This document shows, piece by piece, positions 1 to 64,000 of a stretch of 64,000 nt of DNA. Made by a program: the position numbers and the translations under genes. The stretch covers positions 17,569 through 81,568 of the forward strand of contig CAZEII010000012.1 in assembly GCA_964511835.1 (NCBI GenBank), given 5' to 3'. Numbering within the stretch: position 1 is the first letter of the stretch; the number at the start of each line of letters is the position of its first letter. Below the pieces are notes generated by a model that saw only the letters and a list, made by a program, of their open reading frames with translations, did not search any database and was not told the DNA's origin. The DNA comes from an uncultured Acidobacteriota bacterium. GTDB taxonomy: Bacteria; Acidobacteriota; Polarisedimenticolia; Polarisedimenticolales; DASRJG01.

Positions 1-2
1 CG

Positions 3-2606
3 AGATTCGCTCCGGGAATCGGGCTTCCGGGGCGCGTTTGGGAGAGCCGGCGCCCTGCGTGGATTCCCGACGTCGTCCAGGATGCGAATTTCCCTCGTTC
101 GTCGATCGCCGACGCCGAGGGCCTTCACGGCGCCCTCGGCTTCCCGATCGTGCTCGGAGAGCAGGTGCTCGGGGTGATGGAGTTCTTCAGCCAGGAGATC
201 GTCGAGCCCGACGAGCCCCTGCTCGAGCTCCTGGGAACGGTGGGAAGCCAGATCGGCCAGTTCATCCAGCGGAGGCGCGCGCAGGAGGAGCTGGACAAGT
301 TCTTCGCCATGTCGCTCGACATGCTGTGCATCGCCGGTGTCGACGGGTACTTCAAGCGCGTGAACGCGGCGTGGGAGAAGACGCTCGGCTGGACGAGCGC
401 CGAGCTGCTCGAGCGCTCGTACCTCCACTTCGTGCACCCCGACGATCGCGCGGCCACGATCGAGCGGGCGAGGAGCCACATCGCGACGGGCGAGGACCTC
501 GTCTCGTTCGAGAACCGGTACGCGTGCAAGGACGGCTCCTATCGCTGGCTGTTCTGGAAGGCCGCGCTCGACGCCGAGGAGCAGCGGATCTACGCGATCG
601 CGCGGGACGTGACGGAGCAGCGCCGGGCTCGGGAGGCGCAGGAGGAGAACGCCGCGCGATTGGTCCAGCTCGTCAAGGAGCTGGAGCTGGCGCGGCACCG
701 CGCGGAGGACGCGGTGCGCGTCAAGTCGGACTTCTTGGCCAACATGAGCCACGAGATCCGGACGCCGATGAACGCGGTGATGGGGATGACGGATCTCGCT
801 CTGGCCACGGAGCTGAGCGCCGAGCAGCGGAGCTACCTGGCGACGGTCAAGGTCTCCGCGCGGGCGCTGCTCGATCTGGTCGACGACATCCTCGACCTTT
901 CCAAGATCGAGGCGGGGAAGCTCGAGCTGGACCGCGTCGAGCTGGACGTTCGCGAGACCGTCGGGGATGCGATCAAGGTGCTCGCGGTGCGCGCGAGCCA
1001 GAAAGGACTCGAGCTAGCCTGCCGCATCTCCCCCGCGGTACCCCAGATCGTCCGCGGGGATCCTGGGCGGCTCCGCCAGGTCGTCGTCAATCTGGTCGGG
1101 AACGCGATCAAGTTCACCGAGCACGGCGAGGTCGTGCTCGACGCCGACGTGGAGCTCGTGGACGATGATGACGTCTGGATTCATTTCTCGGTCAGGGACA
1201 CGGGAATCGGCGTCCCCCTGGAAAAGCGCGAGCAGATCTTCGCCCCGTTCACGCAGGCCGACACGTCGACGACGCGGCGATTCGGCGGAAGCGGACTCGG
1301 CCTCGCTATCGCGACCCAGCTCGTCGAGATGATGGGAGGACGACTCGCCGTCGAGAGCGAGGTCGGACGCGGCAGCACGTTCTCGTTCACCGCGCGGTTC
1401 GAGCGCGAGCGGCACGAGCCCGCCCGGGCGGCGCCTCCCGCTGGGCGGGTCGACCTCGCCGGCCTCTCGGTCCTCGTGGTCGACGACAACACGACCAACC
1501 GCCGGATCCTCACCGAGATGCTCACGAACTGGAGAATGCGGCCGGTCGCGACCTCGGGTGGCGCGGAGGCGCTGCAGAAGATGAAGGAGGCGCACGCCGC
1601 CGGGCAGCCGTTCGGGCTGCTGCTTTCCGACGGACAGATGCCGGAGATGGACGGATTCATGCTCGCCGAGGCCGTCAAGCGCGATCCCGCGCTGCGAGCG
1701 GTGCCGATGATCATCCTGACTTCGGCCGGGCGCCCCGAGGACGGTGCGAGGTCCCGGCGCCTCGGCATCGCCGCGTTCCTCACCAAGCCGGTGAAGCAGT
1801 CGGAGCTGCTCGACGCCATGGCGATCGCGATCGCGGGGATACCGTCCGACGCAGGCACGGCCGGTGCCACCGGCGCGGCGGCGCACAAGCCGGCGCGCTC
1901 GCTCAGGATCCTGCTCGCGGAGGACAACCCGGTGAACCAGCACGTGGCCAAGCGCATCCTGGAGAAGCGCGGCCATCGGGTGACCGTCGTCGGGAACGGC
2001 CGCGAGGCGGTCGCAGCGCTCGCGCCGGAAGCGGCGGGCCGGTTCGACGTCGTTCTGATGGACGTGCAGATGCCGGAGATGGACGGCTTGGATGCGACCG
2101 TCGCCATCCGCGCGCGCGAAAAGGGCACGGCCACGCGCGTGCCGATCGTGGCGATGACCGCTCACGCCATGGAGGGGGACCGCGAACGCTGCCTCCAGGC
2201 GGGTATGGACGGGTACGTCACCAAACCCGTCGAGGCCGACCGGCTCTTCGAGGCCGTCGAATCCTCCGCCGGCCGATTCGACCCCACCGTCGCCGCGGCG
2301 CGGCTCGGCGGCGACCGCCGTCTTCTCCGGGAGATGCTCGACCTCTTTCTCGCCGAGTGCCCCGGCATGATGTCGGAGATTCGCCGGGCGATCGAGGCAC
2401 GGGATGCCGAGGCGCTCCGCCGCGCGGCCCACGCGCTCAAGGGGTCGGTCGCAAACTTCGGAGCGTCCCGGCCGGTCGAGGCGGCGAGAACGCTCGAGAA
2501 GCTCGGCATCGACCGCGACTTGGCGGGCGCTGCCGCCGCACTCAACGCGCTGCAGATCGCTCTCGACGAGTTCCGGCGGGAGGCGTCGGCGGAGGGGCCA
2601 CCATGA
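3..2606 (+). CDS. Hybrid sensor histidine kinase (partial GAF, PAS, HisKA, HATPase_c, 2x REC, Hpt); 5' end lies outside the window
   Basis: Frame is open from the window edge (RFAPGIGLPGRVWES..GFPI, GAF-like). H-box FLANMSHEIRTPMN, N-box LVGNAIKFT, G-boxes DTGIG and GGSGLGL, two receivers (LLSDGQMPEMDG, VLMDVQMPEMDG), Hpt AAHALKGS. Confidence 0.95.
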   Translation, partial: RFAPGIGLPGRVWESRRPAWIPDVVQDANFPRSSIADAEGLHGALGFPIVLGEQVLGVMEFFSQEIVEPDEPLLELLGTVGSQIGQFIQRRRAQEELDKFFAMSLDMLCIAGVDGYFKRVNAAWEKTLGWTSAELLERSYLHFVHPDDRAATIERARSHIATGEDLVSFENRYACKDGSYRWLFWKAALDAEEQRIYAIARDVTEQRRAREAQEENAARLVQLVKELELARHRAEDAVRVKSDFLANMSHEIRTPMNAVMGMTDLALATELSAEQRSYLATVKVSARALLDLVDDILDLSKIEAGKLELDRVELDVRETVGDAIKVLAVRASQKGLELACRISPAVPQIVRGDPGRLRQVVVNLVGNAIKFTEHGEVVLDADVELVDDDDVWIHFSVRDTGIGVPLEKREQIFAPFTQADTSTTRRFGGSGLGLAIATQLVEMMGGRLAVESEVGRGSTFSFTARFERERHEPARAAPPAGRVDLAGLSVLVVDDNTTNRRILTEMLTNWRMRPVATSGGAEALQKMKEAHAAGQPFGLLLSDGQMPEMDGFMLAEAVKRDPALRAVPMIILTSAGRPEDGARSRRLGIAAFLTKPVKQSELLDAMAIAIAGIPSDAGTAGATGAAAHKPARSLRILLAEDNPVNQHVAKRILEKRGHRVTVVGNGREAVAALAPEAAGRFDVVLMDVQMPEMDGLDATVAIRAREKGTATRVPIVAMTAHAMEGDRERCLQAGMDGYVTKPVEADRLFEAVESSAGRFDPTVAAARLGGDRRLLREMLDLFLAECPGMMSEIRRAIEARDAEALRRAAHALKGSVANFGASRPVEAARTLEKLGIDRDLAGAAAALNALQIALDEFRREASAEGPP

Positions 2607-3466
2607 AAAGGAAGGAGCTCGTCCTCGTCGTCGACGACGTTCGCGTCACGAGGCATCTGCTGCAGTCGGTGATCGAGAAGGCCGGATACGCGGTGACGAC
2701 GGCGAGCGACGGACAGGAGGCCCTCGACCAAGCGCGGCGAACCGACCTGCGCGCTCCGGATCTGATCCTGCTCGACGTGTGGATGCCGGGAATGTCGGGG
2801 CTCGACGTTTTGGCGCGCCTGAGGGCCGACGGGGTCGATTCGAAGGTCATCGTCATGACCGGGGACGACACGCCGGAGACGCTGCTCCAGGCGCTCCGAT
2901 CCCAGGCTCTGCATTTCGTGGCGAAGCCGATCGACGCCGCGGCGCTCGTCGAGCTCGTCGAGAGCGCGTTGGCCGCCGACGCCGGTCCCGATATCGAGGT
3001 CGTCTCGGCCCGCCCCGAGTGGGTCGAGCTGATCGTCCCGTGCACGCGCGAGGCGGCGTCGCGCATCGAGGGGTTCCTCACCCACCTCGACGCGGACCTC
3101 ACGCCGGAGGTGCGCGAGTCGGTCGGCTACGCGTTCCGCGAGCTCCTGCTCAATGCCGTCGAGTGGGGCGGCCGACTCGACCCGAACCGAAAGGTGCGGA
3201 TCGCCTGCCTTCGCGCCCGGCGCATGCTGCTCTACCGCATCGCCGATCCCGGGCCGGGGTTCCGGCTGGAGGACCTGACGCACGCCGCCATCTCCTACGA
3301 AGGCGATCCGATGGAGCACATGAAGGCCCGCGAGGAGAAAGGCCTCCGCCCCGGCGGCTTCGGCCTGCTCCTGGTCAAGGCGCAGGTGGACGAGCTGCTC
3401 TACAACGAGGCACGGAACGAAGTGGTGTTCGTCAAGTATCTCGATTCCCCGGGAGGTGGGTCGTGA
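2603..3466 (+). CDS. Response regulator receiver fused to an anti-sigma/RsbW-type HATPase_c domain
   Basis: ATGA overlap with the kinase stop. REC LILLDVWMPGMSG, then RELLLNAVEWG...IADPGPGF...GGFGLLLV. Confidence 0.88.
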   Translation: MKRKELVLVVDDVRVTRHLLQSVIEKAGYAVTTASDGQEALDQARRTDLRAPDLILLDVWMPGMSGLDVLARLRADGVDSKVIVMTGDDTPETLLQALRSQALHFVAKPIDAAALVELVESALAADAGPDIEVVSARPEWVELIVPCTREAASRIEGFLTHLDADLTPEVRESVGYAFRELLLNAVEWGGRLDPNRKVRIACLRARRMLLYRIADPGPGFRLEDLTHAAISYEGDPMEHMKAREEKGLRPGGFGLLLVKAQVDELLYNEARNEVVFVKYLDSPGGGS

Positions 3467-3547
3467 GGAAGCCGCCCGAGGCGCTGCCTTGTTACAAAAA
3501 GAAGTAGACTCCCGCCGTCGGCGCACCTGACCCCTTGGAGGGCCCGA

Positions 3548-4111
3548 ATGAGAAGGTTCCCCCTCGCCCTCGTTCTGATCGTCGCCGCCCTGCCGGCGCT
3601 GGCGCAAACCCCGGAACCGTCGCCTCCTCCGACCGACGACGAGAAACCAGCGGCGTTCAACCAGCGAGTGTTCTTCGGCGGCGCGGTCGGTGCGGCGTTC
3701 GGAACCGTCGATTACGTCGAGCTGGCGCCGATGGTCGGATTCCGAATCGCGCCCCGATTCGAGATGGGCGTTCAACCTTTCTACCGTTGGACGGACGACC
3801 ACCGCTACTCCCCGAGCTTCTCGACGACGGACTACGGCGCGACCATCTTTGGGAGGGTCCGCATCTGGCAGGGGTTGTTCGGCGAGGGGGATTACCAGTA
3901 CACGAGCTACGAGTATCAGAACGCCGGGGGCGGCAGCACTCGGGACACCAACAATGCGTTCCTCGCGGGAGCCGGGTACGCGTTTCCCGTCGCGCAGCAC
4001 GTGGCGTTCTACGCTTCCGCGCTCTACGACTTCACCTACAGTAGCAGCGATCTGCACTACCCGTACGACTCCCCCGTGCGCTATTCGGTCGGAGTGTCGG
4101 TCGGCTTCTGA
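3548..4111 (+). CDS. Secreted probable outer-membrane beta-barrel protein
   Basis: Signal peptide MRRFPLALVLIVAALPALA, alternating aromatic beta-strands, C-terminal Phe (VGVSVGF). Confidence 0.7.
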   Translation: MRRFPLALVLIVAALPALAQTPEPSPPPTDDEKPAAFNQRVFFGGAVGAAFGTVDYVELAPMVGFRIAPRFEMGVQPFYRWTDDHRYSPSFSTTDYGATIFGRVRIWQGLFGEGDYQYTSYEYQNAGGGSTRDTNNAFLAGAGYAFPVAQHVAFYASALYDFTYSSSDLHYPYDSPVRYSVGVSVGF

Positions 4112-4210
4112 CGTCACAGAACCGTCACCGGCCTGTTGCGTGTCCGGCGAGCCTCCGCATCTCCCTGATCCTATTCTCCGTATTCAGGCAAGGTCGCGGA
4201 GGAGGCGGAC

Positions 4211-4735
4211 ATGAAAGCGCTGCGAGACGTGGCATCGACCGACCTTCGGTGGTCCAAGCCCGACTTGTTTCGAAGACTCTACGAGCTCCGCTCCGAAACG
4301 GACCTCGTGGTGGTTCTCCGATGGGAAAAGGCGTTGTGCTCGAGCGCCCTGGCGGAGAGCGTGGACGGCCGTTGGATCCTGAGGCGGAACGGGGTGTTCA
4401 CGCGGAGAGTCACCCTCGTCCGCGAGGGGTCGACGAGCGAGCTGGCGTCGATGACCTCGCGCTGGGGAGGGGGCGGCATTGTCCACGGTCCCGCTTCGAG
4501 ACGCTACGAATGGCTCAAGCCGAGCTTCTGGCGCTCCCCGTGGATCTTCGCGGACGAATCGGGCCGTCCCGTCGTCCGTTTCGAGCCCGAGTGCTTCGGA
4601 CAAGGTGCGCGCGTGCAGGTGTCCCCCGAGCTGCGGAACCACTCGGATCTCCCCTTCCTCGTCACCCTGGGCTGGTACCTGCTCGTGCTGATGGCGGACG
4701 ACGGAGCGGTCGCCGCGGTGGCGGCCGCGAGCTAA
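4211..4735 (+). CDS. Hypothetical protein
   Basis: GGAGG RBS before ATG, natural-looking composition, fits between neighbouring genes. Confidence 0.65.
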   Translation: MKALRDVASTDLRWSKPDLFRRLYELRSETDLVVVLRWEKALCSSALAESVDGRWILRRNGVFTRRVTLVREGSTSELASMTSRWGGGGIVHGPASRRYEWLKPSFWRSPWIFADESGRPVVRFEPECFGQGARVQVSPELRNHSDLPFLVTLGWYLLVLMADDGAVAAVAAAS

Positions 4736-4823
4736 CGCCCCCAATCGGCCTGACCGGGCACGCACTCCCCTTTCGAGAGACGGGCGGCTATCATCTGGGA
4801 GACGCCGCAGGGAGGGGGCGTGC

Positions 4824-5168
4824 ATGACCGAGTTCGAGCTGATCAAGGCCACCGACGCGTACACGCTCGTTGCGGTGCGCGGACGGCTCGACCCTGCCGG
4901 AGTCGGTCTGATCGAGCTGAGGCTGACGAGCGAGACGGTCGCGCGCCGGAAGCCCGCGATCGTCGACGTCACGGCGGTCAACCTGATCGGGTCGATCGGG
5001 ATCGGGATGCTGGTCGGGATCGGTCACGCCATGAAGGGCCACGACCTCGGATTCGCGGTCGTGGCGTCCGGGCTCGTCAAGGAGATCCTGGACAAGGTCT
5101 CTTTGAACGCTCTCTTCCCGGTGGTCGAGACGGTCGACGAAGCGAAGGGCGCGCTCGGAGTGAGCTGA
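4824..5168 (+). CDS. STAS-domain anti-sigma factor antagonist
   Basis: VRGRLD...IVDVTAVNLIGSIGIGMLV pattern with the phosphorylatable Ser position; 114 aa. Confidence 0.85.
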   Translation: MTEFELIKATDAYTLVAVRGRLDPAGVGLIELRLTSETVARRKPAIVDVTAVNLIGSIGIGMLVGIGHAMKGHDLGFAVVASGLVKEILDKVSLNALFPVVETVDEAKGALGVS

Positions 5169-5308
5169 ATCGCGGCTCCGCTGCGGCCCACGACCCACCG
5201 GCGCCTCCCACCATTTCTCGCGCGACAACGTGGTAGCATCCGGGCATTTTCTGGTCGCCCGCTGGGCCGCTTTCAGTCGGACCAGAGCAAGCCACCGGAG
5301 GGACCTCG

Positions 5309-6145
5309 TTGCTCGAGGAGCGCTGGTTTGTGCTCGCCGACCAGCTTGCGGCCACCGAGTGCCGCCGCCGTGCTCTTCGACCGGAGGACGCCGAGGAATT
5401 TCGCTCCTTCATCCGGCTGCGCTTCGCCGAGCGCGGCGAGCGGATCGTGGCTGCGTACGACGGGCGAAGCAGCATCGAGACGTACTTGCTCGTCGTCATC
5501 GCGCGGGCGTTCGGCGACTGGCGACGTTCGGTCTGGGGACATTGGCGGCCGAGCACCGCGGCGCTGCGGCTGGGCACCGTCGCGATCGAGCTCGAGTGGC
5601 GAATCGGTCACCGCGGTGAATCGTTCGAGAGCGCAGCGGCCGAGTTGGGCTCCCGCTTCGGCCCGCGCGCCGGCCGTGAGGAGCTCGAGACGATCCGGCG
5701 GCACCTGCCCGAGCGGGTCCGGTGGCGGCAAGTCCCCGCCGAGGAGCTGGAAACCCGGGCGACCACGACGACGTCCCCGAACGAGGCCCTCGACGCCCGC
5801 GAGCGAGCCGATGCCGTGCGTCGGCTGGCGCCGCTCCTCCAAGAGACCCTGCGCGAGCTCCCGCCCTTGGATCGCCTCATCCTCCTCCTCGTTTTTCGAG
5901 AGGGACTCAGCGTCCGCGCCGTAGCCCGCTCCGTCGGGATGGATCACCAGCGCGTCGGGCGCCGCCTCGATCGAACGCTCGTCAGGCTGCGGGCCGCCAT
6001 GGAGACCGCCGGCGTGGACCGGCACGCCGCGCTGCTGCTTTTGGAGAAGTCCGGGGACGACGAACAGGGTTGGCTGGAAGCGATCGCGGAGCCCGAATGG
6101 GACAACCCGCCGCGGCGTCCGTCTACTGGAGAGGCAGAATCGTGA
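5309..6145 (+). CDS. Sigma-70 family ECF-like RNA polymerase sigma factor
   Basis: Region-2-like FDGRSS/ETYLLVVIARAFGDW and region-4 LPPLDRLILLLVFREGLSVRAVARSVG; start codon uncertain. Confidence 0.8.
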   Translation: MLEERWFVLADQLAATECRRRALRPEDAEEFRSFIRLRFAERGERIVAAYDGRSSIETYLLVVIARAFGDWRRSVWGHWRPSTAALRLGTVAIELEWRIGHRGESFESAAAELGSRFGPRAGREELETIRRHLPERVRWRQVPAEELETRATTTTSPNEALDARERADAVRRLAPLLQETLRELPPLDRLILLLVFREGLSVRAVARSVGMDHQRVGRRLDRTLVRLRAAMETAGVDRHAALLLLEKSGDDEQGWLEAIAEPEWDNPPRRPSTGEAES

Positions 6146-9100
6146 GCGAGCGATCACCCAGCCGGTTCGGCCCCGCGGGGAGGGACCCCTTCGACCCGTG
6201 CCCCACGGACGCCGAGTTGGCCGCTTTCTCGGAGGGCAAGCTCGGTCCGCCTCGCCCGGAAGAGGTCGCTCGCCACGTTCTGCACTGCGCGGAGTGCCAG
6301 GACGTGATCGGCTCGCTGGCCTATCGACACGCCGAGTCTCTTGCGGCCTCGTCTCGGGTCGCTTTCCCGCGGCGCGCCGCGATCGCGGCGGGGCTCCTGC
6401 TCGCGGTCCTCGCCGCTTCCGGGGGCGTGTGGCGGCTGTCGCGCGGCCGCACCTCGACGGGCATCGCCGACCTCGTGCGGGCGGTCGGACAGCGACGTCT
6501 GGTCGAGGCGCGCCTATCGGGCGGGTTCGCGTGGGCGCCCGTGACCGAAGTTCGAGGCGAGGGGGGCCCCGCCGGCACAGGGGCTCTGGATCCGGCGCGA
6601 TCGGAGATCGCGGGGGCGGCCGCCCGGATCCGCGGCGGCAAGATGTGGAACGACCCGACAGGAGACATGCACTCGCTGGGCGTCGCTTACCTCGTGCTCG
6701 GAAACGTGGACGAGGCGGTCACGGCGCTCGATGCGGCGGCGAAGGCGTCACCGGACGATGCCGCTGTGCTCTCGGACTTGGCAGCCGCGTGCATCGAGAA
6801 GGGAAAGGCTCCCGATCAGGCCCAGCAGCTGGTTCGCGCGCTCGACCTCTCGGAGAAGGCGATCGCGCGCGCGCCCGCCTTCGTCGAGGCGCGGTTCAAC
6901 AAGGCGCTGGCCCTCGAAGCGCTCGGCCTCCGGGACGCGGCGATCGAGGCCTGGGAGAGCTACGTCAAGGCGGACCCGTCATCGCCCTGGTCGAACGAGG
7001 CGCGGAGCCGATTGGCGAAATTGCGGAGCGCATCGCGGCTCGAGAGGTGGGAGGACAGCGCCCAGGCCTTCCAATCCGCCTGCTCGGCGGGTGATGCGCG
7101 GCGCATCGAGGAGATCGTGCGGGCGCACCCGCAGCAATCCTCCGAAGCGCTGATGACGGATTTGGGGCGCTGGGCCGATCTCGCGCTGACGGGCCAGCCC
7201 AGCGCGGGGGCTACCCTCCGTGCCGTCGAGAGCGGCTCGGCGGTCATGGCCCGGGTCGTCGGAGATCCGATCGTCAAGGACGCGGTCGCCGAGATCCGGA
7301 GATCGGCCGCCGACCGCGAGCGGTTGAGCCTGCTCGCGGCGGCGCACCGCCAGCTCCGCCTCGGCCGCGCCGCCGAGGACGCGATGCAGGCGAACGACGG
7401 GAAGCGCCTGCTGACGGACGCGTCCGACCGATTCGCGAAGCTGAAGAGCTCGTATCGCGACCTCGCTTTGCTCTACGAGCTGTCGAGCGAGTACTACATC
7501 GATCCGGCGGGAGCTTTCACCCCCCGGCTCGAGGCGCTGATCGAGCGCTATCCCGCCGGCGAGAAGCGGATCGTGGGAGCGAGGGCGAGGTGGTTGATGG
7601 GGCTCGCGCTCGGCGTATCCGGCCGGACGTCCCAGGCGTTGACATCGCTCGCGGAAGCCGGCGAGGGGCTGCGCGCGCTGGGCTTCACGGCCGACGCCGT
7701 TTTTGTGCGCTCAATCGAGGCGAACACCTGGTGGATGCTCGGTCGGTCGGGTCGCGCGTGGACGCTGCATCGCGATGTCTTCCGGCAGCTCGACGCTGTG
7801 ACCGACGCGCGTCTCGTCCAGGCGCTCATCGGGGCGACCGCCAAAGAAGCGGAGCTGGACGGCCAGCAGCTCGCAGCGCTGTCGATCGGGCAAGCCGCAC
7901 TAGCGATGTCCAAACGCCACAATTCCGCTTTCGACCGATGCGATGGCCTCGCGTGGTTTGCGAGTGCCGCCGCGCGGGCGGGCCGAACCGCCGCAGCGGG
8001 GGACGCGGTGCATGAAGCTCGTGGCCTGCTTCCCCAGGTTTCCGATCCAAGCACTCACGCACGGCTCGATGGCCTGCTCGGCCTTGCCGAGGCTCGCCTG
8101 AGCCTCGACGTGAATCCTGACGACGCGCTCCGAGCAGCGGATCGCTCGGTGGCGTGGCTCGAATCCGTCGACAAGGAGAATCTGCTCGCGGAAGCCTACG
8201 AGCTCCGGGCAAAGGCGAAGGAGAAGTCGGGGGACCTCGACAGCGCCGCGAAGGACTACCTCTCGGCGCTTCAGACGGTGGAGCACCAGCGCGATCGTCT
8301 CAGAGACGTTTCGCTGCGCACCTCGTTCGTCGACACGGCGTGGGAGCTTGGACGCGATGTCGTTCGGTTCGAGATCGATCGCGGCGACCCTCGTGGTGCG
8401 CTCGCAATGGCCGACCGACTTCGGGCGACCTCGGTTGCACCGCCGATGAAGCTGTCGCCCGAAGAAGCGCGCGACCCGGTCGATGCTTTGGTCCACCAAT
8501 TGGGCCCCGATGATGCGGTCATTTTCTATGAGATCTTGGAGCACCGGACGATCGCGTGGGTCCTGCGCGCGGGCAGAGTTCAGTCGGCCGTTCTTCCCAT
8601 CGAGGAGCGCGCGATCGATCTTTTCGTCGACGCGATCCGTCGCGAAATGACGCCCGGCGACTCCGGAGCGGACGAGGGCGGGGGTCGGAAGCTGTTCGAG
8701 CAGGTCGTCGGCCCGCTGCGTGGCCGCCTCGAAGGTGCACAGCGGATCATCATCGTCCCGGACGGACGTCTTCACTCGATCCCGTGGGGAGCGCTTCAGC
8801 AGGCGCCAAGCGGCCGCAGATGGATCGAGGACGCGTCGGTGGCGGTGGCTCCGTCACTTCGGTGTCTCATCGGGCGTCGCGTCGGAGCCGGCGAGCCGGC
8901 CGATTTCCGCGTCGTTGCCGTCGGCAACCCGGCCTTCGACCGCCTGGCCTTCCCCGGCCTGCCCGATCTTCCGGCGGCGGCGAACGAGGCTCGGGAGATC
9001 GGCGCGCTCTATGCGAGATCGTCTGTGCTCGTCGGCTCCGACGCGATACCCGATCGCTTCCTCGCCGAGATTGCCAGCGCGGAAGTCCTCCACGTAGCCG

Positions 9101-9534
9101 CCCACGCGATACCCAGCGGCGTTGACCCCGACCGATCGACGGTCGTCCTCGCTCCCGGCGGCACGATCGCGTCGGACGGGGGGCTGACTGCGGGTGAGAT
9201 TCGCGGCCACGATCTGCGTAGAGTGCGACTGGCCGTGCTCGCGGCCTGTCGCTCGGGAGATGGTCCACTCTCTCGCATCGAGGGACCGCTTAGCCTCGCG
9301 CGACCGCTCCTGGAAGACGGCGCTCGCAACGTCGTGGTCTCACTTTGGGATTTGCCCGACGAGGCGGGTGCGTCGGTCATGGTGGCGTTGCACCGCGCCC
9401 TGCGTGATGGCGCCGATCCGATTGATGCTCTGCGCCGAGCTCAGCTCGAGTGTTGGTCAGCTCCGAATCCAGATCCACGCGCCTGCGGCGGGTTGCAATT
9501 GATCGTGAACGAACCGGGGGGAGGTCGAAGATGA
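6142..9534 (+). CDS. Zinc-finger anti-sigma (zf-HC2)-TM-TPR-CHAT (caspase-like) protease
   Basis: GTGA overlap with sigma stop. HVLHCAECQD zinc finger, hydrophobic AAIAAGLLLAVLAASGGVW, TPR helices (ARFNKALALEALG), CHAT His (VLHVAAHA) and Cys (LAVLAACRSG), VVVSLWDLPD. Confidence 0.9.
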   Translation: MSERSPSRFGPAGRDPFDPCPTDAELAAFSEGKLGPPRPEEVARHVLHCAECQDVIGSLAYRHAESLAASSRVAFPRRAAIAAGLLLAVLAASGGVWRLSRGRTSTGIADLVRAVGQRRLVEARLSGGFAWAPVTEVRGEGGPAGTGALDPARSEIAGAAARIRGGKMWNDPTGDMHSLGVAYLVLGNVDEAVTALDAAAKASPDDAAVLSDLAAACIEKGKAPDQAQQLVRALDLSEKAIARAPAFVEARFNKALALEALGLRDAAIEAWESYVKADPSSPWSNEARSRLAKLRSASRLERWEDSAQAFQSACSAGDARRIEEIVRAHPQQSSEALMTDLGRWADLALTGQPSAGATLRAVESGSAVMARVVGDPIVKDAVAEIRRSAADRERLSLLAAAHRQLRLGRAAEDAMQANDGKRLLTDASDRFAKLKSSYRDLALLYELSSEYYIDPAGAFTPRLEALIERYPAGEKRIVGARARWLMGLALGVSGRTSQALTSLAEAGEGLRALGFTADAVFVRSIEANTWWMLGRSGRAWTLHRDVFRQLDAVTDARLVQALIGATAKEAELDGQQLAALSIGQAALAMSKRHNSAFDRCDGLAWFASAAARAGRTAAAGDAVHEARGLLPQVSDPSTHARLDGLLGLAEARLSLDVNPDDALRAADRSVAWLESVDKENLLAEAYELRAKAKEKSGDLDSAAKDYLSALQTVEHQRDRLRDVSLRTSFVDTAWELGRDVVRFEIDRGDPRGALAMADRLRATSVAPPMKLSPEEARDPVDALVHQLGPDDAVIFYEILEHRTIAWVLRAGRVQSAVLPIEERAIDLFVDAIRREMTPGDSGADEGGGRKLFEQVVGPLRGRLEGAQRIIIVPDGRLHSIPWGALQQAPSGRRWIEDASVAVAPSLRCLIGRRVGAGEPADFRVVAVGNPAFDRLAFPGLPDLPAAANEAREIGALYARSSVLVGSDAIPDRFLAEIASAEVLHVAAHAIPSGVDPDRSTVVLAPGGTIASDGGLTAGEIRGHDLRRVRLAVLAACRSGDGPLSRIEGPLSLARPLLEDGARNVVVSLWDLPDEAGASVMVALHRALRDGADPIDALRRAQLECWSAPNPDPRACGGLQLIVNEPGGGRR

Positions 9535-10451
9535 GATATCGATGGTTGTCGTTGACGGTTCTCTTGGTACTGATTCTGCCGGGATGCGTGCACAACGCTC
9601 CCGTGACGACCGTCAGCACCGCGGCATCGCAGGCGGACGCGCCGGCGCGGGACCAGGCGGACATACTTTTCCACGGGCTGATAGCGTTCGTCTTCAAGAA
9701 GGACGATACCGTCGAGAGCGTCTTCTTGAGCCCGGACGCCGAACCCCACATACCTCTGATAGCGGTCAATACCACGGATATCGACAAGCTGAATGCGAGT
9801 GATCCCGATCTCATCGCGTCGGGAGACGGGGACGCAGGCTTCGCGGTCTGGAAATTCACCGAGGCGACGATCGACCAAGCCGATTTCTCAGACAAATCTC
9901 TGAGAAAAGACATGACCGCACTGGACTTGAACAACCCGGACTACACGCTGCTCCGTTGGGTGCCCAGCATGGACGACATATTCGGTTCGCTCCAAAAAGT
10001 GGATCAGAAGGAGATCGACTCGGCGCCAGCGCGGGGAAAGTGGCCCAAGGGCTGGATGACCCCCGTATTTGACGAGCTCACGCACCGGACCGATCCGTGG
10101 ACCATCGGCAATCGCCGCAACACACCGGTCGCCGACGGCGTCCGCCTACGTCTTCAGCTCAGCGATCCGGGAAGACCGTTCGGAATCCTGATCACGCGGA
10201 TAGACCCAAAGGATCCAACGAAGAAAGTTGACGAAACGATTGTAGTGAAAGGCGGCGCGACGATTTTCATCAGCGACTACCCGACGAAGATACCGAAACC
10301 CGGCAACGATTTGACTCACTTTCGTCACTATTACACGCTTCGTTATCCCGATAAATCGGGCTACGACCCCGTCCACGGCGGTCCGCCGACGCCGTATCCA
10401 TCGCGTTGCGCTCCAGGCGTGTTTTACCCGCCGGACCCGGACCTCCCATGA
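9531..10451 (+). CDS. Putative lipoprotein of unknown function
   Basis: ATGA overlap with the CHAT gene; lipobox LILPGC after a hydrophobic stretch. Confidence 0.75.
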   Translation: MRYRWLSLTVLLVLILPGCVHNAPVTTVSTAASQADAPARDQADILFHGLIAFVFKKDDTVESVFLSPDAEPHIPLIAVNTTDIDKLNASDPDLIASGDGDAGFAVWKFTEATIDQADFSDKSLRKDMTALDLNNPDYTLLRWVPSMDDIFGSLQKVDQKEIDSAPARGKWPKGWMTPVFDELTHRTDPWTIGNRRNTPVADGVRLRLQLSDPGRPFGILITRIDPKDPTKKVDETIVVKGGATIFISDYPTKIPKPGNDLTHFRHYYTLRYPDKSGYDPVHGGPPTPYPSRCAPGVFYPPDPDLP

Positions 10452-11920
10452 TTAGGGGGGCGGCGAGGACTGTCGCGGCGATCGTGTTTTCCGCCTGGGC
10501 GACGACCGAAATCGCGATGGCCGATCGCGTTCCCAAGGGGGTGTGCTTCAAGAACGTCGACGACCGACTGGAAATCCTGTTGGCCGTCGATCTCAAACCC
10601 TCCCAGGCCCCGATGAAGCAATTGAAGGATGTCCAAGCACTTGGCCCGCTGTTCCAGTTTCTCGTGCAACATGCCGCGTGGATCGAGCCGAGCATCGCGC
10701 CCGAACGAGCGGTCAAACTTCATCTGCTTCGTAGTTACACCGTCAGATTCAAGCCCGGCGTCCACAAGACGCCTCAGGAATTGCTCGATCTGACACAGGG
10801 ATTGATTCAACTCGGTCCAACGGTGATTGCGCGCGCTGCGCCGGTCCCGAGCGCGCGACCTCCGAGCAACGATCCCTACGTCGGTGCGGGGCGCCCGGTG
10901 ACCTATCCTGCCCAGACTCCTTGCGGGACTCAGTGGTACCTGTTCGACACGGGAGTCGATTTCGCCTGGAATTGCTCAGCGACGGGGGCGTCGGTCGTCG
11001 TCGCCGATGTCGATTGGGGGTTTGACCTGACGCATTCTGAGCTTTCCGGCGCTTGGGACCCGAACCACACCTACGACATGTGCAACGGGGCAAGTGCTCC
11101 CGGGTGGGCCTACCACGGAACCGGGGTCGCCGGATTGATCGCCGCCCGACAAGACGGGAATGGAATTCAAGGGATCGCGTACCAGTCGACGATCTGGCCG
11201 ATCACGGCGTCCTGCTCGACAAACACCTATCTCCCCTGCGAGGCCAAATGGGAGAGTGGGAACCCTTGGGCGGATGCCATTGCGAAGGCTGCCACCGATC
11301 TCTGCGATAGTTGCAGAAAGGTCGTGGTTCTCGAGAACCAGACATGTTGCTACGGCAACTATGAAGCAAGCATTGCGGTCAACACGACGATCACAGCCGC
11401 GATCGCAAAAAAAGTCGTCGTGGTGGTCGCCGCCGGGAACGGTTACAAGGACGCCACGTACGACGATGTCGGTACTCTTATCCCAGAGAGCGGCGCAATC
11501 GTCGTCGGCTCCACCGATTATGTCGACGATTATCGCCTCTCGGCGGACAGCAATTTCGGTGCGCGTATCCTGGTTTCGGCGCCGGGGGACATGGACCACG
11601 ACCTGACTCTTACGACGGGTGGGCGGAAGTGCCTTGGCGAGCCGTCAGGTACGACGTACAGCGAGTGCTTCGGAGGCACCTCCGGCGCGGCCGCCAAGGT
11701 CGCTGGAGTCGTCGCGCTGATGCTCCAAAAGAATACCGGTCTAGATCCAGAAGGCGTGAGAGAAATCCTGAAGCGAGTCGGCAAGCCAGTGACATCCAGT
11801 GACGGAAAACAACCTGGCGGCGTTTTTCTAGACGCCCACTGCGCTGTCGCCGCCGCAGACCCTGTCAGTTGCGGGCCCGTTTGCCCAACCCCCACGCCGA
11901 CGCCGACACCAACCCCTTGA
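10448..11920 (+). CDS. Secreted S8 subtilisin-like serine protease with Pro/Thr-repeat tail
   Basis: Triad motifs VADVDWG, YHGTGVAG, GGTSGAAAKVAG; oxyanion AAGNG; ATGA overlap; ends PTPTPTPTP. Confidence 0.92.
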   Translation: MIRGAARTVAAIVFSAWATTEIAMADRVPKGVCFKNVDDRLEILLAVDLKPSQAPMKQLKDVQALGPLFQFLVQHAAWIEPSIAPERAVKLHLLRSYTVRFKPGVHKTPQELLDLTQGLIQLGPTVIARAAPVPSARPPSNDPYVGAGRPVTYPAQTPCGTQWYLFDTGVDFAWNCSATGASVVVADVDWGFDLTHSELSGAWDPNHTYDMCNGASAPGWAYHGTGVAGLIAARQDGNGIQGIAYQSTIWPITASCSTNTYLPCEAKWESGNPWADAIAKAATDLCDSCRKVVVLENQTCCYGNYEASIAVNTTITAAIAKKVVVVVAAGNGYKDATYDDVGTLIPESGAIVVGSTDYVDDYRLSADSNFGARILVSAPGDMDHDLTLTTGGRKCLGEPSGTTYSECFGGTSGAAAKVAGVVALMLQKNTGLDPEGVREILKRVGKPVTSSDGKQPGGVFLDAHCAVAAADPVSCGPVCPTPTPTPTPTP

Positions 11921-13227
11921 CGATCATGCTGCCGCCGCTTGCTGTCGCACTCGCGATCCTCGTCGCCGACGCTCGGGCGACCTCTCCGGTGATCTCCCCA
12001 ACGCAAGAGCTGGTGCTCGGCGAGAAGGCCTTGCAGCAGTATCTGGCGAAGCATCCGGAGACGGCGGATGCGGAGCTTGCCGATCGTGTCGACGCGATCG
12101 GCAGGCGGCTCTCCCCTTTCACGGACCGGCCCGAAGCATCTCACCGAGCGATCGTGGTCGCCGGAGACGAGATGCAAGCGGTGCCCTTCTTGGGCGGGAC
12201 GGTTGCCGTCACCGAGGGTCTGGGACGCGCGCTCGACGATGACGAGATCGCTTTCGCAGTCGGCCACGAGATGGCGCACATCGACCTTCGTCATCAGCCG
12301 GGGCGCGTGGTCGCCGAGGACGTGGTCCGGGAGGCGGCCGGAGCGACCTCGGCGGCGAGTGCGGCGCTGTCGGTGCACGACCGCCACGCCGAGCTGGAGG
12401 CCGACCGCTTCGGAGCCCTCTACGCCGTGCGAGCCGGGTTCCGTTTCAGCGCGGCGGTCGGTGCGCTGCGCAAGCTCCAGGAGAGCGGAGGCTTGGATCA
12501 GGACGCCAAACATCCCGACTACGCCGATCGGATCCAAGCTCTCGCGGGCTTCGAGGCGGAGCTGCGCCGCACGCTCACGGCGTTCGATCGGGGATGCGCC
12601 GCGCTCAAGGATGCGAGGCTGACCGACGCGGTCGAGTACTTCTCGCTCTTCGTCGCGGACTTTCCCAACAGTCTCGCCGGACGGATCGATCTCGGAGCGG
12701 CGTATCTGTCGCGCTGGCGCGCCGGCCACGGCCCGACCGAGGGGCTGGCGGAGGAGCTTCCCATCCTGTCCGATCCTGGGGTCTCCGTTCGGTCCGGGCT
12801 CGCGGACGCCGACGCGCGCAACGCGCGCTCGCACTTCGAGGCGGCGCTGCGGCTCGATCCGGGCTCGGTGCCGGCCCGCGCCGGGTTCGCGCTTCTTCTG
12901 ATCCGCGAGGGTCAGATCGCCGAGGCTCGAGGCTACCTGCGCCCCGTCGCGAACGATCCCCAGCTCGGGCCCGAGGTCACGCTGCTCCTCGGCAACGCCG
13001 ACTACCTCGACGGGGCGTGGGCGGCCGCGGCCGCGCACTACGAGCAGGCGCTCCAGGCGCGCCCAGGCTGGAGCGGCGCGCGAGCGAACCTCGCGCGTGC
13101 GCTCGAACGCCAAGGCAAGGACAAGGAATCGAGAGCCCAGTGGGAGATGCTGCGCGACGATCCCGTTTGGGGCGACGAGGCTCGCCGGCGGACGGAGGCT
13201 GCGCCGCAGCAAGCGAATCCGAAATAG
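11917..13227 (+). CDS. M48 family metallopeptidase with C-terminal TPRs
   Basis: GHEMAH, ELEADRFG, HPDYADRI and TPR repeats; TTGA overlap (alternative ATG at 11926). Confidence 0.88.
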   Translation: MTIMLPPLAVALAILVADARATSPVISPTQELVLGEKALQQYLAKHPETADAELADRVDAIGRRLSPFTDRPEASHRAIVVAGDEMQAVPFLGGTVAVTEGLGRALDDDEIAFAVGHEMAHIDLRHQPGRVVAEDVVREAAGATSAASAALSVHDRHAELEADRFGALYAVRAGFRFSAAVGALRKLQESGGLDQDAKHPDYADRIQALAGFEAELRRTLTAFDRGCAALKDARLTDAVEYFSLFVADFPNSLAGRIDLGAAYLSRWRAGHGPTEGLAEELPILSDPGVSVRSGLADADARNARSHFEAALRLDPGSVPARAGFALLLIREGQIAEARGYLRPVANDPQLGPEVTLLLGNADYLDGAWAAAAAHYEQALQARPGWSGARANLARALERQGKDKESRAQWEMLRDDPVWGDEARRRTEAAPQQANPK

Positions 13228-13250
13228 CTGCTCGACCCAGGAGGACTGTC

Positions 13251-14081
13251 ATGCATCGTCGACTGATCGGCATCGTCTTGGTGATTGCAACGTCAACGGT
13301 TGCGAGCGCGCAGAGCATCAATCTTCTCTCCTCCACGAGGAATGAGGTCTATAGGGAACAGGCGCGTGCCGACGGGTTCGAGCCCGCGCTTCAGATGGCC
13401 GTTCCGATCGGCGCCACCGCGGGTCTCGCCGAGCACGATTCGGACGTCGGTGCGGTGCTCGGATTTCAGCTGTGGAAGAAGGATGTAGGCTTCCTCGCCG
13501 TCTTCTTCAGCTTCTCGGGGGCGCAGACGATCAGCGGGAGCCAGAGCGAATTCGGCTCCTTCCTCCTGAACCCGGCGACGAACGGCAACTCGTTCTATCT
13601 CGCAGGTAACCGAGTTTGGCAAGCCGGACACGCTCCTCTGTGGATGGGACCTTCGGGAAGAATCGGCGTCACCCGGAGCACCTGGGAGGCCACGACGGCG
13701 GCCGGCGCGCAGTCGGTCGGAGGATTCGTAGGCTATTTCTCCCCGACGTTCCTTCTGACGTCGGGAACCTACAGCACGACGACCGGCGACCGCAACGAAT
13801 ACCAGTTCGGTTTGGAGGTCGGCCCGAGCCTGCGCCTTCTGGGCGGCGATCTCGCGCAGTCGGACGCGTTCCTCTCGGATCCCACCGTGCTCGGCTCAGC
13901 GGATCACTCCTACCTCGGCTACGAGCTGACCTTCTTCGCACGCCTCAACTCCGCTCAACCGTTCATCCGGATCAGCCACTTCAGCGCCGACAATCCGATC
14001 TCGGGCTTCAGCGGCACGCAGGCCATCATCGGCTTCAACATCCTCACGTCCGTGTTCAAGAGCGAGGTCAAGCAGCAGTAA
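13251..14081 (+). CDS. Secreted beta-rich hypothetical protein (possible outer-membrane protein)
   Basis: GGAGGA RBS, signal peptide MHRRLIGIVLVIATSTVASA, aromatic-rich strands. Confidence 0.75.
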   Translation: MHRRLIGIVLVIATSTVASAQSINLLSSTRNEVYREQARADGFEPALQMAVPIGATAGLAEHDSDVGAVLGFQLWKKDVGFLAVFFSFSGAQTISGSQSEFGSFLLNPATNGNSFYLAGNRVWQAGHAPLWMGPSGRIGVTRSTWEATTAAGAQSVGGFVGYFSPTFLLTSGTYSTTTGDRNEYQFGLEVGPSLRLLGGDLAQSDAFLSDPTVLGSADHSYLGYELTFFARLNSAQPFIRISHFSADNPISGFSGTQAIIGFNILTSVFKSEVKQQ

Positions 14082-14091
14082 CCGCACGCCC

Positions 14092-14496
14092 TCACGCCTT
14101 CTCCTTCGGCGCCATGACGAACACGTAGACGAGAAGGGCAAGGCCGACGAGCATCGGAATCAGCGCGACGAAGTGGGCTTGGTTGTGCCCCTCGACGTTC
14201 ATGAGGAACACCCAGAGGCCGACCCCCACGCCGAGGGTGATCAGGCCGCCGAGCTTCAGGCCTTCGCGCTGGCGCCTGGCGGCCGCTCGCTCGTGCTCGC
14301 GAAACAGCTCGATCGCGGCGTTGGCTCCGGGCTGCGGCGTCTCCGCGATTTTCTTGAGAACCTCCCCGCGGTAGAACGCCTCGCGCTCGCGGCGGCGAGC
14401 GTCCGCCCAGGACACCACCGCCAGGAACCCGAAGAGGGCAAACGACCCGACCATGCACATGAACATTGCGGCGACGGCGACGGTGTAATCCGACAT
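14092..14496 (-). CDS. Small membrane protein, DUF6249-like
   Basis: N-terminal TM, RRREREAFYRGEVLKKIAE, two C-terminal TMs (LKLGGLITLGVGVGL, LIPMLVGLALL); GGAGGA upstream. Confidence 0.75.
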   Translation of the reverse strand: MSDYTVAVAAMFMCMVGSFALFGFLAVVSWADARRREREAFYRGEVLKKIAETPQPGANAAIELFREHERAAARRQREGLKLGGLITLGVGVGLWVFLMNVEGHNQAHFVALIPMLVGLALLVYVFVMAPKEKA

Positions 14497-14533
14497 CGTA
14501 TCCTCCGTTGCGACGTTCGATCGCACGAGGTGA

Positions 14534-14620
14534 GACCCCGACGGACCCCTCCCGGTTGCATTATTTGTGAGAGCCGAGCGGACACGAAGAAAATGCAACC
14601 GGCGGCGAGACCCGGGCGTC
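14534..14620. promoter_or_regulatory. Back-to-back ECF-type promoters (TGCAAC-N17-CGTC on +; TGCAAC-N17-GGTC on -)
   Basis: Perfect 11-bp inverted repeat CCGGTTGCATT (14552-14562) / AATGCAACCGG (14592-14602); -10-like boxes at 14617-14620 and 14534-14537. Confidence 0.6.
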
Positions 14621-14645
14621 CCACGGATGCAGGCGGTATTGCAAG

Positions 14646-15212
14646 GTGAGCCGTGACGAAAACCGCGACGACGTCCGAGCCGTGCTGGCGGGCGACCCTG
14701 CCGCGTTCGACGGCATCGTTCGCCGGTGGCAGGGGCCGCTCGTGAATCTCGCCTACCGGTTCTGCCGGGACCGCGGGAGGGCCGAAGACCTGGCGCAGGA
14801 CGCCTTCCTGCGAGCGTACCGAAAGCTCGACACGTGGCGCGAGGACTCCGCGTTCTCGACGTGGCTCTTCGCGCTCGCGCTGAACGTCTATCGCTCCGAG
14901 CTGCGACGCATCCCCCCGCGGTCCATCTCGATCGAGGACATCGGCGAGCTTCGCGACCAGCGCCCGCCACTCGGCGGCGTCGACGTCGAGGACCGCGATC
15001 GCGCCGTCCGCGCCTCGGTCCATGCCTTGCCGCCGAACTACCGCGATGCGATGATCGTCTTCTACTTCCACGGGATGGACGTGCCGGCGGCGGCGCGATC
15101 CCTCGGCGTCGCGGAGGGTACGTTGAAGGCCCGGCTGTTTCGTGGCCGCGAGCTTCTGCGGAAGAAGCTGTCCGTGCTGTTGTCCGCGCCGCGCGTCGAG
15201 GAGGCCCGATGA
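14646..15212 (+). CDS. ECF RNA polymerase sigma factor
   Basis: AEDLAQDAFLRAY, FSTWLFALALN, ALPPNYRDAMIVFYF, GTLKARLFRGRELL. Confidence 0.93.
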   Translation: MSRDENRDDVRAVLAGDPAAFDGIVRRWQGPLVNLAYRFCRDRGRAEDLAQDAFLRAYRKLDTWREDSAFSTWLFALALNVYRSELRRIPPRSISIEDIGELRDQRPPLGGVDVEDRDRAVRASVHALPPNYRDAMIVFYFHGMDVPAAARSLGVAEGTLKARLFRGRELLRKKLSVLLSAPRVEEAR

Positions 15213-15574
15213 ATCATGACGACATCGATCGGATCCTCTCCGGAGACGACGATCTCCTGCCGTCCTCGGGTTTCCGGGAGTCGGTCATGGACGCCGTGCG
15301 TCGCGACGCCGCGACGCCCCCTCCGATTCCATTCCCGTGGAGGCGCGTCCGGCTGGCGATCGTCGTCGCGTCGCTCGCGCTGGTCGGAGGCATGGCCCTG
15401 CTCGTCGTCCAGCCGCGCCCCACGCCCTCGCCGCGGCTCTCTGCGCCCGACGCGACCGCCGCGCTCGAAGCCTTGGTTCGGCCGGCGACGAGCGTGGGAC
15501 TGCACTGGGTGCTGCTCGCGATCGTGCTGACGCTCGCCTCGGTTGCGCTCGCGAGACGAATCGCCCGGGTCTAG
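15209..15574 (+). CDS. Putative membrane anti-sigma factor
   Basis: ATGA overlap with sigma; short cytoplasmic N-terminus and two TM segments. Confidence 0.7.
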   Translation: MNHDDIDRILSGDDDLLPSSGFRESVMDAVRRDAATPPPIPFPWRRVRLAIVVASLALVGGMALLVVQPRPTPSPRLSAPDATAALEALVRPATSVGLHWVLLAIVLTLASVALARRIARV

Positions 15575-15575
15575 G

Positions 15576-16229
15576 TCATCGAACGAACGGGATCAAGGCT
15601 CCCACCTCGCGGCGATAGCTCTCGTAGGCTTCGCCAAATGCGGCGACGAGCATGGCGTCCTCGACGCGGATCCGGTAGGCGTAGGCGGCGGACGTCGCGA
15701 TGATCGAGCCAAGGAACACGAAGAGGTTCCCTGACGTGAGGGCGATCCCGTTCAGGCAGAGGAGCGATCCCAGGTAACCCGGATGACGGACGAACCGGAA
15801 CGGGCCGCTCCTCTCGACGGTGTGGTTTTCGTGAACGAGGAGCGTTCGGGTGTACCGCTCGCGCAAGGTGAGGAGCGCCCACATGCGGAGGGCGATCCCC
15901 ACGAGGCCTAGCCCAGCGCCGACCCACGCAACGGCCGGCATTCCGGGAAAGGCGCCGGCGGCGCCCAGCCAGCCGGGCAACGGCCCTGCGTATCCGGGAC
16001 GCGACCGGAGCATTGCGGCGACGAACCCGAAGATCGGCACGATCGAGGACAGCGAAACCGCGATCGTGCTTCCTCGGTCCGCGGCCCCGGCGCTGTGCGT
16101 CCGCGCTCTGGCGCCGAACCGGATCTCGGCCTGAATCGCGTAGAGCAGGAGCAAGAGCACGCCCGCCATCCCGTAAGCGGGCAGGTCGAGCCCCAACGCC
16201 TGCGCGAGACGCTCGAGGATGTCGGACAT
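15576..16229 (-). CDS. Isoprenylcysteine carboxyl methyltransferase (ICMT/PEMT) family membrane protein
   Basis: GPFRFVRHPGYLG, RIRVEDAML...Y..YRREV motifs; multiple TMs. Confidence 0.88.
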   Translation of the reverse strand: MSDILERLAQALGLDLPAYGMAGVLLLLLYAIQAEIRFGARARTHSAGAADRGSTIAVSLSSIVPIFGFVAAMLRSRPGYAGPLPGWLGAAGAFPGMPAVAWVGAGLGLVGIALRMWALLTLRERYTRTLLVHENHTVERSGPFRFVRHPGYLGSLLCLNGIALTSGNLFVFLGSIIATSAAYAYRIRVEDAMLVAAFGEAYESYRREVGALIPFVR

Positions 16230-16404
16230 CGAGCCTCCCTCGTCCTTATACGGCCCCGCGAGCTACGGGGTTATCCGGTCGGCCACCGCCCGCATGAGCG
16301 CGTCGGCGCGGACGGAGCCGACGACACGACGGGAGCACGCGGACGTCTCGTCTTACGCGAATTGTACCCGGATGGCGGGACTCCGATAGGCTTATCCATG
16401 GGAG

Positions 16405-16686
16405 ATGCCGATGGTGACCCGCGTCCGTCTCGTCGTCTTCGGGCTCGTGCAAGGAGTGGGGTTCCGTTACGCGGCGCGCGACGCAGCGCTCGATTGCGGC
16501 GTCGACGGCTGGGTGCGCAATCTCGCGGACGGCTCCGTCGAGATCGTGGCGCAGGGCTCGGTGACCGCGGTCGCGCGCATGACGGCTTGGGCCGAGCGAG
16601 GGCCGCGCCACGCCTTGGTGGAGCGCGTCGTCGTCGATCGATTGCAGCCCGAGGGCGATCTGATCGCATTCGACATCCGCCGTTGA
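16405..16686 (+). CDS. acyP: Acylphosphatase
   Basis: GLVQGVGFRY and GWVRNLADGSVE signatures. Confidence 0.93.
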   Translation: MPMVTRVRLVVFGLVQGVGFRYAARDAALDCGVDGWVRNLADGSVEIVAQGSVTAVARMTAWAERGPRHALVERVVVDRLQPEGDLIAFDIRR

Positions 16687-16739
16687 TGGGTTGAAAACGA
16701 ACGCGCGCCGTCGTCATCCCACGACTACAATCGTGGCTC

Positions 16740-17663
16740 ATGAAGATCGCGGTGTTCGGCACCGGCGCCGTCGGAGGGTACTTCGGGGGCAGACTCCTGG
16801 CCGCGGGCGAGAACGTCTCGTTCATCGCGCGGGGGCGGCTCCTCGAGACGCTGCGGCACGACGGCCTCTTCATCCAGAGCCCGAATGGCGATCTCCACCT
16901 GAGCGGTCTCGCCGCAACCGATCGGCCCGAGGAGATCGGCCCGGTCGACGTCGTCCTCTTCTGCGTCAAGCTCTACGACGCGGAGCAAGCGGCGGGGCGG
17001 CTCGCGCCGCTCCTCGGCCCCGGCTCGGTCGTCGTCACGATTCAGAACGGGGTCGAGGTCGTCGACCTCGTCTCGCGCAAGGTCGGCGCCGAGCGCGTCG
17101 CCGGCGGAGCGGCCTACATCATGGCGGCGATGGAATCACCCGGGCGCATTCGCCACATGGGCGCGGACCACCTGGTGTTCGGGGAGCGGGACGGCTCGCG
17201 CTCCCCTCGCCTCGCCGCCTTCGACGCTGCCGGAACGCGGGCGGGTTTCAAGACCACCTTGAGCACGTCGATCGAGGTCGACCTGTGGACCAAGTTCGTC
17301 CGCCTCGCGACGTGGGCGGGCCTGACCTCGGTCGCGCGATCGACCGTCGGCGTCATCCGAGACGACCCGGCGCTGGCCGCGATGATGCGCGCCGCCCTCG
17401 ACGAGGCGGTCGCCGTGGGCCGCGCTCGCGGCGTAGCGCTCTCTCCGGACATCGCGGCGGAGACCGATGCTCTGGTGCATCGTTTCCCGCACGACGCGAA
17501 ATCCTCGATGCTGGAAGATCTCGAGCGCGGCCGGCGCCTGGAGCTGCCGTGGCTGTCCGGCGCCATCGTTCGCATGGGGCGCGAGGGCGGCGTCGCGACT
17601 CCGATCCACGGCTTCATCGCGGCCGTCCTCGGACCCTTCGCCGCGGGAGCGCGCCCCGCCTAG
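16740..17663 (+). CDS. panE: 2-dehydropantoate 2-reductase (ketopantoate reductase family)
   Basis: GTGAVGGYFG, FCVKLYD, IQNGVE, LWTKF, SSMLEDLERGRRLE. Confidence 0.9.
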   Translation: MKIAVFGTGAVGGYFGGRLLAAGENVSFIARGRLLETLRHDGLFIQSPNGDLHLSGLAATDRPEEIGPVDVVLFCVKLYDAEQAAGRLAPLLGPGSVVVTIQNGVEVVDLVSRKVGAERVAGGAAYIMAAMESPGRIRHMGADHLVFGERDGSRSPRLAAFDAAGTRAGFKTTLSTSIEVDLWTKFVRLATWAGLTSVARSTVGVIRDDPALAAMMRAALDEAVAVGRARGVALSPDIAAETDALVHRFPHDAKSSMLEDLERGRRLELPWLSGAIVRMGREGGVATPIHGFIAAVLGPFAAGARPA

Positions 17664-17695
17664 CTACGTACTCGCGGCCCCGATCACTCGAACGG

Positions 17696-18550
17696 TCAGG
17701 CAGCCGGCAGGTGCGCCACGAGCCACTTCGTCACGTCGGCGACCACTGCCTCTCGGCCGATATCGTTCAACGGATCGTGATAGTACCCCTCGTAAAGCTT
17801 CAAATTCTTGTCGACCGAGCCGGCCGTCTCGAAGAAGTACTTGCTCCCGCTCGGCTTGGTCGCTTTGTCGGCGGTGCCGTGGAGGATGAGCACCGGCAAC
17901 GTGATGCGCGGGAAGTCCTTCTTGAGCCTTTCGTCGGCGCGAACCATCGCGGCGACCGTCTGCGTCGACTGCGTCTCGTGGGCGATCAGCGGGTCGGCGT
18001 TCATCGCCGCGACGACGTTGGGATCTCGCGAGAAGTCCTCGTTCTTGAGCTTGAGCACGTGGGCGTGAGGCGCCACGTGACTGAGCCCCTTGAGCACGGC
18101 GAGGGCGAAATCGGGGGCGGGCACCTGGTAGGCGAAGCTCTCGCAGATCAGCCCCGCGATCTCCGACGCATGGTCGATCGCGTAGACGCAGGAGACGACG
18201 CCGCCGGCGCTGTGACCCAACACGAACGCTGGAACACCGGGCTCGCGCGATTTGGCCATGGCGACGCACGCCGCGACGTCGCTGACGTAGTCTTCGAAGG
18301 TCTGCACGTAGAAGCGCTCGCCATCCGACTTGCCTCGGCCGCGAAGATCGAGCGCGTAGACGGCGCATCCGGCGGACACCAGATGCTCCGCCACCCAGCC
18401 GTAATACCCGCTGTGCGAGTTGAATCCCGGGACGATGACGACCAATCCGCGAGGCTTCGCATCCGGCCGCCACGCTCTGAAGTAGATGTTGAGATCACCG
18501 GCGCTCTTGAAGGTCCCTTCGATCTCCGTCTTCACCGACACTTGTCCCAT
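17696..18550 (-). CDS. Alpha/beta hydrolase, lysophospholipase/monoacylglycerol lipase family
   Basis: DLRGRGKSDG, nucleophile GHSAGG, ILHGTADK, YHDPLND. Confidence 0.9.
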   Translation of the reverse strand: MGQVSVKTEIEGTFKSAGDLNIYFRAWRPDAKPRGLVVIVPGFNSHSGYYGWVAEHLVSAGCAVYALDLRGRGKSDGERFYVQTFEDYVSDVAACVAMAKSREPGVPAFVLGHSAGGVVSCVYAIDHASEIAGLICESFAYQVPAPDFALAVLKGLSHVAPHAHVLKLKNEDFSRDPNVVAAMNADPLIAHETQSTQTVAAMVRADERLKKDFPRITLPVLILHGTADKATKPSGSKYFFETAGSVDKNLKLYEGYYHDPLNDIGREAVVADVTKWLVAHLPAA

Positions 18551-18600
18551 GGGAGCCTCCTGTTCAATCGGTTTTCGATCCCCGCTGCCTTGCGCTCGTC

Positions 18601-18846
18601 TTACTGCTCGTACTTCTCGACGATCTCGGGGGGACGCACGCGGGCGTGCTCGGGGTCCTCCCCGAACTCCCGGAGGGCACGGCGCTGGCGCAGCAGATCC
18701 CAGCATTGGTCGAGCTCGACCTGGATGGCTTGCAGGCGTTCGTGGTCCGCGCCCGACAGCGCCTTCTGTTTGCGCAGTCCGTGCTCCTCGCCCACGAGGT
18801 CTTCGATGTGCTTCCGGATCGGCTGATCCAGTTTGTCGTCCGCCAT
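18601..18846 (-). CDS. DUF2630 family protein
   Basis: LVGEEHGLR, VELDQCWDLLRQRRA, RPPEIVEKYEQ. Confidence 0.88.
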   Translation of the reverse strand: MADDKLDQPIRKHIEDLVGEEHGLRKQKALSGADHERLQAIQVELDQCWDLLRQRRALREFGEDPEHARVRPPEIVEKYEQ

Positions 18847-18848
18847 GT

Positions 18849-19439
18849 TCAGTCCGCCTTGACCAGAGGCACGTCCACGACGTGCTCGGAAAGAAACCAG
18901 ACCTGCTTCTCGTTTCCGCGGATGACATCCGAGACGAGAAGGTCGTTCGTGCCGTCGTCCCCCGACTCCGCGGCCAGCCGCGCCATCGAGCGCGCCTCCT
19001 CGATGAGGATCTCGTGCGCGTGCAACAGCCTCGAGATCTGGACCGGCGGCTCCTCGCGCCCCTTGGGCGGCCGCGGGATGATCGTGGTCTCTGCGATGTC
19101 CGCCGCCATCGCGAGGCTGACCCCGCCGAGCATCTGAATCCTCTCCGCGATCACGTCGACCAGCTCGCTCTGACCTTCGAAGTGCTTGTCGAAGAGCAAA
19201 TGCAGCTGGTAGAACGTCGGGCCTCCCGTCTGCCAGTGATGCTTCTTGTAGAGGTCGCGCAGCGTGATCGTGTCCGCGAGGACTTGATTGAGATTCTCGA
19301 CGCTCTGCTGCGCCGCGGTCTCGGAGAGCGCGATCGGCCGCCGCGTCATGCGGCCGTAGCCCTGGAACTCGCGCCCCTTCTGGTGGTCGATCGGACGAGC
19401 GCGGTCGTCGTCCGTCCGCTCATGGGTGGATCTGGTCAT
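18849..19439 (-). CDS. dps: Dps family DNA starvation/stationary-phase protection protein
   Basis: LYKKHHWQT, LHLLFDKH, DVIAERIQMLGG, DDGTNDLL, EKQVWFL. Confidence 0.92.
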   Translation of the reverse strand: MTRSTHERTDDDRARPIDHQKGREFQGYGRMTRRPIALSETAAQQSVENLNQVLADTITLRDLYKKHHWQTGGPTFYQLHLLFDKHFEGQSELVDVIAERIQMLGGVSLAMAADIAETTIIPRPPKGREEPPVQISRLLHAHEILIEEARSMARLAAESGDDGTNDLLVSDVIRGNEKQVWFLSEHVVDVPLVKAD

Positions 19440-19591
19440 ATCGGATGTCTCCTTCCGTGCGTGGGAGGGATCTTACGCCTCCTACGCTCAACCGGCGAGC
19501 AACTCCGCTGACCGAGACCGTGTAAATACTTCGACCCGGTTCGCGCCGCCGCACCGATGAGGCGGAGAATGTCGACGGAAAGGGTGACGCC

Positions 19592-20629
19592 ATGATGGAG
19601 ATCGGCATCGACAGCTTCGCGGCGGCATTCGACGAGTCGAGCCGCGCGGTCAACACGTCGGAGCGTCTGCGGAACGTCGTGGAGCAGATCGAGCGCGCCG
19701 ACCAGGCGGGCTTGGACGTCTTCGGTATCGGAGAGCACCATCGCCGCGACTTCCTCGATTCGGCTCCCTCGGTGATTCTCGGAGCGGCGGCCTCACGGAC
19801 GGACCGGATACGTCTCACGAGCGCCGTGACCGTGCTCAGCGCGGACGACCCGGTGCGGGTGTTCCAGCAGTTCGCGACGCTCGACCTGCTGTCCGAGGGG
19901 CGGGCGGAGCTGGTCGTCGGCCGCGGCTCGTTCATCGACGCGTTTCCGCTCTTCGGGCACCGGCTCGAAGACTACGATGCTCTGTTCGCCGAGAAGCTCG
20001 ACTTGCTCCTCAAGATCCGCGAGAACGAGATCGTTCGCTGGTCGGGCAAGCACAGGCCGGCGCTGACCGGCCAAGGCGTCTACCCGAGGCCGGTGCAGAA
20101 TCCCCTGCCGGTCTGGCTCGGAGTCGGGGGCACCCCGCAATCGTTCGCGCGCGCCGGGGCGCTCGGGCTTCCCTTGATGGTCGCGATCATCGGCGGCGAG
20201 CCGCGGCGCTTCCGGCCGCTCGTCGATCTCTATCGCGAGACCGGCGCTGCGTCAGGATACGCCGACGGCCGGTTGAAGGTCGGCATGCACGCGCTCGGAT
20301 ACGTCGCCGCGACGACCCAGGAGGCCGCCGACGATTTCTATCCGGGCTACGCGCGCGCCTTCACCGATGTCGGGAAGGAGCGAGGCTGGCCGCCCATGAC
20401 ACGGGCCAGCTTCGACGCACAGCGCGGGCCGCTGGGCGCCCTGCTCGTGGGCGAGCCCGACGAAGTGGTCGAGAAGATCCTCCGGCACAGCGACGCGCTC
20501 GGCGGACTCTCGCGCATCACCTTTCAGATGAACGCGGCGTCCCTGCCTCACGCCAAGCTCATGGAGGCCATCACGATGCTCGGGGAGCGCGTCGCGCCCC
20601 TGCTTCGGAAGCACTTCACGAAAGGTTGA
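19592..20629 (+). CDS. LLM-class flavin-dependent oxidoreductase
   Basis: GIGEHHR, RLTSAVTVLSADDPVRVFQQFATLDLLS, GRGSF, WLGVGGTPQS. Confidence 0.93.
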   Translation: MMEIGIDSFAAAFDESSRAVNTSERLRNVVEQIERADQAGLDVFGIGEHHRRDFLDSAPSVILGAAASRTDRIRLTSAVTVLSADDPVRVFQQFATLDLLSEGRAELVVGRGSFIDAFPLFGHRLEDYDALFAEKLDLLLKIRENEIVRWSGKHRPALTGQGVYPRPVQNPLPVWLGVGGTPQSFARAGALGLPLMVAIIGGEPRRFRPLVDLYRETGAASGYADGRLKVGMHALGYVAATTQEAADDFYPGYARAFTDVGKERGWPPMTRASFDAQRGPLGALLVGEPDEVVEKILRHSDALGGLSRITFQMNAASLPHAKLMEAITMLGERVAPLLRKHFTKG

Positions 20630-20721
20630 GCTTACGGGCAACTCCCCGAGCCGTTCTGAATCCGCGCGGTGAGCTGCGTCCCGGAGCGCTCGAATCCAGC
20701 CGGACCCTCTGGAACCGTCGC

Positions 20722-21510
20722 TCATCGCACGAACGTCAGCACGACCTCGAGGCAGATCAGCGCGACGATGGCCGCCTCGAGCAGCACGAGGCGGCGGTCG
20801 CGCGCGACACCCAGCAAGAGCTCCAAGGCGTCCTGAACGGCGCGCAGCTTGCTCTCGAGCGCGCTGAACCGGTCGCCCAGATCGAACTCCGCGCGCAGGT
20901 CGTCATAGATGCGATCCATGGCGGGGTCGTCCCATGTGGCATCGGGCTTGTCGAGCAGGTGAAGCGTCGAGAGCACCTCGCTGCGTCGTCCCACGGCCTC
21001 TCCGATGAATCGATGGAGCGGCCGCGTCCGCAACGGAACGATCCCGCGCTGCTCGAGTTGATCGAGGAGCCGACGCGTCCTCCCGAACAGACCCTCCACG
21101 ATGCGCTCGTAGGTCTCCATCGCCGCGCTCTGCGCGACGATCAGCGCGACGACAGCCGCCCGCGTCGTTCCGAGCCGGTCGACGACCAGCCGGCCCTGGG
21201 TCATGCCGACGCGGGATCCGAGCGATTCGAGGACCGTGAACTCTTCGCGAACGACGTCGGGAACGAGGCGCGGATGCTGCTCGCGCAGCTTGTTCAGCAC
21301 GATCTCCCGCGCCCCTGGCAGGACGTCGTGGAACACGACCGCGCCGAATGGGAACGCAAAGACTTCCCCTCCGTCCGGAAGGACGGCGTGGAGCTCGTGA
21401 GCGGTGACGCGGGGGCTCGGCAGGAGAGGCGTCAGCCAATCCAAGGCAAGATCGTCGACGAAGGCCACGGCGACGAAGACGTGCGTCGTTGCTTCCTCGG
21501 TCTGGGACAT
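20722..21510 (-). CDS. RMD1/YagE (DUF155) family protein
   Basis: FAFPFGAVVF, IVAQSAAME, LLDKPDATW, RFSALESKL, C-terminal LEAAIVALI TM. Confidence 0.87.
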   Translation of the reverse strand: MSQTEEATTHVFVAVAFVDDLALDWLTPLLPSPRVTAHELHAVLPDGGEVFAFPFGAVVFHDVLPGAREIVLNKLREQHPRLVPDVVREEFTVLESLGSRVGMTQGRLVVDRLGTTRAAVVALIVAQSAAMETYERIVEGLFGRTRRLLDQLEQRGIVPLRTRPLHRFIGEAVGRRSEVLSTLHLLDKPDATWDDPAMDRIYDDLRAEFDLGDRFSALESKLRAVQDALELLLGVARDRRLVLLEAAIVALICLEVVLTFVR

Positions 21511-21565
21511 CACGCGTCCGGCTTACGTTGCATAATGACGGTCACCTGGACTCACGGAGGTCGTC

Positions 21566-21802
21566 ATGAAAGACGCACGTTTCCACATCGTCGTCGCGGG
21601 AGCAGCGCTTCTCACGTCCGTTGCCGGGGCAGCAGTCTACATGCTTCTTGCTGGTGAGCGCGGCGGGCTCAAGCTCCTGGGATGGTCGATCATGCTGATC
21701 GTCACAAGTTATCCGGCGCTTTTGATCGCCGTGCGGTCTCGGTCAGAGGATCCCTGCACCAGGTGGCTGAGACGGATTGCCACCGGCCGTGGGCTGGTGT
21801 GA
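21566..21802 (+). CDS. Small two-TM hypothetical protein
   Basis: GGAGG RBS, ATG, two hydrophobic segments; overlaps the 3' end of the opposite sigma gene by 60 bp. Confidence 0.5.
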   Translation: MKDARFHIVVAGAALLTSVAGAAVYMLLAGERGGLKLLGWSIMLIVTSYPALLIAVRSRSEDPCTRWLRRIATGRGLV

Positions 21803-23050
21803 AAGTTTGCACGCCTCGATGCGATGCCGGAGGAAACGCTCTTCCGTGGGATTTCGCGCGAGAGCGAGCGCGCTCTCGTAAGCCCCGCGGGCTTTGTCGA
21901 GCGCTCCGAGCCGGCGATTGAATTCCGCGATCGCCATGAAATAGAACGGGTATCCGTCGAGCCGATCTCGGTTCTCGATCCGAGCCAGCTCTTCGAGGCC
22001 GCGGGCCGGTCCGTCGCGTTCCGCGATCGCGACCGCGCGACCGAGCGACGCAACAGGCGACGGTTGAATGCGCAACAGAGTGTCGTAGAGAGAGACGATG
22101 GCGTCCCAATTCGTCTCCTCGACGGTTCGCGCGTCCGCGTGGAGGCTCGCGATCGCCGCCTCCACGTGGTACGCGGACAGCTCCCCGCCGGCCGCCGAGA
22201 GATCCATTAACCGGTGGCCTTCGGCGATCAAGGTGCTGTCCCAGAGGCAGCGATCTTGGTCGGCGAGAAGGACGAGGTCCCCTACCCCGTCGAGCCGCGC
22301 GGGCAGCCGCGCGGCGTCGAAGCTCAGGAGAGCGGCCAAGGCGTACGTCGAGGGGGTTGCGGTCAGCGCGTTCTCGAGGAGGAGCGAGACCAGGCGCCGC
22401 GCCTCGTCGCACAACTCCCCGCGCACGGCGTTCTCCGGCGATGCGCCGTGGTATCCCTCGTTGAACAACAGGTACAACGCGCGCTGGACCGCGGGGAGGC
22501 GCGCCGCGATGTCGGCCGAGCCGCTCAGGCTGAACAGCTCCTTCGACTCCGCGAGCGTCTTCTTGGCACGAACGAGCCGCTTCTCCGTCGCCGCCGGATT
22601 CTTCAGGAAGGCCGCGGCCGTCTCGTCCATGCCGAAGCCGCACAGCAGGTGAAGTATCAGTGCGAGCTGCGTCTCCTCCGGCAGGCGAGGATGGACGCAC
22701 GAGAACATCATCCGAAGCTGCCGGTCGTTGATGCCGCCGGCGTCGAACGCATCGTCGACGGCCGGCGCGAGCGTCCACTCGGATTCGAGGTGCCGCGCGA
22801 CCTCGGGTGAGAACTTGCGGGCCGTCGCCTCCCGCCGCATCACGTCGAGGGCTCGATTCTTCGCGGTCGTCATCAGCCACGCGGCGGGGTCTTGGGGGGG
22901 ACCGTGGAACTTCCACGTCTCCAGCGCCTGGCAGAAGGCGTCCTGAACGACGTCTTCCGCCAGGGCCAGATTGTGCATGCCGAACAGGCCGGTGAGGATC
23001 GCGACCAAGCGGCTCGACTCTCTGCGGAACAGGTGGTCTTCGAGATCCAC
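21743..23050 (-). CDS. ECF sigma factor with C-terminal TPR extension (ECF42-like, DUF6596)
   Basis: AEDVVQDAF, WLMTTAKNRALD, LRMMFSCVHPRL, YLLFNEGY; GTG start overlaps the YciI stop. Confidence 0.9.
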   Translation of the reverse strand: MDLEDHLFRRESSRLVAILTGLFGMHNLALAEDVVQDAFCQALETWKFHGPPQDPAAWLMTTAKNRALDVMRREATARKFSPEVARHLESEWTLAPAVDDAFDAGGINDRQLRMMFSCVHPRLPEETQLALILHLLCGFGMDETAAAFLKNPAATEKRLVRAKKTLAESKELFSLSGSADIAARLPAVQRALYLLFNEGYHGASPENAVRGELCDEARRLVSLLLENALTATPSTYALAALLSFDAARLPARLDGVGDLVLLADQDRCLWDSTLIAEGHRLMDLSAAGGELSAYHVEAAIASLHADARTVEETNWDAIVSLYDTLLRIQPSPVASLGRAVAIAERDGPARGLEELARIENRDRLDGYPFYFMAIAEFNRRLGALDKARGAYESALALARNPTEERFLRHRIEACKLSHQPTAGGNPSQPPGAGIL

Positions 23051-23406
23051 TAGAGGTTCATCTGCATCACGGGCCGCACTTCGACCGATCCTCCGCCTTC
23101 GAGGATCGGGCACCCGGAAGCGAGCTTCGCCGCCTGGTCCGAATCCTTGGCCTCGACGATCGAGAAGCCGCCGACGACGTCCTTGGTTTCGGCGTAGGGC
23201 CCGTCGGTGACCGTCTTCTCCCGACCCTTGACGACCTTCCCGACGCGCTCGAGCGGCTGACCGAGACTCTTGAGATGGCCCTTCTGGGCCAAATCGTCGA
23301 ACCAGGCCCGCCACTTCTTCATGGATTGCTGCGCCTGTTCGGGCGACCCCATGGCCGCCTTGTGCTGCTCCGGAGTGTTGCGGTACAGGAAAATGTATTC
23401 GCTCAC
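23050..23406 (-). CDS. YciI/DGPF family protein
   Basis: TVTDGPYAETKDVVGGFSIV, GSVEVRP. Confidence 0.92.
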   Translation of the reverse strand: MSEYIFLYRNTPEQHKAAMGSPEQAQQSMKKWRAWFDDLAQKGHLKSLGQPLERVGKVVKGREKTVTDGPYAETKDVVGGFSIVEAKDSDQAAKLASGCPILEGGGSVEVRPVMQMNL

Positions 23407-23634
23407 GGCAAGCCTCCTTTTCTGGGACGTTCAGCTCATGAACGTTTGGAGGGCTTCCGAACGGACACCTCCCGAACAAGTTCGAGAAGGATTGTCATCC
23501 CGGACGGTCGCCGCCCGCCAGGATCAAGGGGAATCGCTAGACGCCGAGTCGTGGGAGCTCCTGGTGCGCCATGCGGCGAAAAGCCTAGCAGAGCGCGGCG
23601 TTGCAACTCGGGATCGGCCCTAGGATAGTGGCAC

Positions 23635-25293
23635 GTGATGACGGGCGAGGGCCGATCCACTTGGAGTCCGCTGGCGCACTCTGTGTTCCGAGCCCTCTGG
23701 ATCGCGTCGGCGGCCTCGTACCTCGGCTCCTTCATGGCGGACGTGGCGCAAGGCTGGCTCATGTCGTCGCTCACGCCGTCCCCGCTCATCGTGTCTTTGT
23801 TGCTGACGGCTGAGAGCCTGCCGTTCTTCTTGCTCGGACTCCCCGCGGGCGCACTCGCGGACATCGTCGATCGTCGCAGGCTCTTGGTCGTCACGCAGCT
23901 CGCCATGGCCGTTGCGGTGGGCACCCTTGCGATCGTGACGCTCACGGGGGTCGTGACGCCGTGGATGCTTCTCGTGCTGGCGTTCGCGCTCGGGATCGCA
24001 ACCGCCCTCAACGACCCGGCCTGGTTCGCGATCGTGCCGGAGCTCCTGCCGAGCGACGAGCTCGCGGCGGGCGTCACTCTGAGCGGCGTCGGCGTCAACA
24101 TCGCCCGAGCTCTGGGCCCCGCTCTCGGTGGATTCGTGGTCGCGGCGGCGGGGCCGGGCGCCGTGTTCGTGCTCGACGCCCTGTCGTTTCTCGGAGTCGT
24201 CGCGGTTCTCCTGACGTGGCGGCGAGAGCGATCGATCTCCGTTCTTCCCGCCGAGCGCATTTTCGGCGCCATACGCGCGGGCTTGCGCTTCGCTCGATAC
24301 TCGGACGCGCTGCGCCGTGTGCTCCTCGGAACGTTCCTCTTCATGGTCTGCGGCGGGGGGATCATGGGGCTGATGCCGGTTCTGGGGCGAGAGACCGGGC
24401 ACGGCGCGATCGCTTTCGGACTGCTCCTCGGGTCGCTCGGTCTCGGTGCCGTCACCGGGGCCGCGCTCTTGCCGCGCGTCCGCTCTCGTGTCAGGCCCGA
24501 CGCGCTGATCGCTGCCGGCTCCCTGGTGTTCGCGGGCGTCGCGACGGGCGCCGCGATGTCGCGCGAGCTCGCCATCCTCTGTCCGATCATGCTTCTCGGC
24601 GGCGTCGCCTGGATCTCCGTGCTCTCGACCCTGACCCTCGGGGCCCAACAGGCGAGCCCGCCGTGGGTGCGAGCGCGCGCGCTCGCCGTCTACTTGATCG
24701 TTTTTCAGGCCGGGATCGCCGGAGGAAGCGCGCTGTGGGGCTGGGTCGCGACACGCGGCGGACTGAACGCCGCGTACTTCGGCATCGGTCTCGGGCTGCT
24801 GCTCGGGGCGGCGATGGCCGTACGGCTGAGGGCGGTGGCAGCCGAAGCCGTCGATCACTCCCCCGCACGACATTGGGCCGACCCGGTGGTGACGGGGGAG
24901 CCTTCGCTCGAAGCGGGACCGATCATGGTGCAGGTGGAGTACGGCGTCGATCCAACGTGCGTGGATTCTTTCAGGATCGCCATGGCCGATCTCGGCCGCA
25001 GCCGCCGGCGCGATGGCGCGATTGAATGGTGGCTGTTCCAGGACACGTCGGACGCGTCGCGCTTCGTCGAGACCTGGATCGAGGAGACGTGGGCGGATCA
25101 CCTGCGGAATCACGAGCGCGTTTCGGTCGCGCACAAGGCCCTGGAGCAGAGGGTGTGGGATCTGACACAACGCGGTGCCACGACCACGACCCGGCACTTC
25201 ATCGCGCCGCACGACCGGCGATCGGCAGCCGCAGCCGTGCGCGCCGTCGAAGAGCGGGCCGGTTGCTGGGCCCCGGACGGCACGCTGGAGTAG
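23635..25293 (+). CDS. MFS transporter (MFS_3/DUF894 type) with soluble C-terminal domain
   Basis: About 12 TMs, GALADIVDRRRLL motif A, tail RRRDGAIEWWLFQD..FVETW..WADHLRNHER. Confidence 0.9.
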   Translation: MMTGEGRSTWSPLAHSVFRALWIASAASYLGSFMADVAQGWLMSSLTPSPLIVSLLLTAESLPFFLLGLPAGALADIVDRRRLLVVTQLAMAVAVGTLAIVTLTGVVTPWMLLVLAFALGIATALNDPAWFAIVPELLPSDELAAGVTLSGVGVNIARALGPALGGFVVAAAGPGAVFVLDALSFLGVVAVLLTWRRERSISVLPAERIFGAIRAGLRFARYSDALRRVLLGTFLFMVCGGGIMGLMPVLGRETGHGAIAFGLLLGSLGLGAVTGAALLPRVRSRVRPDALIAAGSLVFAGVATGAAMSRELAILCPIMLLGGVAWISVLSTLTLGAQQASPPWVRARALAVYLIVFQAGIAGGSALWGWVATRGGLNAAYFGIGLGLLLGAAMAVRLRAVAAEAVDHSPARHWADPVVTGEPSLEAGPIMVQVEYGVDPTCVDSFRIAMADLGRSRRRDGAIEWWLFQDTSDASRFVETWIEETWADHLRNHERVSVAHKALEQRVWDLTQRGATTTTRHFIAPHDRRSAAAAVRAVEERAGCWAPDGTLE

Positions 25294-25371
25294 GGGTCCG
25301 GGGCGAGTCGGCCGTCCGGCACGAAACTTTGTATGATGCCCGTGGTTTCCAATCAGGCACGGGTTAGCACG

Positions 25372-26604
25372 ATGCACGACCTCGAATCGATCTCGGCCGA
25401 ACCGAGCGCCGCCCGGGCGCGCATGGAGCGCGCGCGCGGGCTGTCCGATCGACTGTTCGCGCAGGTGCGTCCCGAGGCCTGGCTCGACCGCCCCATCCCC
25501 GAACGCAATCGTCTTATCTTCTATCTCGGCCACCTCGAGGCGTTCGACTGGAACCTGATCGGGAGCGCCGTCACGGGACGGGCCGTCGACGAAGCACTCG
25601 ATCCGCTGTTCGCGTTCGGAATCGATCCTCCCCCGGGGGAGCTGCCGCAGGACGAGCCAAGCGATTGGCCCTCGCCGACTCAGGTGCGCGACTACGTGCG
25701 CTCCGCTCGGGCCCGCCTGGACGGAATCCTCGAGCACGCGGCCGACGCGGCGACCGACATGGCGGTCGAGCACCGCCTCATGCACGTCGAGACCCTGACC
25801 TACCTGCTGCACGCGCTCCCTTATGAACGGCGCATCGTGGCGCCCGTCCGACCGGCTCCCCAGCGCCGCGTGCCCGAGCGATCGCGGGTCGAGATCCCCG
25901 CGGGGACCGCGACTCTGGGGATGACGCGCGGCGCGAGATTCGGCTGGGACAACGAATTCGATGAGCACCAAGTCTGGGTCGAGCCGTTCGCCGTCGACGC
26001 GCACAAGGTCACCAACGCGCGCTACCTCGAGTTCGTCGAGCGCGGCGGCGGGGAGCCTTCCCCGTTCTGGATGCGCGACAAGGACGAGTGGCGCTGGCGC
26101 GGGTTCGACGCCTCGGTCCCGCTGCCTCTCGATCATCCGGTGTACGCGACCTGGGAACAGGCCGACGCGTTTGCCCGGTGGGCGGGCGGTACGCTTCCGA
26201 CCGAAGCGCAGTTCCACCGCTACGCCTACGGCACGCCGGCGGGGCGCGAGCGCGCTTTTCCTTGGGGTGGCGCGCCGCTCTCGCGCGAGCGCGGTAACTT
26301 CGACTTCGTCGAGCGCGACACGGTCGCGGTCGGCGCAGACGGTGCGGGCAACAGCGCGTTCGGCGTCGCGCAGGCGGTGGGGAACGGATGGGAGTGGACG
26401 CGGACGCCGTTCGCGCCGTTCCCGGGGTTTGCGTCGGACCCTTCGTACCCCGGCTACTCCGCGAGTTTCTTCGACGCGCGGCACTTCGTTCTGAAGGGCG
26501 CGTCGTGCGCGACCGGTCGCGCGCTCGTTCGGCGCTCGTTCCGCAACTGGTTCCGCCCGCACTATCGCCACGCGTACACCACCTTCCGCGTGGTCGAGGG
26601 TTGA
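25372..26604 (+). CDS. DinB + FGE-sulfatase non-heme iron sulfoxide synthase (EgtB/OvoA family)
   Basis: RNRLIFYLGHLEAFD, EHRLMHVET, PTEAQF, GNGWEWT, FVLKGASCAT, SFRNWF; alternative start 25333. Confidence 0.88.
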   Translation: MHDLESISAEPSAARARMERARGLSDRLFAQVRPEAWLDRPIPERNRLIFYLGHLEAFDWNLIGSAVTGRAVDEALDPLFAFGIDPPPGELPQDEPSDWPSPTQVRDYVRSARARLDGILEHAADAATDMAVEHRLMHVETLTYLLHALPYERRIVAPVRPAPQRRVPERSRVEIPAGTATLGMTRGARFGWDNEFDEHQVWVEPFAVDAHKVTNARYLEFVERGGGEPSPFWMRDKDEWRWRGFDASVPLPLDHPVYATWEQADAFARWAGGTLPTEAQFHRYAYGTPAGRERAFPWGGAPLSRERGNFDFVERDTVAVGADGAGNSAFGVAQAVGNGWEWTRTPFAPFPGFASDPSYPGYSASFFDARHFVLKGASCATGRALVRRSFRNWFRPHYRHAYTTFRVVEG

Positions 26605-26605
26605 G

Positions 26606-27637
26606 GTGCGTGCGCCTCGTCCCGAAACGATCCTTCGCGCCGTGCGGCCGCCGCGCGCGAGCGTGGTGCCGCGCGAGGCGACGCTGGATTTCGCCGCCGA
26701 CGTGCGCTCGGGGCTCGGCCGCGCGCAAAAGTCGCTCCCATCGAAGTACCTCTACGACCCCCTGGGAGCGGCGCTTTTCGATGCGATCACGGAGCTACCG
26801 GAGTACGGTCTGACGCGGGCCGAGGAGCGCATCCTCGGCCGGCACGCGCACGACATCGCCCGTCGGCTTCCGCACGGCGTCGCGGTCGCGGAGCTCGGGG
26901 CCGGGAGCGGGCGCAAGACGATCCCCGTGCTCCATGCGATCCTCGCGTGCCAGCCGGGGGTCTCGTACACGACGATCGACGTCTCGGCCGCCGCGCAAGA
27001 GCGCTGTGCCCGCGAAATCGGCGGGCGGCCAGGGGTCCGCTTCCGCGCCATCGAGGCCCCGTATCTCGAGGGCCTCGCGCGCTTCGACGTCCTCCGTCCG
27101 CAGCGCGCTCCCCTGCTCGTGATCTTCCTCGGCAGCTCGATCGGCAACTTCGACGCCCGCGAGCAGCATGCGTTCCTGGCGGGCGTGCGCGCGCTCTTGA
27201 GTCCGGGGGACATGTGCTTCATCGGATTCGATCTCGTGAAGCCCGTCGCGCGTGTTCTGGCCGCCTATGACGATTCCCTCGGAGTCACGGCGGCCTTCAA
27301 TCTCAACCTATTGTCGCGGATCAACCGCGAGCTCTCGGCCGACTTCGATCTCGGCGCCTTCCGTCACGAAGCGCGATGGTTCGAGCCCGAGAAACGGATC
27401 GAGATGCACCTGCGCGCGCTGCGCGCCCAGACGGTGCACGTTCCCGGTGCCGGGTGCCGCGTCAGCCTCGCCGAAGGCGAGACGATCTGGACCGAGTCCT
27501 CCCACAAGTTCGAGCCGGCGCAACTCCCTGAGCTTGCCGCGTCCGCCGGATTCGTGGAGGCCGCCCGCTGGGTCGACGAGACGTGGCCCTTCGCGGACTC
27601 GCTCTGGCTCGCCGGACGCCCCGACGGTCGAGCGTGA
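26606..27637 (+). CDS. egtD: L-histidine N-alpha-trimethyltransferase
   Basis: KSLPSKYLYD, PEYGLTRAE, ELGAGSGRKT, FLGSSIGNF, YDDSLGVTAAFNLNLL, IWTESSHKF. Confidence 0.95.
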   Translation: MRAPRPETILRAVRPPRASVVPREATLDFAADVRSGLGRAQKSLPSKYLYDPLGAALFDAITELPEYGLTRAEERILGRHAHDIARRLPHGVAVAELGAGSGRKTIPVLHAILACQPGVSYTTIDVSAAAQERCAREIGGRPGVRFRAIEAPYLEGLARFDVLRPQRAPLLVIFLGSSIGNFDAREQHAFLAGVRALLSPGDMCFIGFDLVKPVARVLAAYDDSLGVTAAFNLNLLSRINRELSADFDLGAFRHEARWFEPEKRIEMHLRALRAQTVHVPGAGCRVSLAEGETIWTESSHKFEPAQLPELAASAGFVEAARWVDETWPFADSLWLAGRPDGRA

Positions 27638-27653
27638 GAAAGGGAGAACGGCG

Positions 27654-27923
27654 ATGTCCGAACGAACCTGCGCCCACATCGAAGCGATCGCCGAGCCCCT
27701 CCACCCGAAGCGCCGCGAGTGCGAGGAGTGCGTCAAGATCGGGGCACGCTGGGTCCACCTGCGGACCTGCCAGGACTGCGGGGGAACGCGCTGCTGCGAC
27801 GACTCCCCCAACCGGCACGCCAGCAAGCACGCGCACACGAGCGGCCACGCCGTGATCGCTTCGGCTGAGCCCGGAGAGCGCTGGCTCTACTGCTATCCCG
27901 ACGATGCTTTTGCCGAGTACTGA
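27654..27923 (+). CDS. UBP-type zinc finger protein
   Basis: CAH, CEEC, WVHLRTCQDCGGTRCCDDSPNRHASKH, WLYCYPD. Confidence 0.92.
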   Translation: MSERTCAHIEAIAEPLHPKRRECEECVKIGARWVHLRTCQDCGGTRCCDDSPNRHASKHAHTSGHAVIASAEPGERWLYCYPDDAFAEY

Positions 27924-27947
27924 AAGTTGCAGGCGAAGGAGGCGAGC

Positions 27948-29579
27948 ATGAGCGGATCGACGACCGACGTTGCCTTCCCCACGCTGAGCGAGCAGGAGCT
28001 GAGCTGCGCAGCCACGATCGGCGCACCGCGCCGCTTCCACGACGGGGAGGTGCTCATCGCACTCGGCGCTCGAGATTACCCGATGTTCGTCGTGCGCTCG
28101 GGGTCGATTGCGATTCTCGCGAGCCGTTCCGGCGAGCCCCAGGAGGTCGTCGTCCACGGGCCTGGAAAGTTCACCGGCGATGTGGACTTGCTGACCCGCC
28201 GCCCCTCGCTGACCTCGGCCGTCGCACGAGGAGATTGCGAGGTCCTCGAGGTCGAGGCGGCGCGCATCCGCCAGCTCTTGAACGAGGTTCCCGACCTGAG
28301 CAACAAGCTGCTGGAAGCCTTCCAAGCGCGGCGCGAGCTGCTCGAGCGCGGCGATTTGATCGGAATCCGCGTGCTCGGCGAGAGCGATTCCAGGGAGACC
28401 CTGGAGCTGCGCGAGTTCTGCTACAAGAACAAAGTCCCGCACACGTTCCTCGACATCGAAGAAGACCGCGGCCGCGCCGCGCTCGACGAGCTGGGCCTCA
28501 GCTCCGCGGATGCCCCGATCATCGCGTGCAGCAAGCACGTCGTCTCGCGCCCGTCGCTGATCCGGTTCGCGGAAGCTCTGGGCATCTCGCGCGAGATCCC
28601 GGACGAGCTCTACGACGCCGTCATCGTCGGCGCCGGACCCGCCGGCCTGGCGGCTGCGGTCTACGCCGGCTCGGAGGGGCTCAAGACCTTGCTGCTCGAC
28701 CGCGTGGGGCCGGGCGGCCAGACCGGGCAGAGCTCCAAGATCGAGAACTACTTGGGGTTTCCGGCGGGGCTCTCCGGCGCCGAGCTCGGAAATCGAGGCT
28801 ACCTACAGGCACTCAAGTTCGGGGTCGAGTTCCGCGCGCCGGTCTCCGTGCTCGGGATCGAGCGTCGGGAGTCGGGCGTTCAAGGCCTCGACTTGTGCAG
28901 CGGCCAGACCGTGCGCTCGCGCACGGTCCTGATCGCCACGGGCGCCTCCTACCGACGGCTCCCGGTCCCGGATTGCGGGCGGTTCGAGGGCGCCGGGCTC
29001 TACTACGCGGCGACCTCGGTCGAGGCGCGGGCGTGCCGCGGAGCGACTGCGATCGTCGTCGGCGGCGGCAACTCTGCCGGCCAGGCCGCGATGTATCTCT
29101 CGCGACAGGCCGCGCAGGTGAAGCTTGTGCTGCGCGGCGACGACCTCGCGAAGAGCATGTCCCACTACCTCTGCCGCCGCATCGAGCTGACGCCCAACGT
29201 CGAAGTTCTACGCAATACCCTGGTGGTTGCGATGCACGGCGCGCGGCACCTGTCGGAGGTCGAGCTGCACGACACCGTCACCGGCGAAAGGCGGCGCCTC
29301 GAGTGCGCCGGGCTCTTCAGCTTCGTCGGCGCGCGCCCCCACACCGAGTGGCTCGACGAGAGCTTCCTGCGGGACGAGCACGGCTTCGTGCAGACGGGCA
29401 GGGCCGTCGCCGCGGACGCTCGCTGGGACGCAGGGCGCGAGCCGTGCGAGCTCGAGACCTCGCGGCCGGGGGTGTTCGCGGCCGGCGACGTGCGCAGTGG
29501 GACGACCAAGCGCTGCGCCTTCGCGGTCGGGGACGGCGCTCTCGGGGTGACCTGCATCCACTGGTACCTGGCGCACTAG
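27948..29579 (+). CDS. cNMP-binding domain + thioredoxin-reductase-like FAD oxidoreductase
   Basis: N-terminal cNMP (FVVRSG..GKFTGD), VGAGPAGL, SSKIENYLGFP, VGGGNSAGQAA, GVFAAGDVRSG. Confidence 0.9.
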   Translation: MSGSTTDVAFPTLSEQELSCAATIGAPRRFHDGEVLIALGARDYPMFVVRSGSIAILASRSGEPQEVVVHGPGKFTGDVDLLTRRPSLTSAVARGDCEVLEVEAARIRQLLNEVPDLSNKLLEAFQARRELLERGDLIGIRVLGESDSRETLELREFCYKNKVPHTFLDIEEDRGRAALDELGLSSADAPIIACSKHVVSRPSLIRFAEALGISREIPDELYDAVIVGAGPAGLAAAVYAGSEGLKTLLLDRVGPGGQTGQSSKIENYLGFPAGLSGAELGNRGYLQALKFGVEFRAPVSVLGIERRESGVQGLDLCSGQTVRSRTVLIATGASYRRLPVPDCGRFEGAGLYYAATSVEARACRGATAIVVGGGNSAGQAAMYLSRQAAQVKLVLRGDDLAKSMSHYLCRRIELTPNVEVLRNTLVVAMHGARHLSEVELHDTVTGERRRLECAGLFSFVGARPHTEWLDESFLRDEHGFVQTGRAVAADARWDAGREPCELETSRPGVFAAGDVRSGTTKRCAFAVGDGALGVTCIHWYLAH

Positions 29580-30295
29580 AGGAGCTGCTGCCCGCCGTCG
29601 ATATCGTACGTCGCCCCCGTGAGGGCCGTGTTGCTCATGATGTGCACGGCGAGCGCGGCCACGTCGGCGGGTCCGACGACGCGACGGATCGGGAGCGTGG
29701 CGCGGAGTTGACTGCGTCGGTCTTCGAGCGCATCGCCGAGGAGCGATGCCGAGAGCGGCGTGTCGACGAAGCCTGCGGCGATGAGGTTGACGCGCACGGG
29801 CGCCAGCTCCACCGCCAGGCTGGCGACCAGAGCGGGGAGCGCGGCGGTGACCGCCGCGAGGATCGAGAGGCCGACGCCCGGGCGTCGGCCTCCGGTTCCA
29901 CCCATGAAGAGAAGCGTCCCTCCCGGTCTCACTTTGCCGCTCGCATGCCGGGCCACCCGGATCGCCAGCAAGAGGTGCTCGTCAAGGGCGCTGCGCGCCT
30001 GCGCCAAGTCCATGTCGATGAGTCGGGCGTAGTACGGCCCGCCGGCCGTGACCATCACGTGGTCGATCGGGTTCGGTAGGCCTTCGAAAAACCGATCGAG
30101 AGCAGCAGCGTCCGTGGCGTCGAAGGCCGCCGAGCTCGTCGCGCCGAGCTCGCTCGCGGCCCGCCTCAAACGGTCGGGGTTCCGGGCGGTGAGGATCACG
30201 CCGGCTCCCTCGGCGCGCGCTCGGCGGGCCGTTTCGAGCCCGATCCCGGCGCTGCCGCCGATCACGACCACGGTTTGTCCGAGCAACCCGCTCAT
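29576..30295 (-). CDS. SDR family oxidoreductase
   Basis: IGGSAGIG, VRVNLIAAGFVDTP, TGATYDIDGG. Confidence 0.92.
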   Translation of the reverse strand: MSGLLGQTVVVIGGSAGIGLETARRARAEGAGVILTARNPDRLRRAASELGATSSAAFDATDAAALDRFFEGLPNPIDHVMVTAGGPYYARLIDMDLAQARSALDEHLLLAIRVARHASGKVRPGGTLLFMGGTGGRRPGVGLSILAAVTAALPALVASLAVELAPVRVNLIAAGFVDTPLSASLLGDALEDRRSQLRATLPIRRVVGPADVAALAVHIMSNTALTGATYDIDGGQQLL

Positions 30296-30314
30296 GTTGG
30301 CTCCTACGATCGGA

Positions 30315-30911
30315 TCAGTCCTGCTCCGCGAGCTCCTGAGCTCGTGTCTTCCCGTACGGATAGAAACCGGCCTTGTCGCCCTTTTCCCAGGCTGCTCGCT
30401 GCTCCGCGCTGCCGATGTCCCAATCGGGGCGGCAGCGCGACAGCATGGCGCGGAGGTCGAGGCGAAGCTCCTCGACCGTCGGTCGGCCGAAGAACCAGTA
30501 CCCGTTGTAGACCCTGTGGATGCGCAGCCCGGGCTCGAGCACCAGCGTGTGCGGGATCATCGGATTGTGCTGTGGGTCGGTGTACTCCGCGATGTCGAGG
30601 TCCTTTTGTACCTTGCGCCCGGGGTCCGCGAGGAACGTCCAGGGTGCGCCGACGCCGTTGCGGAACTCGTTCGTCTCCACCAGGTTGTCGGTCGAAAGAG
30701 TCACGAGCCGGCAGTAGCCGACCTGCATCTCGCGATAGAGCTGCAAAAGCCCTTCGTGTTGTCTCCGGTCCTTCGGACAGTAGCCCCCGCGGGCGAGCAC
30801 CAGCACCAGCGGATCGCGTTCCTGCAGCTCCGAAAGTTTGCGATGCCTGCCTCGGTGGTCGGATAGCTCGTAGTCCGGAAAGACCGCGCCGGGAACGATG
30901 TCGGCCCTCAA
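30315..30911 (-). CDS. Peroxiredoxin-like redoxin (AhpC/TSA fold)
   Basis: PGAVFPDYELSDH, LARGGYCPKD, TLSTD, FLADP, PHTLVL; TTG start overlaps the upstream stop. Confidence 0.85.
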   Translation of the reverse strand: MRADIVPGAVFPDYELSDHRGRHRKLSELQERDPLVLVLARGGYCPKDRRQHEGLLQLYREMQVGYCRLVTLSTDNLVETNEFRNGVGAPWTFLADPGRKVQKDLDIAEYTDPQHNPMIPHTLVLEPGLRIHRVYNGYWFFGRPTVEELRLDLRAMLSRCRPDWDIGSAEQRAAWEKGDKAGFYPYGKTRAQELAEQD

Positions 30912-31096
30912 CGCCGGTCCCCTTCGATATGACGCGTGGCATCCTTCACGGCCTCGTCGGGACTTCTGCCGCCGTCGCGCGCGAGGACGTAGGCGGCGTA
31001 CCACCCGGACCAGTGGTGCTTCGGGGCGGTCGGTTCGTATTGGCCGTGATGGATCTCCGCCTCTCGCAGCAGCTCCGTCAGAGTCGCCAGGTTCAT
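30908..31096 (-). CDS. Small protein resembling the C-terminal helical extension of some glyoxalases
   Basis: LLREAEIHHGQYE...HWSGWYAAYV; GGACG RBS-like site; TTGA coupling to the downstream gene. Confidence 0.7.
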   Translation of the reverse strand: MNLATLTELLREAEIHHGQYEPTAPKHHWSGWYAAYVLARDGGRSPDEAVKDATRHIEGDRR

Positions 31097-31122
31097 GGCT
31101 CGTCCCCCGTCCGCCGGTTCGC

Positions 31123-31560
31123 TCACACGCGTCCGGGGAGCCGCGTCTTGATTTCCTGGAGCAACCAGCCGTTGCCGTCCGGATCTTTGAACGTAGCGAG
31201 CGTACTGTAGGAGCGACCCTCCGGATCGGGGCCCGGTACCGGTGATCCTCCGAAGCCGGTGAAATGGAACGTGTCGCTCACGTCGGCGCCGCGGCGTTTG
31301 AGATCGGCACGCGCCGCCTCGATGTCGTTCACCACGAGGTACAGGTTCTGGACCGAGCCCGGCGCCGCCGCCGTGACTCGCTTCCCGAAGTGAATGGAGC
31401 ATGACGAACCGGGAGGCGTGAACTGGATCACCCGAAAATCGTTCTCTCCTGGGAAGTCGGCGTCCAGCCGCCACCCCAGCCCCTCGTAGAAGCGTTTGGC
31501 ACGATCGACATCGGACACGGGAATCACGACGACCTCGAGCTTCATTTCGACTTTGCTCAT
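31123..31560 (-). CDS. VOC/glyoxalase family protein
   Basis: LEVVVIPVSDVDRAKRFY, QFTPPGSSCSIHFG, FKDPDGNGWLLQE. Confidence 0.93.
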   Translation of the reverse strand: MSKVEMKLEVVVIPVSDVDRAKRFYEGLGWRLDADFPGENDFRVIQFTPPGSSCSIHFGKRVTAAAPGSVQNLYLVVNDIEAARADLKRRGADVSDTFHFTGFGGSPVPGPDPEGRSYSTLATFKDPDGNGWLLQEIKTRLPGRV

Positions 31561-32951
31561 CGCGGCCTCCGTGGGTGGCTGGCGAGCTCCTCTAGGCTTG
31601 CCCCCAGCACCCGGTTGAAAGCTGGGAAAGGGTGGATGACGTCGGCGAGCGTCGTGAGCGGCGTGCCCAGCTTGATCGCCAGGACGAGCTCGCCCAGGAT
31701 CTCACCCGCCCGCGGGGTGACCAGCGTCGCTCCGATCAGCACCCCGCGCTCGCGGTCGGCGACCAGCTTGAGCGCGCCGCCGTGAAAGTCGTGGATGTAC
31801 CCTCGCGCGGTCTCGGCCGGATCGGCGCCGGCGACGACGACGTCGATGCCTCGCGAGCGCGCGGCAGCCTCGGACAGGCCGACGGATGCGATTTCGGGAT
31901 CGGTGAACGTCACGCGAGGGACCGCCGAGTGATCGGCCGTCGCATCCTCGCCTCGCAGCCGGCGCGCCACGACCTGTCCGTGGTAGTAGGCGAGGTGGGT
32001 GAAGCCGCCGAGCCCGGTGACGTCGCCTGCTCCGAAGATGCCGGGCTGCGCCTCGAGCGTCGCGGGGTTCACCTTCAGCCAGCCGCGCTCCGTTTGTGCG
32101 ATCCCGAGTCCGCCCCAAGCCTCGACGTTGGCGTGGCGGCCCGTGGCCACGAGCAGCCGGTCGGCCGAGACCACGGCTCCCGACTTCAGATGAGCGGCAA
32201 CCGCGGAGCGCCTAGGCGAAGCCTCCACGGATCGGTTCTCGACGGCGACGCACGGGTCGCCGATGATCAGCGTGATGCCATCCGCTTCGAGGTGCGGCCG
32301 GAGCGCGGCTCCGGCTTCCGGCTCCTCGAGGCCGAGGAACTTCGATCCGGCTTCGATCACCGTGACCTTGGAGCCGAGGCGGGCGAATGCCTGACCCAGC
32401 TCGACGCCGATGGCGCCGCCGCCGAGTATGGCGAGCGACGCCGGCAGCTCCCTCGGAATCGCCGCCTGGCGGTTGGTCCAGAACTCGACGGTATCCAGGC
32501 CCGGGATCGCCGGAATCACGGCGGTGCTGCCGTTCGCGATCACCACGGCGCGGCGGGCTGTGAGTCGCTCGCCTGCGACCTCGATGGTGCGCAGGTCCGT
32601 CAGCTTGCCTTCGCCTCGAAAGAGCTTGGCGCCGGTCGCCACCATGGCGGCGGCAGGCCGGCTGTCGTCCAGGTCGCGGGCCATCCATAGCACGCGCTTC
32701 GCGACCTTGGGAAAATCGACGGTCCATTCCACGCGCGAGGCGGCGACGCGACGGGCACGATCGGCCTCGGTCAACGTCTCCCCCGAGCGAAGCAAGGTCT
32801 TGGACGGGACGCAGCCCCAGTACGGGCATTCCCCGCCGACGAGATCTCGCTCGACGACCGCCAGGGTCAGGCCGCTGTCCTGAAGGCCGACCGCGATCGC
32901 TTCTCCGGCGACACCACCGCCGAGACAGACGACGTCGAACTCCTGGGCCAA
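31557..32951 (-). CDS. Class I pyridine nucleotide-disulfide oxidoreductase (DLDH/MerA-like, no MerA C-terminal CC)
   Basis: GGECPYWGCVPSK, ILGGGAIG, GAGDVTG, PRVTFTDPE, IHPFP; TTG start. Confidence 0.9.
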   Translation of the reverse strand: MAQEFDVVCLGGGVAGEAIAVGLQDSGLTLAVVERDLVGGECPYWGCVPSKTLLRSGETLTEADRARRVAASRVEWTVDFPKVAKRVLWMARDLDDSRPAAAMVATGAKLFRGEGKLTDLRTIEVAGERLTARRAVVIANGSTAVIPAIPGLDTVEFWTNRQAAIPRELPASLAILGGGAIGVELGQAFARLGSKVTVIEAGSKFLGLEEPEAGAALRPHLEADGITLIIGDPCVAVENRSVEASPRRSAVAAHLKSGAVVSADRLLVATGRHANVEAWGGLGIAQTERGWLKVNPATLEAQPGIFGAGDVTGLGGFTHLAYYHGQVVARRLRGEDATADHSAVPRVTFTDPEIASVGLSEAAARSRGIDVVVAGADPAETARGYIHDFHGGALKLVADRERGVLIGATLVTPRAGEILGELVLAIKLGTPLTTLADVIHPFPAFNRVLGASLEELASHPRRPR

Positions 32952-33121
32952 CTCCGGTACCTCTTGGTATCGGTTTCGACTTGCCTCCGTGCCGATACCA
33001 TCGTCTCATAGATCGGGCATCGCAGCTCTGATCCGATGTGACACGGGTAAGCGAATGCGCAAAATGAAAGCCCCAGGGCAGTGAGGCTTCGTTTCGCCGC
33101 GGCATACGCTCGTATGAGCAT
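32867..33121 (-). CDS. Putative small Cys-rich protein (84 aa) or frameshifted N-terminal extension of the reductase
   Basis: GAGAGGA RBS and ATG just after the rhodanese stop; FCAFAYPCHIGSELRCPIY; overlaps the reductase start out of frame. Confidence 0.35.
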   Translation of the reverse strand: MLIRAYAAAKRSLTALGLSFCAFAYPCHIGSELRCPIYETMVSARRQVETDTKRYRSWPRSSTSSVSAVVSPEKRSRSAFRTAA

Positions 33122-33135
33122 GCGGTCCTCTCGCC

Positions 33136-34077
33136 TCAAGCCTCACCGCTGCGCTCCACCGGATGCCCCGCGGCGGCCCAAGCATCGAGGCCTCCGGCGA
33201 GAGGCCGGACTCTCGTGAACCCCCTGGCGATGAGCAGGCGTGCCGCACGGGCCGCCGAGGCTTCGTTGGGTCACGTGCAATACAGGACGATCTCGCGCTC
33301 GAAGGAGACGCCCTCGAGCTCCGCGTCGAGCGGGTCCAGACTGAGGAGCCGCGAGCCCGGAATCGCCCGTCCGTCACGGAGACGTGCCGCCTCCGAGCGA
33401 ACGTCGAAGACTCCGGGCGGGTCGTCCGTCGCCAGTCGTGCTGCGAGCTCGTCGGGAGCGATCCTTCTCATCGCGAAGGCGCGCGTGAACCGTAGGCGCT
33501 CCCAGATGCGCCAGGCGACGTAGAGAACGAGCATGGCGAGCACGACCGTCGCCGCGCCCTTACCCATCGATTCCAGCACCGCGAGCGCGTCCTCGATCTG
33601 CCTCGACAGAAGGGCCCCCGCCAGCATCGCGCTCGCGGACCATAGAAGGGCGCCGATCGCGTCGAACAGGAGGAACGTCCGAACCCGCATGCCCGATGCC
33701 CCCGCCAGCGACGTCGAGACGGCGGACAGCCCCGGGACGAACTTCGCGATGAGGAGCGCGCGCGCGCCGAACCGCGTGAAGAGCGACTCCGTCTGCCTGA
33801 CGCACGCGTCGGGCGAGAGGGAGACCTTGCAAACGAGGCGAAGCGCCACGTCCCCATGCCGGCGTCCGACCGCAAACCAGATGGCGTCCGCGCCGACCGC
33901 CGCCAGCATGGCGACGAGCGCGGTGAGTCCCGCCGGCATCCCGCCGTCGCGGGCGACGGCGCCGGCGACGACGAGCGTCGGGACGGCCGGAATCGGCAGC
34001 CCCAGCTGGTCGACGAAGACGTTCAGGGCGACGAACGAAACCCCGTGGGCGGCGATGAGCTGGACCGGAGTGCGCAT
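33136..34077 (-). CDS. DedA/VTT-rhodanese fusion, putative selenoprotein (in-frame TGA at 33271-33273)
   Basis: DedA motifs (GLPIPA, AKFVPGLS, FLLFDAIGALLW). The rhodanese domain continues past TGA: IVLYCT*PNEASAARAARLLIARGFTRVRPLAGGLDAW; next stop at 33136-33138. Confidence 0.85.
33237..33256 (-). promoter_or_regulatory. Candidate bacterial SECIS hairpin
   Basis: mRNA GGCG-GCC[CGUGC]GGC-A-CGCC: 7 GC pairs and one bulge; loop 21 nt after UGA with G at loop position 2. Confidence 0.6.
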
Positions 34078-34157
34078 CTTTCTCCTCCCGCGAGTCGGGC
34101 GACGATTGTGTCACGGCATCCGGGAGAGTTTGGGGTAACCTCAAGCAGGGCACGAAC

Positions 34158-34463
34158 GTGACTTGGATCCGCGTCTTGGACGATCGAGAGCTTCCGGAAG
34201 GGAGCATGACGCCGGTGTATCCCCTCGGAATCCACCTTGTTCTCGCCCGTGTGGGCGGTGCCGTCTTTGCCGTAGCGGGGAAGTGCGCTCACATGGCGTG
34301 TCCCCTGTCCGGGGGGACCCTCGATGGCTACATCCTCAAGTGTGGCTGCCACGACTGGCGGTTCGATGTCAGGACGGGGCGGTTCGTCGACGCTCCGGAG
34401 CTGGGCATTGCGGTCTACCCGACCAAGTCCGAGTCGGGGAACCTCTACGTCGGCATGGGATGA
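34158..34463 (+). CDS. Rieske (2Fe-2S) ferredoxin
   Basis: CAH...CGCH ligand motifs, FDVRTG. Confidence 0.92.
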   Translation: MTWIRVLDDRELPEGSMTPVYPLGIHLVLARVGGAVFAVAGKCAHMACPLSGGTLDGYILKCGCHDWRFDVRTGRFVDAPELGIAVYPTKSESGNLYVGMG

Positions 34464-34475
34464 CTGGAGATCATC

Positions 34476-34721
34476 ATGAAGAAGGTATCGATGTACACGC
34501 TTTCCACCTGTCCTTGGTGCCGAAAGGCGAAGAATTACTTCAAAGAGCACAACGTCCCGTTCGAGTTCATCGACTACGACTTGGCCGACCAGGCCACGCA
34601 GGACCGGATCATGCGAGAGCTCGACAAAGAGGGAGTCAGCGGCTTTCCGTACGTGCGCATCGGAGAGACCGGCGTCGAGGGGTACCAGCCGGCACGTTAT
34701 GCCGAGCTCCTCGGCCTCTAG
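34476..34721 (+). CDS. Glutaredoxin/NrdH-like protein
   Basis: YTLSTCPWC, FIDYD, GFPYVRIG. Confidence 0.93.
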   Translation: MKKVSMYTLSTCPWCRKAKNYFKEHNVPFEFIDYDLADQATQDRIMRELDKEGVSGFPYVRIGETGVEGYQPARYAELLGL

Positions 34722-34730
34722 AGAAGAGCG

Positions 34731-35066
34731 ATGGACGCTGAATCGAGAAAACGGGCGCTGCGGCAGTTCTACGGGAAGGTCGTCAAGCCTCTGGGGTTCA
34801 AGTTCACTCCGGACTCCGATCTCTCCGAATTCCTCCTCGATCAAGAGGTCAAGCTCGAAGAGAAGCATGGTGTGCCGTTTTGTCCGTGCCGGCCCATCCG
34901 TCGGGACAGAGCCCGCGACATGCAGATCGTCTGCCCCAGCATCCCCTTTCACCGCGCGCACTTCGATGCCATGAAGCGATGCTGGTGCGGGCTTTTCGTC
35001 CACGAGGACGTCACCGACCCGGACAGCCTGCCGCAGGTGCCTGCGAAGGAGCTGGGCATTGAGTGA
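34731..35066 (+). CDS. Ferredoxin-thioredoxin reductase catalytic-subunit-like protein (atypical CPS motif)
   Basis: HGVPFCPCRP...VCPSIPF...RCWCGLFV. Confidence 0.85.
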   Translation: MDAESRKRALRQFYGKVVKPLGFKFTPDSDLSEFLLDQEVKLEEKHGVPFCPCRPIRRDRARDMQIVCPSIPFHRAHFDAMKRCWCGLFVHEDVTDPDSLPQVPAKELGIE

Positions 35067-35469
35067 CGAGTTCGTCCGCGGCATCCGCGCCGACGAGGTC
35101 GCTCCGGGAGGCATGAAGGCGATCGAGCTCAATGGCCGCGAGATCGTGGTGTGCAACGTCGACGGAACGTACTACGCGATCGATCGGCGCTGCGGACACA
35201 TGAGCGCGCCGCTCGAAAAGGGGACTCTGGACGGGACCATCGTCACGTGCGCCTTTCACAGCGCCCAGTTCGACGTCGCGACGGGCGAGGTGCTGGGACC
35301 TCCGGTCATGCCGTACGTGGACGAAGTGCCGCCGCCGCGGATCGCCGCGCTCCTGCAGACTTCGGGGGCGCTGATGCAGCACATCCGGACGGGTCCGATC
35401 GGTACGTACGAGGTCAAGGTCGACTCGGAGTGGGTGCTCGTGGCGCTCGAGCGGCGGAAAGATCGATGA
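35059..35469 (+). CDS. Rieske (2Fe-2S) ferredoxin with C-terminal insertion
   Basis: RRCGHM...TCAFH, FDVATG; TTG start overlaps the FTR stop. Confidence 0.88.
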   Translation: MSDEFVRGIRADEVAPGGMKAIELNGREIVVCNVDGTYYAIDRRCGHMSAPLEKGTLDGTIVTCAFHSAQFDVATGEVLGPPVMPYVDEVPPPRIAALLQTSGALMQHIRTGPIGTYEVKVDSEWVLVALERRKDR

Positions 35470-35591
35470 CGGAACCGTCTCGCTGGCTTGACGACGGCGA
35501 AGGGCGGTCCTAGACTCGATTCACCGCGCGAGGCATGTTGCCCGCGCGCTCGACCCGCCGGGCGCGATGGCCCTGGCGAGAGGAGGCTTCG

Positions 35592-36083
35592 ATGATCCCC
35601 AGAGTTCATCCCGCCGTTATCGTCTGGAATCGACAGGGCGAAGCGTGCCGCGCGAGCCATGCCGGCTGCGGCCCGGCCGCCTACGAAAGTGGCGCGAGCT
35701 GGTCGTGCTCGCCGGCCGATGCCGAGGATTTCGGCGCCGGCGGAGGTTTCGGCGTCCGGCGCCCGCTGCGCTTCCTGGCGTTCAAGCTGCAGCTCGACGA
35801 GGCGCAGCGCGCGAAGCTCGCTCATATCCTGAGCGAGCTGAAGACCGAGCGCGCGCAGGCGGCCGTCGACGACCGTCGGACGCTGGCGGCGTTCGCGGAC
35901 GCGATCTCGGCCGAATCGTTCGACGCCACGAAGGCCGGCTCCGGAGCGGCCCTTAGAAGCAAGAGCGCGGAGAAACTGGCGGGGTCCGTCGCCGCGGCGC
36001 TCGAGCGGATTCATGCGCTCTTGACGCCCGAGCAGCGCGAGCGTTTCGCCTACTTGATCCGCGCGGGGCAGATCGTTCTGTGA
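35592..36083 (+). CDS. Spy/CpxP-like helical protein
   Basis: AGGAGG RBS; KLQLDEAQRAKL and HALLTPEQRERF (LTxxQ motifs). Confidence 0.75.
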   Translation: MIPRVHPAVIVWNRQGEACRASHAGCGPAAYESGASWSCSPADAEDFGAGGGFGVRRPLRFLAFKLQLDEAQRAKLAHILSELKTERAQAAVDDRRTLAAFADAISAESFDATKAGSGAALRSKSAEKLAGSVAAALERIHALLTPEQRERFAYLIRAGQIVL

Positions 36084-37015
36084 GCTTGGCTCCCATGCCG
36101 TCGTCCGATGCCGAGCTTCTCGACGCGTACTCGACGTCGGTCGTCGCCGTCGCGGAGGCGGTCAGTCCGGTCGTCGTGAAGATCGACGCGCGAGGCGCGT
36201 CGGGCTCCGGATTGATCGTCGCCGCAGACGGGTTCGTCGTGACGAACGATCACGTCGTCGAGCGCGCGAACAAGCTCGAGATTACGCTCGCCGACGGTCG
36301 GACGGCATCCGGGGCCGTCGTGGGCCGCGACCCCGACACGGATCTCGCCGTTCTGCGCGTCGAGGGGGATGAGCTGGCCGCAGCGAAGCTCGGGGACTCC
36401 GCAGCTCTAAGAGTCGGACAGCTCGTCGTCGCCATCGGCAATCCTTACGGATTCCGGTGCACGGTGACGGCTGGAGTCGTCAGCGCCTTGGGCCGGTCGC
36501 TCCGCGCGCGCTCGGGGCGGCTCATCGACGACGTGATCCAGACCGACGCCGCTTTGAACGCCGGGAGCTCGGGCGGCCCGCTCGTCAACTCCCGCGGCGA
36601 GGTCGTCGGCGTCAACACCGCGATGATCCTGCCGGCGCACGGGCTCTGCTTCGCGATCGCGATCAACACGGCGAAGTGGGTGATCGGGAGGCTCCTCCGA
36701 GACGGTCGCGTGCGCCGGAGCTACCTGGGGATCGCGGGGCAGAACACCTCGCTCGACCGGCGAGTCGCTCGGCTTCACGGCCTGGAGGGAGAGACCGGAG
36801 TTTCGGTGCTGTCGACGGAACCGGGTGGACCCGCACAGAAAGCCGGTCTGCGCGAGGGGGACGTCGTGGTCCGGATCGACGGACACCGGGTCCGCGGGAT
36901 GGATGACCTTCAGCGCCTGCTGACCGACGAGGCTCCGTCAGCGTCGAGGACGATCACCGTGATCCGCGGCGTCGAGATCCTCGAACGTTCCGTCCATTCC
37001 GCCGTGCGGGGGTGA
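36080..37015 (+). CDS. S1C (HtrA/DegS-like) serine protease with PDZ domain
   Basis: VVTNDHVV, DTDLAVLRV, IQTDAALNAGSSGGPL, GPAQKAGLREGDVV. Confidence 0.93.
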   Translation: MSLAPMPSSDAELLDAYSTSVVAVAEAVSPVVVKIDARGASGSGLIVAADGFVVTNDHVVERANKLEITLADGRTASGAVVGRDPDTDLAVLRVEGDELAAAKLGDSAALRVGQLVVAIGNPYGFRCTVTAGVVSALGRSLRARSGRLIDDVIQTDAALNAGSSGGPLVNSRGEVVGVNTAMILPAHGLCFAIAINTAKWVIGRLLRDGRVRRSYLGIAGQNTSLDRRVARLHGLEGETGVSVLSTEPGGPAQKAGLREGDVVVRIDGHRVRGMDDLQRLLTDEAPSASRTITVIRGVEILERSVHSAVRG

Positions 37016-37047
37016 TCGGGGGGTCGGTCTCAAGGTAGACTCCGCGG

Positions 37048-38184
37048 ATGATGAACCAGCGGATTCTCATCCTCGGCGCCGGGTTCGCGGGGCTCGAGCT
37101 CTCGACCGCCTTGTCGGAGGCCTTCGGCGACGGCATCTCCGTCACGCTGATCGACAAGGCCGAGAGCTTCGTCTTCGGCTACGCGAAGCTGGACGTCATG
37201 TTCGGCCACAGGACGCTCGCCGATGTCGAGCTGCCCTATCGGTGCGTCGGCAAGCCGGGGGTGACGCTCAGGCGGGAGACGATCACGTCGATTGACCTGG
37301 CGTCACGCCGCGTCACGACCGACGCCGGCACGCACGAGGGCGACGTTCTCGTGATCGCTCTCGGCGCCGACTACGACGTCGCGAGCACGCCCGGCGTGGT
37401 GCTCGGCGAGAACGAGTTCTACTCGGTCCAGGGCGCGGCCCGCATGCGCGAGGCGCTGCCCGGCTTTCGCAAGGGGCACGCCGTCGTCGGAGTCTGTGGG
37501 GCGCCCTACAAATGCCCCCCCGCGCCGAGCGAGTGCGCGTTGATGCTCCACGATTATCTCGTCGGCCGCGGCGTGCGCGGGGACTGCACGATCACGCTCG
37601 TCAATCCGCTCCCGAGCCCCGTGCCGCCGTCCCCCGACACCTCGAAAGCGCTGATCGCGGCGTTCGCCGAGCGCGGGATCGAGTATCTCCCGAGCAAGCG
37701 GGTCGTTCGGGTGGATCGCGACCGCCGACTCGTCGTTCTCAATGAGGGGACCGAGATCCCCTGCGACCTGTTCCTCGGTGTGCCGAGGAACACGGCGCCC
37801 CCAGTGGTCGTGGCGACGGGAATGACGGAGGACGGGTGGGTGACGGTCGATCCGCACACGCTCGAGACGAAATACCCCGGCGTCTACGCCGTCGGCGATC
37901 TCGCCAACACGGGCGCGCCCAAAGCGGGGGTCTTCGCCGAGGGCACGGCGCGCACCGTCGCGGCGAATCTCATTGCGAAGCTGCGCGGGCAGGCGCAGAC
38001 GGCGAAGTATCCCGGCGCAGGATCTTGCTTCATCGAGTTCGGCGGCGGCCGCGTCGCGCGCGTCGACGTCGATTTCTTCTCGGGTCCCCGGCCGACCGGG
38101 AGCTACCACGAGCCGTCGGAGGCGCTGCGCGCCGACAAGCAGCAGTTCGGCGCCACGCGTCGCGCTCGGTGGTTCGGACGATAA
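37048..38184 (+). CDS. FAD-dependent oxidoreductase, sulfide:quinone oxidoreductase/FCSD-like
   Basis: LGAGFAG, YKCPPAPSE, VYAVGD, PKAGVFAE, SCFIEFG. Confidence 0.88.
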   Translation: MMNQRILILGAGFAGLELSTALSEAFGDGISVTLIDKAESFVFGYAKLDVMFGHRTLADVELPYRCVGKPGVTLRRETITSIDLASRRVTTDAGTHEGDVLVIALGADYDVASTPGVVLGENEFYSVQGAARMREALPGFRKGHAVVGVCGAPYKCPPAPSECALMLHDYLVGRGVRGDCTITLVNPLPSPVPPSPDTSKALIAAFAERGIEYLPSKRVVRVDRDRRLVVLNEGTEIPCDLFLGVPRNTAPPVVVATGMTEDGWVTVDPHTLETKYPGVYAVGDLANTGAPKAGVFAEGTARTVAANLIAKLRGQAQTAKYPGAGSCFIEFGGGRVARVDVDFFSGPRPTGSYHEPSEALRADKQQFGATRRARWFGR

Positions 38185-38206
38185 GGGGCGGCCCGAAGGC
38201 CGCCCC
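38185..38206. terminator. Hairpin between convergent genes, probable bidirectional terminator
   Basis: GGGGCGGCC-CGAA-GGCCGCCCC, a perfect 9-bp stem right after the stop codon. Confidence 0.75.
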
Positions 38207-38232
38207 ATCAACTCTCTGTTCCTGAAAGCGGG

Positions 38233-39336
38233 CTACTGAGCGACGAACGGCTCGGTCGGAATCACCCGAAGCTTCACGCCGTCCATCTCGGCCGGGAAGC
38301 TGCTCGGCTGCAAGTGCATTCCGGCGGCCGTGTCGAAGTAGACGATGATCGCGGCGCGGGAGGCATCGGTCTCGTCGACACCCACGCCGACTCCGATCAC
38401 GCCTGGTTGCGCGAACAGGTCCGGCTCGAACCTCTCCTTGACGGTCCGCGCGAACTCGAGGTCCGCTTCGACCGGTCCGACCTGCTCTCCCTTCCCGAGC
38501 GCGGAGCCGGCCTTCTCGGACGCCAGCGTGCCGCAGGTGCTGCCGACGAAGGTGAAGGTGTGACCGCCCGTCTGATACGCGTTGACGACGGACTGGATCG
38601 GGTTCGCGATCGTCTGCGTGCTGTTGCCGGCGAAGAGGAGGCCGACGGGGTTCGGCGTTCCGTCGTTAGACACGATCAACGAGCCGGAATCTCCCCCGGC
38701 GCTGAAGCTGCCGCTTCCCGCGACGATCACGAGTTGATTGGTGTAGTTGATGACGAACTTCTTCCCGACGCCGCAGCCCTTCTGGTATTGAACCGACACG
38801 CTCGTGTTCGTCGATTGGATCGTCCCGGTGGTGAAGCCGGAGGTCCGTCCGCTCTTCTCCACGGCGAGTCCCAAGGTCGGTGTCTGCGTCGTGTTGCACG
38901 GAACGCCGACGTCGATGATCGCTCCCGTGGTGTCCACCATGCCCGCGCGGGCCGTCGAAATCGCCGTGTCGACGTTGGCCGTGCCGAGCGGCACCTTGTC
39001 GCCGGCGAAATCCCCGACGATGTTGGCCGTCGCACCGTTGCATCCGACGTCGATGAGCCCCGGCTGGATGTCGTCCTCGCCCGCGCTCGCGCTTCCCGAC
39101 CGGGCGAGGATGTGGTTGTTGCTCAGGATCGACAGCACGCCGTCGTAACGGACGAGCGATCCGAGCGTCCCTCCGCAGCAGAAGAACCTGCTGATGTCGG
39201 ATACGCTCCCTCCCGACGTTCCCATCTTGACCGGTGGCGTTTGCTTCACTTGATGGTTCGGTCCGCCGTCCGCCAGGACCGGCACGGCCACCAAGACGCC
39301 GATGGAAAGAACGAACGCCACTCCGAGCTTCTTCAT
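38233..39336 (-). CDS. Secreted trypsin-like (Nal1-type) serine protease
   Basis: Signal peptide MKKLGVAFVLSIGVLVAVPVLA; GTLG, SNNHIL, DTAIS, VEKSGRTSGFTTG, GGDSGS. Confidence 0.85.
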   Translation of the reverse strand: MKKLGVAFVLSIGVLVAVPVLADGGPNHQVKQTPPVKMGTSGGSVSDISRFFCCGGTLGSLVRYDGVLSILSNNHILARSGSASAGEDDIQPGLIDVGCNGATANIVGDFAGDKVPLGTANVDTAISTARAGMVDTTGAIIDVGVPCNTTQTPTLGLAVEKSGRTSGFTTGTIQSTNTSVSVQYQKGCGVGKKFVINYTNQLVIVAGSGSFSAGGDSGSLIVSNDGTPNPVGLLFAGNSTQTIANPIQSVVNAYQTGGHTFTFVGSTCGTLASEKAGSALGKGEQVGPVEADLEFARTVKERFEPDLFAQPGVIGVGVGVDETDASRAAIIVYFDTAAGMHLQPSSFPAEMDGVKLRVIPTEPFVAQ

Positions 39337-39493
39337 GCCTGGTTCCCCCCGTGTCTCGCGACGGCTGCGCAGACGTTGCGCACCGGTACAACCGCGTAAC
39401 CATACTCTTCGTTGGAGTCCGCCAAGAAAGATTCTTGGGCAACTTCGCGGTGGCTGCCCGATCGGTGAGGCACCTGCGGGCCTGAAAGCGCGG

Positions 39494-41755
39494 TTATCGC
39501 GAGGCGTCCCGCATGATCTCTTCAAATCGCGGATCGGCGCGCACGCCATCCCACAGCGGGATCTTTCGAGCGAAGATCACGAACGGATCTCTCTCGGCCA
39601 CCGCGCGCGAGGCCAGGCGCATCGCTTCGTCCCGAAGCCCTGCCGCGGAGGCAACCGTTGCGAGCCAGAACGGTCCGACGAACTCGTGGCGCGAGCGTGC
39701 GATCAGCTCATCGTAGACCGCCCGGCACCTCGACGCGTCGCCGCTCTTGCCGTAGCTCCAGCCCAGCGTTGCGAGAGGCCAGATGTTGCGGCCCGACGCC
39801 GCCAGCAAGGCGGGGGCGGCCTCGATCGCCCGGGCGTGGTCTCCCGCCCAGGAGTGCGCCCTCATCACATTCCAGTGGGCAAAGAACGAGTCGGGATCGG
39901 TGCCGAACGCCCTCTCGGCCTCGGCGATCGATTCGGCGTGTCGTCCTCCGAACCCGAGCATCATGCTCTTCATCCCGCCGATCCAGGCGTTCAGCGGATC
40001 GTCCGTCAAGGCTTTGTCGATTTCCACGAGCGCTTCGTCGACCGTGTAGGCGTCGAACCCGAACCCCCAGAGCGCGCGCTCGCACCGACTGCGGACGTGG
40101 CGAGGATCGGAGGTCAGGGCGCGAGTCCACGCAGCGGCCGCCGGTGGCCAGCGGAGCTCGAACTGCGCCTCGACGTCGGCGAGCGTCGCATTCGCCTCCG
40201 CGAGATCCGGATCGATCGCGAGCGCTCGCTCGGCCAAGGCTTTCGCCTTGGGCCCCACCTCCGACGTCGCTGCGACGCTGAACGTGCCGAGCAAGCGGTA
40301 GGAGTCGGCGAGCCACGCAAGGGGCTCTGCATAGTTCGGGTCGAGAGCGATCGCCCGCTCGAAGCATTCGATCGCTCTCTGCAGGAACCGCCCGCGCTTG
40401 AATTGAAACGCGCGACCCTTGAGCAGAAGCTCGTAGGCCTCGAGGCTCGCCGTGCCCCGCCGGCCTCTTCCCCGGTCGGCGTCCCCCGCCAGCGTGACGC
40501 GCAAGCGCGCGGCGATCGCATTGGCGATCTCGTCCTGCACCTCGAAGACGTCGGTCATCTCGCGGTCGTAGCGCTCCGACCAGAGCTGGTATCCGTCGGC
40601 GGCGTTCACGAGCTGCGCCGTGATGCGCAGCCGTGCGCCGGCGCGACGCACGGTTCCTTCGAGGACGGTGGTCACTTCCAGCTTCTCGCCGATCGAGCGC
40701 AAGTCTTCGCGCCGCCCTTTGAACGCGAAGCACGACGTCCGAGCGGCGACGCGCAGCCCGTCGAGGTGAGTGAGGGCGTTCAAGATCTCGTCGGTGATGC
40801 CGTCGGCGAAGTACTCGTCTCCCGCCCCGCTCTGATTCTCGAAGGGCAGCACGGCGATCGATTTTTCGCGTGCCGCCTCGCGCTTCGTTCCGACGGCGGT
40901 GGCATCCGCGAGCTCCAGGCGAACGTCGCGGATGTCGCGCGGCCGCTCGCTCGAGTCCTTGCGCAGGCAGCGGCGCAGCAATGCGCGCACTCCGGCGGGA
41001 ACCTCGTCCGGGAGCAATCCCCAGTCCGGCTCGCGCTCGAGAATCCTGGCGATCAGATCGGGGACCGTTTCGCCGTCGAAGGGCGGCCGCCCGGCGAGGA
41101 CTTCGAACAGCACGCACCCGAACGACCAGACGTCGCTGCGCCGGTCGACCGGCCGGCCGCGCGCCTGCTCCGGGCTCATGTAAGCGGCCGTCCCGAGGAT
41201 CGTCCCGACCTCCGTAGCTCCGGGCGTGTGCGTCAGCGTCGGCGTCTCCGCGGAGTCCACGCCGGGTCGACCGGCCGCTTCGGATTTGGCGATCCCGAAA
41301 TCGAGCACCTTGACGACGCCTGAGGTGCCGATCATGACGTTGCCGGGCTTGAGGTCGCGATGCACGACGCCGCGCTCGTGAGCGGCTTCGATGGCCGCGG
41401 CGATTTGAACGCCGATGCGCAGCGCGTCGCGCATGTCGAGCCTCCCGCGCGCGAGGCGGGCGGCGAGCGACTCCCCCTCCACGAGCTCGAGCACGAGGTG
41501 CGGCGCGCCGTCGCCGTCCTCGAGCCCGTAGATCGCCGCGATGTTCGGGTGATTCAGCGAGGCCAGCGTCTGCGCCTCGCGGCGGAACCGGTCGAGCCGG
41601 TCCGCATCCTGGGAGACGGCGGCCGGGAGCGCCTTGATCGCCACGTCGCGACCGAGCCGCGGATCCCGTGCGCGGTAGACCTCTCCCATCCCGCCGACCC
41701 CGAGGGGCGCGACGATCTCGTAAGGGCCCAGACGAGTGCCGGGTGCTAACGGCAT
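39494..41755 (-). CDS. Hanks-type Ser/Thr kinase with TolB-like/adenylate-cyclase-associated domain and TPRs
   Basis: GVGGMGEVY, HRDLKPGN, DFG, YMSPEQ, SIAVLPFEN, TPRs. Confidence 0.95.
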   Translation of the reverse strand: MPLAPGTRLGPYEIVAPLGVGGMGEVYRARDPRLGRDVAIKALPAAVSQDADRLDRFRREAQTLASLNHPNIAAIYGLEDGDGAPHLVLELVEGESLAARLARGRLDMRDALRIGVQIAAAIEAAHERGVVHRDLKPGNVMIGTSGVVKVLDFGIAKSEAAGRPGVDSAETPTLTHTPGATEVGTILGTAAYMSPEQARGRPVDRRSDVWSFGCVLFEVLAGRPPFDGETVPDLIARILEREPDWGLLPDEVPAGVRALLRRCLRKDSSERPRDIRDVRLELADATAVGTKREAAREKSIAVLPFENQSGAGDEYFADGITDEILNALTHLDGLRVAARTSCFAFKGRREDLRSIGEKLEVTTVLEGTVRRAGARLRITAQLVNAADGYQLWSERYDREMTDVFEVQDEIANAIAARLRVTLAGDADRGRGRRGTASLEAYELLLKGRAFQFKRGRFLQRAIECFERAIALDPNYAEPLAWLADSYRLLGTFSVAATSEVGPKAKALAERALAIDPDLAEANATLADVEAQFELRWPPAAAAWTRALTSDPRHVRSRCERALWGFGFDAYTVDEALVEIDKALTDDPLNAWIGGMKSMMLGFGGRHAESIAEAERAFGTDPDSFFAHWNVMRAHSWAGDHARAIEAAPALLAASGRNIWPLATLGWSYGKSGDASRCRAVYDELIARSRHEFVGPFWLATVASAAGLRDEAMRLASRAVAERDPFVIFARKIPLWDGVRADPRFEEIMRDASR

Positions 41756-41839
41756 CGTGAGAAGGTACCTCAGCCGCAGGCTTCTACCTACTCGGAGCCT
41801 GCACGATCATTCGGTCGACGGTCGACCTTAGCGGCGTGT

Positions 41840-43378
41840 CTAGACCCCCGCGGTCACGACGCTCGAGGCGATGCCGGCGTCATCCCGCGCGGCGAGCCTG
41901 GCTCGAAACCGGAGATGGCGCCGGCGCGTCATCTCGACGATCGGCCGCCAGACCCTGTGCACCTGGTGATGCCGGATCAAGAGGCGCCACAACCGATTCG
42001 ACCGCTTGTACAAGTAGGACATGGCAAGGTACGCGCCGAGCGCGCGCCAGTCTTCCGGACGGCGCCGCCAGATCGAGGCGTGCGAGAACAGGCGCTCGTA
42101 GATCCAGGCATACCCCTCCTCGAGCTCCTCCGGCGTCATGTGCTTCGGCCGGAAGACGCAGTGCGCCGTGTCGTAGCGGCTCCAGTCGCGGTGCAGCAGG
42201 CGGCCCTCGGCTTCCATCCTGCGGAACAGCGGCGTGCCCGGGTACGGCGTGAGGATGTGGAACGTGGCGCACTCCAGGCGATTCGATTCGACCCAGTCCG
42301 CCGTGCGCGCAAAGACGTCCTTCCCGTCGTGGTCGAAGCCGAGCACGAACGACCCGTTCACCTGAATCCCGTTGTCATGAAGGATGCGCACGCGCCGAGC
42401 GTAGTCGGCCGACTTCGGAGTCTTCTTGTGCGCGTCGGCCAGATTCTGGTCGCTCAACGATTCGAGGCCGATGAAGACTCCCGTGCACCCGGCGAGCGCC
42501 ATCTCCCGGATGAGCCCCGGATCGTCGGTGACGTCCAGGGTCACCGCCGCGCTCCAGATCTTGTCCAGAGGGCGAAGCTCCCGGCACAGCGCCCGGAGAT
42601 AGTCGGGACGCGAGCCGAGGTTGTTATCGACGAAGACGGCGTAGGGCTGTCCGTCGGCCTCGAATTCTGCCGCGATCTGCCTCGGATCGCGCATGCGGTA
42701 CGGCATCCGGAGACCGTCGGTCGCGAGATAGCAGAAGCCGCAGCGGTTGTGGCATCCGCGGGTGGCGATGAGGCTCGTCGTCGTGAGGAAGCCGTGGCGC
42801 GGCAGGAGGTCGCGGCGGGGCGCCGGATCGTCGCGATAGTCGTTGTCGTAGTCGGCGGCGTATCGCGCGCGAAGCGTGCCCGCTTCGACGTCCTTCAAGA
42901 TGCGAGGCCAGAGCTGGACGCCGTCGCCGAGCGCCAGGGCATCGGCGTGGGGAGCGCATTCGTCCGGACACGAGAGCACGTGAAGGCCGCCGAGGACGAC
43001 CTTGCTGCCGCGACGACGATACCAACGGGCCAGCTCGTACGCGCGCGCGGCGAACGTCAGGTGGACGGAGATGCCGATGACCTCGGGAAGCGGGTCGAAC
43101 GGCGGCCTCCCGTCGAGCAGGTTCTCGTCCCAGTAGGCGAGGCGCCAGTGGGCCGGTGTCGTCGCCGCAAAGCTCGTGAGCGCGAGCGTCGGCGTCAGCA
43201 CGTGCTTGCCGAACGAAGCGTTCGGGTCCTTGCGGTAGAACGGATTGACGAGGAGCGCGTAGCGCCGCTCGAGCCCATGCGAGACCCGCGCGGGGTCGAG
43301 CGCAGGCGCCTGCACCATGTCCACGGGGAGCCGCTTGGTCCGCTTCGGCCGGGGGGAAACGTGCGGTGGTGAAGTCAT
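41840..43378 (-). CDS. B12-binding-domain radical SAM protein
   Basis: VVLGGLH, TRGCHNRCGFC (CxxxCxxC), FVDNN, FIGLES, FVLGFD, LTPYPGTPL. Confidence 0.92.
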   Translation of the reverse strand: MTSPPHVSPRPKRTKRLPVDMVQAPALDPARVSHGLERRYALLVNPFYRKDPNASFGKHVLTPTLALTSFAATTPAHWRLAYWDENLLDGRPPFDPLPEVIGISVHLTFAARAYELARWYRRRGSKVVLGGLHVLSCPDECAPHADALALGDGVQLWPRILKDVEAGTLRARYAADYDNDYRDDPAPRRDLLPRHGFLTTTSLIATRGCHNRCGFCYLATDGLRMPYRMRDPRQIAAEFEADGQPYAVFVDNNLGSRPDYLRALCRELRPLDKIWSAAVTLDVTDDPGLIREMALAGCTGVFIGLESLSDQNLADAHKKTPKSADYARRVRILHDNGIQVNGSFVLGFDHDGKDVFARTADWVESNRLECATFHILTPYPGTPLFRRMEAEGRLLHRDWSRYDTAHCVFRPKHMTPEELEEGYAWIYERLFSHASIWRRRPEDWRALGAYLAMSYLYKRSNRLWRLLIRHHQVHRVWRPIVEMTRRRHLRFRARLAARDDAGIASSVVTAGV

Positions 43379-43385
43379 GCAATGT

Positions 43386-43414
43386 ACTTTGCATCACAAA
43401 GCTTATCTTGTCAA
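43386..43414 (-). promoter_or_regulatory. Sigma70-like promoter TTGACA-N17-CAAAGT with overlapping palindrome CTTTG-N5-CAAAG
   Basis: Read directly from the AT-rich intergenic sequence upstream of the radical SAM ATG. Confidence 0.5.
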
Positions 43415-43436
43415 GGGACGCTTCGGGACGCGCCGA

Positions 43437-44603
43437 TCAGCGTCGGGCCGGCGGGAAGACCTTCGCGATGCTCAGGGTGACCGCGATGTCGGCGGTGTTC
43501 TCGAACGTGAACAGGTTCTCCGTCAGGGCGAACCGATAGACCCAGTTGTGGGATTCGGCCTGGATCCCGAGCGACGTCAGGTACTTGTTCGCCTTCAGCT
43601 CTTCGAGGTCCGTGTCGCGAATGACGCTCGGGCTCGCGTAGAACTGCAGGATGCCGTTGACGTGGCGGCTCATCTTGAATTCCCACGCGAAGATCCCCGT
43701 CGGGACGCGCATACGCTGGTCTGAGATGCCTTGAAGATCCGTTCCGCCGTACGAGACCAGGCTCGTGGTGAGATAGAGAGCCTGCCTCTCGAAAAAGCCC
43801 TGCAGCGAGACCTGGAGGCCGTAGTCGGTCTCGCCGCTCGCGACATAGGCCCGCGCATCGCGGAATGCCGGCTTCACCGCGGTCTCCACGATCACGTTCC
43901 ACCGTCTCGGCACCGGGACGACCGAGTAACGGACGCCGATCGCCGGATCGCCGAGGCCGTCGTCGGGGGGCGACGTGAAGGTGACGGTCCCGCCTTTGGT
44001 CTTTCGCAAGACGAAGAATTGATTGCGGTCCGTCAGCTCCCGGTCGCCGGTGCCGACCCCCACGAGGTTGTGGAATCCCTCGATCGTCGAGTCGAGGAAT
44101 CCCTTCCGGAAGATGAATGCGGGAACGGTGAAGTATCCGCCCCAGTGGGGACTGAATCGATAGTGCCCGGTCAGGTCGAACACGCCGAGCTCCCCGTCGA
44201 CGATGTAGGCCTCGTCTCCGATCGCGAGGATTGCGGGCACGTCTTCCGGACCGAGGTGGACGCGGTTGCCGCCCCCCCTCGCCCTCAGGTAGTCCGCGAC
44301 GTTTCTGCTGAGCACGTAGGTATTCTGGTAGGACAGGTTCAGCTCGAGCGCCCACGTGCGCGGAGGGGCCGTGACCGCATGGGCCGGCAGGAAGTCCATC
44401 CTGAGAAGCCCGAACGGCGTGAGGTCGCGGATGCGGAGCGGGCCGAGGTGAACCCACGGCGCGGGAGGCACGCCGCCGGTCTCCTCGGAATGTCGCGCGC
44501 GCTCGTTCTCCACCGCGTTCGCGGAGAGGAAACCCTGGGCCAAGGAGCCCAGGACAATGATGGTATGCGTGGCGATGCGACCCAGCTTTGCTCCGAACGA
44601 CAC
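43437..44603 (-). CDS. DUF3187-like outer-membrane protein
   Basis: LRIRDLTPFG, TIEGFHNLVG, GLGDPAIG, FALTENL; beta-strand pattern. Confidence 0.75.
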   Translation of the reverse strand: MSFGAKLGRIATHTIIVLGSLAQGFLSANAVENERARHSEETGGVPPAPWVHLGPLRIRDLTPFGLLRMDFLPAHAVTAPPRTWALELNLSYQNTYVLSRNVADYLRARGGGNRVHLGPEDVPAILAIGDEAYIVDGELGVFDLTGHYRFSPHWGGYFTVPAFIFRKGFLDSTIEGFHNLVGVGTGDRELTDRNQFFVLRKTKGGTVTFTSPPDDGLGDPAIGVRYSVVPVPRRWNVIVETAVKPAFRDARAYVASGETDYGLQVSLQGFFERQALYLTTSLVSYGGTDLQGISDQRMRVPTGIFAWEFKMSRHVNGILQFYASPSVIRDTDLEELKANKYLTSLGIQAESHNWVYRFALTENLFTFENTADIAVTLSIAKVFPPARR

Positions 44604-44625
44604 GCCCCCTCCTGCGATCCGAGGA

Positions 44626-45237
44626 TCAGGTTCGAGTGAATCGTGTATACCAGAACTCTTGCGTCTTACCGGCGGGGGTCACGTGGGGCTCCGTTACCGC
44701 TTCGTCGAGGTGAAAGCGCGGGCCGAGCTCCCGCGCCAATGTTTCGGGAGAGTAGCGCGCCACCGGCAGGTCGCTGCACACCGGCGGTCCCTCGAGAGCG
44801 AACGTCGCGATGATCAGCGAGCCGCCGGGACGAAGAGCTTCGTTCAAGCGCGCTCGATAGCGGTCACGTTCCGTCGCGTCGGTCAAGAAATGAAACACGG
44901 CGCGATCGTGCCAGACATCGACGGCGGGTACGGGCCACTCCGCCGTGACGTCCGCCTCGATCCAGCTCACGAGGGAGGCCCGGGCACCAAGCCGCTCCTT
45001 GGCCCGTGCCAGGGCGATCGGCGAGATGTCGAGCACGCTGACGCACGTCAGCCCACGTTCGATGAGGTGATCGACGAGACGAGAATCCCCGCCCCCGACG
45101 TCGATCACTCACGTCGCCGGTGACAACCCGGCGTTGGCGAGCAACCGGGCCGAGACCGTCGGCGCAGCCTGGTACCAGCTCACCGCGTCCGCGGCCTTCG
45201 ACTTGTAGACCGCCTCCCAGTGCGACTTGTCGCTCAT
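44626..45237 (-). CDS. Class I SAM-dependent methyltransferase with in-frame TGA at codon 43 (selenoprotein candidate or nonsense pseudogene)
   Basis: MSDKSHWEAVY...VSWYQ...SPAT*VIDVGGGDSRLVD...DVWHDRAVFHFL; ATG overlaps the sortase stop (ATGA); TGA at 45109-45111. Confidence 0.8.
45067..45108 (-). promoter_or_regulatory. Candidate SECIS-like hairpin directly 3' of UGA
   Basis: 10-bp perfect lower stem GUGAUCGACG/CGUCGAUCAC, 5' bulge UCGG, 7-bp upper stem with G-U pairs, GAUU loop 21 nt from UGA. Confidence 0.45.
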
Positions 45238-45947
45238 CCGTGCACTCTAGCGCGTCTGTTCCCGTCTCCGGCGGCCCTGCGCGCCCGGATCGCGTACCGC
45301 CGAGGGGCGTCGCCGACGTAGTAGAACGGGTAGCAGGTCACCAGGGTGATCGCCGAGACGGCGGTGGGGCGGAGGACATCGACGGCGGCGGGATCGACGA
45401 TTCGAATCTCGTCCACCACGTAGGTCAGGCTGGCGTCGAGCGTCTCGAGCGTGACGGCATCGCCCGGCCGAACGTCTTTCAGTCCTCGGAAGAATCCGTC
45501 CCGGTGCCCCGCGATGCCGGAGTTCCCTGCTTCACCGGGGCGAGCCGTCCCCTCGATCCATCCGACGCCGCGATTCAGACGGAGCTCGTCCGTTCCATTC
45601 AAGACCGGAACCTCGAGCCCGATTCTTGGAATGCGCAGGATTGCGAGCGGCGACCCGACGTCCGCTCCGAGCTGGTCCTTGTAATGGCGGACCCGCTGCG
45701 GCGACCAGAGCCGGGTGTCGACGTCGGAGACAACGTTGAGAGTCCGACGCGTCACCGCGGGAGGAGACGCGGCGGGATCGGCGGCTTGGGCGAGATGTTC
45801 CTTCCTTGCGGACTCGAAGCGTTCGATCTCCGCCCGCCGCATCGCCTCCCCGTAGCCCCGCGCGGCCAGGTAGAACGCGATCGCCGCGAGCCCAGCGATG
45901 ATGAAGACACGCTCGGCGACGCGAAGCTTGCTTAGGGGGCTCGTCAC
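45234..45947 (-). CDS. Class D-like sortase
   Basis: N-terminal TM, LRIPRIGLEVPV, GNSGIAGHRD, ITLVTCYPFY, RRYAIRA. Confidence 0.92.
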   Translation of the reverse strand: MTSPLSKLRVAERVFIIAGLAAIAFYLAARGYGEAMRRAEIERFESARKEHLAQAADPAASPPAVTRRTLNVVSDVDTRLWSPQRVRHYKDQLGADVGSPLAILRIPRIGLEVPVLNGTDELRLNRGVGWIEGTARPGEAGNSGIAGHRDGFFRGLKDVRPGDAVTLETLDASLTYVVDEIRIVDPAAVDVLRPTAVSAITLVTCYPFYYVGDAPRRYAIRARRAAGDGNRRARVHG

Positions 45948-45966
45948 GCCGATGAGATGGAACGGG

Positions 45967-46710
45967 TCAGCTCTGCGCGAGGAGCCGCCGAACGAGGGTC
46001 GACGCGATCCCGAGCCCGAGCAGCGCGACGCCGACGATTCCGATCAAGGGAAGCGAGCTTCCCGTCTTCGGCAGCTTCTTGGGCGCGGCGGCCGGCGGTG
46101 GCGGTGGCGGCGGCGTGGACTCCGCGGCCGGAGCGGGCTTCGCCACCGGACGCGGTGGCGGAGGCGGGCTCGAGACGAATGCCTTGAGCTCGGTGTCGGT
46201 GACGATCATGGGCGGCAGCTTCGTCACGATGGTCGCCGAGAGCCGGTCCCCTTTCTTCAGCTTCGTCACGTCGACCCTCTCGCCGGCCCTGTAGACGACG
46301 AGATCCAGGTCCCTCAACTGGGCCGTCGTGAACTGTCTGTTCTCGTTCGTCTTGAGGTCCTTGACGATGATCGTGCCCGCGCTGACGTAGACGACCTCGG
46401 CGTCGCGGACCTCGTTGGTCGTCACTTCGATCGGCGTTTCCGTCGTCGTGACCATCGCCGTGACCTTCATGCCGGGCTTCAGCTGGTGAACGGACAGCTT
46501 CTGACCGTCCATGTCGAACCGGAAATCCTCGGGAACCACGAATTGCCTCACGCCCGCAGGCCCTCGGGCAGTGACGATGTTGCCGTCGACCGCGAGAATC
46601 TCTCCGCTGCGCAGCTCCACCGTCGTGAGCTGGGCCATCGTAGGTGCCGAGACCGCCCAGCCAACGATCACGACCATCAGCAGACCCGTCGTTACGAGCA
46701 CACGTCTCAT
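45967..46710 (-). CDS. Secreted LPXTG-anchored protein
   Basis: Signal peptide, Pro-rich linker, LPKTG + hydrophobic segment + RR tail. Confidence 0.88.
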   Translation of the reverse strand: MRRVLVTTGLLMVVIVGWAVSAPTMAQLTTVELRSGEILAVDGNIVTARGPAGVRQFVVPEDFRFDMDGQKLSVHQLKPGMKVTAMVTTTETPIEVTTNEVRDAEVVYVSAGTIIVKDLKTNENRQFTTAQLRDLDLVVYRAGERVDVTKLKKGDRLSATIVTKLPPMIVTDTELKAFVSSPPPPPRPVAKPAPAAESTPPPPPPPAAAPKKLPKTGSSLPLIGIVGVALLGLGIASTLVRRLLAQS

Positions 46711-46781
46711 GTCGGACCTCCCTCTGTAGACAGGACGTCGATCCGCTGCATTCTTGGACGAGGGCGTTTACCGCGAGGGGC

Positions 46782-47039
46782 TCACTGCGTAGGTCCGCCG
46801 GGAACGCACGGCCCCGGCGCACACGCCCTGTCCGCATAACATTGGTTGCTGTATGTAATTCCGTCGGCGCAGGTCACGGGCTGCCAAACATCCAAGCAGA
46901 CGATGTCCTTCGGACAGCCGGGCGGCGGCGGCGGTGGAGGCGGCGGTTTCTTCCCCGCATAGGCGATCGTCGCGACCAGAGCGGCTGCGGCGAGCGCGAG
47001 CGGCACCGCGGCCTTGAAGAAGCGAGCGTTTCTCTTCAT
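46782..47039 (-). CDS. Secreted Kazal-type protease inhibitor
   Basis: GAGGAGG RBS, signal peptide, poly-Pro, C-PKDIV-C-LDVWQPVT-C-ADGITYSNQ-C-YADRA-C-APGP-C. Confidence 0.85.
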   Translation of the reverse strand: MKRNARFFKAAVPLALAAAALVATIAYAGKKPPPPPPPPPGCPKDIVCLDVWQPVTCADGITYSNQCYADRACAPGPCVPGGPTQ

Positions 47040-47192
47040 GAGCACCTCCTCTCGAGTGCCGCAATCCATCCGACTGCGGCATCGATGCAACGCGATGTCG
47101 GAGTCCCTTTCGTTGAGTATACGCCACCGTCAAGACGTCGAGAGCCCCGCTTTCCCTTCCGGCTCCGTTCACGGTAGATTCAAGCCATCTCC

Positions 47193-50100
47193 GTGAGGGT
47201 AGCGATGAACAACGGTGCCATGGTCCGACCGATTTCCTTGACGCTCGCGGTTGCGCTCACGAGCACCGCTTTCGCGGTGCACGGGCCGCAACCGGGTCGG
47301 CGATTCGACGCTCTTGCGTTCCAAGATCCGGCCGCCTTCATCGACGTCGCGGCGACACCTGTCGGCTCGCTCCCCGCCGGCGACACCGTGCGGGCCGGCT
47401 GGGATGGATTCCGAGCGACCTACGGTCGAGACTGGAGCATTTACCTCGATCGGCGGTCGGGCGCTCCGCTCCTGGCTGAAGGAAATGGAATTCCGTGGCC
47501 TGGCACGAAGGGAGCGACGGTCGCATCTCTCGCAGCATCGTTGAGGCCCTTCGCCGCAGCGCGCCGGTCGCTCCTGCTCGCCGACGATTCGGAGCTCGTC
47601 CTCGCGCCTGCGGCGTCGGGGGAGCTGAGCGACGACGTCTGGCAGATCGTGTTCGACCGGGCCGTCGCGGGGATTCCGGTCGAAGGCGAGCGGTACCTTT
47701 TCACGATCGGCCACGGCCACCTGGTCTCGTTCGGCGCGCCGCGATGGAGCCGCATCGACGCAAGCCCGGTTCCCGACCTGACGGCCGCCGAGGCGCAGGA
47801 GCGGTTGGCGGGTTATATGAATCTGACCGCAGCGGACGCAGTCAGCGTCGTCGAACCTCCGGAGCTGATGTTCGTCCCGCTTCGTGCGTCAGGTCCGCGC
47901 TACGCCGGACCGGTCGGCTCCGGTTACTCGTCGGCGCTCGTCTGGCGCATGGCAGTGCGCGTCGAGGGCGTGGACGGGACCTGGCTCGCGCGCGTCGACG
48001 CCCACAGCGGCGCAATCCGGTCGTTCGCCGACGAGAGCCGGTACGTGCGGGTCAAGGGAGGCGTCTTCCCGGTCAGCGACGATTCGATCTGTCCTTCCGG
48101 CTGCGAGCAGGCGAATGACTCCATGCCGTTCGCGGACGTCCTGATCGTGAACACCGGCATCCCGCAGACCGCGAGCACGATGGGGAACTTCAATTGCACG
48201 CCATCGGGCTCGATCGCGCGGACGAATCTCGCGGGCCCTTACGTCAAGATCCTCGACTCGTGCGGGGCGATCTCGCAGTCGCTCTCGTGCAGCGGCGACC
48301 TCAATCTGGGAACGAGCACCGGCACCGATTGCACCGTCCCGACTGGCGGCAGCGCGGGGAACACGCACGCCGCGCGGACCAGCTTCCATCATGTGAATCG
48401 CATCGCGGAGCACGTACGAGCGTGGCTTCCGGGCGTCGCCTGGCTGACGCAGCAGCTCACGATTCACACGAACGCGGCCCAGGGTTGCGTCGGCGGTTGG
48501 GATGGGGTCGGCATCAACTTGGGCACGTTCGGGAACGGCTGCAACAACGCCGGCGAGAACGCGGGGGTCCTCTATCACGAATGGGGGCACGGCCTCGACA
48601 AGAACGACGGCGGCGACTACGACGTGCCGACCGAGGCCTACGCCGACGTCACGTCCATCCTCGAGCTGCACGCCTCGTGCGTCGCGCGCGGATTTCTGAG
48701 CGGAGGCTCGCTCTGCACCGGATTCGGCGTGGGCGACGCGTGCCTCGTCTGCACGGGCGCCCGCGAGGACGATTGGGACCAGCGCGCCGGCCACACTCCG
48801 TCGACGCCCGCGGGCTACGCGGCGACCCATTGCTCCGACGCCACGGACGGCGGTCCCTGCGGCAAGGAGCAGCACTGCGAAGGGATGATCGACGGCGAGA
48901 CCCTTTGGGACCTGGCGGCGCGCGACCTCCCGGGGTCGGGGCTCGATCAAGCGACCGCATGGAGCGTGATCGACCGGTTGTGGTTCGCGTCCCGCTTGGG
49001 CTCGGGAGGGAACTCCTACAACTGCTCCCTCCCCGATTCCGACGGCTGCTCGGCGAGCTCGTGGTTCGAGAAGATCCGCGCGATCGACGATGACGACGGC
49101 AATCTGGCCAACGGCACGCCGCACGCGGCCGCGATCTTCGCCGCCTTCGACCGGCACAAGATCGCCTGCGGCCTCGTCTCCGACGCGTCGAACCAGAACA
49201 GCTCGAGCTGCCCGGCCTTTTCCGCACCGACCCTGACGGCGGTGCCCGGCTCGACCTCCGCGAGCGTGCAGCTGACCTGGACGACCGCGCCGGGAGCGGT
49301 CTCGTACAAGGTCTTCCGGAACGACTCCGGGTGCGAGACGGCGATGACGCGCGTGGCGGCGACCTCGGAGAACGCCTTGGTCGACTTGGGTCTCGCCAAT
49401 GGTATTCCGGTCTATTACACGGTTCAGGCGAGCACGGCGAACGCCGCGTGCGACGGCCCCGTCTCCGCTTGCCAGGCGGTGACCCCTCAGCCGTTCGCCG
49501 GGGCGATCAGCCTCGATTCCGGAATCTACGGCTGCCTGTCCTCGGTCACCGTGACGGTCTCCGACGGGAACGGCGCCGCGTCCCTGTCGGCCGCGGTCAA
49601 GTCGACGACCGAGACCACGGCCGAGACGGTTGCGCTGACGAAGATCGCTCCCGGATCGACGACCTACCGGGGGATGATCCTGACGACGTCGAATCCGCCG
49701 GCCTCGGACGGACTGCTCTCCGTGACGAGCGGCGACACCATCACGGCGACGTACGTCGACGCGAACGATGGCGGAGGAGGGACGAACATCCCCCGCGTGG
49801 CGACGGCGAGCGTGTCCTGCGCTCCCACCGGCGCGCGGCCGGTCGCCGACGGATCTTTCGGGACCGCGATGAAGGCGTCGCGCGCGAACCCGTCGGGCTC
49901 GAGCGTCAACGTCACGTGGGACGTCGCAACCTGCTCGTCGACGAACCACCATCTCCTCTACGGCGATCTCGCCGGCGTGGCGTCGGTTCTCGTCACCGGG
50001 GCCGCATGCAATCTCGGAACCTCCGGCTCGGCGTCCTGGTCCGGCGTTCCCGCGGGGAACCTGTGGTTCGTCGTCGTCGGCGACGACAACGCGTCGACCG

Positions 50101-50204
50101 AGGGAAGCTGGGGCACCGACGGCACAGGCGCGCAGCGCGGCGGGGCGATCGTATCCGGCCAGTGCGGCATGGGCGCGAGGAACAACTCGGGGACCTGTCC
50201 GTAG
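47193..50204 (+). CDS. Large secreted zinc metalloprotease (M4/M36-like, PepSY-type propeptide) with FN3-like and Cys-rich C-terminal domains
   Basis: Signal peptide, WLARVDAHSGAI (PepSY-like), VLYHEWGHGLD followed by EAYAD, many paired Cys; start may be 47205. Confidence 0.8.
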   Translation: MRVAMNNGAMVRPISLTLAVALTSTAFAVHGPQPGRRFDALAFQDPAAFIDVAATPVGSLPAGDTVRAGWDGFRATYGRDWSIYLDRRSGAPLLAEGNGIPWPGTKGATVASLAASLRPFAAARRSLLLADDSELVLAPAASGELSDDVWQIVFDRAVAGIPVEGERYLFTIGHGHLVSFGAPRWSRIDASPVPDLTAAEAQERLAGYMNLTAADAVSVVEPPELMFVPLRASGPRYAGPVGSGYSSALVWRMAVRVEGVDGTWLARVDAHSGAIRSFADESRYVRVKGGVFPVSDDSICPSGCEQANDSMPFADVLIVNTGIPQTASTMGNFNCTPSGSIARTNLAGPYVKILDSCGAISQSLSCSGDLNLGTSTGTDCTVPTGGSAGNTHAARTSFHHVNRIAEHVRAWLPGVAWLTQQLTIHTNAAQGCVGGWDGVGINLGTFGNGCNNAGENAGVLYHEWGHGLDKNDGGDYDVPTEAYADVTSILELHASCVARGFLSGGSLCTGFGVGDACLVCTGAREDDWDQRAGHTPSTPAGYAATHCSDATDGGPCGKEQHCEGMIDGETLWDLAARDLPGSGLDQATAWSVIDRLWFASRLGSGGNSYNCSLPDSDGCSASSWFEKIRAIDDDDGNLANGTPHAAAIFAAFDRHKIACGLVSDASNQNSSSCPAFSAPTLTAVPGSTSASVQLTWTTAPGAVSYKVFRNDSGCETAMTRVAATSENALVDLGLANGIPVYYTVQASTANAACDGPVSACQAVTPQPFAGAISLDSGIYGCLSSVTVTVSDGNGAASLSAAVKSTTETTAETVALTKIAPGSTTYRGMILTTSNPPASDGLLSVTSGDTITATYVDANDGGGGTNIPRVATASVSCAPTGARPVADGSFGTAMKASRANPSGSSVNVTWDVATCSSTNHHLLYGDLAGVASVLVTGAACNLGTSGSASWSGVPAGNLWFVVVGDDNASTEGSWGTDGTGAQRGGAIVSGQCGMGARNNSGTCP

Positions 50205-50232
50205 CGAGCCGGCTGAGGTTAAGCTGTCGCCC

Positions 50233-50883
50233 ATGATCCGACGGGCCCGGCTGACCGCATTCGGCGTTCTCGCCGCCGTCACGGCGCTCGGCGCGGCGGG
50301 CAGCAAGCCGGCGCCGCCGCCGGCGAGGCCGTCGTTCCGGTGGCCGGTGCCCACGGGATGGCGCAAGGAGACGATCCCGTTCCCGCTCGATTTCGCGAAG
50401 GATCTCCCCTACTCCGGGGTCGAGGAGATCCGCTTCGCGCCGGGCATGTTCACTCCCGGCGAGCGCGGATACTGGTCGTACGCGTTCGTCTGGTGGCTCA
50501 ACGGCCATCCGCGCCTCGGTGCAACGGATCTCCAGAACGCCCTCGAGCGCTACTTCGCGGGGTTGAGCACCAGCGTCGCGAAGGAGAAGGGTTTCGCGAT
50601 CGACCCCCAGCGTTTCGTTGTGTCCATTCAGCCGCTGCCCGGCTCGCCCGAAAAACTCGGGCACCCGGCGCATCGGTTCACCGGAACGGTCGACTCGTAC
50701 GACGCGTTCACGACGGGCAAGCCGATCGTCCTCAATCTCGAGGTCTGGGTGTGGGACTGCAAAGACTCCGGCAAGCGGGCCGCGATGGTGCTTGCCTCAC
50801 CCGCGGACACAGGCGATCCGGTGTGGAACTCGCTCCGCGACCGGCGCGACGAGTTCGTTTGTCATGGCGGTACTCGACAGTGA
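50233..50883 (+). CDS. Secreted hypothetical protein
   Basis: Signal peptide; WRKETIPFPLDFA, EEIRFAPGMF, WSYAFVWW. Confidence 0.75.
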   Translation: MIRRARLTAFGVLAAVTALGAAGSKPAPPPARPSFRWPVPTGWRKETIPFPLDFAKDLPYSGVEEIRFAPGMFTPGERGYWSYAFVWWLNGHPRLGATDLQNALERYFAGLSTSVAKEKGFAIDPQRFVVSIQPLPGSPEKLGHPAHRFTGTVDSYDAFTTGKPIVLNLEVWVWDCKDSGKRAAMVLASPADTGDPVWNSLRDRRDEFVCHGGTRQ

Positions 50884-51456
50884 TGTCGGGGCGCGCTCGT
50901 GTGCGCAATAGGCCACGTACCGCCACGGCGAGTGCAGCCAGCCACGGAAGGGCCAGCAGGTGACGATCGTCAGCCGATCGCCATCGTCCTGCAGCACTCG
51001 AGAGTCGTCGAAGCGCACGACGCCGGTCGCGACGACGCGGTAGACCGCCCGCCGGCCCGGGGCTTCGAGCACGATCTCATCGTCGGACTTCAGCTCCTCG
51101 AGGAACGAAGCCCAACTGTCCCTGTGGCCGGCGAGCACGCAATTGCCGAATGCCGTGGGGGCGGCCGTTCCGTCGACGTGGCCGATCCCGAATGCGAGAG
51201 CGGAGCCGGACGCGTTCGACAGCACGGGCCGCTCGATCCCGAGGCGCGGCACGGTGAGCCGCGCGATGGGGTGCATGTCGGCCCAGGCCCAGGGGCGGTG
51301 CCCGCGGCCGTCCTCGAGCGTCGCGGCGAGGGCGCGGCGGATGAGCACCTCACCCACCGCCCCTTTCGCCTCGACCCATCCGGCTCGCGCCACGAGCAAC
51401 GCCCCAGGGAGCAGCAGCGCGATTCCGACGACGGCCGCGAGCGTCGTGCGTCTCAC
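50797..51456 (-). CDS. Class GN sortase
   Basis: GTGA overlap with the target gene; PWAWADMHPIARL, GNCVLAGHRD, LTIVTCWPF. Confidence 0.88.
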   Translation of the reverse strand: MRRTTLAAVVGIALLLPGALLVARAGWVEAKGAVGEVLIRRALAATLEDGRGHRPWAWADMHPIARLTVPRLGIERPVLSNASGSALAFGIGHVDGTAAPTAFGNCVLAGHRDSWASFLEELKSDDEIVLEAPGRRAVYRVVATGVVRFDDSRVLQDDGDRLTIVTCWPFRGWLHSPWRYVAYCAHERAPTSLSSTAMTNELVAPVAERVPHRIACVRG

Positions 51457-53393
51457 GCCGACGCCGACACAGCGCGGCTGGCGCGCAAGAGAACGAAGCC
51501 CCCGATCGCGCACAGGACGACACCGAGCACGAACAGCAGGGGTTCGTCGCTCCCGCCCTGGGGGAGAACGTCCCCATCGTCTCGCCGGGATTCGCTCGGC
51601 GCGGCGTAGGAGTCGTCCGCCACGACGACGAAGCTCGTGTAGGTGGTGACCAACGAGAAGCGCTTCGCGAGGTCGACGACGTCGGCGCGCACGGCGGCCG
51701 GATCGGCCCCGTGCACCCGCGATTGCTCGAGGCTCGCGATCCGCGCGCGCGCCCATCGGGTGCCGATTCCGGCATCCCGGCTCGCCTGCGCGAAATCGAC
51801 GTCCATCGTCACCGGCCCGCCCGGCGCGCGCCCCCAAACGCGAAGCTTGGGGAGAGGGCGTGCGGGATCGAAGCGGGCGGTCACCACGAGCGGTCGGCCT
51901 GCGTAGAGATCGGGAACGGGAGCCGGGCCGACTTCGAGCGGCGCCGCGCCGTCCCACTCGAGCGTCACGTCGGTGATCGCCGCCCGCTCGGTCCGCTCGA
52001 GCAGCGCGACGGTCTTCGCCTGGACGTCGCCGATGTTGCCGATCGCCTCGAAGCTGCCGCGTCCGGCCCGGGCCAGCTCTTTCATGAGCCAGCGGTTAGG
52101 AGCGAACCCGATGCCGACGACATGGAGCCTCGTGCCGCCGAGGCGCCGCCCCACCTCGGCGACGACCTCGTCTTCGTTCTCGACCGCGCCGTCGGTGATG
52201 AGGATCACGCGCTGCAAGACGGACGGGTCGCCGCGACTCGAGATGTCGAGCGCACGGACGAGAGCCGGCAGGATCTCCGTGCCGCTCCCTGCCGTGAGCC
52301 CGGACACCCAGCGCTTCGCGGCGGCTGTCGCATCGGGATCCGCGGCGATGAACCTGTCCGAGTAGGCCTCGTTGTTGCTGTCGAACTTGATCAGCGTGAA
52401 GGTGTCTCCCGGGCGCAGGCGGTCGAGGGCCACTTCGAGCGCCGCCTTGGCTTGCGCGAGCGAGGGCCCGGCCATCGAGCCCGACACGTCGATCACGAAC
52501 ACGGTCTGCGTCGGAAAACCATCGGCTCCGGGCCGCTCGATCTGCGGGGGAACGAGCATCGCGAGACCATAGCGTCCGTCCGCTCGCTCTTCGATCAAAC
52601 CGCCGGCGAGCGGCGCATTCGCGTTGGCCGGCCGCCACCGAAGCACGAAGTCGCGATCCGCGAAAACCGAGGCGTCGCCCGTCCGGATGTCGAAGGACGA
52701 ACCGCGCTTGGTGCTTCGGATGGTGTGAGACGGCGAGTCGATTCCGGCGAGGGGAATTCCCGCGTCCACCGTGGCACGCATCGACACCTTTGTGCCTCGA
52801 GCGACGACTCCGATCGAACTGTCCTCGCACCACGCCGAGCCTGCGGGCGCGTAGCGCGGCGTGATCGTCGTCGGAAAGACGGTCGAGAACTCCCCCGAGC
52901 TCCATTCGGCCTCGTCCAGCATCTCGAGGCGGACGACGACCGTCGCGTGCGGCGGGATGTTCGCGACCCGCGTGCGGAAGAGGTTCGGTCGGCTCTGCTC
53001 GAGCAGAGCGGCGCCCTTGCCTTCCGCCTTGGCGATCTGATAGGTCCGCTGGGCCTCCTCTTTCTCTTGGATCTTGCCGACGAAGCGCCGGTCGCCGACC
53101 TCGAGCGTGAGGCTGTCGACCGCGGCCCCTTCCGGCAGTGGGAACACGTAGTCGGCGTCGAGGGCGTCCTCGGTCGGGTTGTCGAACGATTGAACGAGCC
53201 GGCCGCGGACGACCGGCCCGGAGATCGAGAGCGTGACGTCCATGGAGTCGACCGGCAGCGGGACGAGCGTGCCGTTGATCTTCGCGAGGAGAGCTCCCGT
53301 GCCGGGGCTGTCGGCCTCGGGCGGCTGCTGTGCGCCCGCCGGGGCGTGGACGATCGAGAGGAGGGCGGCGATCAAGAGCATGTGCTTTTTCAT
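51453..53393 (-). CDS. VIT + vWA sortase-target protein
   Basis: VIT (YVFPLPEGAAVDSL), MIDAS DVSGS, VILITDG, C-terminal LPQGG + TM + R tail. Confidence 0.9.
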   Translation of the reverse strand: MKKHMLLIAALLSIVHAPAGAQQPPEADSPGTGALLAKINGTLVPLPVDSMDVTLSISGPVVRGRLVQSFDNPTEDALDADYVFPLPEGAAVDSLTLEVGDRRFVGKIQEKEEAQRTYQIAKAEGKGAALLEQSRPNLFRTRVANIPPHATVVVRLEMLDEAEWSSGEFSTVFPTTITPRYAPAGSAWCEDSSIGVVARGTKVSMRATVDAGIPLAGIDSPSHTIRSTKRGSSFDIRTGDASVFADRDFVLRWRPANANAPLAGGLIEERADGRYGLAMLVPPQIERPGADGFPTQTVFVIDVSGSMAGPSLAQAKAALEVALDRLRPGDTFTLIKFDSNNEAYSDRFIAADPDATAAAKRWVSGLTAGSGTEILPALVRALDISSRGDPSVLQRVILITDGAVENEDEVVAEVGRRLGGTRLHVVGIGFAPNRWLMKELARAGRGSFEAIGNIGDVQAKTVALLERTERAAITDVTLEWDGAAPLEVGPAPVPDLYAGRPLVVTARFDPARPLPKLRVWGRAPGGPVTMDVDFAQASRDAGIGTRWARARIASLEQSRVHGADPAAVRADVVDLAKRFSLVTTYTSFVVVADDSYAAPSESRRDDGDVLPQGGSDEPLLFVLGVVLCAIGGFVLLRASRAVSASA

Positions 53394-53591
53394 GCGGGCC
53401 TTCTTTCGACCCGGGGAAGCCTCGCGCCGAGGGCCGGGTTCACACTCGAGCGGGCGAAAGGCGTGCCACGGCTGCTGCGCGTCACGTGTTCGGATTTCAC
53501 CGCGCGGGCCGGCGCGAACGTGGGGTCCAAGACACGGGCGTGTCCGCCGGAACCCGTCGCTCGAGCGGTTCGGCCGGCCAGGAGTGCGAGA

Positions 53592-54296
53592 ATGATTCGC
53601 GTGAGCAGGCCCAGCGTTTCCTTGACGGCTCGACTCGGCCTTGGCATCTGCCTGACCGCCGTGGCTTCGGCCCAGGGCAACCCCGTCGGCGCGAAGGAGC
53701 CCGGCAAATGGTCGACGGTGCGCGGCAAGGCGAGCCTGGTCGACGCGATCTCGATTCCTCCCGGGTCGATCCTGCGATTGATGCTTCAGGACCTCGCCCA
53801 GGGAACTCGCCGAGCGGTGATCGTGGAATCCAAGGGGATCGAGCTCAAGGGGAACTTCCCGATCTCCTTCGAGCTGCCGTACAACGAGAGCCTCATCGAC
53901 CCGACCCGGCTTTATGGCCTGGCCGCGGTCGTCACCGACGTTCTCGGCCAGACGCTGGCGGAGACGCGCGTCCCGGTTCGCGTCGTGACGAAGGGCAACG
54001 GGAAGAGGGCCGATCTCGCGCTACGCCGACCGGGGAAGCCCTCCGCACCTGCCGCGGAGCCGACCGCGTTCACGGTCGGATGCGAAGGCCTCCGCTTTCA
54101 GGTTCGCATCACGGGCGACACGGCGCACGTCCGCCTACCGGAGCGCGAGCTCGTTCTTCACCGCGTCGAGGCGTCGTACGGGAAGAAGTACTCCGACGGA
54201 GCCACGATTCTGACGGTGTTCGGCGAGGCGGTGTACATCCAGCAGCACGAGAGAGCCTATCGAGATTGCAAGATCACGTCGGCCGACGGGAAGTGA
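53592..54296 (+). CDS. Secreted YbaY/YscW-like + MliC-like domain protein
   Basis: FPISFELPYNESLIDPTRLY (YbaY-like), VEASYGKKYSDG (MliC-like). Confidence 0.75.
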   Translation: MIRVSRPSVSLTARLGLGICLTAVASAQGNPVGAKEPGKWSTVRGKASLVDAISIPPGSILRLMLQDLAQGTRRAVIVESKGIELKGNFPISFELPYNESLIDPTRLYGLAAVVTDVLGQTLAETRVPVRVVTKGNGKRADLALRRPGKPSAPAAEPTAFTVGCEGLRFQVRITGDTAHVRLPERELVLHRVEASYGKKYSDGATILTVFGEAVYIQQHERAYRDCKITSADGK

Positions 54297-54327
54297 TGTC
54301 GGCGGACGAGCGGTGTCTGGCTCCGAC

Positions 54328-55128
54328 TCAGGGGCAAGTTCCGGGGGAGAGCGCGATCCCCGGATCGGGCGAGCCGACCTGCCAAGCGTCTCCGTCCGCG
54401 TAGACGTCGGTCATCGCGCGCTCCAAGAACCAGAAACCGTCGTTCGGGGCGGGTGCGCCCGCGAACGGAGCCGAGCCGGTCGCGTTCGCATCCGTGGCGC
54501 AGCCCCACGTGGCGACGTCGAACGCACCCGTGGTCTCCCGAAGCGTGCGGAGGCTGCCGTAAACGACGTCGGATCTCTTGTCGACGTTCATCGGATCGAC
54601 GTCCCAGCGAAGGTCGAGAGGATCCGTGTACAGGCGCCGAGCGGGCCGGGCGTGGAGCGTCATCACGGTGTCGTGGCAGTATCCGCCGTTGATCGAGATC
54701 GCGATGTCGATCTTCGGAAAGGCCGCCCCGCCCGGAACGTCGCCGCTCTTGTAGAGCGTCGGCGGGTCGGTTCCCACGACGAGCGTCAGCTCCATTCGCT
54801 GGTCATCGGAGATCGTGCTCACAGCGTACGTGCCGGAGCCCGTGACGTCGACGATCTCGCCGGTCGACCGTTGATACTTGAAGCGCACGCCGGTGACGTC
54901 GTAGAAGTCGAACACGTTCCCCACCGAGGCGAGGGTGAGGCGGAACGTGCCCCCGAGCGCGGCCGACTCCAGCATCGGGCACATGCAGGGAGCGAAGCAT
55001 CCGCGCTGGAACGTGCTGGTCTTGTCGAGCCGGTAGAGGGTGGGCTTGTCGAGGACTTGGGAGAATGCCGGAAGGCTCGCGGCGGCGAGCACCCATCCGG
55101 CGGCCAACAACCGGTGACGGAGTTTCAT
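54328..55128 (-). CDS. Secreted Cys-containing hypothetical protein
   Basis: GGAGG RBS, signal peptide, GCFAPCMCP, C-terminal module ending GTCP. Confidence 0.75.
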   Translation of the reverse strand: MKLRHRLLAAGWVLAAASLPAFSQVLDKPTLYRLDKTSTFQRGCFAPCMCPMLESAALGGTFRLTLASVGNVFDFYDVTGVRFKYQRSTGEIVDVTGSGTYAVSTISDDQRMELTLVVGTDPPTLYKSGDVPGGAAFPKIDIAISINGGYCHDTVMTLHARPARRLYTDPLDLRWDVDPMNVDKRSDVVYGSLRTLRETTGAFDVATWGCATDANATGSAPFAGAPAPNDGFWFLERAMTDVYADGDAWQVGSPDPGIALSPGTCP

Positions 55129-55155
55129 GGCGGGGCCTCCGTGCTCGGCACCAGT

Positions 55156-55611
55156 CTACTCCCCGCGAGTCAACCGGCTTTCCCAAACTCGGGAGAGGAG
55201 CTCTTTCAGCTTCGCGAAATCCTTGGGCCCCAGCTCCTCGCGCCATTCACGCTCGATCTGCCGCAGGATGTCGTGAACCCTCGCGTAGGCGGCGCGCCCG
55301 CGCTTGGTGAAGCGGACCATGCGGGCGCGGCCCTCGTCGGGGGCGGCCGACCTGACCAGGAAGCCGAGATCCTCCAGGCTCCGGAGGAGCTGGTTCATCG
55401 CCTGCTTGCTCATCCCCGCCCGCTCGGCGAGGACCCCCGGGCGGACCCCGTCCGGTCCCGGAAACTGCAGCACGGCCATGTGCGGGAGGCGCAGCTCGTC
55501 GAACCCGGCCCCGTTGAGCTCGTTGATGATGCGGCGGTGAATGGCCTGGGCCGGGACTCGCAGGAGCGCCCCGATCAGCATGTCGGCACTCTTGAGCGGC
55601 AAGGTCGCCAT
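55156..55611 (-). CDS. MarR family transcriptional regulator
   Basis: LAERAGMSKQAMNQLLRSLEDLGFL, GRARMVRFTKRG. Confidence 0.93.
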   Translation of the reverse strand: MATLPLKSADMLIGALLRVPAQAIHRRIINELNGAGFDELRLPHMAVLQFPGPDGVRPGVLAERAGMSKQAMNQLLRSLEDLGFLVRSAAPDEGRARMVRFTKRGRAAYARVHDILRQIEREWREELGPKDFAKLKELLSRVWESRLTRGE

Positions 55612-55621
55612 GATTTTCCCC

Positions 55622-55672
55622 TTGACGAGTTAGTAAATTACGTTTACATTCATATTAGTAAATGTAATTTAC
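55622..55672. promoter_or_regulatory. Sigma70 promoter (TTGACG-N17-TACATT) overlapping two GTAAA-N5-TTTAC operators
   Basis: Palindromes at 55633-55647 and 55658-55672 in an AT-rich spacer between the divergent marR and cupin genes. Confidence 0.75.
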
Positions 55673-55687
55673 CACAAGGAGGCTTGA

Positions 55688-56161
55688 ATGTCGCAGAAAA
55701 CCATGGACCTTCGCGTCAACCCTTCGGACGAGGCCATCCGCCTCGGACCCCTCGTCGTTCGCTTCTTGCTGACCGGGGAAAACTCGACGGGCAGCGTCGC
55801 CGTCTTCGAGCTGACGGTCCCCTGTGAGCAGAGCCTGGCGGCTCCGGCTCACAGCCACGACGCGTTCGAGGAGACGATCTACGGGCTCGCCGGCGTGCTG
55901 ACGTGGACCGTCGACGGCAAGCCCGTCGACGTCGGGCCGGGTCAGGCGCTGTGCATCCCGCGCGGCGCCGTTCATCGGTTCGGCAACAATTCCGGCCAAG
56001 ATGCCAAGGCGCTCTGTGTGCTCTCACCCGCCGCCATCGGCCCGCAGTATTTCCGCGAGTCGGCCGAGGTGATCAACGCTGCCACGGGCGGTCCGCCGGA
56101 CCGGATGAAGATGGCGGAGATCATGCGCCGCCATGGCTTGACCCCGGAAATTCCTCGGTGA
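55688..56161 (+). CDS. Cupin domain protein
   Basis: AAGGAGG RBS; PAHSHDAFEE, IPRGAVHRF. Confidence 0.92.
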   Translation: MSQKTMDLRVNPSDEAIRLGPLVVRFLLTGENSTGSVAVFELTVPCEQSLAAPAHSHDAFEETIYGLAGVLTWTVDGKPVDVGPGQALCIPRGAVHRFGNNSGQDAKALCVLSPAAIGPQYFRESAEVINAATGGPPDRMKMAEIMRRHGLTPEIPR

Positions 56162-56170
56162 GCGAGACCG

Positions 56171-57526
56171 CTAGCTGGTTTCGACGACGAGCTTGTCTCC
56201 CTTGACCTTGATGCGGAGCGTCGTCTCACCCGCGCGGGGAAGCTCGATGGCGGAGACACCGGAGACGTACGTCGAGCCGTCTTCCGCGGTCAGCTTGGCG
56301 CTGATCCTGTGGCTTCCGGCGGTCACCTGGACGGGATCCCATGTCGTCGTCTGTGCGATCGCGAGGCGCGCCTTGGAGAAACGCTCGTTGAAGATCGCGC
56401 GCCCGTCGAGGGTGACGGCGAGCGTCCCGTTGCGAACTCGATGGGTCAGGCTGATCGTGAGCTTGGCCGTGGGCACCGGAGCCTTCACCGCGCTCACGGG
56501 AGGCTTCGGCTTGATTGCCGGAACCGGAGCGTGGACGGCGGCGGAGACGGGAGGCGTCTTCGACGAGATCAGCTCGCGGCCCGAATACGCCGCGAGCGCA
56601 GCGACCATCACCAGCACAGCCCCAGCGAATGTCCACGGCGTCCGGTTCGAACGGCGCCTGGACACGGCGCGCGCGGGACGACGGGTCGGTCCCGCTTCGT
56701 TCAGGCATCGAACGACGGCCTCATGGAACACGCTTCCGCTCCGGAAGCGGTCGTCGGGATCCTTCGCCATCATCAGCGCGAAGACGCGGTCGAGCGACGG
56801 GGGCAGCTGGGTGTTGGCGACGCTGATCCGCACCGGATCCTCATGAGAGATCGCGTAGGCGATCGCCATCAGGTCCGTTCCTCCAAACGGCTTCTTGCCG
56901 GTGAGAACTTCGTAGCTCAGCACGCCCAGAGAGAACAAGTCGGCTCTGGCGTCGAGCGGCCGCCCGTTGACCTGTTCGGGAGACATGTAGGCCGGGGTCC
57001 CGAGCTTCGACAGATCCTGGGTCAAAGACGATGAGGCGATCTGCGTGATGCCGAAGTCGACGATCTTCGCCGTGCCGCGTTCCGTGAACAGGATGTTCGA
57101 GGGCTTGACGTCCCGATGGACGATCTGCCGCTCGTGCGCGGCGTCCAAGCCGGAAGCGATCTGGCCGATGATCTCGACGGACCTGTCGATCGTGAGGGTC
57201 GCCTCTTCGATCATGCGCTCGAGGCTGGGACCGGAGAGATACTCCATGACGATGTAGAGCTCTCCGCTCTCCTTGTCGTCCCCGACGTCGAAGATGCGAA
57301 CGATGTGCGGGTGGTCGATGCCGCCCGCGGCCTGCGCTTCGCGCCGGAACCTCTCGCGCGCGACGAAGAGCCGCTCGGGCTCGAGCCCCATGCCGGCATG
57401 GAGGACCTTGACGGCGACGACGCGGTGGATGAGCGGATCCTCGGCGCGATAGACGACGCCCATCGCTCCCCGGCCGATCGGCTCCAGGAGCAGATACCGC
57501 CCGATTTTCCGATCGGTCGTCGGCAC
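56171..57526 (-). CDS. Ser/Thr kinase with TM and C-terminal PEGA-like domain
   Basis: GRGAMGVVY, HRDVKPSN, DFG, YMSPEQ, TM FAGAVLVMVAALAAY; GTG start inferred. Confidence 0.92.
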   Translation of the reverse strand: MPTTDRKIGRYLLLEPIGRGAMGVVYRAEDPLIHRVVAVKVLHAGMGLEPERLFVARERFRREAQAAGGIDHPHIVRIFDVGDDKESGELYIVMEYLSGPSLERMIEEATLTIDRSVEIIGQIASGLDAAHERQIVHRDVKPSNILFTERGTAKIVDFGITQIASSSLTQDLSKLGTPAYMSPEQVNGRPLDARADLFSLGVLSYEVLTGKKPFGGTDLMAIAYAISHEDPVRISVANTQLPPSLDRVFALMMAKDPDDRFRSGSVFHEAVVRCLNEAGPTRRPARAVSRRRSNRTPWTFAGAVLVMVAALAAYSGRELISSKTPPVSAAVHAPVPAIKPKPPVSAVKAPVPTAKLTISLTHRVRNGTLAVTLDGRAIFNERFSKARLAIAQTTTWDPVQVTAGSHRISAKLTAEDGSTYVSGVSAIELPRAGETTLRIKVKGDKLVVETS

Positions 57527-57626
57527 GTCACCCGCGTCTCCCAACGGTCCCAGGATGAATATGGGCGCGCGAGGGCAAACGCCCAGTCCACGCGCTGGAG
57601 GCGTTCTAACTCGTTGCAATCCCGTG

Positions 57627-58271
57627 CTAACGCCCGAGTCGCTCGAGCCGATACGCCAGCTCCGGGCCGCCCTTCCCCTCGTACGCCAATCGGGCGACGA
57701 GCAGCGCGAACGGCTCCGTATAGCGTGCGACCCGCAACGGCCCGGCGTCGACGGGCTCGAACCCGACGTCGGCGATCAGCTCGGCGACCGTCTTCTTGCT
57801 CCGCGCGTCGTCTCCGCAGTAGACCAAGCTGGGCCTCCGGGCCTTGCGCCGGGACGCGAACACGTCGAAGAGCACTTCGCTGGGCACCGTGTTGAACGCG
57901 CAGACGACGCGAGCTTTGGGAACTCTCCTTGCGAGCGCCTCGGCGCCCGAGGACGAGTGCGCGACGACCAGCTCGGTATCGTCGTCGTTCATCGGTAGCG
58001 AGCACGTGACGATGACCTTGCCCGACGGGTCGCCGGCCTGGCTGAAGACGTCTTCCAGTCGCGACCAGTGAACGGCCAGGAGAACCGCATCAGCGCCCTG
58101 CACCGCTTCCGCGGGCGTTCCGGCCCTCGCGTTCTTGCCGGCCTCTCGCGCGAGCCGCTTCAAGGTCTCCCGGCTGCGCGAGTAGCTGAAGACCACCTCA
58201 TGCCCCGCGCGCGCAAAGAGCGTCCCGAGCTTGCCGCCCATCAGCCCCGAACCGAGAATGCCGACGCGCAT
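57627..58271 (-). CDS. NADPH-dependent F420-reductase-family oxidoreductase
   Basis: ILGSGLMG, VLLAVHW, VVCAFNT, GFEPVDAGPL. Confidence 0.88.
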   Translation of the reverse strand: MRVGILGSGLMGGKLGTLFARAGHEVVFSYSRSRETLKRLAREAGKNARAGTPAEAVQGADAVLLAVHWSRLEDVFSQAGDPSGKVIVTCSLPMNDDDTELVVAHSSSGAEALARRVPKARVVCAFNTVPSEVLFDVFASRRKARRPSLVYCGDDARSKKTVAELIADVGFEPVDAGPLRVARYTEPFALLVARLAYEGKGGPELAYRLERLGR

Positions 58272-58288
58272 CCTGATCCTCCCGCGAC

Positions 58289-59287
<999 letters not shown>

Positions 59288-59818
59288 TCAGTCGTCGCCG
59301 AGGGAGATGACGATGTGGGTCACCGAGTCCCAAGCATTGTGGATCCCGACGAGCAGCAACGCGAGCGCCGCAGCGCCGATCATCAAAACCGCAAGCCCCG
59401 TGGCGACGCTCAAAAGGAGTCCGGCCAACGCAAGTCCCGCGTAAGCACCGCACGGCAACGTCGTGTACCAAAGCCAGTCTTCCCAGACCGGTCTGTAGTC
59501 CCCCTGGCGCCGGGTGCGGCGGATCACGACGACGCCGTAGCCAAGCCCCGCGAAGCCCGACACCGCAATCGACGTCGCGAGGGGACCCAGCGACGGCCAA
59601 GGAACCGTCATCAGAGCGGAGACGAGCAGTGCGGCGCCCAATTGGACGACGTTCGGCGTCGAGAAGGCGTGGATGGCGTCGGCCGTAGGGCGCTTCCGGC
59701 GGGTGGCGACGAGCGTGATCACGACGAATTGAATGCCGATGAGCGCCGCCGCAGACGAGCCCAGGATGACGTAGAAGTTGGCCCAGACAGAGAGGTTCGA
59801 GATCGCGAACTCCGTCAT
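59288..59818 (-). CDS. Multi-pass membrane hypothetical protein
   Basis: WANFYVILGSSAAALIG, WEDWLWY, GIHNAWD; several TMs. Confidence 0.78.
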   Translation of the reverse strand: MTEFAISNLSVWANFYVILGSSAAALIGIQFVVITLVATRRKRPTADAIHAFSTPNVVQLGAALLVSALMTVPWPSLGPLATSIAVSGFAGLGYGVVVIRRTRRQGDYRPVWEDWLWYTTLPCGAYAGLALAGLLLSVATGLAVLMIGAAALALLLVGIHNAWDSVTHIVISLGDD

Positions 59819-59888
59819 GAGGGGTCCCGAGCTGTATTCAACTCCGAACGGGGAGCCAACCGCAAGGCCGTACAATGGCGCTCCGCCG

Positions 59889-60887
59889 ATGATCGCTCCC
59901 GTCCTCGCCGCCGTCGCCGTCCTCGCCGCCGAGCCTCGCGTGCTCCGCTACGTACCGAAGCACGAAGAGTTGAAGTACACCTTCGGAGGGGTGGCGCCCA
60001 CCCACCACATCCCGCCCGGTACCCGGATCGTCTCATGGACCGAGGACTGCTTCGACGGCGCCCTCAACAAGCCGGGACAGAAGCCGGGGGAGGTGCTCAA
60101 GCCCGGCCACGACAACCCGCAAACCGGGCCGTTCTACGTGGACGGTGCCGAGCCCGGCGACACGCTGGCGGTGCGGATCGAAAAGCTCGAGCCCGCCCGC
60201 GAGTACGGCGTCTCCGTCGCCTTCCCGGGCTTCGGCGCGCTGAAGGGGACCGACCGAACCGCGATGCTCGGGCCCGACCTCCCGGAAACCGTCTGGTTCT
60301 ACACGGTCGATCGCGCGAAGGGGGTCGCGCGCACCCGCTCGCAGGACGGCACGCTCGCCTGGGAGGTTCCCTTGGCGCCGTTCCTCGGCTGCCTCGGCGT
60401 CTCTCCCGCGTACGGCGAGGCGCGCTCGACGATCGTTCCCGATTCGTTCGGCGGCAACATGGACTGCCCCGAGGTGCGCGCCGGCAACACCATCTACCTC
60501 GGGGTACGCGTTCCCGGCGGCCTCCTCTCCTTCGGCGACGGCCACTACGCCATGGGAGACGGCGAGATCATGGGGACAGCGATCGAAGGCGCCATGAACG
60601 TCGAGCTGACGGTGGATCTGATCAAACACAAGGACACGGCCTGGCCCCGCATCGAGAATGCCGAGTGGATCATGACGGTCGGCGCCGCGCGCCCGCTCGA
60701 GGACGCAGCGCGAATCGCCTTCAAGGAGATGGTGCGCTGGGTCCAGGAGAAGACGGGCTTGAGCGAGATGGACGCCTACGAGTTCGTCTCGCAGAACGCG
60801 AAGGCGCCGATCACCGAGATCGTCGATCCGGAATACACGGTGACCGTGAAGATCCCGAAGAGCCGCCTCCCGTCGACGAAGCCCTGA
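59889..60887 (+). CDS. Acetamidase/formamidase family protein
   Basis: TGPFYVDGAEPGDTL, PFLGCLGV, FGGNMD, SFGDGHYAMGDGE. Confidence 0.92.
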   Translation: MIAPVLAAVAVLAAEPRVLRYVPKHEELKYTFGGVAPTHHIPPGTRIVSWTEDCFDGALNKPGQKPGEVLKPGHDNPQTGPFYVDGAEPGDTLAVRIEKLEPAREYGVSVAFPGFGALKGTDRTAMLGPDLPETVWFYTVDRAKGVARTRSQDGTLAWEVPLAPFLGCLGVSPAYGEARSTIVPDSFGGNMDCPEVRAGNTIYLGVRVPGGLLSFGDGHYAMGDGEIMGTAIEGAMNVELTVDLIKHKDTAWPRIENAEWIMTVGAARPLEDAARIAFKEMVRWVQEKTGLSEMDAYEFVSQNAKAPITEIVDPEYTVTVKIPKSRLPSTKP

Positions 60888-60894
60888 GGATCCG

Positions 60895-61278
60895 TCAGCG
60901 GCCCCGCGGCTCGTCGCTCGCCCTGCGTTCGCCGAGAAACAGCGTCAGCGCCCATGCGACGAGTGAGACGACGATCGCACCGAGGAACGCCGCGCCGAAT
61001 CCTTCGACCTGGAAGCCGAGACCGAGCCGGGTCGACAGCCAACCGGTGAACCAGAGCATCAGCGCGTTGATGACGAGCAGAAAGATCCCGAGGGTCAGCA
61101 GCACCGCCGGGAGGCTGAGCAGCGTCACGATCGGTTTGACGATCGTGTTGACGACGCCGAACACCAGCGCCACGGCGAGCAGGAGAACCGGGTTCCCCTG
61201 GAACGAGATGCCGGGGATGAATCGCACCGCCACCCAGAGCGCGGCGGCGTTGACGAGCAGTCGGACGAGCAGGCGCAT
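60895..61278 (-). CDS. 4-TM phage-holin-family (YvlD-like) membrane protein
   Basis: GVVNTIVKPI, LTLGIFLLVINA, AFLGAIVVS; GGAGG RBS. Confidence 0.88.
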   Translation of the reverse strand: MRLLVRLLVNAAALWVAVRFIPGISFQGNPVLLLAVALVFGVVNTIVKPIVTLLSLPAVLLTLGIFLLVINALMLWFTGWLSTRLGLGFQVEGFGAAFLGAIVVSLVAWALTLFLGERRASDEPRGR

Positions 61279-61354
61279 GGTCGACCTCCTGGATGCGCGC
61301 ACTTTAGCGTAACGTTCCTGTAAGCTCCGTGCCGTCTTCGCACAAGGGGGGCTC

Positions 61355-61777
61355 ATGAACGCAACCGTGAGGGGGATTCTGGCCGTCCTCGCCGGCTTCG
61401 TCGTCGCCAGCGCCATCATGCTGATCGTCGAGTCCATCAATGGCTCGGTGCTCTATCCGGACCTGGCCAAGCAGGCTCAGGGTGTGACCGACCGCGAGGA
61501 GATTCGGAGGATTTTCGCCACCGCGCCGACGGGGTCGCTGCTCGTGGTGCTGTTCGGGTGGGCCTTGGGAAGCTTCGCCGGCGGCCTTCTCGCGACGTGG
61601 ATCGGAAAGCGGCCGCCCTACCGGCACGCTCTCACCGTGGGCATCCTCGTCACACTCGGAGTGATCGCGAACAACCTCATGTTGCCGCCGCCGGCGTGGT
61701 TCTGGCTCGTCGGCGTGATCCTACCGATTCCTGCGGCGTGCGCCGGGGCGCGAGTCGCTCCTGCGGTTTCGTCCTAG
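61355..61777 (+). CDS. Membrane hypothetical protein
   Basis: Four hydrophobic segments; NNLMLPPPAWF. Confidence 0.75.
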   Translation: MNATVRGILAVLAGFVVASAIMLIVESINGSVLYPDLAKQAQGVTDREEIRRIFATAPTGSLLVVLFGWALGSFAGGLLATWIGKRPPYRHALTVGILVTLGVIANNLMLPPPAWFWLVGVILPIPAACAGARVAPAVSS

Positions 61778-61816
61778 AATCGCTGGCCGCGTCCGACTCG
61801 ACGAGGAACCTGCTTG

Positions 61817-64000
61817 TTGGCGCTGACTCCGGGTGATTGCCTCGGCCCCTACGAGATCGTCGCCCCGCTGGGGGCGGGCGGCATGGGCGAAGTGTACAAG
61901 GCGAAAGACACGCGCCTCGACCGGTTCGTCGCGGTGAAGGTGCTCCCGGGGCAGCTCGCCAGGGATCCGGATCTGCTCGCCCGCTTCGATCGCGAGGCGA
62001 AAGCCGTCGCGGCTTTGAACCACCCGAGCATCCTGGCGCTGCACGATTTCGCGAGAGAGGGGGACGTCGCTTATGCGGTCATGGAGCTGCTCGAAGGCGA
62101 GAGCCTGCGAGAGCGACTTTCGCAGGGGCCCCTCCCGCCGCGCAAGGCGGTGGAGCTCGCGATCCAGCTCGCACGCGGCCTGGCCGCCGCCCACGAGAAA
62201 GGGATCGTCCACCGCGACTTGAAGCCGGACAACCTCTGGATCATGAGCGATGGCCGATTGAAGATCCTCGACTTCGGACTCGCGAAGCAGGTCTTCCAGA
62301 AGGAAGGCCCGATGCTCTCCCAGCTCGCGACCGAGGGGTTCGGCGCGGGTGCGGCCGGCTCGACCGAGCAGGGAATGATCCTCGGCACTGTCGGCTACAT
62401 GAGCCCCGAGCAGGTGCGCGGGGAGGTGGTCGACGCGCGCACGGACATCTTCTCCTTCGGCGCGGTCCTCTACGAGATGCTGACGGGCGCCAAGGCTTTC
62501 GCGAGGAACAGCTCGAGCGAGACGCTCGCGGCAATCCTGCGCGACGATCCTCCGGCGCTCGAGGCTACCGGCCGCACGATCCCGCTGGGCCTGGAGCGCA
62601 TCATCCATCATTGTCTCGAGAAGAACCCGAGCCAGAGGTTCCGCTCGGCACACGACGTCGCGTTCGCTCTCGAGAACGTCTCGAATACGTCAGGGGTCTC
62701 GGCGGTAGCCGCCCCGAACGTAGGGAAACGAACAGCGTACGGGACGGCGGCGCTCGTCGCACTCGTCGCGGCGGCTGCCGGAGCCGGCGGCTTCATGCTG
62801 CGCGGCGGCCCGCTGGCCGAGCCGGTGTTCCACCGGCTCACGTTCGAGCAGGGAACGGTCGAGAACGCCCGCTTCGGACCGGACGGCAAGACGGTCGTCT
62901 ACAGCGCGCGCTGGAAAGGCGGACCGCCGACCCTCTACTCGATTCCCGCCGGAAGCCTCCAGGCGCAGCGGCTCAACGTGCCGAGCGCAACGCTGCTCGC
63001 CGTGTCCAAGGACAACGAGCTCGCCGTCGTGCTGTCGCCCCTTCTCACTTACGGCCTCTATCCGGGGAGCCTCGCTCGCGTCCCCGGAAGCGGCGGAGGC
63101 GCGAGAGAGATCGAAGCCAACGCCCTGGCCGCGGACTGGAACCCGCTTTCGGGGGAGCTCGCGGTCGTGACGGTTCGCCGCGCGGACTGGACCCTCGAAT
63201 CGCCGCCGGGGAAGCCGCTGCGCACGTCGGCCGGTATCGACTACGTTCGAATCTCGCGACGGGACGGCTCCCTCGCCTTTTTCGAGAACCGGTTCGGACT
63301 CGGCTGGCCTCTCCTGCCCCAGCCGGGGTCGATCGTCGTCATCGATCCCTCAGGAAAGGCGCGCGTGCTCGTGACCGAACGGCAGTGCACGGGTCTTGCG
63401 TGGTCGGCCCGCGGGGACGAGGTCTGGTTCACGGAGTGGGAAGACGGCCGGCGCACGATCCTCAACGCCGTCTCGCTGTCCGGAAACGTTCGGAAGATCT
63501 GGAGTGGACCGGGAAACGTCGCGCTCCAGGACGTCGCCGCGGACGGACGCGCTCTCTTCCAGACCAGGCAGATTCAAGACGGCGTCGTCGTCGTGGAGGA
63601 CGGGGCCGCACGCGAGCGAGACGTTTCCATTTTCGACGGGACCGTCGCCGTTGACTTCACCCCCGATCGCCGAGCCCTGCTCGTCACCGAGCGCGGCGCC
63701 GGCGGCGGCCCCAAGGGCTCGGTCTTCTTGACGCCCCTCGACGGCTCGCCTCCCGTCAAGCTCGCGGAGGGGCGCGCCGAATCGCTGACCCCCGATGGGA
63801 AGATGGTGCTGGTCGGCTCGTCGGACCGACCGGATCGCTACACGCTCGTTCCGACGGGGAGCGGCCAGGCCTCCGTCGTCGAGCTCGCGGGCATCGCTTC
63901 GAACCAAATCGGACGGTTCCTTCCCGACGGCAGGCGATTCGTCTTCCAGGGCGCGCCGGAGGGCAAGCAAATCCGTTTGTTCCTTGTTGATCCCGGAAAG
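61817..64000 (+). CDS. Ser/Thr kinase with C-terminal WD40/PD40-like beta-propeller; runs off the window end
   Basis: TTG GCG CTG... LGPYEIVAPLGAGGMGEVY, HRDLKPDN, DFGLAK, YMSPEQ, ARFGPDGKTVVY; not in the ORF track, presumably because no stop lies in the window. Confidence 0.92.
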   Translation, partial: MALTPGDCLGPYEIVAPLGAGGMGEVYKAKDTRLDRFVAVKVLPGQLARDPDLLARFDREAKAVAALNHPSILALHDFAREGDVAYAVMELLEGESLRERLSQGPLPPRKAVELAIQLARGLAAAHEKGIVHRDLKPDNLWIMSDGRLKILDFGLAKQVFQKEGPMLSQLATEGFGAGAAGSTEQGMILGTVGYMSPEQVRGEVVDARTDIFSFGAVLYEMLTGAKAFARNSSSETLAAILRDDPPALEATGRTIPLGLERIIHHCLEKNPSQRFRSAHDVAFALENVSNTSGVSAVAAPNVGKRTAYGTAALVALVAAAAGAGGFMLRGGPLAEPVFHRLTFEQGTVENARFGPDGKTVVYSARWKGGPPTLYSIPAGSLQAQRLNVPSATLLAVSKDNELAVVLSPLLTYGLYPGSLARVPGSGGGAREIEANALAADWNPLSGELAVVTVRRADWTLESPPGKPLRTSAGIDYVRISRRDGSLAFFENRFGLGWPLLPQPGSIVVIDPSGKARVLVTERQCTGLAWSARGDEVWFTEWEDGRRTILNAVSLSGNVRKIWSGPGNVALQDVAADGRALFQTRQIQDGVVVVEDGAARERDVSIFDGTVAVDFTPDRRALLVTERGAGGGPKGSVFLTPLDGSPPVKLAEGRAESLTPDGKMVLVGSSDRPDRYTLVPTGSGQASVVELAGIASNQIGRFLPDGRRFVFQGAPEGKQIRLFLVDPGK

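Follow-up and report, generated by a model that had tools for sequence, protein, structure and literature searches.

Six tightly packed ORFs, all on the forward strand, occupy positions 5309-14081 of the 64,000 nt stretch of DNA analysed here (the window). They encode, in order, a sigma factor, a transmembrane TPR-CHAT protein, a lipoprotein (g3), a subtilase (S8), an M48 metalloprotease and a protein of no known family (Table 1). The six-gene layout described in the initial annotation, along with its four 4-nt start/stop overlaps (GTGA at 6142, ATGA at 9531, ATGA at 10448 and TTGA at 11917), was confirmed by the ORF coordinates and by reading the sequence, and the GTGA overlap couples gene 2 translationally to the sigma-70-family gene, as had been proposed. 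Shine-Dalgarno-like GGAG runs are present upstream of 6142, 9531 and 13251. The tight linkage is not due to chance, since it recurs in the related loci L001, L083, L088 and L089, and the 4-nt overlap of the sigma and anti-sigma genes is also seen in L086-L089. A sequence scan inside the six-gene block revealed no terminator-like or sigma-70-like site that stood out, and gene 6 is probably co-transcribed with the operon. Upstream of the operon no full sigma-70 promoter was found by consensus scan; a candidate promoter is the -10-like box TAGCATC, and 12 of 14 related loci have a box of the form TAKCATC/TAGAATC 27-75 nt ahead of the start codon of the sigma gene. This candidate resembles the sigma-A type, so autoregulation of the operon is not evident. 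All five non-sigma products have export signals, those of S8, M48 and gene 6 being of the Sec type, as judged by inspection of a hydrophobic N-terminal stretch and not by a signal-peptide predictor.

Table 1. Coordinates of the genes and sequence features of the operon within the window.
Feature	Position	Strand	Basis or remark
-10-like box TAGCATC, TG two bases upstream	5234..5240	+	candidate operon promoter
Gene 1, sigma-70-family (ECF-like) sigma factor, atypical, 278 aa, TTG start	5309..6145	+	Sigma70_r4_2, E 1.7e-6
Gene 2, transmembrane anti-sigma with predicted periplasmic TPR-CHAT protease domain, DdvA-like, 1130 aa	6142..9534	+	family profile against DdvA
Gene 2, zinc-binding anti-sigma motif CHCC (C20 ... 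H45-x3-C49-x2-C52)	6199..6297	+	direct sequence reading
Gene 2, single predicted transmembrane helix, aa 76-97	6367..6432	+	Kyte-Doolittle 1.99
Gene 2, conserved juxtamembrane motif RRLVEARLSGGFAWAP (R119, E122, R124)	6493..6540	+	family alignment
Gene 2, TPR repeats recognised by Pfam, aa 177-290	6670..7011	+	TPR_2, TPR_8, TPR_1, E 1e-7 to 1e-8
Gene 2, CHAT caspase-like domain, residues 848-1112	8683..9477	+	PF12770, E 1.6e-49
Gene 2, catalytic His988 and Cys1036 of CHAT	9103-9105 and 9247-9249	+	sequence and alignment
Gene 3, lipoprotein of the g3-like family	9531..10451	+	lipobox ILPGC, Cys19
Gene 4, exported subtilase (S8), 490 aa	10448..11920	+	Peptidase_S8, E 2.2e-26
Gene 5, M48 zinc metalloprotease, predicted to be exported, C-terminal TPRs, 436 aa	11917..13227	+	Peptidase_M48, E 4.6e-15; TPR_19, TPR_2
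Gene 6, exported, no known family, 276 aa	13251..14081	+	signal-like N-terminus, strong RBS AGGAGGA

The sigma factor comprises a sigma2-like region, a sigma4 region, a conserved insert of about 75 aa between the two, and a C-terminal tail. Only region 4 passes model thresholds, and the ECF superfamily model TIGR02937 aligns with residues 13-230 at 33.7 bits, short of its 42.9-bit cut-off. Among 13 members of this sigma family a region 4 match is found in 12, a region 2 match in six and a Sigma70_ECF match in four. The best PDB matches of the window's protein (FliA, SigF and SigL) involve the sigma4 part only. Judging from its sequence it differs from standard ECF factors, the region 2 and ECF models being sub-threshold and the insert long. 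Its TTG start is kept in L001, and members of the family are found upstream in ZAS-type loci.

For gene 2, which has 95 detected homologues, the public gene call places the start at 6097 (1145 aa); alignment with a 63%-identical homologue favours 6142. The protein had been described as a zinc-finger anti-sigma factor joined through one transmembrane helix to TPRs and to a CHAT domain whose His/Cys dyad is intact, and this description holds, with the zf-HC2 Pfam match itself falling below threshold (18.1 bits against 22.2). H45, C49 and C52 of the finger are invariant among close relatives, and several homologues score with PF13490. Residues 76-97 form the sole hydropathy peak above 1.6, and homologues show a peak of 2.1-2.9 at the equivalent position. 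A helical scaffold extends past the Pfam-recognised TPRs to about residue 840, and is followed by a CHAT domain that covers positions 4-274 of the 289-position PF12770 model. His988 and Cys1036 are invariant across 42 aligned homologues, and are present in 70/73 and 69/73 genomic family members, respectively. In the same 73 proteins the juxtamembrane motif is retained at R119 (65), E122 (48) and R124 (64), so that its two arginines are conserved nearly as well as the catalytic dyad.

The pairing of a sigma factor with a transmembrane TPR-CHAT anti-sigma factor is not new. The initial annotation had implied novelty and had reasoned from craspase, without naming the direct precedent, which is the ECF sigma/anti-sigma pair DdvS-DdvA of Myxococcus xanthus (NAR 2018; cryo-EM, Sci Adv 2024; PMC6061681, PMC11506125; PDB 8ROT/8RW5/8RLZ). 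A profile built from 42 sequences of the window's family matches DdvA (PDB 8ROT_B; 8ROT/8RW5) with an E value of 1.8e-43, from the zinc finger through the catalytic Cys. Profile positions 10-610 align with DdvA 7-587 (ZAS, TM, linker and TPR), and positions 937-1085, the His/Cys half of CHAT, with DdvA 834-980. The CHCC motif falls on the ZAS domain, the hydrophobic stretch on the DdvA transmembrane helix (W71-L92), R119-x-x-E-x-R124 on R109-TLEA-R114 of the flexible linker, the scaffold and TPRs on their DdvA counterparts, and H988/C1036 on H862/C907. Detection depends on the profile, as pairwise phmmer did not reach DdvA. In DdvA, experiments have shown that a CHCC zinc three-helix bundle binds sigma2 and sigma4, that a single TM helix leads to a periplasmic TPR-CHAT dimer, and that removal of TPR-CHAT is followed by RseP-dependent degradation (PMC11506125). 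The DdvA linker on which the juxtamembrane motif falls faces the active site of the opposite protomer. The earlier proposal that the protease part of the window's protein faces the periplasm is supported by its predicted topology and by what has been demonstrated for this relative (PMC11506125).

The likeness extends from the order of parts (CHCC zinc anti-sigma domain, one TM, long linker, TPR scaffold, CHAT dyad) to the gene arrangement, with the sigma gene immediately upstream and translationally coupled, and with genes for an unknown protein and a peptidase following within the unit. There are also clear differences. In the DdvA type the sigma is a classical ECF factor (181-187 aa), whereas the window's sigma has 278 aa with a conserved insert and no detectable similarity to the DdvS chains in the PDB. 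The window's CHAT matches PF12770 at positions 4-274, but a DdvA-like protein does so only over the C-terminal half (123-270). The downstream genes differ as well, being g3-like, S8 and M48 in the window and a 120-143-aa unknown protein and a C25 peptidase in the DdvA type. Nor do the flanking ORFs scanned contain a CBASS or CRISPR island. DdvA-type pairs have been reported only in Myxococcota and one Comamonas (PMC11506125), whereas the window's branch belongs to Acidobacteriota/Gemmatimonadota. On sequence grounds, the operon represents a distant, previously unreported DdvA-like branch from soil bacteria of these two phyla.

We consider it fairly probable that the operon encodes a trans-envelope signalling switch of the DdvS/DdvA type, one from this distant branch. 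By homology, the cytoplasmic CHCC domain would hold the sigma factor at the inner membrane, and one helix would cross the membrane to a large periplasmic TPR-CHAT domain. That domain would be the sensor, would sterically keep out the site-2 protease and, most probably, would also be the site-1 protease of its own anti-sigma factor. A periplasmic signal would activate the His988/Cys1036 site, and CHAT would then cut near R119-x-x-E-x-R124 of the other protomer in a dimer, as in the model proposed for DdvA; the juxtamembrane motif is a candidate cleavage or latch site. An RseP-type intramembrane protease would clear the stub, releasing the sigma factor. The co-translated lipoprotein g3 may be a dedicated partner of the periplasmic domain, acting as a ligand-presenting co-sensor, a regulator or a substrate, while S8 and the M48-TPR protein may have g3 or the anti-sigma factor as their substrate, or may represent the envelope-remodelling output of the operon. 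The scheme resembles sigma-E/RseA in that a bulky periplasmic domain must come off a single-pass anti-sigma factor before RseP acts (as shown for DdvA), but in that system DegS or Prc cuts at site 1 and RseP at site 2, whereas here the site-1 protease is proposed to lie within the anti-sigma factor. The six-gene operon contains no gene for a DegS-like PDZ protease.

The two downstream proteases could be placed differently. S8 has an intact D189/H223/S412 triad (motifs DVDWG/HGTGVAG/GTSGAA, by inspection) and a C-terminal PT repeat. It resembles mycosins, although its TIGR03921 score of 107 bits falls far short of the 278-bit cut-off. The M48 protein retains HEMAH at residue 117 and ELEAD at 159 (by inspection). 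Its N-terminus lacks a basic n-region from either TTG 11917 or ATG 11926, and translation may begin at the latter. If CHAT were only a sensor and steric block, then S8 or M48 could cut at site 1, as DegS or Prc does, and the exported proteases and lipoprotein would be the repair output of an envelope-stress or quality-control response. A separate site-1 protease is the rule in canonical regulated intramembrane proteolysis, the downstream products are all exported, a C25-type peptidase gene is also part of the M. xanthus ddvS-ddvA unit, and the M48-plus-TPR layout is that of BepA. In E. coli, bepA is a member of the sigma-E envelope-stress regulon. We regard this reading as unlikely, since most loci with sigma, anti-sigma CHAT and g3 lack S8 and M48, which cannot then be the general site-1 protease, and since retention of the CHAT dyad in 69-70 of 73 members implies a working protease; in addition, the BepA model NF052400 gives the M48 protein only 48 bits, a small fraction of the 570 that its cut-off requires.

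The five-gene block sigma-CHAT-g3-S8-M48 is repeated in relatives with CHAT proteins 51-63% identical to that of the window, and on two Logan contigs g3 (47% identical), S8 and M48 lie downstream of an unidentified gene. S8 follows g3 in L001, L083, L084 and these two contigs; of the 79 genome loci surveyed, about 10-15 have it. M48 is conserved in the window's own clade only, and gene 6, for which Pfam, NCBIfam, PADLOC and the PDB gave no match and which is possibly an outer-membrane beta-barrel, is missing from every related locus compared, including all 79. Conservation of the neighbourhood was thus found for CHAT and the roughly 300-aa g3 family, which travel together, and did not extend to S8, M48 or gene 6, so the suggested cascade of three proteases is not a conserved feature and is unsupported. 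The core is sigma-CHAT-g3, and S8 and M48 are clade-specific additions to it.

Gene 3 has no match in Pfam, NCBIfam or PADLOC, but aligns with the family encoded downstream of CHAT elsewhere (hhalign probability 98.4%, E 4e-15, 262 columns). In the Acidobacteriota/Gemmatimonadota family at least 48 of the 79 genome loci, and 28 of 52 independent metagenome loci, have a gene for a g3-like protein of about 300 aa directly 3' of CHAT, against 0 of 14 DdvA-type loci; the g3-like family is a conserved partner of this TPR-CHAT family. The confident AlphaFold2 model of gene 3 (pLDDT 86.4, pTM 0.83) is that of a folded, beta-rich protein with no fold match in PDB or BFVD. With neither a family nor a fold match, the analogy with gasdermins drawn earlier fails for gene 3. 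Most TPR-CHAT family members lack the anti-sigma domain, carrying a signal peptide or lipobox instead, yet have g3 directly downstream, as on a plasmid of the cultured Gemmatirosa kalamazoonensis, indicating that the primary function of TPR-CHAT and g3 needs no sigma factor. The exported TPR-CHAT protease and the g3-like protein could then be the primary unit, a protease with its substrate or inhibitor (separase-securin-like or toxin-activation-like), and the sigma/anti-sigma fusion a secondary add-on for reporting or tuning. The frequency of the pair in the metagenome loci and the invariant Cys and conserved His residues of g3 are in keeping with this. The separase fold is itself TPR-CHAT, and separase is co-expressed with a dedicated partner; securin, however, is disordered, unlike the modelled g3. 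We see this explanation as possible but doubtful, because the compartments do not agree: of 48 loci, 46 encode a g3-like protein without a signal peptide alongside a CHAT partner that is exported. Outside the window's clade this speaks against a simple complex in the periplasm. Moreover, the anti-sigma domain and coupled sigma factor of the window are intact and conserved in its clade.

A defensive role, also suggested initially, would have the anti-sigma CHAT sense infection and the sigma factor or the three proteases run a defensive or abortive response. DdvS-DdvA itself controls a CBASS and type III-B CRISPR island and gives resistance to phage Mx4 (PMC11506125), a metagenomic DdvA-type locus (L091) repeats the defence context (CHAT-SAVED, SMODS), the family loci L089, L086 and L087 adjoin TIR-domain or extra CHAT/VWA genes, and S8 matches the generic PADLOC 'subtilase' model (E 4e-14). 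However, PADLOC gives no match for CHAT, g3, M48 or gene 6, and none of the flanking ORFs scanned (hybrid kinase, STAS protein, ECF sigma, PanE and luciferase-like oxygenase) belongs to a cas, CBASS or other defence system. The relatives L001 and L088 lie amid respiratory and housekeeping genes, g3 occurs in no DdvA-type locus, the window-type locus has no CBASS, and the DdvA authors place only a subset of DdvA-like pairs near defence genes. Defence is accordingly unsupported, and we judge it quite improbable.

Two further systems link CHAT proteases to sigma factors. The type III-E craspase (Cas7-11, the TPR-CHAT protein Csx29, Csx30 and RpoE/CASP-sigma) likewise ties a TPR-CHAT protease to release of an ECF-like sigma factor, and shares the CHAT fold and dyad with gene 2. 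It is, however, cytoplasmic, RNA-guided and Cas7-11-bound, with the anti-sigma-like Csx30 as a separate substrate, whereas gene 2 combines the anti-sigma domain and an exported CHAT in one protein, and the scan of flanking ORFs showed no cas gene; the craspase CHAT matches the family profile far more weakly than DdvA does (E ~2e-5). The ECF54 group of Actinobacteria is a different phylum's case, described without an anti-sigma factor, in which carboxypeptidase, subtilase and CHAT proteins are encoded near an ECF-type sigma gene and proteolytic control has been proposed (PMC8999054).

Six forward-strand ORFs fill positions 5309-14081, and their junctions are exactly as the initial annotation described them, tightly packed and with four overlaps (see table). 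The sigma gene overlaps the start of the anti-sigma gene by 4 nt, and gene 6 begins 24 nt past the stop codon of the M48 gene, behind an AGGAGGA ribosome-binding site. No terminator-like or promoter-like site stands out in the scanned interior of the operon. The public call of gene 2 begins 15 codons earlier, at 6097; the alignment of a 63%-identical homologue favours 6142. For the M48 gene, an alternative start is possible at ATG 11926. Pfam searches found Sigma70_r4 in gene 1, TPRs and a CHAT domain in gene 2, Peptidase_S8 in gene 4 and Peptidase_M48 with TPRs in gene 5, and gave no match for genes 3 and 6.

Features of the operon and its surroundings (positions in the window)
Feature	Position	Strand	Remarks
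PAS-HisKA-HATPase-REC-REC-Hpt hybrid kinase, two ORFs without Pfam match, STAS-domain protein	150-2606, 3548-4735, 4824-5168	+	directly upstream of the operon
-10-like box TAGCATC	5234-5240		TG two bases upstream; precedes the sigma gene
Gene 1, sigma factor	5309-6145	+	278 aa
Gene 2, anti-sigma TM TPR-CHAT protein	6142-9534	+	1130 aa; junction GTGA 6142
Gene 3, lipoprotein	9531-10451	+	junction ATGA 9531
Gene 4, S8 protease	10448-11920	+	junction ATGA 10448
Pro-Thr repeat of the S8 protease	11881-11917		C-terminus of gene 4
Gene 5, M48 protease	11917-13227	+	junction TTGA 11917
Gene 6	13251-14081	+	
DUF6249-like membrane protein	~14092-14520	-	converges on gene 6
Canonical ECF sigma	14646-15212	+	188 aa; Sigma70_r2 E 1.2e-15, r4_2 E 8e-11; just past the operon

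In gene 2, the TPRs lie at residues 177-290 and the CHAT domain at residues 848-1112 (E 1.6e-49), the latter being almost full length (positions 4-274 of the 289 in PF12770). Near the N-terminus is a CHCC zinc motif, C20 plus H45-x3-C49-x2-C52, of which H45, C49 and C52 are invariant in close relatives; its zf-HC2 score is below threshold (18.1 vs 22.2 bits). The sole hydropathy peak, residues 76-97, is kept in homologues, and such a TM helix after the anti-sigma domain would place the C-terminal domain outside. The catalytic residues H988 and C1036 are invariant in the 42 homologues aligned, and are present in 70/73 and 69/73 near-full-length members. Between helix and TPRs is a juxtamembrane motif, R119-x-x-E122-x-R124-L-[ST]-G-G-F, in which R119 (65/73) and R124 (64/73) are better conserved than E122 (48/73).

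When gene 2 was compared pairwise with the PDB (phmmer), TPR designs were returned and no DdvA at E 0.01, whereas a profile of 42 gene 2 homologues matched DdvA of Myxococcus xanthus (8ROT_B, 'CHAT domain-containing protein', 991 aa) with E 1.8e-43; since a profile was needed, the kinship is a distant one. Two aligned stretches together cover most of DdvA: profile 10-610 corresponds to DdvA 7-587 (zinc finger, TM helix, linker and TPR scaffold), and profile 937-1085 to DdvA 834-980 (the His/Cys half of CHAT). The CHCC motif aligns with the zinc-binding anti-sigma (ZAS) domain, the hydropathy peak with the TM helix, and H988 and C1036 with H862 and C907. To our knowledge, no anti-sigma factor other than DdvA has been characterised that carries a caspase-like sensor domain. 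In this transmembrane protein, sigma2 and sigma4 of the ECF (group 4) sigma factor DdvS, encoded immediately upstream, are bound in the cytoplasm by a CHCC zinc bundle of three helices. A single TM helix and a flexible linker lead from there to the periplasmic part, an arrow-shaped TPR-CHAT dimer whose structure was determined by cryo-EM; its authors proposed signal-induced CHAT autoproteolysis in trans, and then RseP cleavage (PMC11506125). The initially noted arrangement of zf-HC2 finger, TM helix, TPRs and CHAT domain is thus not categorically new, as the DdvS-DdvA design was published in 2018 and 2024.

A DdvA-type switch is the best-supported reading of the operon, and we consider it probable. 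The zinc finger of gene 2 would sequester the sigma factor, and the periplasmic TPR-CHAT part, with the topology predicted here, would sense a signal. CHAT would then cut the conserved juxtamembrane motif in trans, and an RseP-type protease would complete the release of sigma. The R119 motif aligns with R109-T-L-E-A-R114 of DdvA, within the flexible linker Q95-S143, a linker that faces the active site of the other protomer (PMC11506125).

Eighteen loci with 43-66% identity to the DdvA C-terminal fragment were collected in a metagenome scan with a mixed alignment (a scan with DdvA residues 834-980 alone found nothing) and treated as DdvA-type; where the flanks are readable, the locus is similar to that of M. 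xanthus. One of them, L091 (JGI Ga0216309_1000054, 924-9513), is a metagenomic copy of the ddv locus itself and encodes, in order, a CHAT-SAVED effector, a classical 181-aa ECF sigma in which r2 as well as r4 passes its threshold, a DdvA-like protein of 990 aa (zf-HC2 33 bits), a 143-aa unknown protein, a C25 peptidase and a SMODS cyclase. The window's system has the same general layout (sigma, anti-sigma CHAT, unknown protein, peptidase), but the partner protein and the peptidases differ, no defence island was seen among the scanned ORFs flanking the operon, and a 278-aa sigma with an insert and a tail stands in place of the classical 181-187-aa ECF of DdvA-type loci. The CHAT domains differ as well. 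In the DdvA-like protein of L091 only the C-terminal part of PF12770 is matched (positions 123-270), consistent with the 'incomplete' active site of DdvA; set against this, the full-model match of gene 2 suggests that its CHAT domain may be complete, including the three alpha-helices missing in DdvA.

The protein collection contains 95 homologues of gene 2, four of them at least 51% identical and the rest about 25-32%; the sources, where named, are Vicinamibacterales, Thermoanaerobaculia, Pyrinomonadaceae and Longimicrobium. When a single genome of each species was scanned with a 5-sequence alignment as query, 79 loci were obtained, all metagenome-assembled and mostly from Acidobacteriota, with some from Gemmatimonadota and a few labelled Chloroflexota. 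None of these exceeds 35% identity to gene 2 (best match 32%), so that the window's own species is not among them. They fall into three N-terminal classes. About 15 loci have the H-x3-C-x2-C motif and a TM helix and, in most cases where upstream sequence exists, a sigma of one and the same 270-310-aa family just upstream. About 11 (Pyrinomonadaceae, Blastocatellia) have a region of about 115 aa without zinc motif, also followed by a TM helix, and an upstream gene of about 190 aa that is sigma-sized by length alone. In the remaining loci a signal peptide or lipobox is all that precedes the TPR-CHAT body, and a sigma gene is missing. The constant part of the family is therefore the exported TPR-CHAT body, and the anti-sigma domain is an add-on. 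Some loci with sigma, anti-sigma CHAT and a partner gene related to gene 3 have neighbouring extra genes (L086 2810-7044, L087 5570-7006, L089 1-4874): in some, an additional stand-alone CHAT protein of 445-478 aa is encoded just upstream of sigma, with VWA genes too in L086, and TIR-WD40 and TIR-TPR genes are found upstream in L089. In those lineages, such neighbours possibly tie the family to genes of an NLR-like or defence kind.

In nearly every locus the start of a 240-360-aa ORF lies no more than a few tens of bases from the CHAT stop codon, and 35 of these downstream ORFs group into a single sequence cluster. HMMER iteration from gene 3 reached only its closest relative among the loci, and hhalign was required to see the wider family: gene 3 with its close relatives matched the cluster over 262 columns (probability 98.4%, E 4e-15). 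Both have the motifs F-x-G-L-x-A-x-V, H-x-P, W-V-P and H-F-x-x-Y-x-L, and close to the C-terminus a Cys that is invariant. A superfamily HMM detected a g3-like gene next to CHAT in at least 48/79 genome loci, almost always directly downstream, and the same pairing occurs in 28/52 independent metagenome loci. It was found in none of the 14 (of 18) DdvA-type loci with enough downstream sequence to check. The small 120-143-aa protein encoded after ddvA (L091, L095) was considered as a counterpart and rejected, being unrelated (hhalign probability <1%).

The g3 family is matched by nothing in Pfam, NCBIfam or PADLOC, and tblastn against plasmids gave no match for g3. With the window's subfamily as query, a full HMMER search through 1.84 billion representatives retrieved only 22 proteins, and a word-indexed search from 18 aligned sequences only five. 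AlphaFold2 with 16 sequences gave a mostly beta model of gene 3 (pLDDT 86.4, pTM 0.83; with five sequences, pLDDT 31 and unusable), for which Foldseek found no counterpart in either the PDB or BFVD (best E 0.016, TM ~0.1). The initial annotation had named gasdermins as effectors of TPR-CHAT proteases, and the idea that gene 3 might be one was rejected: Pfam and PADLOC give no match for it, and its confident model matches no PDB entry at E <0.01, gasdermin structures included, so that on the predicted fold a gasdermin would be ruled out. Gene 3 begins with a lipoprotein signal (ILPGC), and the window's subfamily has lipobox or Sec signals; in the close relative L001 a PT/PC-rich tether follows the lipobox. 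In other loci 46/48 g3-like proteins are without signal peptide (e.g., L011 13163-14041, L022 13068-14072), that of L053 appears Tat-type, and the CHAT partner is always exported. This recurrent pairing, seen also where the CHAT protein has no anti-sigma domain, bears on an alternative in which the primary unit would be a CHAT protease with g3 as its substrate or inhibitor, and sigma would be an add-on; we regard this as possible, if somewhat doubtful.

The sigma factor itself is atypical. Only region 4 scores above the Pfam threshold, and TIGR02937 matches residues 13-230 at 33.7 bits, below the 42.9-bit cut-off and so weakly ECF-like. A conserved insert of about 75 aa, WGKWRPSAEARRLGPVAVRLE-x-L-x-x-RDG, separates sigma2 from sigma4, and the C-terminal tail varies within the family. 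Pairwise phmmer against the PDB returned sigma4 fragments and no DdvS. Sigmas of this 250-310-aa family were found in L002, L004, L006, L010, L012, L013, L015, L028, L031, L039, L041 and L067, and also adjoin TPR-CHAT genes without the zinc-finger domain; between the sigma and CHAT genes of L015 and L039 there is a separate gene of 300-380 aa.

Upstream of the sigma start, a TAKCATC/TAGAATC box is found at 27-75 nt in 12/14 related loci, and in two of them (L031, L041) a TTGAC(T/A) box lies 17-19 nt further upstream. An ECF-type (GAAC...CGT) autoregulatory promoter was searched for and not found, the shared box being sigma-A-like instead. Because of the recurring TAGCAT box, and the TTGAC box in two loci, the promoter looks housekeeping-type, not ECF-type, and autoregulation is not evident. 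Partner-switching input from the upstream STAS protein to the operon's sigma is conceivable, as its sigma4 resembles SigF, FliA and WhiG as much as ECFs. Beyond the canonical ECF sigma downstream of the operon are genes for PanE and a luciferase-like oxygenase.

By inspection, the triad motifs of S8 and HEMAH/ELEAD of M48 are intact, and S8, M48 and gene 6 all begin with a hydrophobic stretch that appears Sec-type, M48 being without a basic n-region from either start. At its C-terminus the S8 protein has a Pro-Thr repeat (CPTPTPTPTPTP), which no further domain follows and which resembles the tether of the L001 g3 protein. Within the window's clade, the sigma-CHAT-g3-S8-M48 block with 4-nt overlaps recurs in L001 (CHAT 63% identical). 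The partial contigs L082-L084 (51%) jointly encode CHAT, g3, S8, M48 and, at the sigma position, a 239-aa protein without Pfam match. Two Logan contigs with a 47%-identical g3 have g3-S8-M48 behind an unidentified upstream gene. Outside this clade, S8 follows g3 in about 10-15 of the 79 loci, M48 essentially never and gene 6 never, and ZAS-type loci at about 30% identity retain only sigma, CHAT and g3. The neighbourhood survey called for in the initial annotation hence upheld the conservation of g3, with M48 essentially clade-bound, S8 in a minority of loci outside the clade and gene 6 absent elsewhere; the three protease classes, there taken as a cascade, are a lineage-specific elaboration and not the core. 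Gene 6 has no family, PDB or neighbourhood match. In gene 5, NF052400 (BepA) scores 48.4 bits against a 570-bit cut-off and covers residues 24-134 only; HEMAH and TPRs are present, so the likeness is one of architecture, short of an equivalog. S8 or M48 might act as the site-1 protease or be an envelope-repair output, a reading that we think unlikely.

Among other known systems, the type III-E craspase (Csx29) is a cytoplasmic TPR-CHAT protein that works with Cas7-11/gRAMP, Csx30 and Csx31, whereas gene 2 has an anti-sigma domain and a TM helix, and the 42-sequence profile matched Csx29 chains weakly (E ~2e-5). The ECF54 group is described as lacking an anti-sigma factor and as having carboxypeptidase, subtilase and CHAT genes nearby (PMC8999054); compared by description only, its gene context is similar to that of the window, where the anti-sigma domain is fused. 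The initial annotation also entertained a defence role for the cascade. In M. xanthus, though not in every pair of this type, the system controls a neighbouring CBASS/CRISPR defence island. A Pfam scan of the flanking ORFs showed no cas or other defence gene, and PADLOC gave no match for CHAT, g3, M48 or gene 6; a defence switch has the least support of all the readings and is improbable.

Gene 2 extends the DdvA design to a large and distant family in uncultured soil phyla. DdvA-type proteins were reported from Myxococcota and one Comamonas only, and a BLAST survey by the same authors found none in the phyla of the present family (PMC11506125). The window's system stands apart in several ways: it is detectable at profile level only, its sigma is of another type, its CHAT domain seems complete, and it has a conserved partner, absent from the Myxococcus system, whose predicted fold is unmatched in the PDB. 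The family offers natural variation for testing CHAT autoproteolysis as the site-1 cleavage of the DdvA model: a linker motif conserved like the active site, proteins with and without the anti-sigma domain, and a dedicated partner. A wider proposal, which is speculative and more doubtful than not, would be that the exported TPR-CHAT protein and an obligate g3-like partner with a beta-rich fold form an undescribed two-component proteolytic module of Acidobacteriota and Gemmatimonadota, wired independently to sigmas in several lineages (zinc-finger fusion, non-zinc N-terminal fusion, separate genes). In the window's lineage, a lipoprotein partner and two added exported proteases would then make up a periplasmic protease relay that finally sets free an atypical three-part sigma.

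The family reaches at least one cultured organism, the Gemmatimonadota isolate Gemmatirosa kalamazoonensis KBS708 (L090; plasmid 1, NZ_CP007129.1, 167014-183580). Its lipoprotein-type TPR-CHAT gene is seemingly split over overlapping frames (6500-8824, 7138-9606), which may reflect a frameshift or a sequencing error, and a g3-like gene comes next (9628-10650, E 2.6e-18). In the window, gene 3 and S8 (9531-11920) have a lower GC content (0.585 and 0.610; GC3 0.72 and 0.70) than the neighbouring genes (GC 0.62-0.71; GC3 0.80-0.91), and the GC dip over these two genes persists in the relatives L001 and L083, with normal GC3.

Follow-up and report, generated by a model that had tools for sequence, protein, structure and literature searches.

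Rhodanese selenoproteins are already known: a 2026 review (PMC13188914) lists 119 selenoprotein families with five rhodanese forms, including the stand-alone CxU form NF041203 ('form 3' in PMC13188914). The gene described here was found in a 64-kb stretch of DNA from an uncultured Acidobacteriota bacterium, hereafter called the window, and NF041203 (rhodanese_LYCAU) is the best NCBIfam match of its predicted product (residues 200-309 against profile positions 17-125 of 126). Both have a single rhodanese domain with Cys-x-Sec, proposed in the case of the window protein, at the active-site loop after L-Y, the L-Y-C-x-U motif of the family being present in the window protein as LYCTU. NF041203 is likewise bioinformatically predicted, and it likewise has Cys-form homologues. 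The window protein scores 60.4 bits, under the curated cut-off of 115, and, whereas NF041203 stands alone with about 126 residues, the rhodanese of the window protein lies behind a DedA/VTT domain of about 200 residues with a CX8C motif. A rhodanese selenoprotein fused to another module, as proposed for the window protein, is also found in TsoB (NF045694, rhodanese/DsbD fusion-like), DsbD being a membrane protein. TsoB, however, has a UxxxxU motif with two Sec, a 572-position profile and another membrane domain, while the window protein is of the CxU type with a single proposed Sec; against NF045694 it scores 18.6 bits, the cut-off being 805, and UxxxxU is absent.

Among rhodaneses using Cys as the catalytic residue, GlpE (1gmx) and YgaP (5hbo) of E. 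coli have the same fold as the window rhodanese. The distance from the catalytic residue to the GG[LF][DE]AW motif is 25 residues in the window protein and probably the same in GlpE. These rhodaneses combine Cys with a cationic loop (e.g. C-Y-H-G-N-S in GlpE); the loop of the window rhodanese, U-P-N-E-A-S, has an acidic residue and is preceded by a second Cys at -2, unlike those of GlpE and YgaP. YgaP is a membrane-tethered rhodanese in which the rhodanese comes first and two transmembrane helices follow, i.e. in the reverse domain order to that of the window protein, and has no DedA domain.

As regards the membrane part, the N-terminal domain of the window protein passes the Pfam cut-off of the DedA/VTT family PF09335 (E. 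coli DedA/YqjA, undecaprenyl-phosphate transporter UptA), but differs from the DedA and UptA equivalogs in its CX8C motif and C-terminal rhodanese. The NCBIfam equivalogs for DedA (NF008102, 46.2 versus 236 bits) and for UptA (NF052605, 44.1 versus 300 bits; NF052604, 35.6 versus 250 bits) are not reached. For the DedA of Ralstonia/Cupriavidus metallidurans, a part in the transport of selenite is indicated by mutants, according to a review (PMC11422209). Moreover, the listing in PMC13188914 includes a selenoprotein of the YeeE/YedE thiosulfate-transporter family, a sulfur-oxyanion membrane transporter with a Sec form, which is a precedent for selenium at a chalcogen transporter; its fold is unrelated to that of the window protein, its motif is GUxSG, and Sec is located in the transporter itself and not in a fused soluble enzyme domain.

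The read-through gene and its domains

The full read-through gene occupies positions 33136-34077 of the reverse strand, as delimited by translation, Pfam and the same read-through layout in relatives. It starts with an ATG at 34077-34075; 4-6 nt 5' of it, the run GGGAGGAG (34082-34089, reverse strand), read from the sequence, probably acts as a Shine-Dalgarno-like ribosome site. The annotated open reading frame covers 33271-34077(-) and ends with ...IVLYCT, in which the TGC codon of Cys267 (33277-33279), the C of the C-x-U motif, is followed by ACG (33276-33274) and then by TGA at 33273-33271. This last codon, UGA269, is the proposed Sec codon, placed in the rhodanese loop U-P-N-E-A-S by alignment and column conservation. 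The preliminary description had noted that the frame runs on beyond YCT* with 44 codons of rhodanese sequence as far as 33136, and translation confirms these coordinates: the 44 codons read PNEASAARAARLLIARGFTRVRPLAGGLDAWAAAGHPVERSGEA and end at the true stop of the gene, a TGA at 33136-33138. Counting UGA269, the gene has 313 sense codons ahead of the stop, for a product of about 312-313 residues. In the window, UGA is an ordinary stop, 33 of the 55 GC3-called genes, the DedA-rhodanese gene included, ending in TGA, and a global reassignment of UGA is ruled out on these grounds. A promoter and terminator scan around the gene yielded nothing useful.

When the window protein was searched against Pfam with Cys in place of the stop, both domains passed their gathering scores: a VTT/DedA domain at residues 29-155 (33613-33993(-); PF09335 VTT_dom, 53.2 bits against a cut-off of 33.9) and a rhodanese domain at residues 208-303 (33169-33456(-); PF00581, 44.4 bits against 22.2). 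The rhodanese match spans the UGA and is full length (profile positions 2-102 of 102). The annotated stop breaks it at about position 61 of 102, just before the catalytic residue. Fold matches of this domain include GlpE 1gmx, YgaP 5hbo and Sud 1qxn, and the residue encoded by UGA269 aligns with the catalytic Cys of the solved rhodaneses 6mxv_A and 3iwh_A. In the active-site stretch C-T-U-P-N-E-A-S, Cys267 stands two residues ahead of the proposed Sec269; it never varies among the Sec forms, and its conservation over the whole family is at least 90%.

The membrane domain, which is polytopic and takes up the N-terminal two-thirds of the protein, has a cysteine pair of its own, the CX8C motif formed by Cys83 and Cys92 (VCKVSLSPDAC, 33802-33831(-)) and recognised by conservation. 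Each Cys is at least 90% conserved in both Sec and Cys forms, and, among full-length Sec forms, the motif is carried by 57 of 65 of type A and 43 of 44 of type B/C; this pair may serve as a relay to the rhodanese. The structure modelled was that of the Cys homologue P0017, in place of the window read-through protein, and within its residues 2-200 AlphaFold2 predicts nine helices, most of this part having a pLDDT >90. An Arg-rich linker follows the last membrane helix, which, by the positive-inside rule, would place the C-terminal rhodanese domain in the cytoplasm.

The UGA codon and its hairpin among relatives

In the databases, the nearest relatives (56-74% identity) all have 265-271 residues and end in ...LYCT, and in their contigs the TGA is followed in frame by a conserved P[NSD]EASAAR...RPLAGGLDAW. 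At a threshold of E <= 1e-30, the DedA-rhodanese subfamily numbers 352 representatives. Of the 150 best representatives of clusters at 50% identity, at least 38 stop at the TGA column, with identities to the window protein down to 32%, and the truncated ones that were fetched all end in C-x (37/37).

A scan that took DedA-domain motifs as its seed, and was hence unbiased for the sequence past the codon, gave loci in 76 species-representative genomes. The check proposed at the outset was whether relatives carry TGA or Cys at this column, with conserved sequence downstream, and both were found: TGA in 24 of the 76 genome loci and TGC/TGT in the other 52. The genomes with the TGA form belong to Acidobacteriota/Thermoanaerobaculia, together with one Rokuibacteriota MAG and one betaproteobacterial MAG. 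Cys forms are found in culturable Burkholderiales, as well as in Rhodanobacter and Dyella (Xanthomonadales or related), the proteobacterial orthologues having Cys at the position of Sec269 (C-x-C-P-N-E); the pattern YCxCPNE, given for the Cys forms in the preliminary description, is present in 52/52 Cys-form loci. The downstream frame is intact in all 24 TGA loci, with no frameshift or stop. Furthermore, a metagenome motif scan gave at least 120 stretches or contigs with the TGA form, and the same TGA is present in independent assemblies. Two possible refutations named at the outset thus lose their ground, since a codon shared by 24 of 76 genomes and at least 120 metagenome contigs is not a private nonsense mutation, and independent assemblies with the same TGA counter a sequencing error. 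A neighbour-joining tree implies at least five switches between Sec and Cys.

Among 28 Sec forms compared, pairwise identity is as low as 44%. Over codons +1 to +38 past the UGA, these forms have a dN/dS of 0.19-0.21 (dS about 1.1), and the residues RPLxGG downstream of the UGA are invariant. This persistence of purifying selection supports the view that translation continues past the codon.

What bacterial SECIS elements have in common is a small apical loop that follows shortly after the UGA and contains a guanosine (PMC1088965). The candidate element of the window is a hairpin at 33237-33256(-), recognised by folding, conservation in Sec forms and low synonymous variation. Its stem pairs 33256-33250 with 33244-33237, leaving a one-base bulge at 33241; the conserved core consists of 33255-33250 paired with 33244-33242 and 33240-33238, the additional G-C pair 33256/33237 being specific to the window. 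The loop, CGUGC (33249-33245), has 5 nt with G as the second. The hairpin begins some 15-19 nt past the UGA and ends at nt 36, and its loop lies 21 nt past the UGA. In comparison with the SECIS of the E. coli fdhF type, which has G23/U24 and a bulged U, the window element is short, with 6 bp and with or without a 3'-side bulge. Folding reproduced the hairpin position, the 21-nt gap and the G at loop position 2 of the preliminary description and, in this respect, the hairpin exists; stability beyond chance, on the other hand, was not found in this sequence of 67% G+C (-16 kcal/mol, z = -0.40, with 62 of 200 shuffles folding as well). Stability was therefore discarded as evidence and, being at chance level, leaves the significance of the hairpin to the comparison with relatives.

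In that comparison, the six-position stem is fully paired in 126 of the 141 distinct UGA-form sequences but in just 2 of the 52 Cys forms; five or more positions pair in 140 of the 141 UGA forms, and every one of these forms (141/141) has G at loop position 2. The stem is found in three sequence registers, which differ in the amino acids involved (S-A-R-V-A-L versus A-A-R-V-A-R), and compensatory stem changes among the 141 UGA forms include C-G to G-C (n=6) and C-G to U-A (n=4), with a further C-G to G-C change (n=1) at another stem pair. When 73 conserved four-fold codons are ranked by third-position entropy from the lowest, the stem codons take ranks 1, 2, 4 and 7 and the bulge codon rank 73; in Cys forms, the same codons rank 36-48 of 56. 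Similarly, dS is 0.15 within the hairpin and 1.12 outside. One Cys form, L016, has retained an intact hairpin behind TGC, as would be expected if Sec had recently given way to Cys.

Taken by themselves, the 28 genome-derived sequences show four of six pairs invariant and a single compensatory change, a result that 15 of 500 shuffles equal, and for this mixed-register set RNAalifold prefers a weak alternative (-4.95 kcal/mol), without covariation and broken by sequence L051. Covariation from these 28 sequences was set aside as proof, being too thin, and the case for the hairpin consequently rests on the 141-sequence set and the synonymous-site statistics. Synonymous variation is also low at codons -7 to -2 relative to the UGA; no extended lower stem accounting for it was found, nor does the DedA-rhodanese family have a conserved lower stem including the UGA.

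Readings of UGA269

The reading of UGA269 as Sec, giving a DedA/VTT membrane domain joined to a Sec rhodanese, is very probably correct. It is supported by a TGA column conserved across deep divergence with Cys elsewhere at the same site, by purifying selection beyond the UGA together with a hairpin kept practically only in UGA forms, by the position of U at the catalytic Cys, and by the fact that UGA is not reassigned in the window. The original idea of a YCT-U-PNE Sec rhodanese fused to DedA/VTT, with a SECIS element downstream, found support in every comparative test run. Moreover, the use of Sec in Acidobacteria has been documented (PMC1794560; PMC12013277), and the window has a second UGA-for-Cys candidate. 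As predicted from the sequence, a SelB-type elongation factor with Sec-tRNA(Sec) would bind the small hairpin, so decoding UGA269 as selenocysteine. Sec269 would then accept sulfane sulfur or related chalcogen species as a Se-S(e) adduct, which Cys267 would resolve through a selenenyl-sulfide, and the rhodanese would work as a membrane-tethered sulfurtransferase or reductase for whatever the DedA domain moves or senses. Where the UGA is read as a stop (e.g. with selenium limiting), a DedA protein with a dead partial rhodanese would result.

Searches for Sec machinery covered the window and the loci of the relatives. ARAGORN found no tRNA genes in the 64-kb window and no tRNA-Sec in 1.46 Mb of window plus loci; in the same 1.46 Mb, tblastn gave no SelD match, with an approximate sequence of E. 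coli SelD as the query. The window had no Rfam match at gathering thresholds, and among the about 40 window proteins scanned with Pfam there was no match to sel genes. Nor is there a conserved gene neighbourhood across the DedA-rhodanese family: the recurrent neighbours (pyrG, tatAC, kdsA, kdsC and a kdsD-like gene) reflect synteny inside one acidobacterial subclade and, being shared only there, were rejected as a clue to function.

A more specific function can be envisaged, in which the DedA-rhodanese would be an uptake and capture device for chalcogen oxyanions: selenite, thiosulfate or related species would cross the membrane by way of the DedA domain, and the tethered C-x-U/C rhodanese would trap and reduce them on the cytoplasmic face, possibly via CX8C. 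As it stands, this proposal is unlikely.

Lower still is the probability that the hairpin aids the recoding of UGA to Cys or another standard amino acid, by means of a tRNA(Sec)-like tRNA(Cys) or an opal-suppressor 'allo-tRNA'. Both have precedents, described by Mukai et al. (PMC5389517): selC*-type tRNA(Cys) mimic tRNA(Sec) and may suppress opal codons, and the allo-tRNAs in Acidobacteria may be nonsense suppressors; besides, the comparative evidence leaves the identity of the inserted residue unspecified. However, selC* tRNAs have been reported in Firmicutes, Thermodesulfobacteria, Nitrospirae and Proteobacteria, not in Acidobacteria (PMC5389517), and the loop G and the spacing from UGA to loop fit SelB-type SECIS elements (PMC1088965). 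Furthermore, a UGA with a SECIS element merely for Cys has no obvious advantage, as TGC would suffice and serves for this residue in the proteobacterial orthologues.

Equally improbable is a gene with two products set by selenium supply, mostly a truncated DedA with a role of its own and some full-length enzyme. Sec insertion competes with termination in bacteria, and the layout, as seen with Pfam and in the P0017 model, permits a stable membrane domain either way; but nothing points to a function of the truncated form, and the Cys orthologues make the full-length protein only. Such a scheme refines the Sec reading and does not replace it.

Finally, that the TGA is a true stop, ending a 268-residue DedA with a vestigial half-rhodanese and leaving 44 codons as the decaying remnant of a pseudogenised fusion or as the result of a sequencing error, is hardly credible: all annotation pipelines call the TGA so, TGC/TGT are one base away from it and the Sec machinery for the source genome is not among the genes found in the window, but the comparative data already contradict it, with the TGA and downstream frame kept in at least 141 distinct sequences from genes down to 44% identical, a downstream dN/dS of about 0.2 with RPLxGG invariant, none of the frameshifts or stops that a remnant would gather in the 24 unbiased genome loci (0/24), and an identical TGA in independent assemblies.

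Annotation, novelty and significance

With UGA269 taken as a Sec codon, current annotation loses the enzyme domain. The warning that standard pipelines would truncate the gene proved right: every Sec-form copy seen in NCBI, JGI, ENA and Logan is truncated, at about 268 residues, under names such as 'VTT domain-containing protein' or 'membrane protein DedA'. The Sec form is common in soil Acidobacteriota, and a family model would mend many gene calls in this phylum.

The DedA-fused Sec rhodanese is absent from the 2026 table of 119 selenoprotein families. In the literature searched, no paper brings selenoproteins together with both DedA and rhodanese, or with the term 'VTT domain', a mention in the groundwater-MAG study cited by the 2026 review being possible, and the papers retrieved for DedA with selenoprotein or selenocysteine appear, by title and abstract, unrelated. 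The suggestion of an undescribed selenoprotein family is hence to be narrowed: the CxU Sec rhodanese is known (NF041203), while the DedA-fused architecture appears undescribed. The selenoprotein catalogue would gain a DedA-fused, membrane-anchored rhodanese, which would also serve to mark the use of selenium by abundant lineages of soil.

Little is understood of DedA proteins; the Sec/Cys rhodanese together with the conserved CX8C points to sulfur or selenium redox chemistry. The culturable hosts of the Cys form (Burkholderiales, Rhodanobacter, Dyella) make knock-outs practical. According to the 2026 review (PMC13188914), prokaryotes are not known to have a specific selenium uptake system of high affinity; a link with selenium uptake through the selenite-related DedA (PMC11422209) is a lead only. 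Were the chalcogen-uptake proposal true, a selenoprotein would stand where the assimilation of selenium or sulfur begins, and the large subfamily of fused DedA proteins would gain a concrete substrate class.

In addition, the hairpin, with its three registers and, in L016, a 'fossil' SECIS element preserved behind TGC, offers a clean natural data set on minimal bacterial SECIS variation. The second UGA-for-Cys candidate of the window, which has a strong hairpin, is a methyltransferase at 44626-45237(-).

Gene, domain layout and active site

The gene at 33136-34077 (minus strand) encodes a fusion of a DedA/VTT domain with a rhodanese domain, and direct reading of the sequence bears out its coordinates as first described. 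The open reading frame opens with an ATG at 34077, with GGGAGGAG just 5' of it, and runs for 268 codons up to ...EREIVLYCT, where a TGA (UGA269, 33273-33271) is met; past this codon the proposed 44-codon extension is indeed found (PNEASAARAARLLIARGFTRVRPLAGGLDAWAAAGHPVERSGEA), ending at a second TGA (33138-33136). A Pfam search of the product, run with Cys in place of the first TGA, returned a VTT/DedA domain at residues 29-155 (53.2 bits) and a complete rhodanese domain at residues 208-303 (profile positions 2-102 of 102, 44.4 bits). Since the latter spans the first TGA, the annotated stop severs the rhodanese just ahead of its catalytic loop. In other respects UGA behaves as a normal stop codon across the window, terminating 33 of the 55 GC3-called genes, the present gene among them.

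Comparison with solved rhodaneses by phmmer places the UGA column, i.e. the second Cys of the C-x-C motif, on the catalytic Cys of 6mxv_A (Y-C-GSGFRS) and likewise of 3iwh_A (V-C-AGGVRS); by alignment, the conserved UGA thus occupies the rhodanese catalytic position. The resulting loop, U-P-N-E-A-S, is unusual, with an acidic residue, no Arg and Cys267 at position -2. The AlphaFold2 model of P0017, a homologue with Cys at this position, is of high confidence (pLDDT 89.8, pTM 0.82) and consists of nine helices and then an alpha/beta domain, the only part matching solved structures (GlpE, the YgaP rhodanese domain, Sud and CoADR-RHD). An Arg-rich segment, WERLRFTRAFAMRR, follows the last helix and, under the positive-inside rule, points to a cytoplasmic location of the rhodanese. 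Moreover, the DedA domain contains a CX8C pair (Cys83 and Cys92, VCKVSLSPDAC, 33802-33831, minus strand), each Cys being conserved to 90% or more in the Sec forms (relatives with TGA at the UGA269 column) as well as in the Cys forms (TGC or TGT) of the fused family.

Distribution of the UGA and selection on the downstream frame

The TGA is not private to the window gene. A search of 5.8 billion proteins retrieved the window's own 268-residue product, followed by some 15 relatives of 265-271 residues (56-74% identity), each with the C-terminal sequence [IV][IV]LYCT, while the full-length relatives in the same search (313-330 residues, 47-54% identity) carry the loop YC[TASN]CP[NS]E. The contigs of three truncated relatives have TGA at the UGA269 column and a conserved in-frame extension ending 39-41 codons further on. 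Furthermore, one genome per GTDB species was scanned with two motifs of the DedA domain, a seeding that makes the scan blind to sequence 3' of that domain, and gave 80 loci, 76 of them classifiable. TGA stood at the column in 24 of the 76, with the downstream frame intact in all 24; these are MAGs from Thermoanaerobaculia and other Acidobacteriota, plus a single one from Rokuibacteriota and a single one labelled Betaproteobacteria. The other 52 carry TGC or TGT and come for the most part from Burkholderiales, plus Thermithiobacillus and one Acidobacteriota MAG.

The UGA forms are also widespread beyond these genomes: at least 120 stretches in JGI metagenomes match the DNA pattern YC-x-TGA-P-x-E-A ... 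P-L-x-G-G, and an exhaustive phmmer search gave 352 relatives with E <= 1e-30 among 1.84 billion representatives clustered at 50% identity. Of the best 150, at least 38 terminate exactly at the C-x preceding the UGA column, with identities to the window protein down to 32%. As had been anticipated, standard annotation truncates the gene, and Sec forms are systematically filed as truncated proteins. The lowest pairwise identity among 28 compared Sec forms is 44%, and a rough NJ tree requires at least five switches between Sec and Cys. In this tree the Cys form of Thermithiobacillus tepidarius (locus L060) is placed amid Sec forms of the L051 type, its hairpin decayed.

The coding frame 3' of the UGA is under purifying selection. 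Among 28 distinct Sec forms, dN/dS is ~0.2 over codons +1 to +38, with dS near saturation, and the invariant residues G+17, V+21, R+22, P+23, L+24, G+26 and G+27 have freely varying third positions.

A hairpin specific to UGA forms

Bacterial SECIS elements are marked by a small apical loop with a guanosine, lying shortly 3' of the UGA (PMC1088965), and the SECIS-like hairpin reported at 33237-33256 (minus strand) is correctly positioned. The stability of the window hairpin by itself (-16 kcal/mol in DNA of 67% G+C) was dropped as SECIS evidence, its z-score being -0.40.

Comparison across the family shows the hairpin to be specific to UGA forms. In Sec forms, codons +6 to +11 (GCG GCC CGU GUG GCN CGC) have nearly frozen third positions, the exception being the bulge codon (+10), where variability is the highest of the gene. 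When 73 conserved four-fold codons are ordered by increasing third-position entropy, the stem codons rank 1, 2, 4 and 7 and the bulge codon 73rd; in Cys forms the same codons rank 36-48 of 56. Likewise, dS among the 28 Sec forms is 0.15 within the hairpin codons versus 1.12 elsewhere. In an enlarged set of 141 distinct UGA-form 48-mers, metagenome sequences included, all six stem positions are paired in 126 and at least five in 140, whereas only 2 of the 52 Cys forms pair all six.

Three registers of the stem exist, which differ in the codons that form them and even in the encoded amino acids: AGCGCC-loop-GGCGCU (S-A-R-V-A-L; 100 sequences), GCGGCC-loop-GGC(N)CGC (A-A-R-V-A-R; 32 sequences, including the window) and GCCGCC-loop-GGCG(C)GC (9 sequences). 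Compensatory changes are found within the 141 sequences at C24-G30 (to G-C in 6) and at C21-G33 (to U-A in 4 and G-C in 1), together with G-U intermediates. The 5-nt loop varies (CGUGU, CGGGU, CGUGC, AGUGU, AGGAU and others), with G as its second base in 141/141. RNAalifold retrieves the hairpin on 103 first-register sequences; when only the 28 sequences from genomes are taken, there is little covariation and the program favours a weak alternative fold. Finally, a Cys form (TGC) inside the Sec clade, from an Acidobacteriota MAG (locus L016, CAVULG010000003.1, about 10793-10860), retains the full hairpin GCCGCCCGTGTGGCGCGC, which suggests that Sec gave way to Cys recently and left a fossil SECIS behind.

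As a separate observation, the six-codon stretches with the lowest synonymous variation of the whole gene in Sec forms are those just 5' of the UGA, at codons -7 to -2 (GAG ATC GTC CTC TAC TGC, 33277-33294), a feature absent from Cys forms. A conserved pairing partner was sought and none was found; the low variation may stem from biased use of two-fold codons or from an influence of the context on recoding.

Known systems, Sec machinery and gene context

With a conserved UGA at the catalytic position, purifying selection downstream and a hairpin particular to UGA forms, the central proposal of the preliminary description, a Sec rhodanese fused to DedA, is supported: UGA269 is very probably recoded, and Sec is the likely residue inserted. 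SelB and Sec-tRNA(Sec) would read the hairpin and insert Sec269, which could form a Se-S(e) adduct with sulfane sulfur or a related chalcogen, to be resolved by Cys267; the membrane tether might link this rhodanese chemistry to the species that is transported or sensed by DedA. Such a biochemical function is put forward tentatively. A review connects a DedA protein with selenite uptake (PMC11422209), which is no more than a lead.

The preliminary description was also not aware of such a selenoprotein family; this appears to hold for the architecture and not for the chemistry. Selenoproteins of the rhodanese type have been on record since 2005 (PMC1088965), and a 2026 review of 119 selenoprotein families and subfamilies lists five rhodanese forms, including form 3 (CxU motif, NCBIfam NF041203, 'rhodanese_LYCAU') and TsoB, a rhodanese/DsbD fusion (PMC13188914). 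NF041203 is the top NCBIfam match of the window protein, scoring 60.4 bits where its cut-off demands 115; none of the NCBIfam models attains its threshold. Form 3 shares the CxU rhodanese motif, but stands alone, at about 126 residues, whereas the window rhodanese is fused to DedA. The review makes no mention of DedA, VTT, SNARE or PF09335 (PMC13188914), and among the papers covered by the literature search none connects selenoproteins to DedA plus rhodanese or to the term 'VTT domain'. C-x-U rhodanese selenoprotein chemistry being already known and the DedA fusion absent from the catalogue, the novelty therefore lies in the previously uncatalogued, DedA-fused and membrane-anchored architecture. 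The gene exposes a solid gap in annotation that is widespread and can be corrected, and it offers a useful way into DedA biology, rather than a new principle.

Regarding the Sec machinery, the 64-kb window contains no tRNA genes and gave no Rfam match, no sel gene was present among about 40 window proteins scanned, and neither tRNA-Sec nor SelD was matched in 1.46 Mb (the window plus the relatives' loci). Sec users exist among Acidobacteria (PMC1794560; PMC12013277) and, together with a second candidate selenoprotein, lend indirect support to such machinery in the source genome. This candidate, a 203-codon gene for a class I SAM methyltransferase (44626-45237, minus strand), has an in-frame TGA (45111-45109) just 5' of motif I (VIDVGGGDS), at a column that is Cys in 36/41 homologues, some of which have an N-terminal glutaredoxin domain. 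A long hairpin beginning at the UGA (45113-45060; -28.2 kcal/mol, z = -2.36) has the same 21-nt distance from UGA to apical loop as the main gene. A TGC-to-TGA nonsense mutation is still a plausible reading here, because only one relative, the 98% identical P0122 (160 aa), has the same truncation.

No gene neighbours are shared across the fused family, so that neighbourhoods are uninformative on function. Thiol-redox and stress genes lie on both sides of the window gene: those at 30315-32951 (minus strand) encode AhpC/TSA-like, glyoxalase and pyridine-nucleotide disulfide oxidoreductase proteins, and those at 34158-37015 (plus strand), which run divergently, encode Rieske, glutaredoxin, ferredoxin-thioredoxin-reductase beta-like, Rieske, LTXXQ and HtrA-type protease proteins, an arrangement not found in relatives. 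In locus L005 (1-9990), the NADH dehydrogenase (nuo) operon upstream of the Sec-form gene is called as many short fragments (e.g. Complex1_49kDa, 182 aa; Complex1_51K, 179 aa), which suggests assembly frameshift errors and not biology. A lower-GC stretch of the window (5722-13227, plus strand; 0.63 versus about 0.68) encodes a 1270-residue TPR/CHAT protein, an unassigned ORF, an S8 subtilase and an M48/TPR peptidase, and locus L001 has a comparable group of CHAT, M48 and S8 genes next to its Sec-form gene. Finally, in the stretch 23635-29579 (plus strand), an MFS_3 transporter gene is followed by EgtB-like (DinB_2 + FGE-sulfatase) and EgtD-like (Methyltransf_33) genes, which look like an ergothioneine-type biosynthesis pair; 3' of the latter lies a gene for a cNMP-binding domain fused to a thioredoxin-reductase-like flavoprotein.

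Follow-up and report, generated by a model that had tools for sequence, protein, structure and literature searches.

What two Rieske proteins are doing on either side of a glutaredoxin-like redoxin and an FTR-type catalytic protein is the question raised by a locus in the window analysed here, a stretch of 64,000 nucleotides of DNA from an uncultured Acidobacteriota bacterium. Examination of the open reading frames and their Pfam matches places four genes on the + strand at 34158-35469, at the coordinates where an earlier note on this DNA had described four tightly packed genes. In order, they code for a first Rieske protein (Rieske1), a CPWC redoxin (Grx), an FTR/FDR-type [4Fe-4S] disulfide reductase (FTRc) and a second Rieske protein (Rieske2). 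The features of the locus are:

34078-34157, no strand: divergent intergenic region of 80 nt, from the start of a DedA-rhodanese gene to the start of Rieske1
34158-34463, + strand: Rieske1, 101 aa (Pfam PF00355 Rieske, E 1.2e-18)
34476-34721, + strand: glutaredoxin-like redoxin, 81 aa, with a CPWC motif (Pfam PF00462 Glutaredoxin, E 3.9e-12)
34731-35066, + strand: FTRc-like catalytic protein, 111 aa (Pfam PF02943 FeThRed_B, E 8.5e-23)
34938-34940, + strand: Ser70 codon AGC in the FTRc gene, identified in an alignment of 80 family members
35059-35469, + strand: Rieske2, 136 aa (Pfam PF00355 Rieske, E 1.2e-17, also Rieske_4)

Rieske1 and Grx are separated by 12 nt and Grx and FTRc by 9 nt, FTRc and Rieske2 overlap by 8 nt, and no promoter-like or terminator-like sites were found within the four-gene unit. 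The operon promoter presumably lies in 34078-34157; no sigma-70-like site scored in this region, no sigma-54 site was found in it, and it showed no similarity to the upstream regions of other loci. The entire cassette occupies only ~1.3 kb and encodes four proteins of 81-136 aa. We regard it as probable that these genes form one operon, and that their products make up a cytoplasmic module of the FTR/FDR kind, complete in itself, that works as a thiol/disulfide oxidoreductase with Rieske proteins as one-electron partners.

The FTRc-like protein scores 80.9 bits against PF02943 (cut-off 22), and a profile scan, in which the control genomes of Synechococcus and M. acetivorans matched as expected, recovered it as the only FTRc gene of the 4.14-Mb genome. 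PF02941, the FTR variable subunit, had no match anywhere in this genome while the control Synechococcus genome was matched, in agreement with the earlier note that this subunit is absent. Relatives in the clade share the signature CPC-x14-CPC-x13-CWC, and 79 of 80 sequences possess all six cysteines, arranged as three pairs that supply the four cluster ligands and the redox-active couple; the tryptophan of the CWC motif is invariant in the aligned clade and stands where canonical FTR has a CHC motif with its catalytic histidine. An AF2 model of the protein (pLDDT 82.5, pTM 0.74) adopts the FTRc fold, with Foldseek returning 7PWE, 4TPU, 7C2B, 2PU9 and 1DJ7 at probability 1.00 and TM 0.54-0.64. 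In this ranking 7PWE (the best fold match, E 7.5e-05) and 4TPU come ahead of the canonical FTRc structures, including thioredoxin-complexed FTRc. Sequence matches in the PDB are to 4TPU, 7PWE and 1DJ7.

Comparison with these structures reveals both the kinship of the cassette with known systems and its departure from them. The best sequence match, at E 7.7e-07 and a fold TM of 0.64 but an identity of only about 23-30%, is the FDR of Methanosarcina acetivorans (4TPU), whose FTRc-like domain likewise has three Cys pairs with a non-His residue in the last (CYC, as against CWC in the cassette). Like the cassette, this FDR lacks a variable subunit and has a further one-electron metal centre that accompanies its catalytic domain. 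However, 4TPU takes electrons from ferredoxin and carries a fused C-terminal rubredoxin domain, whereas the cassette encodes a bare 111-aa domain and two separate Rieske proteins; the match of the FTRc-like protein is confined to residues 11-95 of the 4TPU chain (173 aa), and Pfam finds no rubredoxin domain in it. The Grx/FDR fusion of Desulfotalea psychrophila (7PWE), for which a literature search found no descriptive paper, combines a Grx-like redoxin with an FDR-type domain, the same pair as the adjacent genes of the cassette. It is, however, one polypeptide without a Rieske partner, while the Grx and FTRc of the cassette are distinct genes. Together 7PWE and 4TPU bear out the earlier statement that Grx-FTR pairs are known. 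The FTR of cyanobacteria and chloroplasts (1DJ7, 2PVO, 7C2B) belongs to the same Pfam family and shares the fold and the arrangement of ligand and redox-active cysteines, but it is a heterodimer with the variable subunit, has differently spaced cysteines, receives electrons from plant-type ferredoxin and reduces classical thioredoxins, whereas the partners encoded by the cassette are Rieske proteins and a Grx-like protein. A further parallel is the FDR-NrdH system of Methanosarcina barkeri, in which, as reported by Wei et al. (2015), an FTR-like enzyme reduces an NrdH/Grx-like redoxin encoded beside it and serves class III ribonucleotide reductase. That system is reported to be ferredoxin-dependent and linked to nrdD, in contrast to the cassettes, where no nrdD gene was found near any of 80 loci.

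The 81-aa redoxin has a CPWC motif that is invariant in 78 sequences and scores 46.6 bits against Pfam Glutaredoxin (cut-off 22.9). Its NCBIfam scores are all below cut-off (YruB, the best, 59.9 against 88.55; Grx3 37.9 against 90; NrdH 29.6 against 85.75), and its neighbors in the PDB are 7C10, 5CAX, 3NZN and 3IC4. Judging from these similarities it is likely to be a YruB/NrdH/methanoredoxin-like protein.

Multiple sequence alignments of the two Rieske families show that the cluster ligands, in the pattern CxH...CxxH, are invariant in 92 Rieske1-family and 66 Rieske2-family sequences. The two proteins of the cassette are 36% identical, neither has a recognizable signal peptide in its sequence, and both fall far below every NCBIfam equivalog cut-off (38-62 bits against 113-150). 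Rieske1 is a soluble protein with the motif CAHMAC...CGCH, in which the CxH/CxxH ligands are accompanied by an extra Cys pair (CxHxxC...CxCH) that is found in 86 of the 92 family sequences and corresponds to that of bc1/b6f/sulredoxin-type Rieske proteins; in the high-potential bc1/b6f type these two cysteines make the loop disulfide. Its N-terminus (MTWIRVLDD) has neither the twin-arginine nor the hydrophobic signal that goes with export or membrane anchoring of the bc1/b6f type, and its CGCHDWRF motif, in place of CPCHGSxY, does without the Ser and Tyr that donate hydrogen bonds in bc1-type proteins. The nearest solved structures to Rieske1 are dioxygenase Rieske ferredoxins. Rieske2 is of the Rieske ferredoxin type (CGH...CAFH), without the Cys pair and with an insertion or extension of ~30 aa, and has 5BOK, TodB, the NdoA ferredoxin and BphF as its PDB neighbors. 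Small size, solubility and the CxH...CxxH pattern are thus shared with the Rieske ferredoxins of oxygenase systems (TodB, BphF, CarAc) and with soluble sulredoxin, which, like the bc1/b6f proteins, also shares the extra Cys pair of Rieske1.

How far this combination of genes extends was examined in 80 loci fetched from other genomes, whose FTRc proteins are 60-88% identical. As far as the contigs reach, 80/80 of these loci show the order Rieske1-Grx-FTRc; they come from at least 15 bacterial and archaeal phyla, and Rieske2 follows FTRc in nearly all of the bacterial loci. Starts and stops overlap or nearly abut, with an overlapping FTRc/Rieske2 start being the commonest arrangement among the relatives. 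As the same order recurs in every locus, the arrangement is far beyond chance. The earlier note had made its interpretation depend on whether the Rieske genes stay together with FTRc and Grx across genomes, and on this count it stands.

Gene fusions point in the same direction. Two proteins (P0142 and P0148) are FTRc(CWC)::Rieske fusions, each preceded by a Grx gene; they contain one Rieske domain, as against two separate Rieske proteins in the cassette, and this domain matches the Rieske1 profile somewhat better than that of Rieske2. Other fusions join the catalytic domain to redoxins, namely Grx::FTRc(CWC) in P0123, FTRc::Grx-Grx in P0196, and Trx::FTRc in P0160 and P0173. Three metagenome proteins that initially resembled long fusions (P0125, P0139 and P0145) were rejected as frameshifted gene calls. 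Given the conserved synteny and the natural FTRc::Rieske fusions, a functional Rieske-FTRc-Grx unit appears well founded. The same two lines of evidence refute the idea of a chance neighborhood, in which the two Rieske proteins would be ordinary ferredoxins serving an aromatic-ring or some other Rieske oxygenase system and would lie beside Grx and FTRc by accident. That idea could appeal to TodB, BphF and CarAc as the nearest solved relatives, but those ferredoxins work with an oxygenase and reductase, whereas the Rieske genes of the cassette sit with a disulfide reductase; no Rieske oxygenase or ferredoxin reductase is encoded in the operon of the window or in any of the 80 loci, and the gene order is kept across phyla that include strict anaerobes and methanogens. 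We consider the chance that it is correct to be negligible.

The distribution of the cassette is patchy, with only 2 of 61 relatives carrying it. In the phylogenetic tree the archaeal sequences cluster with those of Nitrospirota. Eisenbacteria and Steroidobacteraceae are nested within Acidobacteriota, and Bacteroidales join Brocadiia; each of these placements is on a starred branch. This mixing of phyla and domains indicates, at the level of the tree, that the cassette spreads horizontally. A tblastn search of 72,556 plasmids returned no match. No empty insertion site could be demonstrated in congeners, because their flanking genes are scattered across different contigs.

Beyond the cassette itself, all-against-all ORF clustering of the 80 loci and Pfam counts for the closest genes on either side revealed no universal neighbor, and the flanks are unrelated from one locus to the next. 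The most frequent neighbors elsewhere are small NAD(P)H-type flavoproteins, comprising nitroreductase-superfamily flavoproteins at 22 loci from two distant lineages and FMN_red at 4 loci. Dps occurs at 6 loci in at least four phyla, and Fe/Mn-SOD at 16 loci, all from the single lineage Thermoleophilia. These recurrent neighbors fit with electron input and oxidative stress, and the associations in part reflect shared descent. NADPH independence, which the earlier note had ascribed to the chain, is at best tentative given how often the NAD(P)H-type flavoproteins occur. Neither the operon itself nor any conserved gene beside the cassette codes for an electron donor; a nearby 378-aa flavoprotein in the window, considered as a possible Rieske reductase, proved to be a type III SQR-like protein and not a ferredoxin reductase. 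Enhancer-binding proteins near some loci raised the possibility of sigma-54 control, which was rejected since a good TGGCAC-N5-TTGC site is seen at only 2 of 80 loci and is absent from the window. The Thermoleophilia operon seems to have a structured leader RNA of its own as its regulator, and this RNA had no match in Rfam even at E-values up to 10.

In the genome studied here, the most conspicuous neighbor is the DedA-rhodanese gene with an in-frame TGA, which starts at 34077 on the opposite strand. This divergent arrangement, only 80 nt apart, had led to the suggestion that the operon may be devoted to recycling the selenocysteine-containing DedA-rhodanese. The surrounding 13 kb are rich in thiol- and sulfur-related genes, coding for a MerA-like disulfide reductase, the type III SQR-like protein and a Spy-like/HtrA pair, which would suit such a role. 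However, none of the 80 loci has a DedA-rhodanese homolog within 5 kb of the cassette, including that of a same-genus genome that carries the cassette, and congeners scatter these genes on different contigs. Moreover, the cassette is carried by methanogens, Omnitrophota and other lineages in which the neighbors are unrelated. Thus, of the earlier interpretation, the association of Rieske, Grx and FTRc is upheld by the loci and the fusions, while its selenoprotein part goes unsupported because the neighbor is found at 0/80 loci, and we judge a dedicated role in recycling it to be very improbable.

A different peculiarity of this genome lies within the FTRc-like protein, which reads CPC...CPS...CWC and hence has only five of the six cysteines. 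The residue concerned, Ser70, aligns with the cluster ligand Cys76 of Synechocystis FTRc and is a cysteine in 79 of 80 family members, serine being found only here. Since a serine replaces one of the cluster-ligand cysteines, the enzyme of this genome may work differently or less well, or the base may have been miscalled. The cassette would then be a crippled or altered copy, with the enzyme inactive or its [4Fe-4S] cluster changed through loss of a ligand; alternatively, the serine would be an assembly or base-calling error. The uniqueness of the substitution among the 80 homologs, the single T-to-A change that suffices to convert TGC to AGC, and the long terminal branch of the window's cassette in the tree (0.24 against a median of 0.081) all speak for such an explanation. 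Against it, all four reading frames are intact, and among 91 near-invariant columns across the four proteins Ser70 is the only position at which this cassette deviates, so that there is no sign of general decay. Moreover, serine sometimes serves as a ligand of Fe-S clusters. On balance we find a crippled, altered or miscalled copy rather improbable.

In light of the above-described connections, we propose a scheme for the cassette in which the FTRc-like protein would use a [4Fe-4S] cluster beside a redox-active Cys pair to interconvert one- and two-electron chemistry. The CPWC glutaredoxin-like protein, which is encoded by the gene immediately upstream and would be dedicated to this enzyme, would be its dithiol/disulfide partner, and the two Rieske [2Fe-2S] proteins its one-electron partners. 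This Rieske pair would replace the plant-type ferredoxin and variable subunit of FTR, or the ferredoxin and fused rubredoxin domain of FDR. Electrons would most likely flow in the reductive direction, from Rieske via FTRc to the Grx-like protein and on to oxidized protein or small-molecule disulfides, while a small flavoprotein or some other housekeeping donor would re-reduce the Rieske proteins. If its components do form a complex of this kind, the module could serve as an accessory unit for thiol repair and oxidative stress that is passed horizontally from genome to genome.

The redox potentials involved raise a difficulty for this scheme. Rieske ferredoxins titrate near -150 mV and Rieske proteins with a Cys pair usually lie much higher, while the disulfides of FTR and of the thioredoxin type are found at about -230 to -320 mV. 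Because the Rieske potentials are the more positive, disulfide reduction by these proteins would be uphill unless they are unusual, and simple reduction is hard to reconcile with the potentials typical of Rieske proteins. The flow could instead be reversed, with the FTRc-type enzyme oxidizing the Grx-like protein and the electrons leaving singly via the Rieske proteins, making the module a thiol:Rieske oxidoreductase that acts as a redox valve or sensor; the two Rieske proteins, possibly at different potentials, would then be sequential or split acceptors. General thermodynamic considerations favor such a direction, as do the Cys pair of Rieske1, typical of higher-potential Rieske proteins, the conservation of two distinct Rieske paralogs and the lack of a low-potential donor encoded nearby. 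However, the characterized relatives (FTR, FDR and the M. barkeri FDR-NrdH) are all reductive, most carriers are anaerobes, in which high-potential acceptors are scarce, no conserved neighbor of the cassette is an acceptor enzyme, and Rieske1 is without the hydrogen-bond donors of bc1-type proteins. We consider reverse flow unlikely, though less so than a crippled, altered or miscalled copy in this genome, and retain the reductive direction as the preferred one.

Thioredoxin and glutaredoxin reductases are known to use NADPH, F420, ferredoxin via a flavin, or ferredoxin via a [4Fe-4S] cluster (PMC7278568). A literature search found no paper linking FTR or FDR with Rieske proteins; the 2013 FTR phylogeny in Planta may contain a mention. 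Taken jointly, the observations might represent a third mode of electron input in the FTR family besides free ferredoxin and fused rubredoxin. Dedicated Rieske [2Fe-2S] proteins would be the obligate one-electron partners of an FTR-type enzyme with its private Grx-like redoxin, the Rieske paralogs, possibly at different potentials, could allow the enzyme to split or merge the two electrons of the dithiol between them, and in Thermoleophilia a leader RNA would control the system. We advance this full combination tentatively, at slightly less than an even chance.

For the genome at hand, the analysis corrects the idea that the operon serves the adjacent selenoprotein, and flags a cluster ligand that is possibly defective or miscalled. 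If the wider proposal is true, the cassette would be a new class of thioredoxin-reductase-like system that has spread horizontally through anaerobic and soil bacteria and archaea, and is directly testable by heterologous expression on account of its small size. It would also pose a thermodynamic puzzle, because the Rieske and disulfide potentials have no obvious match, and solving this could reveal new cluster chemistry. A Rieske-partnered version of the FTR-type enzyme would thereby give a new electron route to or from protein thiols in many uncultured microbes of soil, peat and sediment, including methanogens.

The cassette comprises four tightly packed open reading frames, as the earlier note had stated, all on the + strand, with exact coordinates 34158-35469 of the window:

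34158-34463, + strand, Rieske1, 101 aa (Pfam E 1.2e-18)
34476-34721, + strand, glutaredoxin-like (Grx-like) protein, 81 aa (Pfam E 3.9e-12)
34731-35066, + strand, ferredoxin:thioredoxin reductase (FTR) catalytic-subunit-like (FTRc-like) protein, 111 aa (Pfam E 8.5e-23)
35059-35469, + strand, Rieske2, 136 aa (Pfam E 1.2e-17)
35488-35516, promoter-like site 3' of the cassette, ahead of a Spy-like gene

Rieske1 and Grx are separated by 12 nt and Grx and FTRc by 9 nt, FTRc and Rieske2 overlap by 8 nt, and scanning the cassette interior revealed no promoter-like or terminator-like sites. FTRc is a single gene in this genome and the FTR variable subunit, which the earlier note had described as absent, was not found genome-wide.

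With each prokaryotic species represented by one genome, a scan recovered 119 FTRc relatives; 80 loci were retained and their gene order read by tblastn with the window's proteins. The linkage of Rieske, Grx and FTRc, which had been singled out for a synteny check, holds: the order Rieske1-Grx-FTRc is seen in every one of the 80 loci where the contig permits. Rieske2 lies directly 3' of FTRc in nearly all bacterial loci; the Methanosarcinales differ: upstream they carry two or three Rieske genes, while the place of Rieske2 is taken by a nitroreductase-family gene 21-30 nt downstream. Bacterial carriers include Acidobacteriota, Chloroflexota, Beta- and Gammaproteobacteria, Myxococcota, Spirochaetota, Planctomycetota (Brocadiia), Bacteroidota, Eisenbacteria, Actinomycetota (Thermoleophilia), Nitrospirota, Omnitrophota and Thermodesulfobacteriota, and archaeal carriers are Bathyarchaeia, Promethearchaeota and Methanosarcinales.

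An alignment reveals that the three Cys pairs of the FTRc-like protein coincide with those of Synechocystis FTRc, 4TPU (the ferredoxin:disulfide reductase, FDR, of M. acetivorans) and 7PWE (a glutaredoxin/FDR fusion of Desulfotalea psychrophila). The AlphaFold2 model, for which 41 sequences were used (pLDDT 82.5, pTM 0.74), is closest in fold to 7PWE and 4TPU, followed by canonical FTRc chains. The 80 homologues share the signature CPC-x14-CPC-x13-CWC, in which an invariant Trp occupies the place of the His of FTR. Only this genome's copy has CPS as the middle motif, and the Ser codon responsible is:

34938-34940, + strand, AGC, aligned with Synechocystis FTRc Cys76, a cluster ligand

This Ser for a [4Fe-4S]-ligand Cys is the sole departure at 91 near-invariant columns across the four proteins, and hence there is no general decay of the cassette; the change is either genuine and very recent or a base-calling error.

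The Grx-like protein is nearest to YruB/NrdH-type redoxins, yet falls under all NCBIfam cut-offs; its CPWC is invariant in the family alignment, and its PDB neighbours include 5CAX, a chain labelled only 'Glutaredoxin', which we take to be M. acetivorans methanoredoxin. Rieske1 and Rieske2 are paralogues (36% identity), both retaining the CxH...CxxH ligands and neither having a signal peptide in its sequence. Rieske1 has an extra Cys pair (CAHMAC...CGCH; kept in 86 of 92 sequences) in the same pattern as bc1/b6f/sulredoxin-type proteins, but lacks their Ser and Tyr hydrogen-bond donors, and Rieske2 is ferredoxin-like with an insertion of ~30 residues.

Fusions that provide Rosetta-stone evidence came from an exhaustive HMMER search covering 1.84 billion representative proteins, namely two FTRc(CWC)::Rieske proteins (P0142, 225 aa; P0148, 221 aa), along with Grx::FTRc(CWC) (P0123), FTRc::Grx-Grx (P0196) and Trx::FTRc (P0160, P0173) forms. 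The gene just before each FTRc::Rieske fusion encodes an 81-82-aa Grx, and no further Rieske gene occurs on their contigs; therefore, the minimal system is Grx, FTRc and a single Rieske centre. With the Rieske1 profile the fused Rieske domains reach 79 bits, as against 46-58 bits with that of Rieske2; either of the two free proteins may be the one that docks on FTRc. Three apparently long FTRc fusions from metagenomes (P0125, P0139, P0145) were rejected as frameshifted read-throughs of adjacent cassette genes, which could distort counts of domain architectures. In a seawater metagenome, one Grx plus FTRc::Rieske pair is followed 3' by a large protein with many CxxCH-like motifs (L088:1164-2225), which from its sequence looks like a multihaem cytochrome.

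A tree of concatenated Rieske1, Grx and FTRc has two well-supported halves, within which phyla and domains are intermixed on starred branches: Nitrospirota cluster with Bathyarchaeia and one Promethearchaeote, Brocadiia with one Bacteroidales genome, one Eisenbacterium and one Steroidobacteraceae genome sit inside Acidobacteriota, and the four Pseudomonadota take four separate positions. Among 61 genomes related to this one, only two carry the FTRc gene; one of the nine congeners does, and no other member of the family, order or class sample. The terminal branch of this cassette (0.24 substitutions per site; median 0.081, same-genus relative 0.092) could reflect faster evolution or thin sampling. 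The cassette's 2-kb interval has a G+C content of 65.0% versus 68.7-69.4% on either side; no plasmid copy was found, nor a clean empty site in congeners.

A candidate selenoprotein gene on the opposite strand starts 80 nt upstream of the cassette:

33136-34077, - strand, DedA/VTT-rhodanese ORF, in-frame TGA at 33271-33273

The TGA lies within the motif LYCT-TGA-PNEASAA, and the frame runs 44 further codons past it to a stop at 33136. The earlier idea that the cassette might recycle this rhodanese finds no echo elsewhere: none of the 80 cassettes has a DedA-rhodanese homologue within 5 kb, and the adjacency is missing in the same-genus genome that has the cassette. The juxtaposition is peculiar to this genome's thiol and sulfur gene neighbourhood, which also encodes a MerA-like class I disulfide reductase, a Spy-like/HtrA pair and, 1.6 kb downstream of the cassette, a flavoprotein:

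37048-38184, type III SQR-like flavoprotein, 378 aa

NCBIfam places it nearest to the selenoprotein subtype of type III SQR, at 193 bits where the cut-off is 525, and three other Acidobacteriota (L018, L031, G001) have homologues within 5-7 kb of their cassettes. None of these neighbours resembles a Rieske reductase.

Flanking genes vary across the 80 loci, with a few recurring (locus coordinates; a leader hairpin is listed last):

L069:5351-5926, L043:3640-4149, L004:5835-6404, L047:5797-6384, small flavoproteins (nitroreductase superfamily/FMN_red)
L023:3702-4301, L022:181-675, L057:2838-3308, L042:7070-7621, L044:1324-1962, Dps
L043:5792-6391, Fe/Mn superoxide dismutase, downstream of the cassette
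L004:3731-4345, L047:3719-4342, L053:5758-6360, SnoaL-like proteins
L043:4312-4378, 67-nt hairpin within the cassette's 5' leader

Nitroreductase-superfamily flavoproteins adjoin the cassette in 22 loci, upstream in Actinomycetota and downstream in Methanosarcinales; given only 29% identity between the archaeal and actinobacterial proteins, the two associations are probably independent. Four loci have an NADPH-dependent FMN-reductase-like gene near the cassette: in L004 (Ferrigenium) and L047 (Nitrospirota) it follows directly, ~100 nt downstream, and in L021 and L006 it is 1.4-3.5 kb away. These small flavoproteins may serve the Rieske proteins as electron donors. Dps within 50-1350 nt in six loci (at least four phyla) and superoxide dismutase ~100 nt downstream in 16 Thermoleophilia loci point to an oxidative-stress or iron theme. 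Together, the recurrent neighbours point weakly but consistently to electron input through flavins and to defence against oxidative stress. In two Nitrospirota genomes and in Ca. Ferrigenium straubiae, a gene directly beside the cassette encodes a secreted SnoaL-like (ester-cyclase-like) protein of ~200 aa that matches no NCBIfam model.

In Thermoleophilia, the conserved G+C-rich hairpin lies 40-110 nt before the Rieske1 start, 3' of a plausible promoter (also in L048, L049, L055, L059-L061, L066-L068, L071-L074 and L094-L103). Of the 121 genomes of the class searched with a covariance model, 12 have it, with exactly one copy each, and all copies are directly upstream of the cassette/Rieske1. 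Pairing is retained in 98% of cells (22 distinct sequences) versus 41-47% in slid controls, with compensatory changes in three pairs. No Rfam family matches it, and the window's copy lacks it. The hairpin is a candidate cis-regulatory RNA dedicated to the operon, either a riboswitch or a protein-bound leader.

In the best-supported model the cassette is a four-part thiol/disulfide oxidoreductase. The [4Fe-4S]/Cys-pair site of the FTRc-type protein would couple one-electron Rieske centres with the two-electron CPWC redoxin, the Rieske proteins taking the place of the rubredoxin domain of FDR, or of the ferredoxin and variable subunit of FTR, and perhaps being recharged by the small flavoproteins. 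Analogy with FTR, FDR and the FDR-NrdH system of M. barkeri leads us to prefer a Rieske-to-Grx direction of electron flow. The chief objection, a thermodynamic one, comes from published potentials: Rieske ferredoxins lie at about -150 mV and Cys-pair Rieske proteins usually higher, against about -230 to -320 mV for FTR and thioredoxin disulfides. A cassette working in reverse, in a thiol-oxidising or sensing role, is therefore a serious rival to this model, if an improbable one. Neither direction explains the two distinct conserved Rieske proteins.

A review of archaeal thiol systems distinguishes NTR, DFTR, FFTR and FTR/FDR as types of thioredoxin reductase and does not mention Rieske proteins (PMC7278568). 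In the literature searched, no paper joined FTR/FDR with Rieske proteins, though an earlier mention may exist. We class the cassette as a disulfide reductase of the FTR/FDR type that has a new class of electron partner and whose role may be thiol repair.
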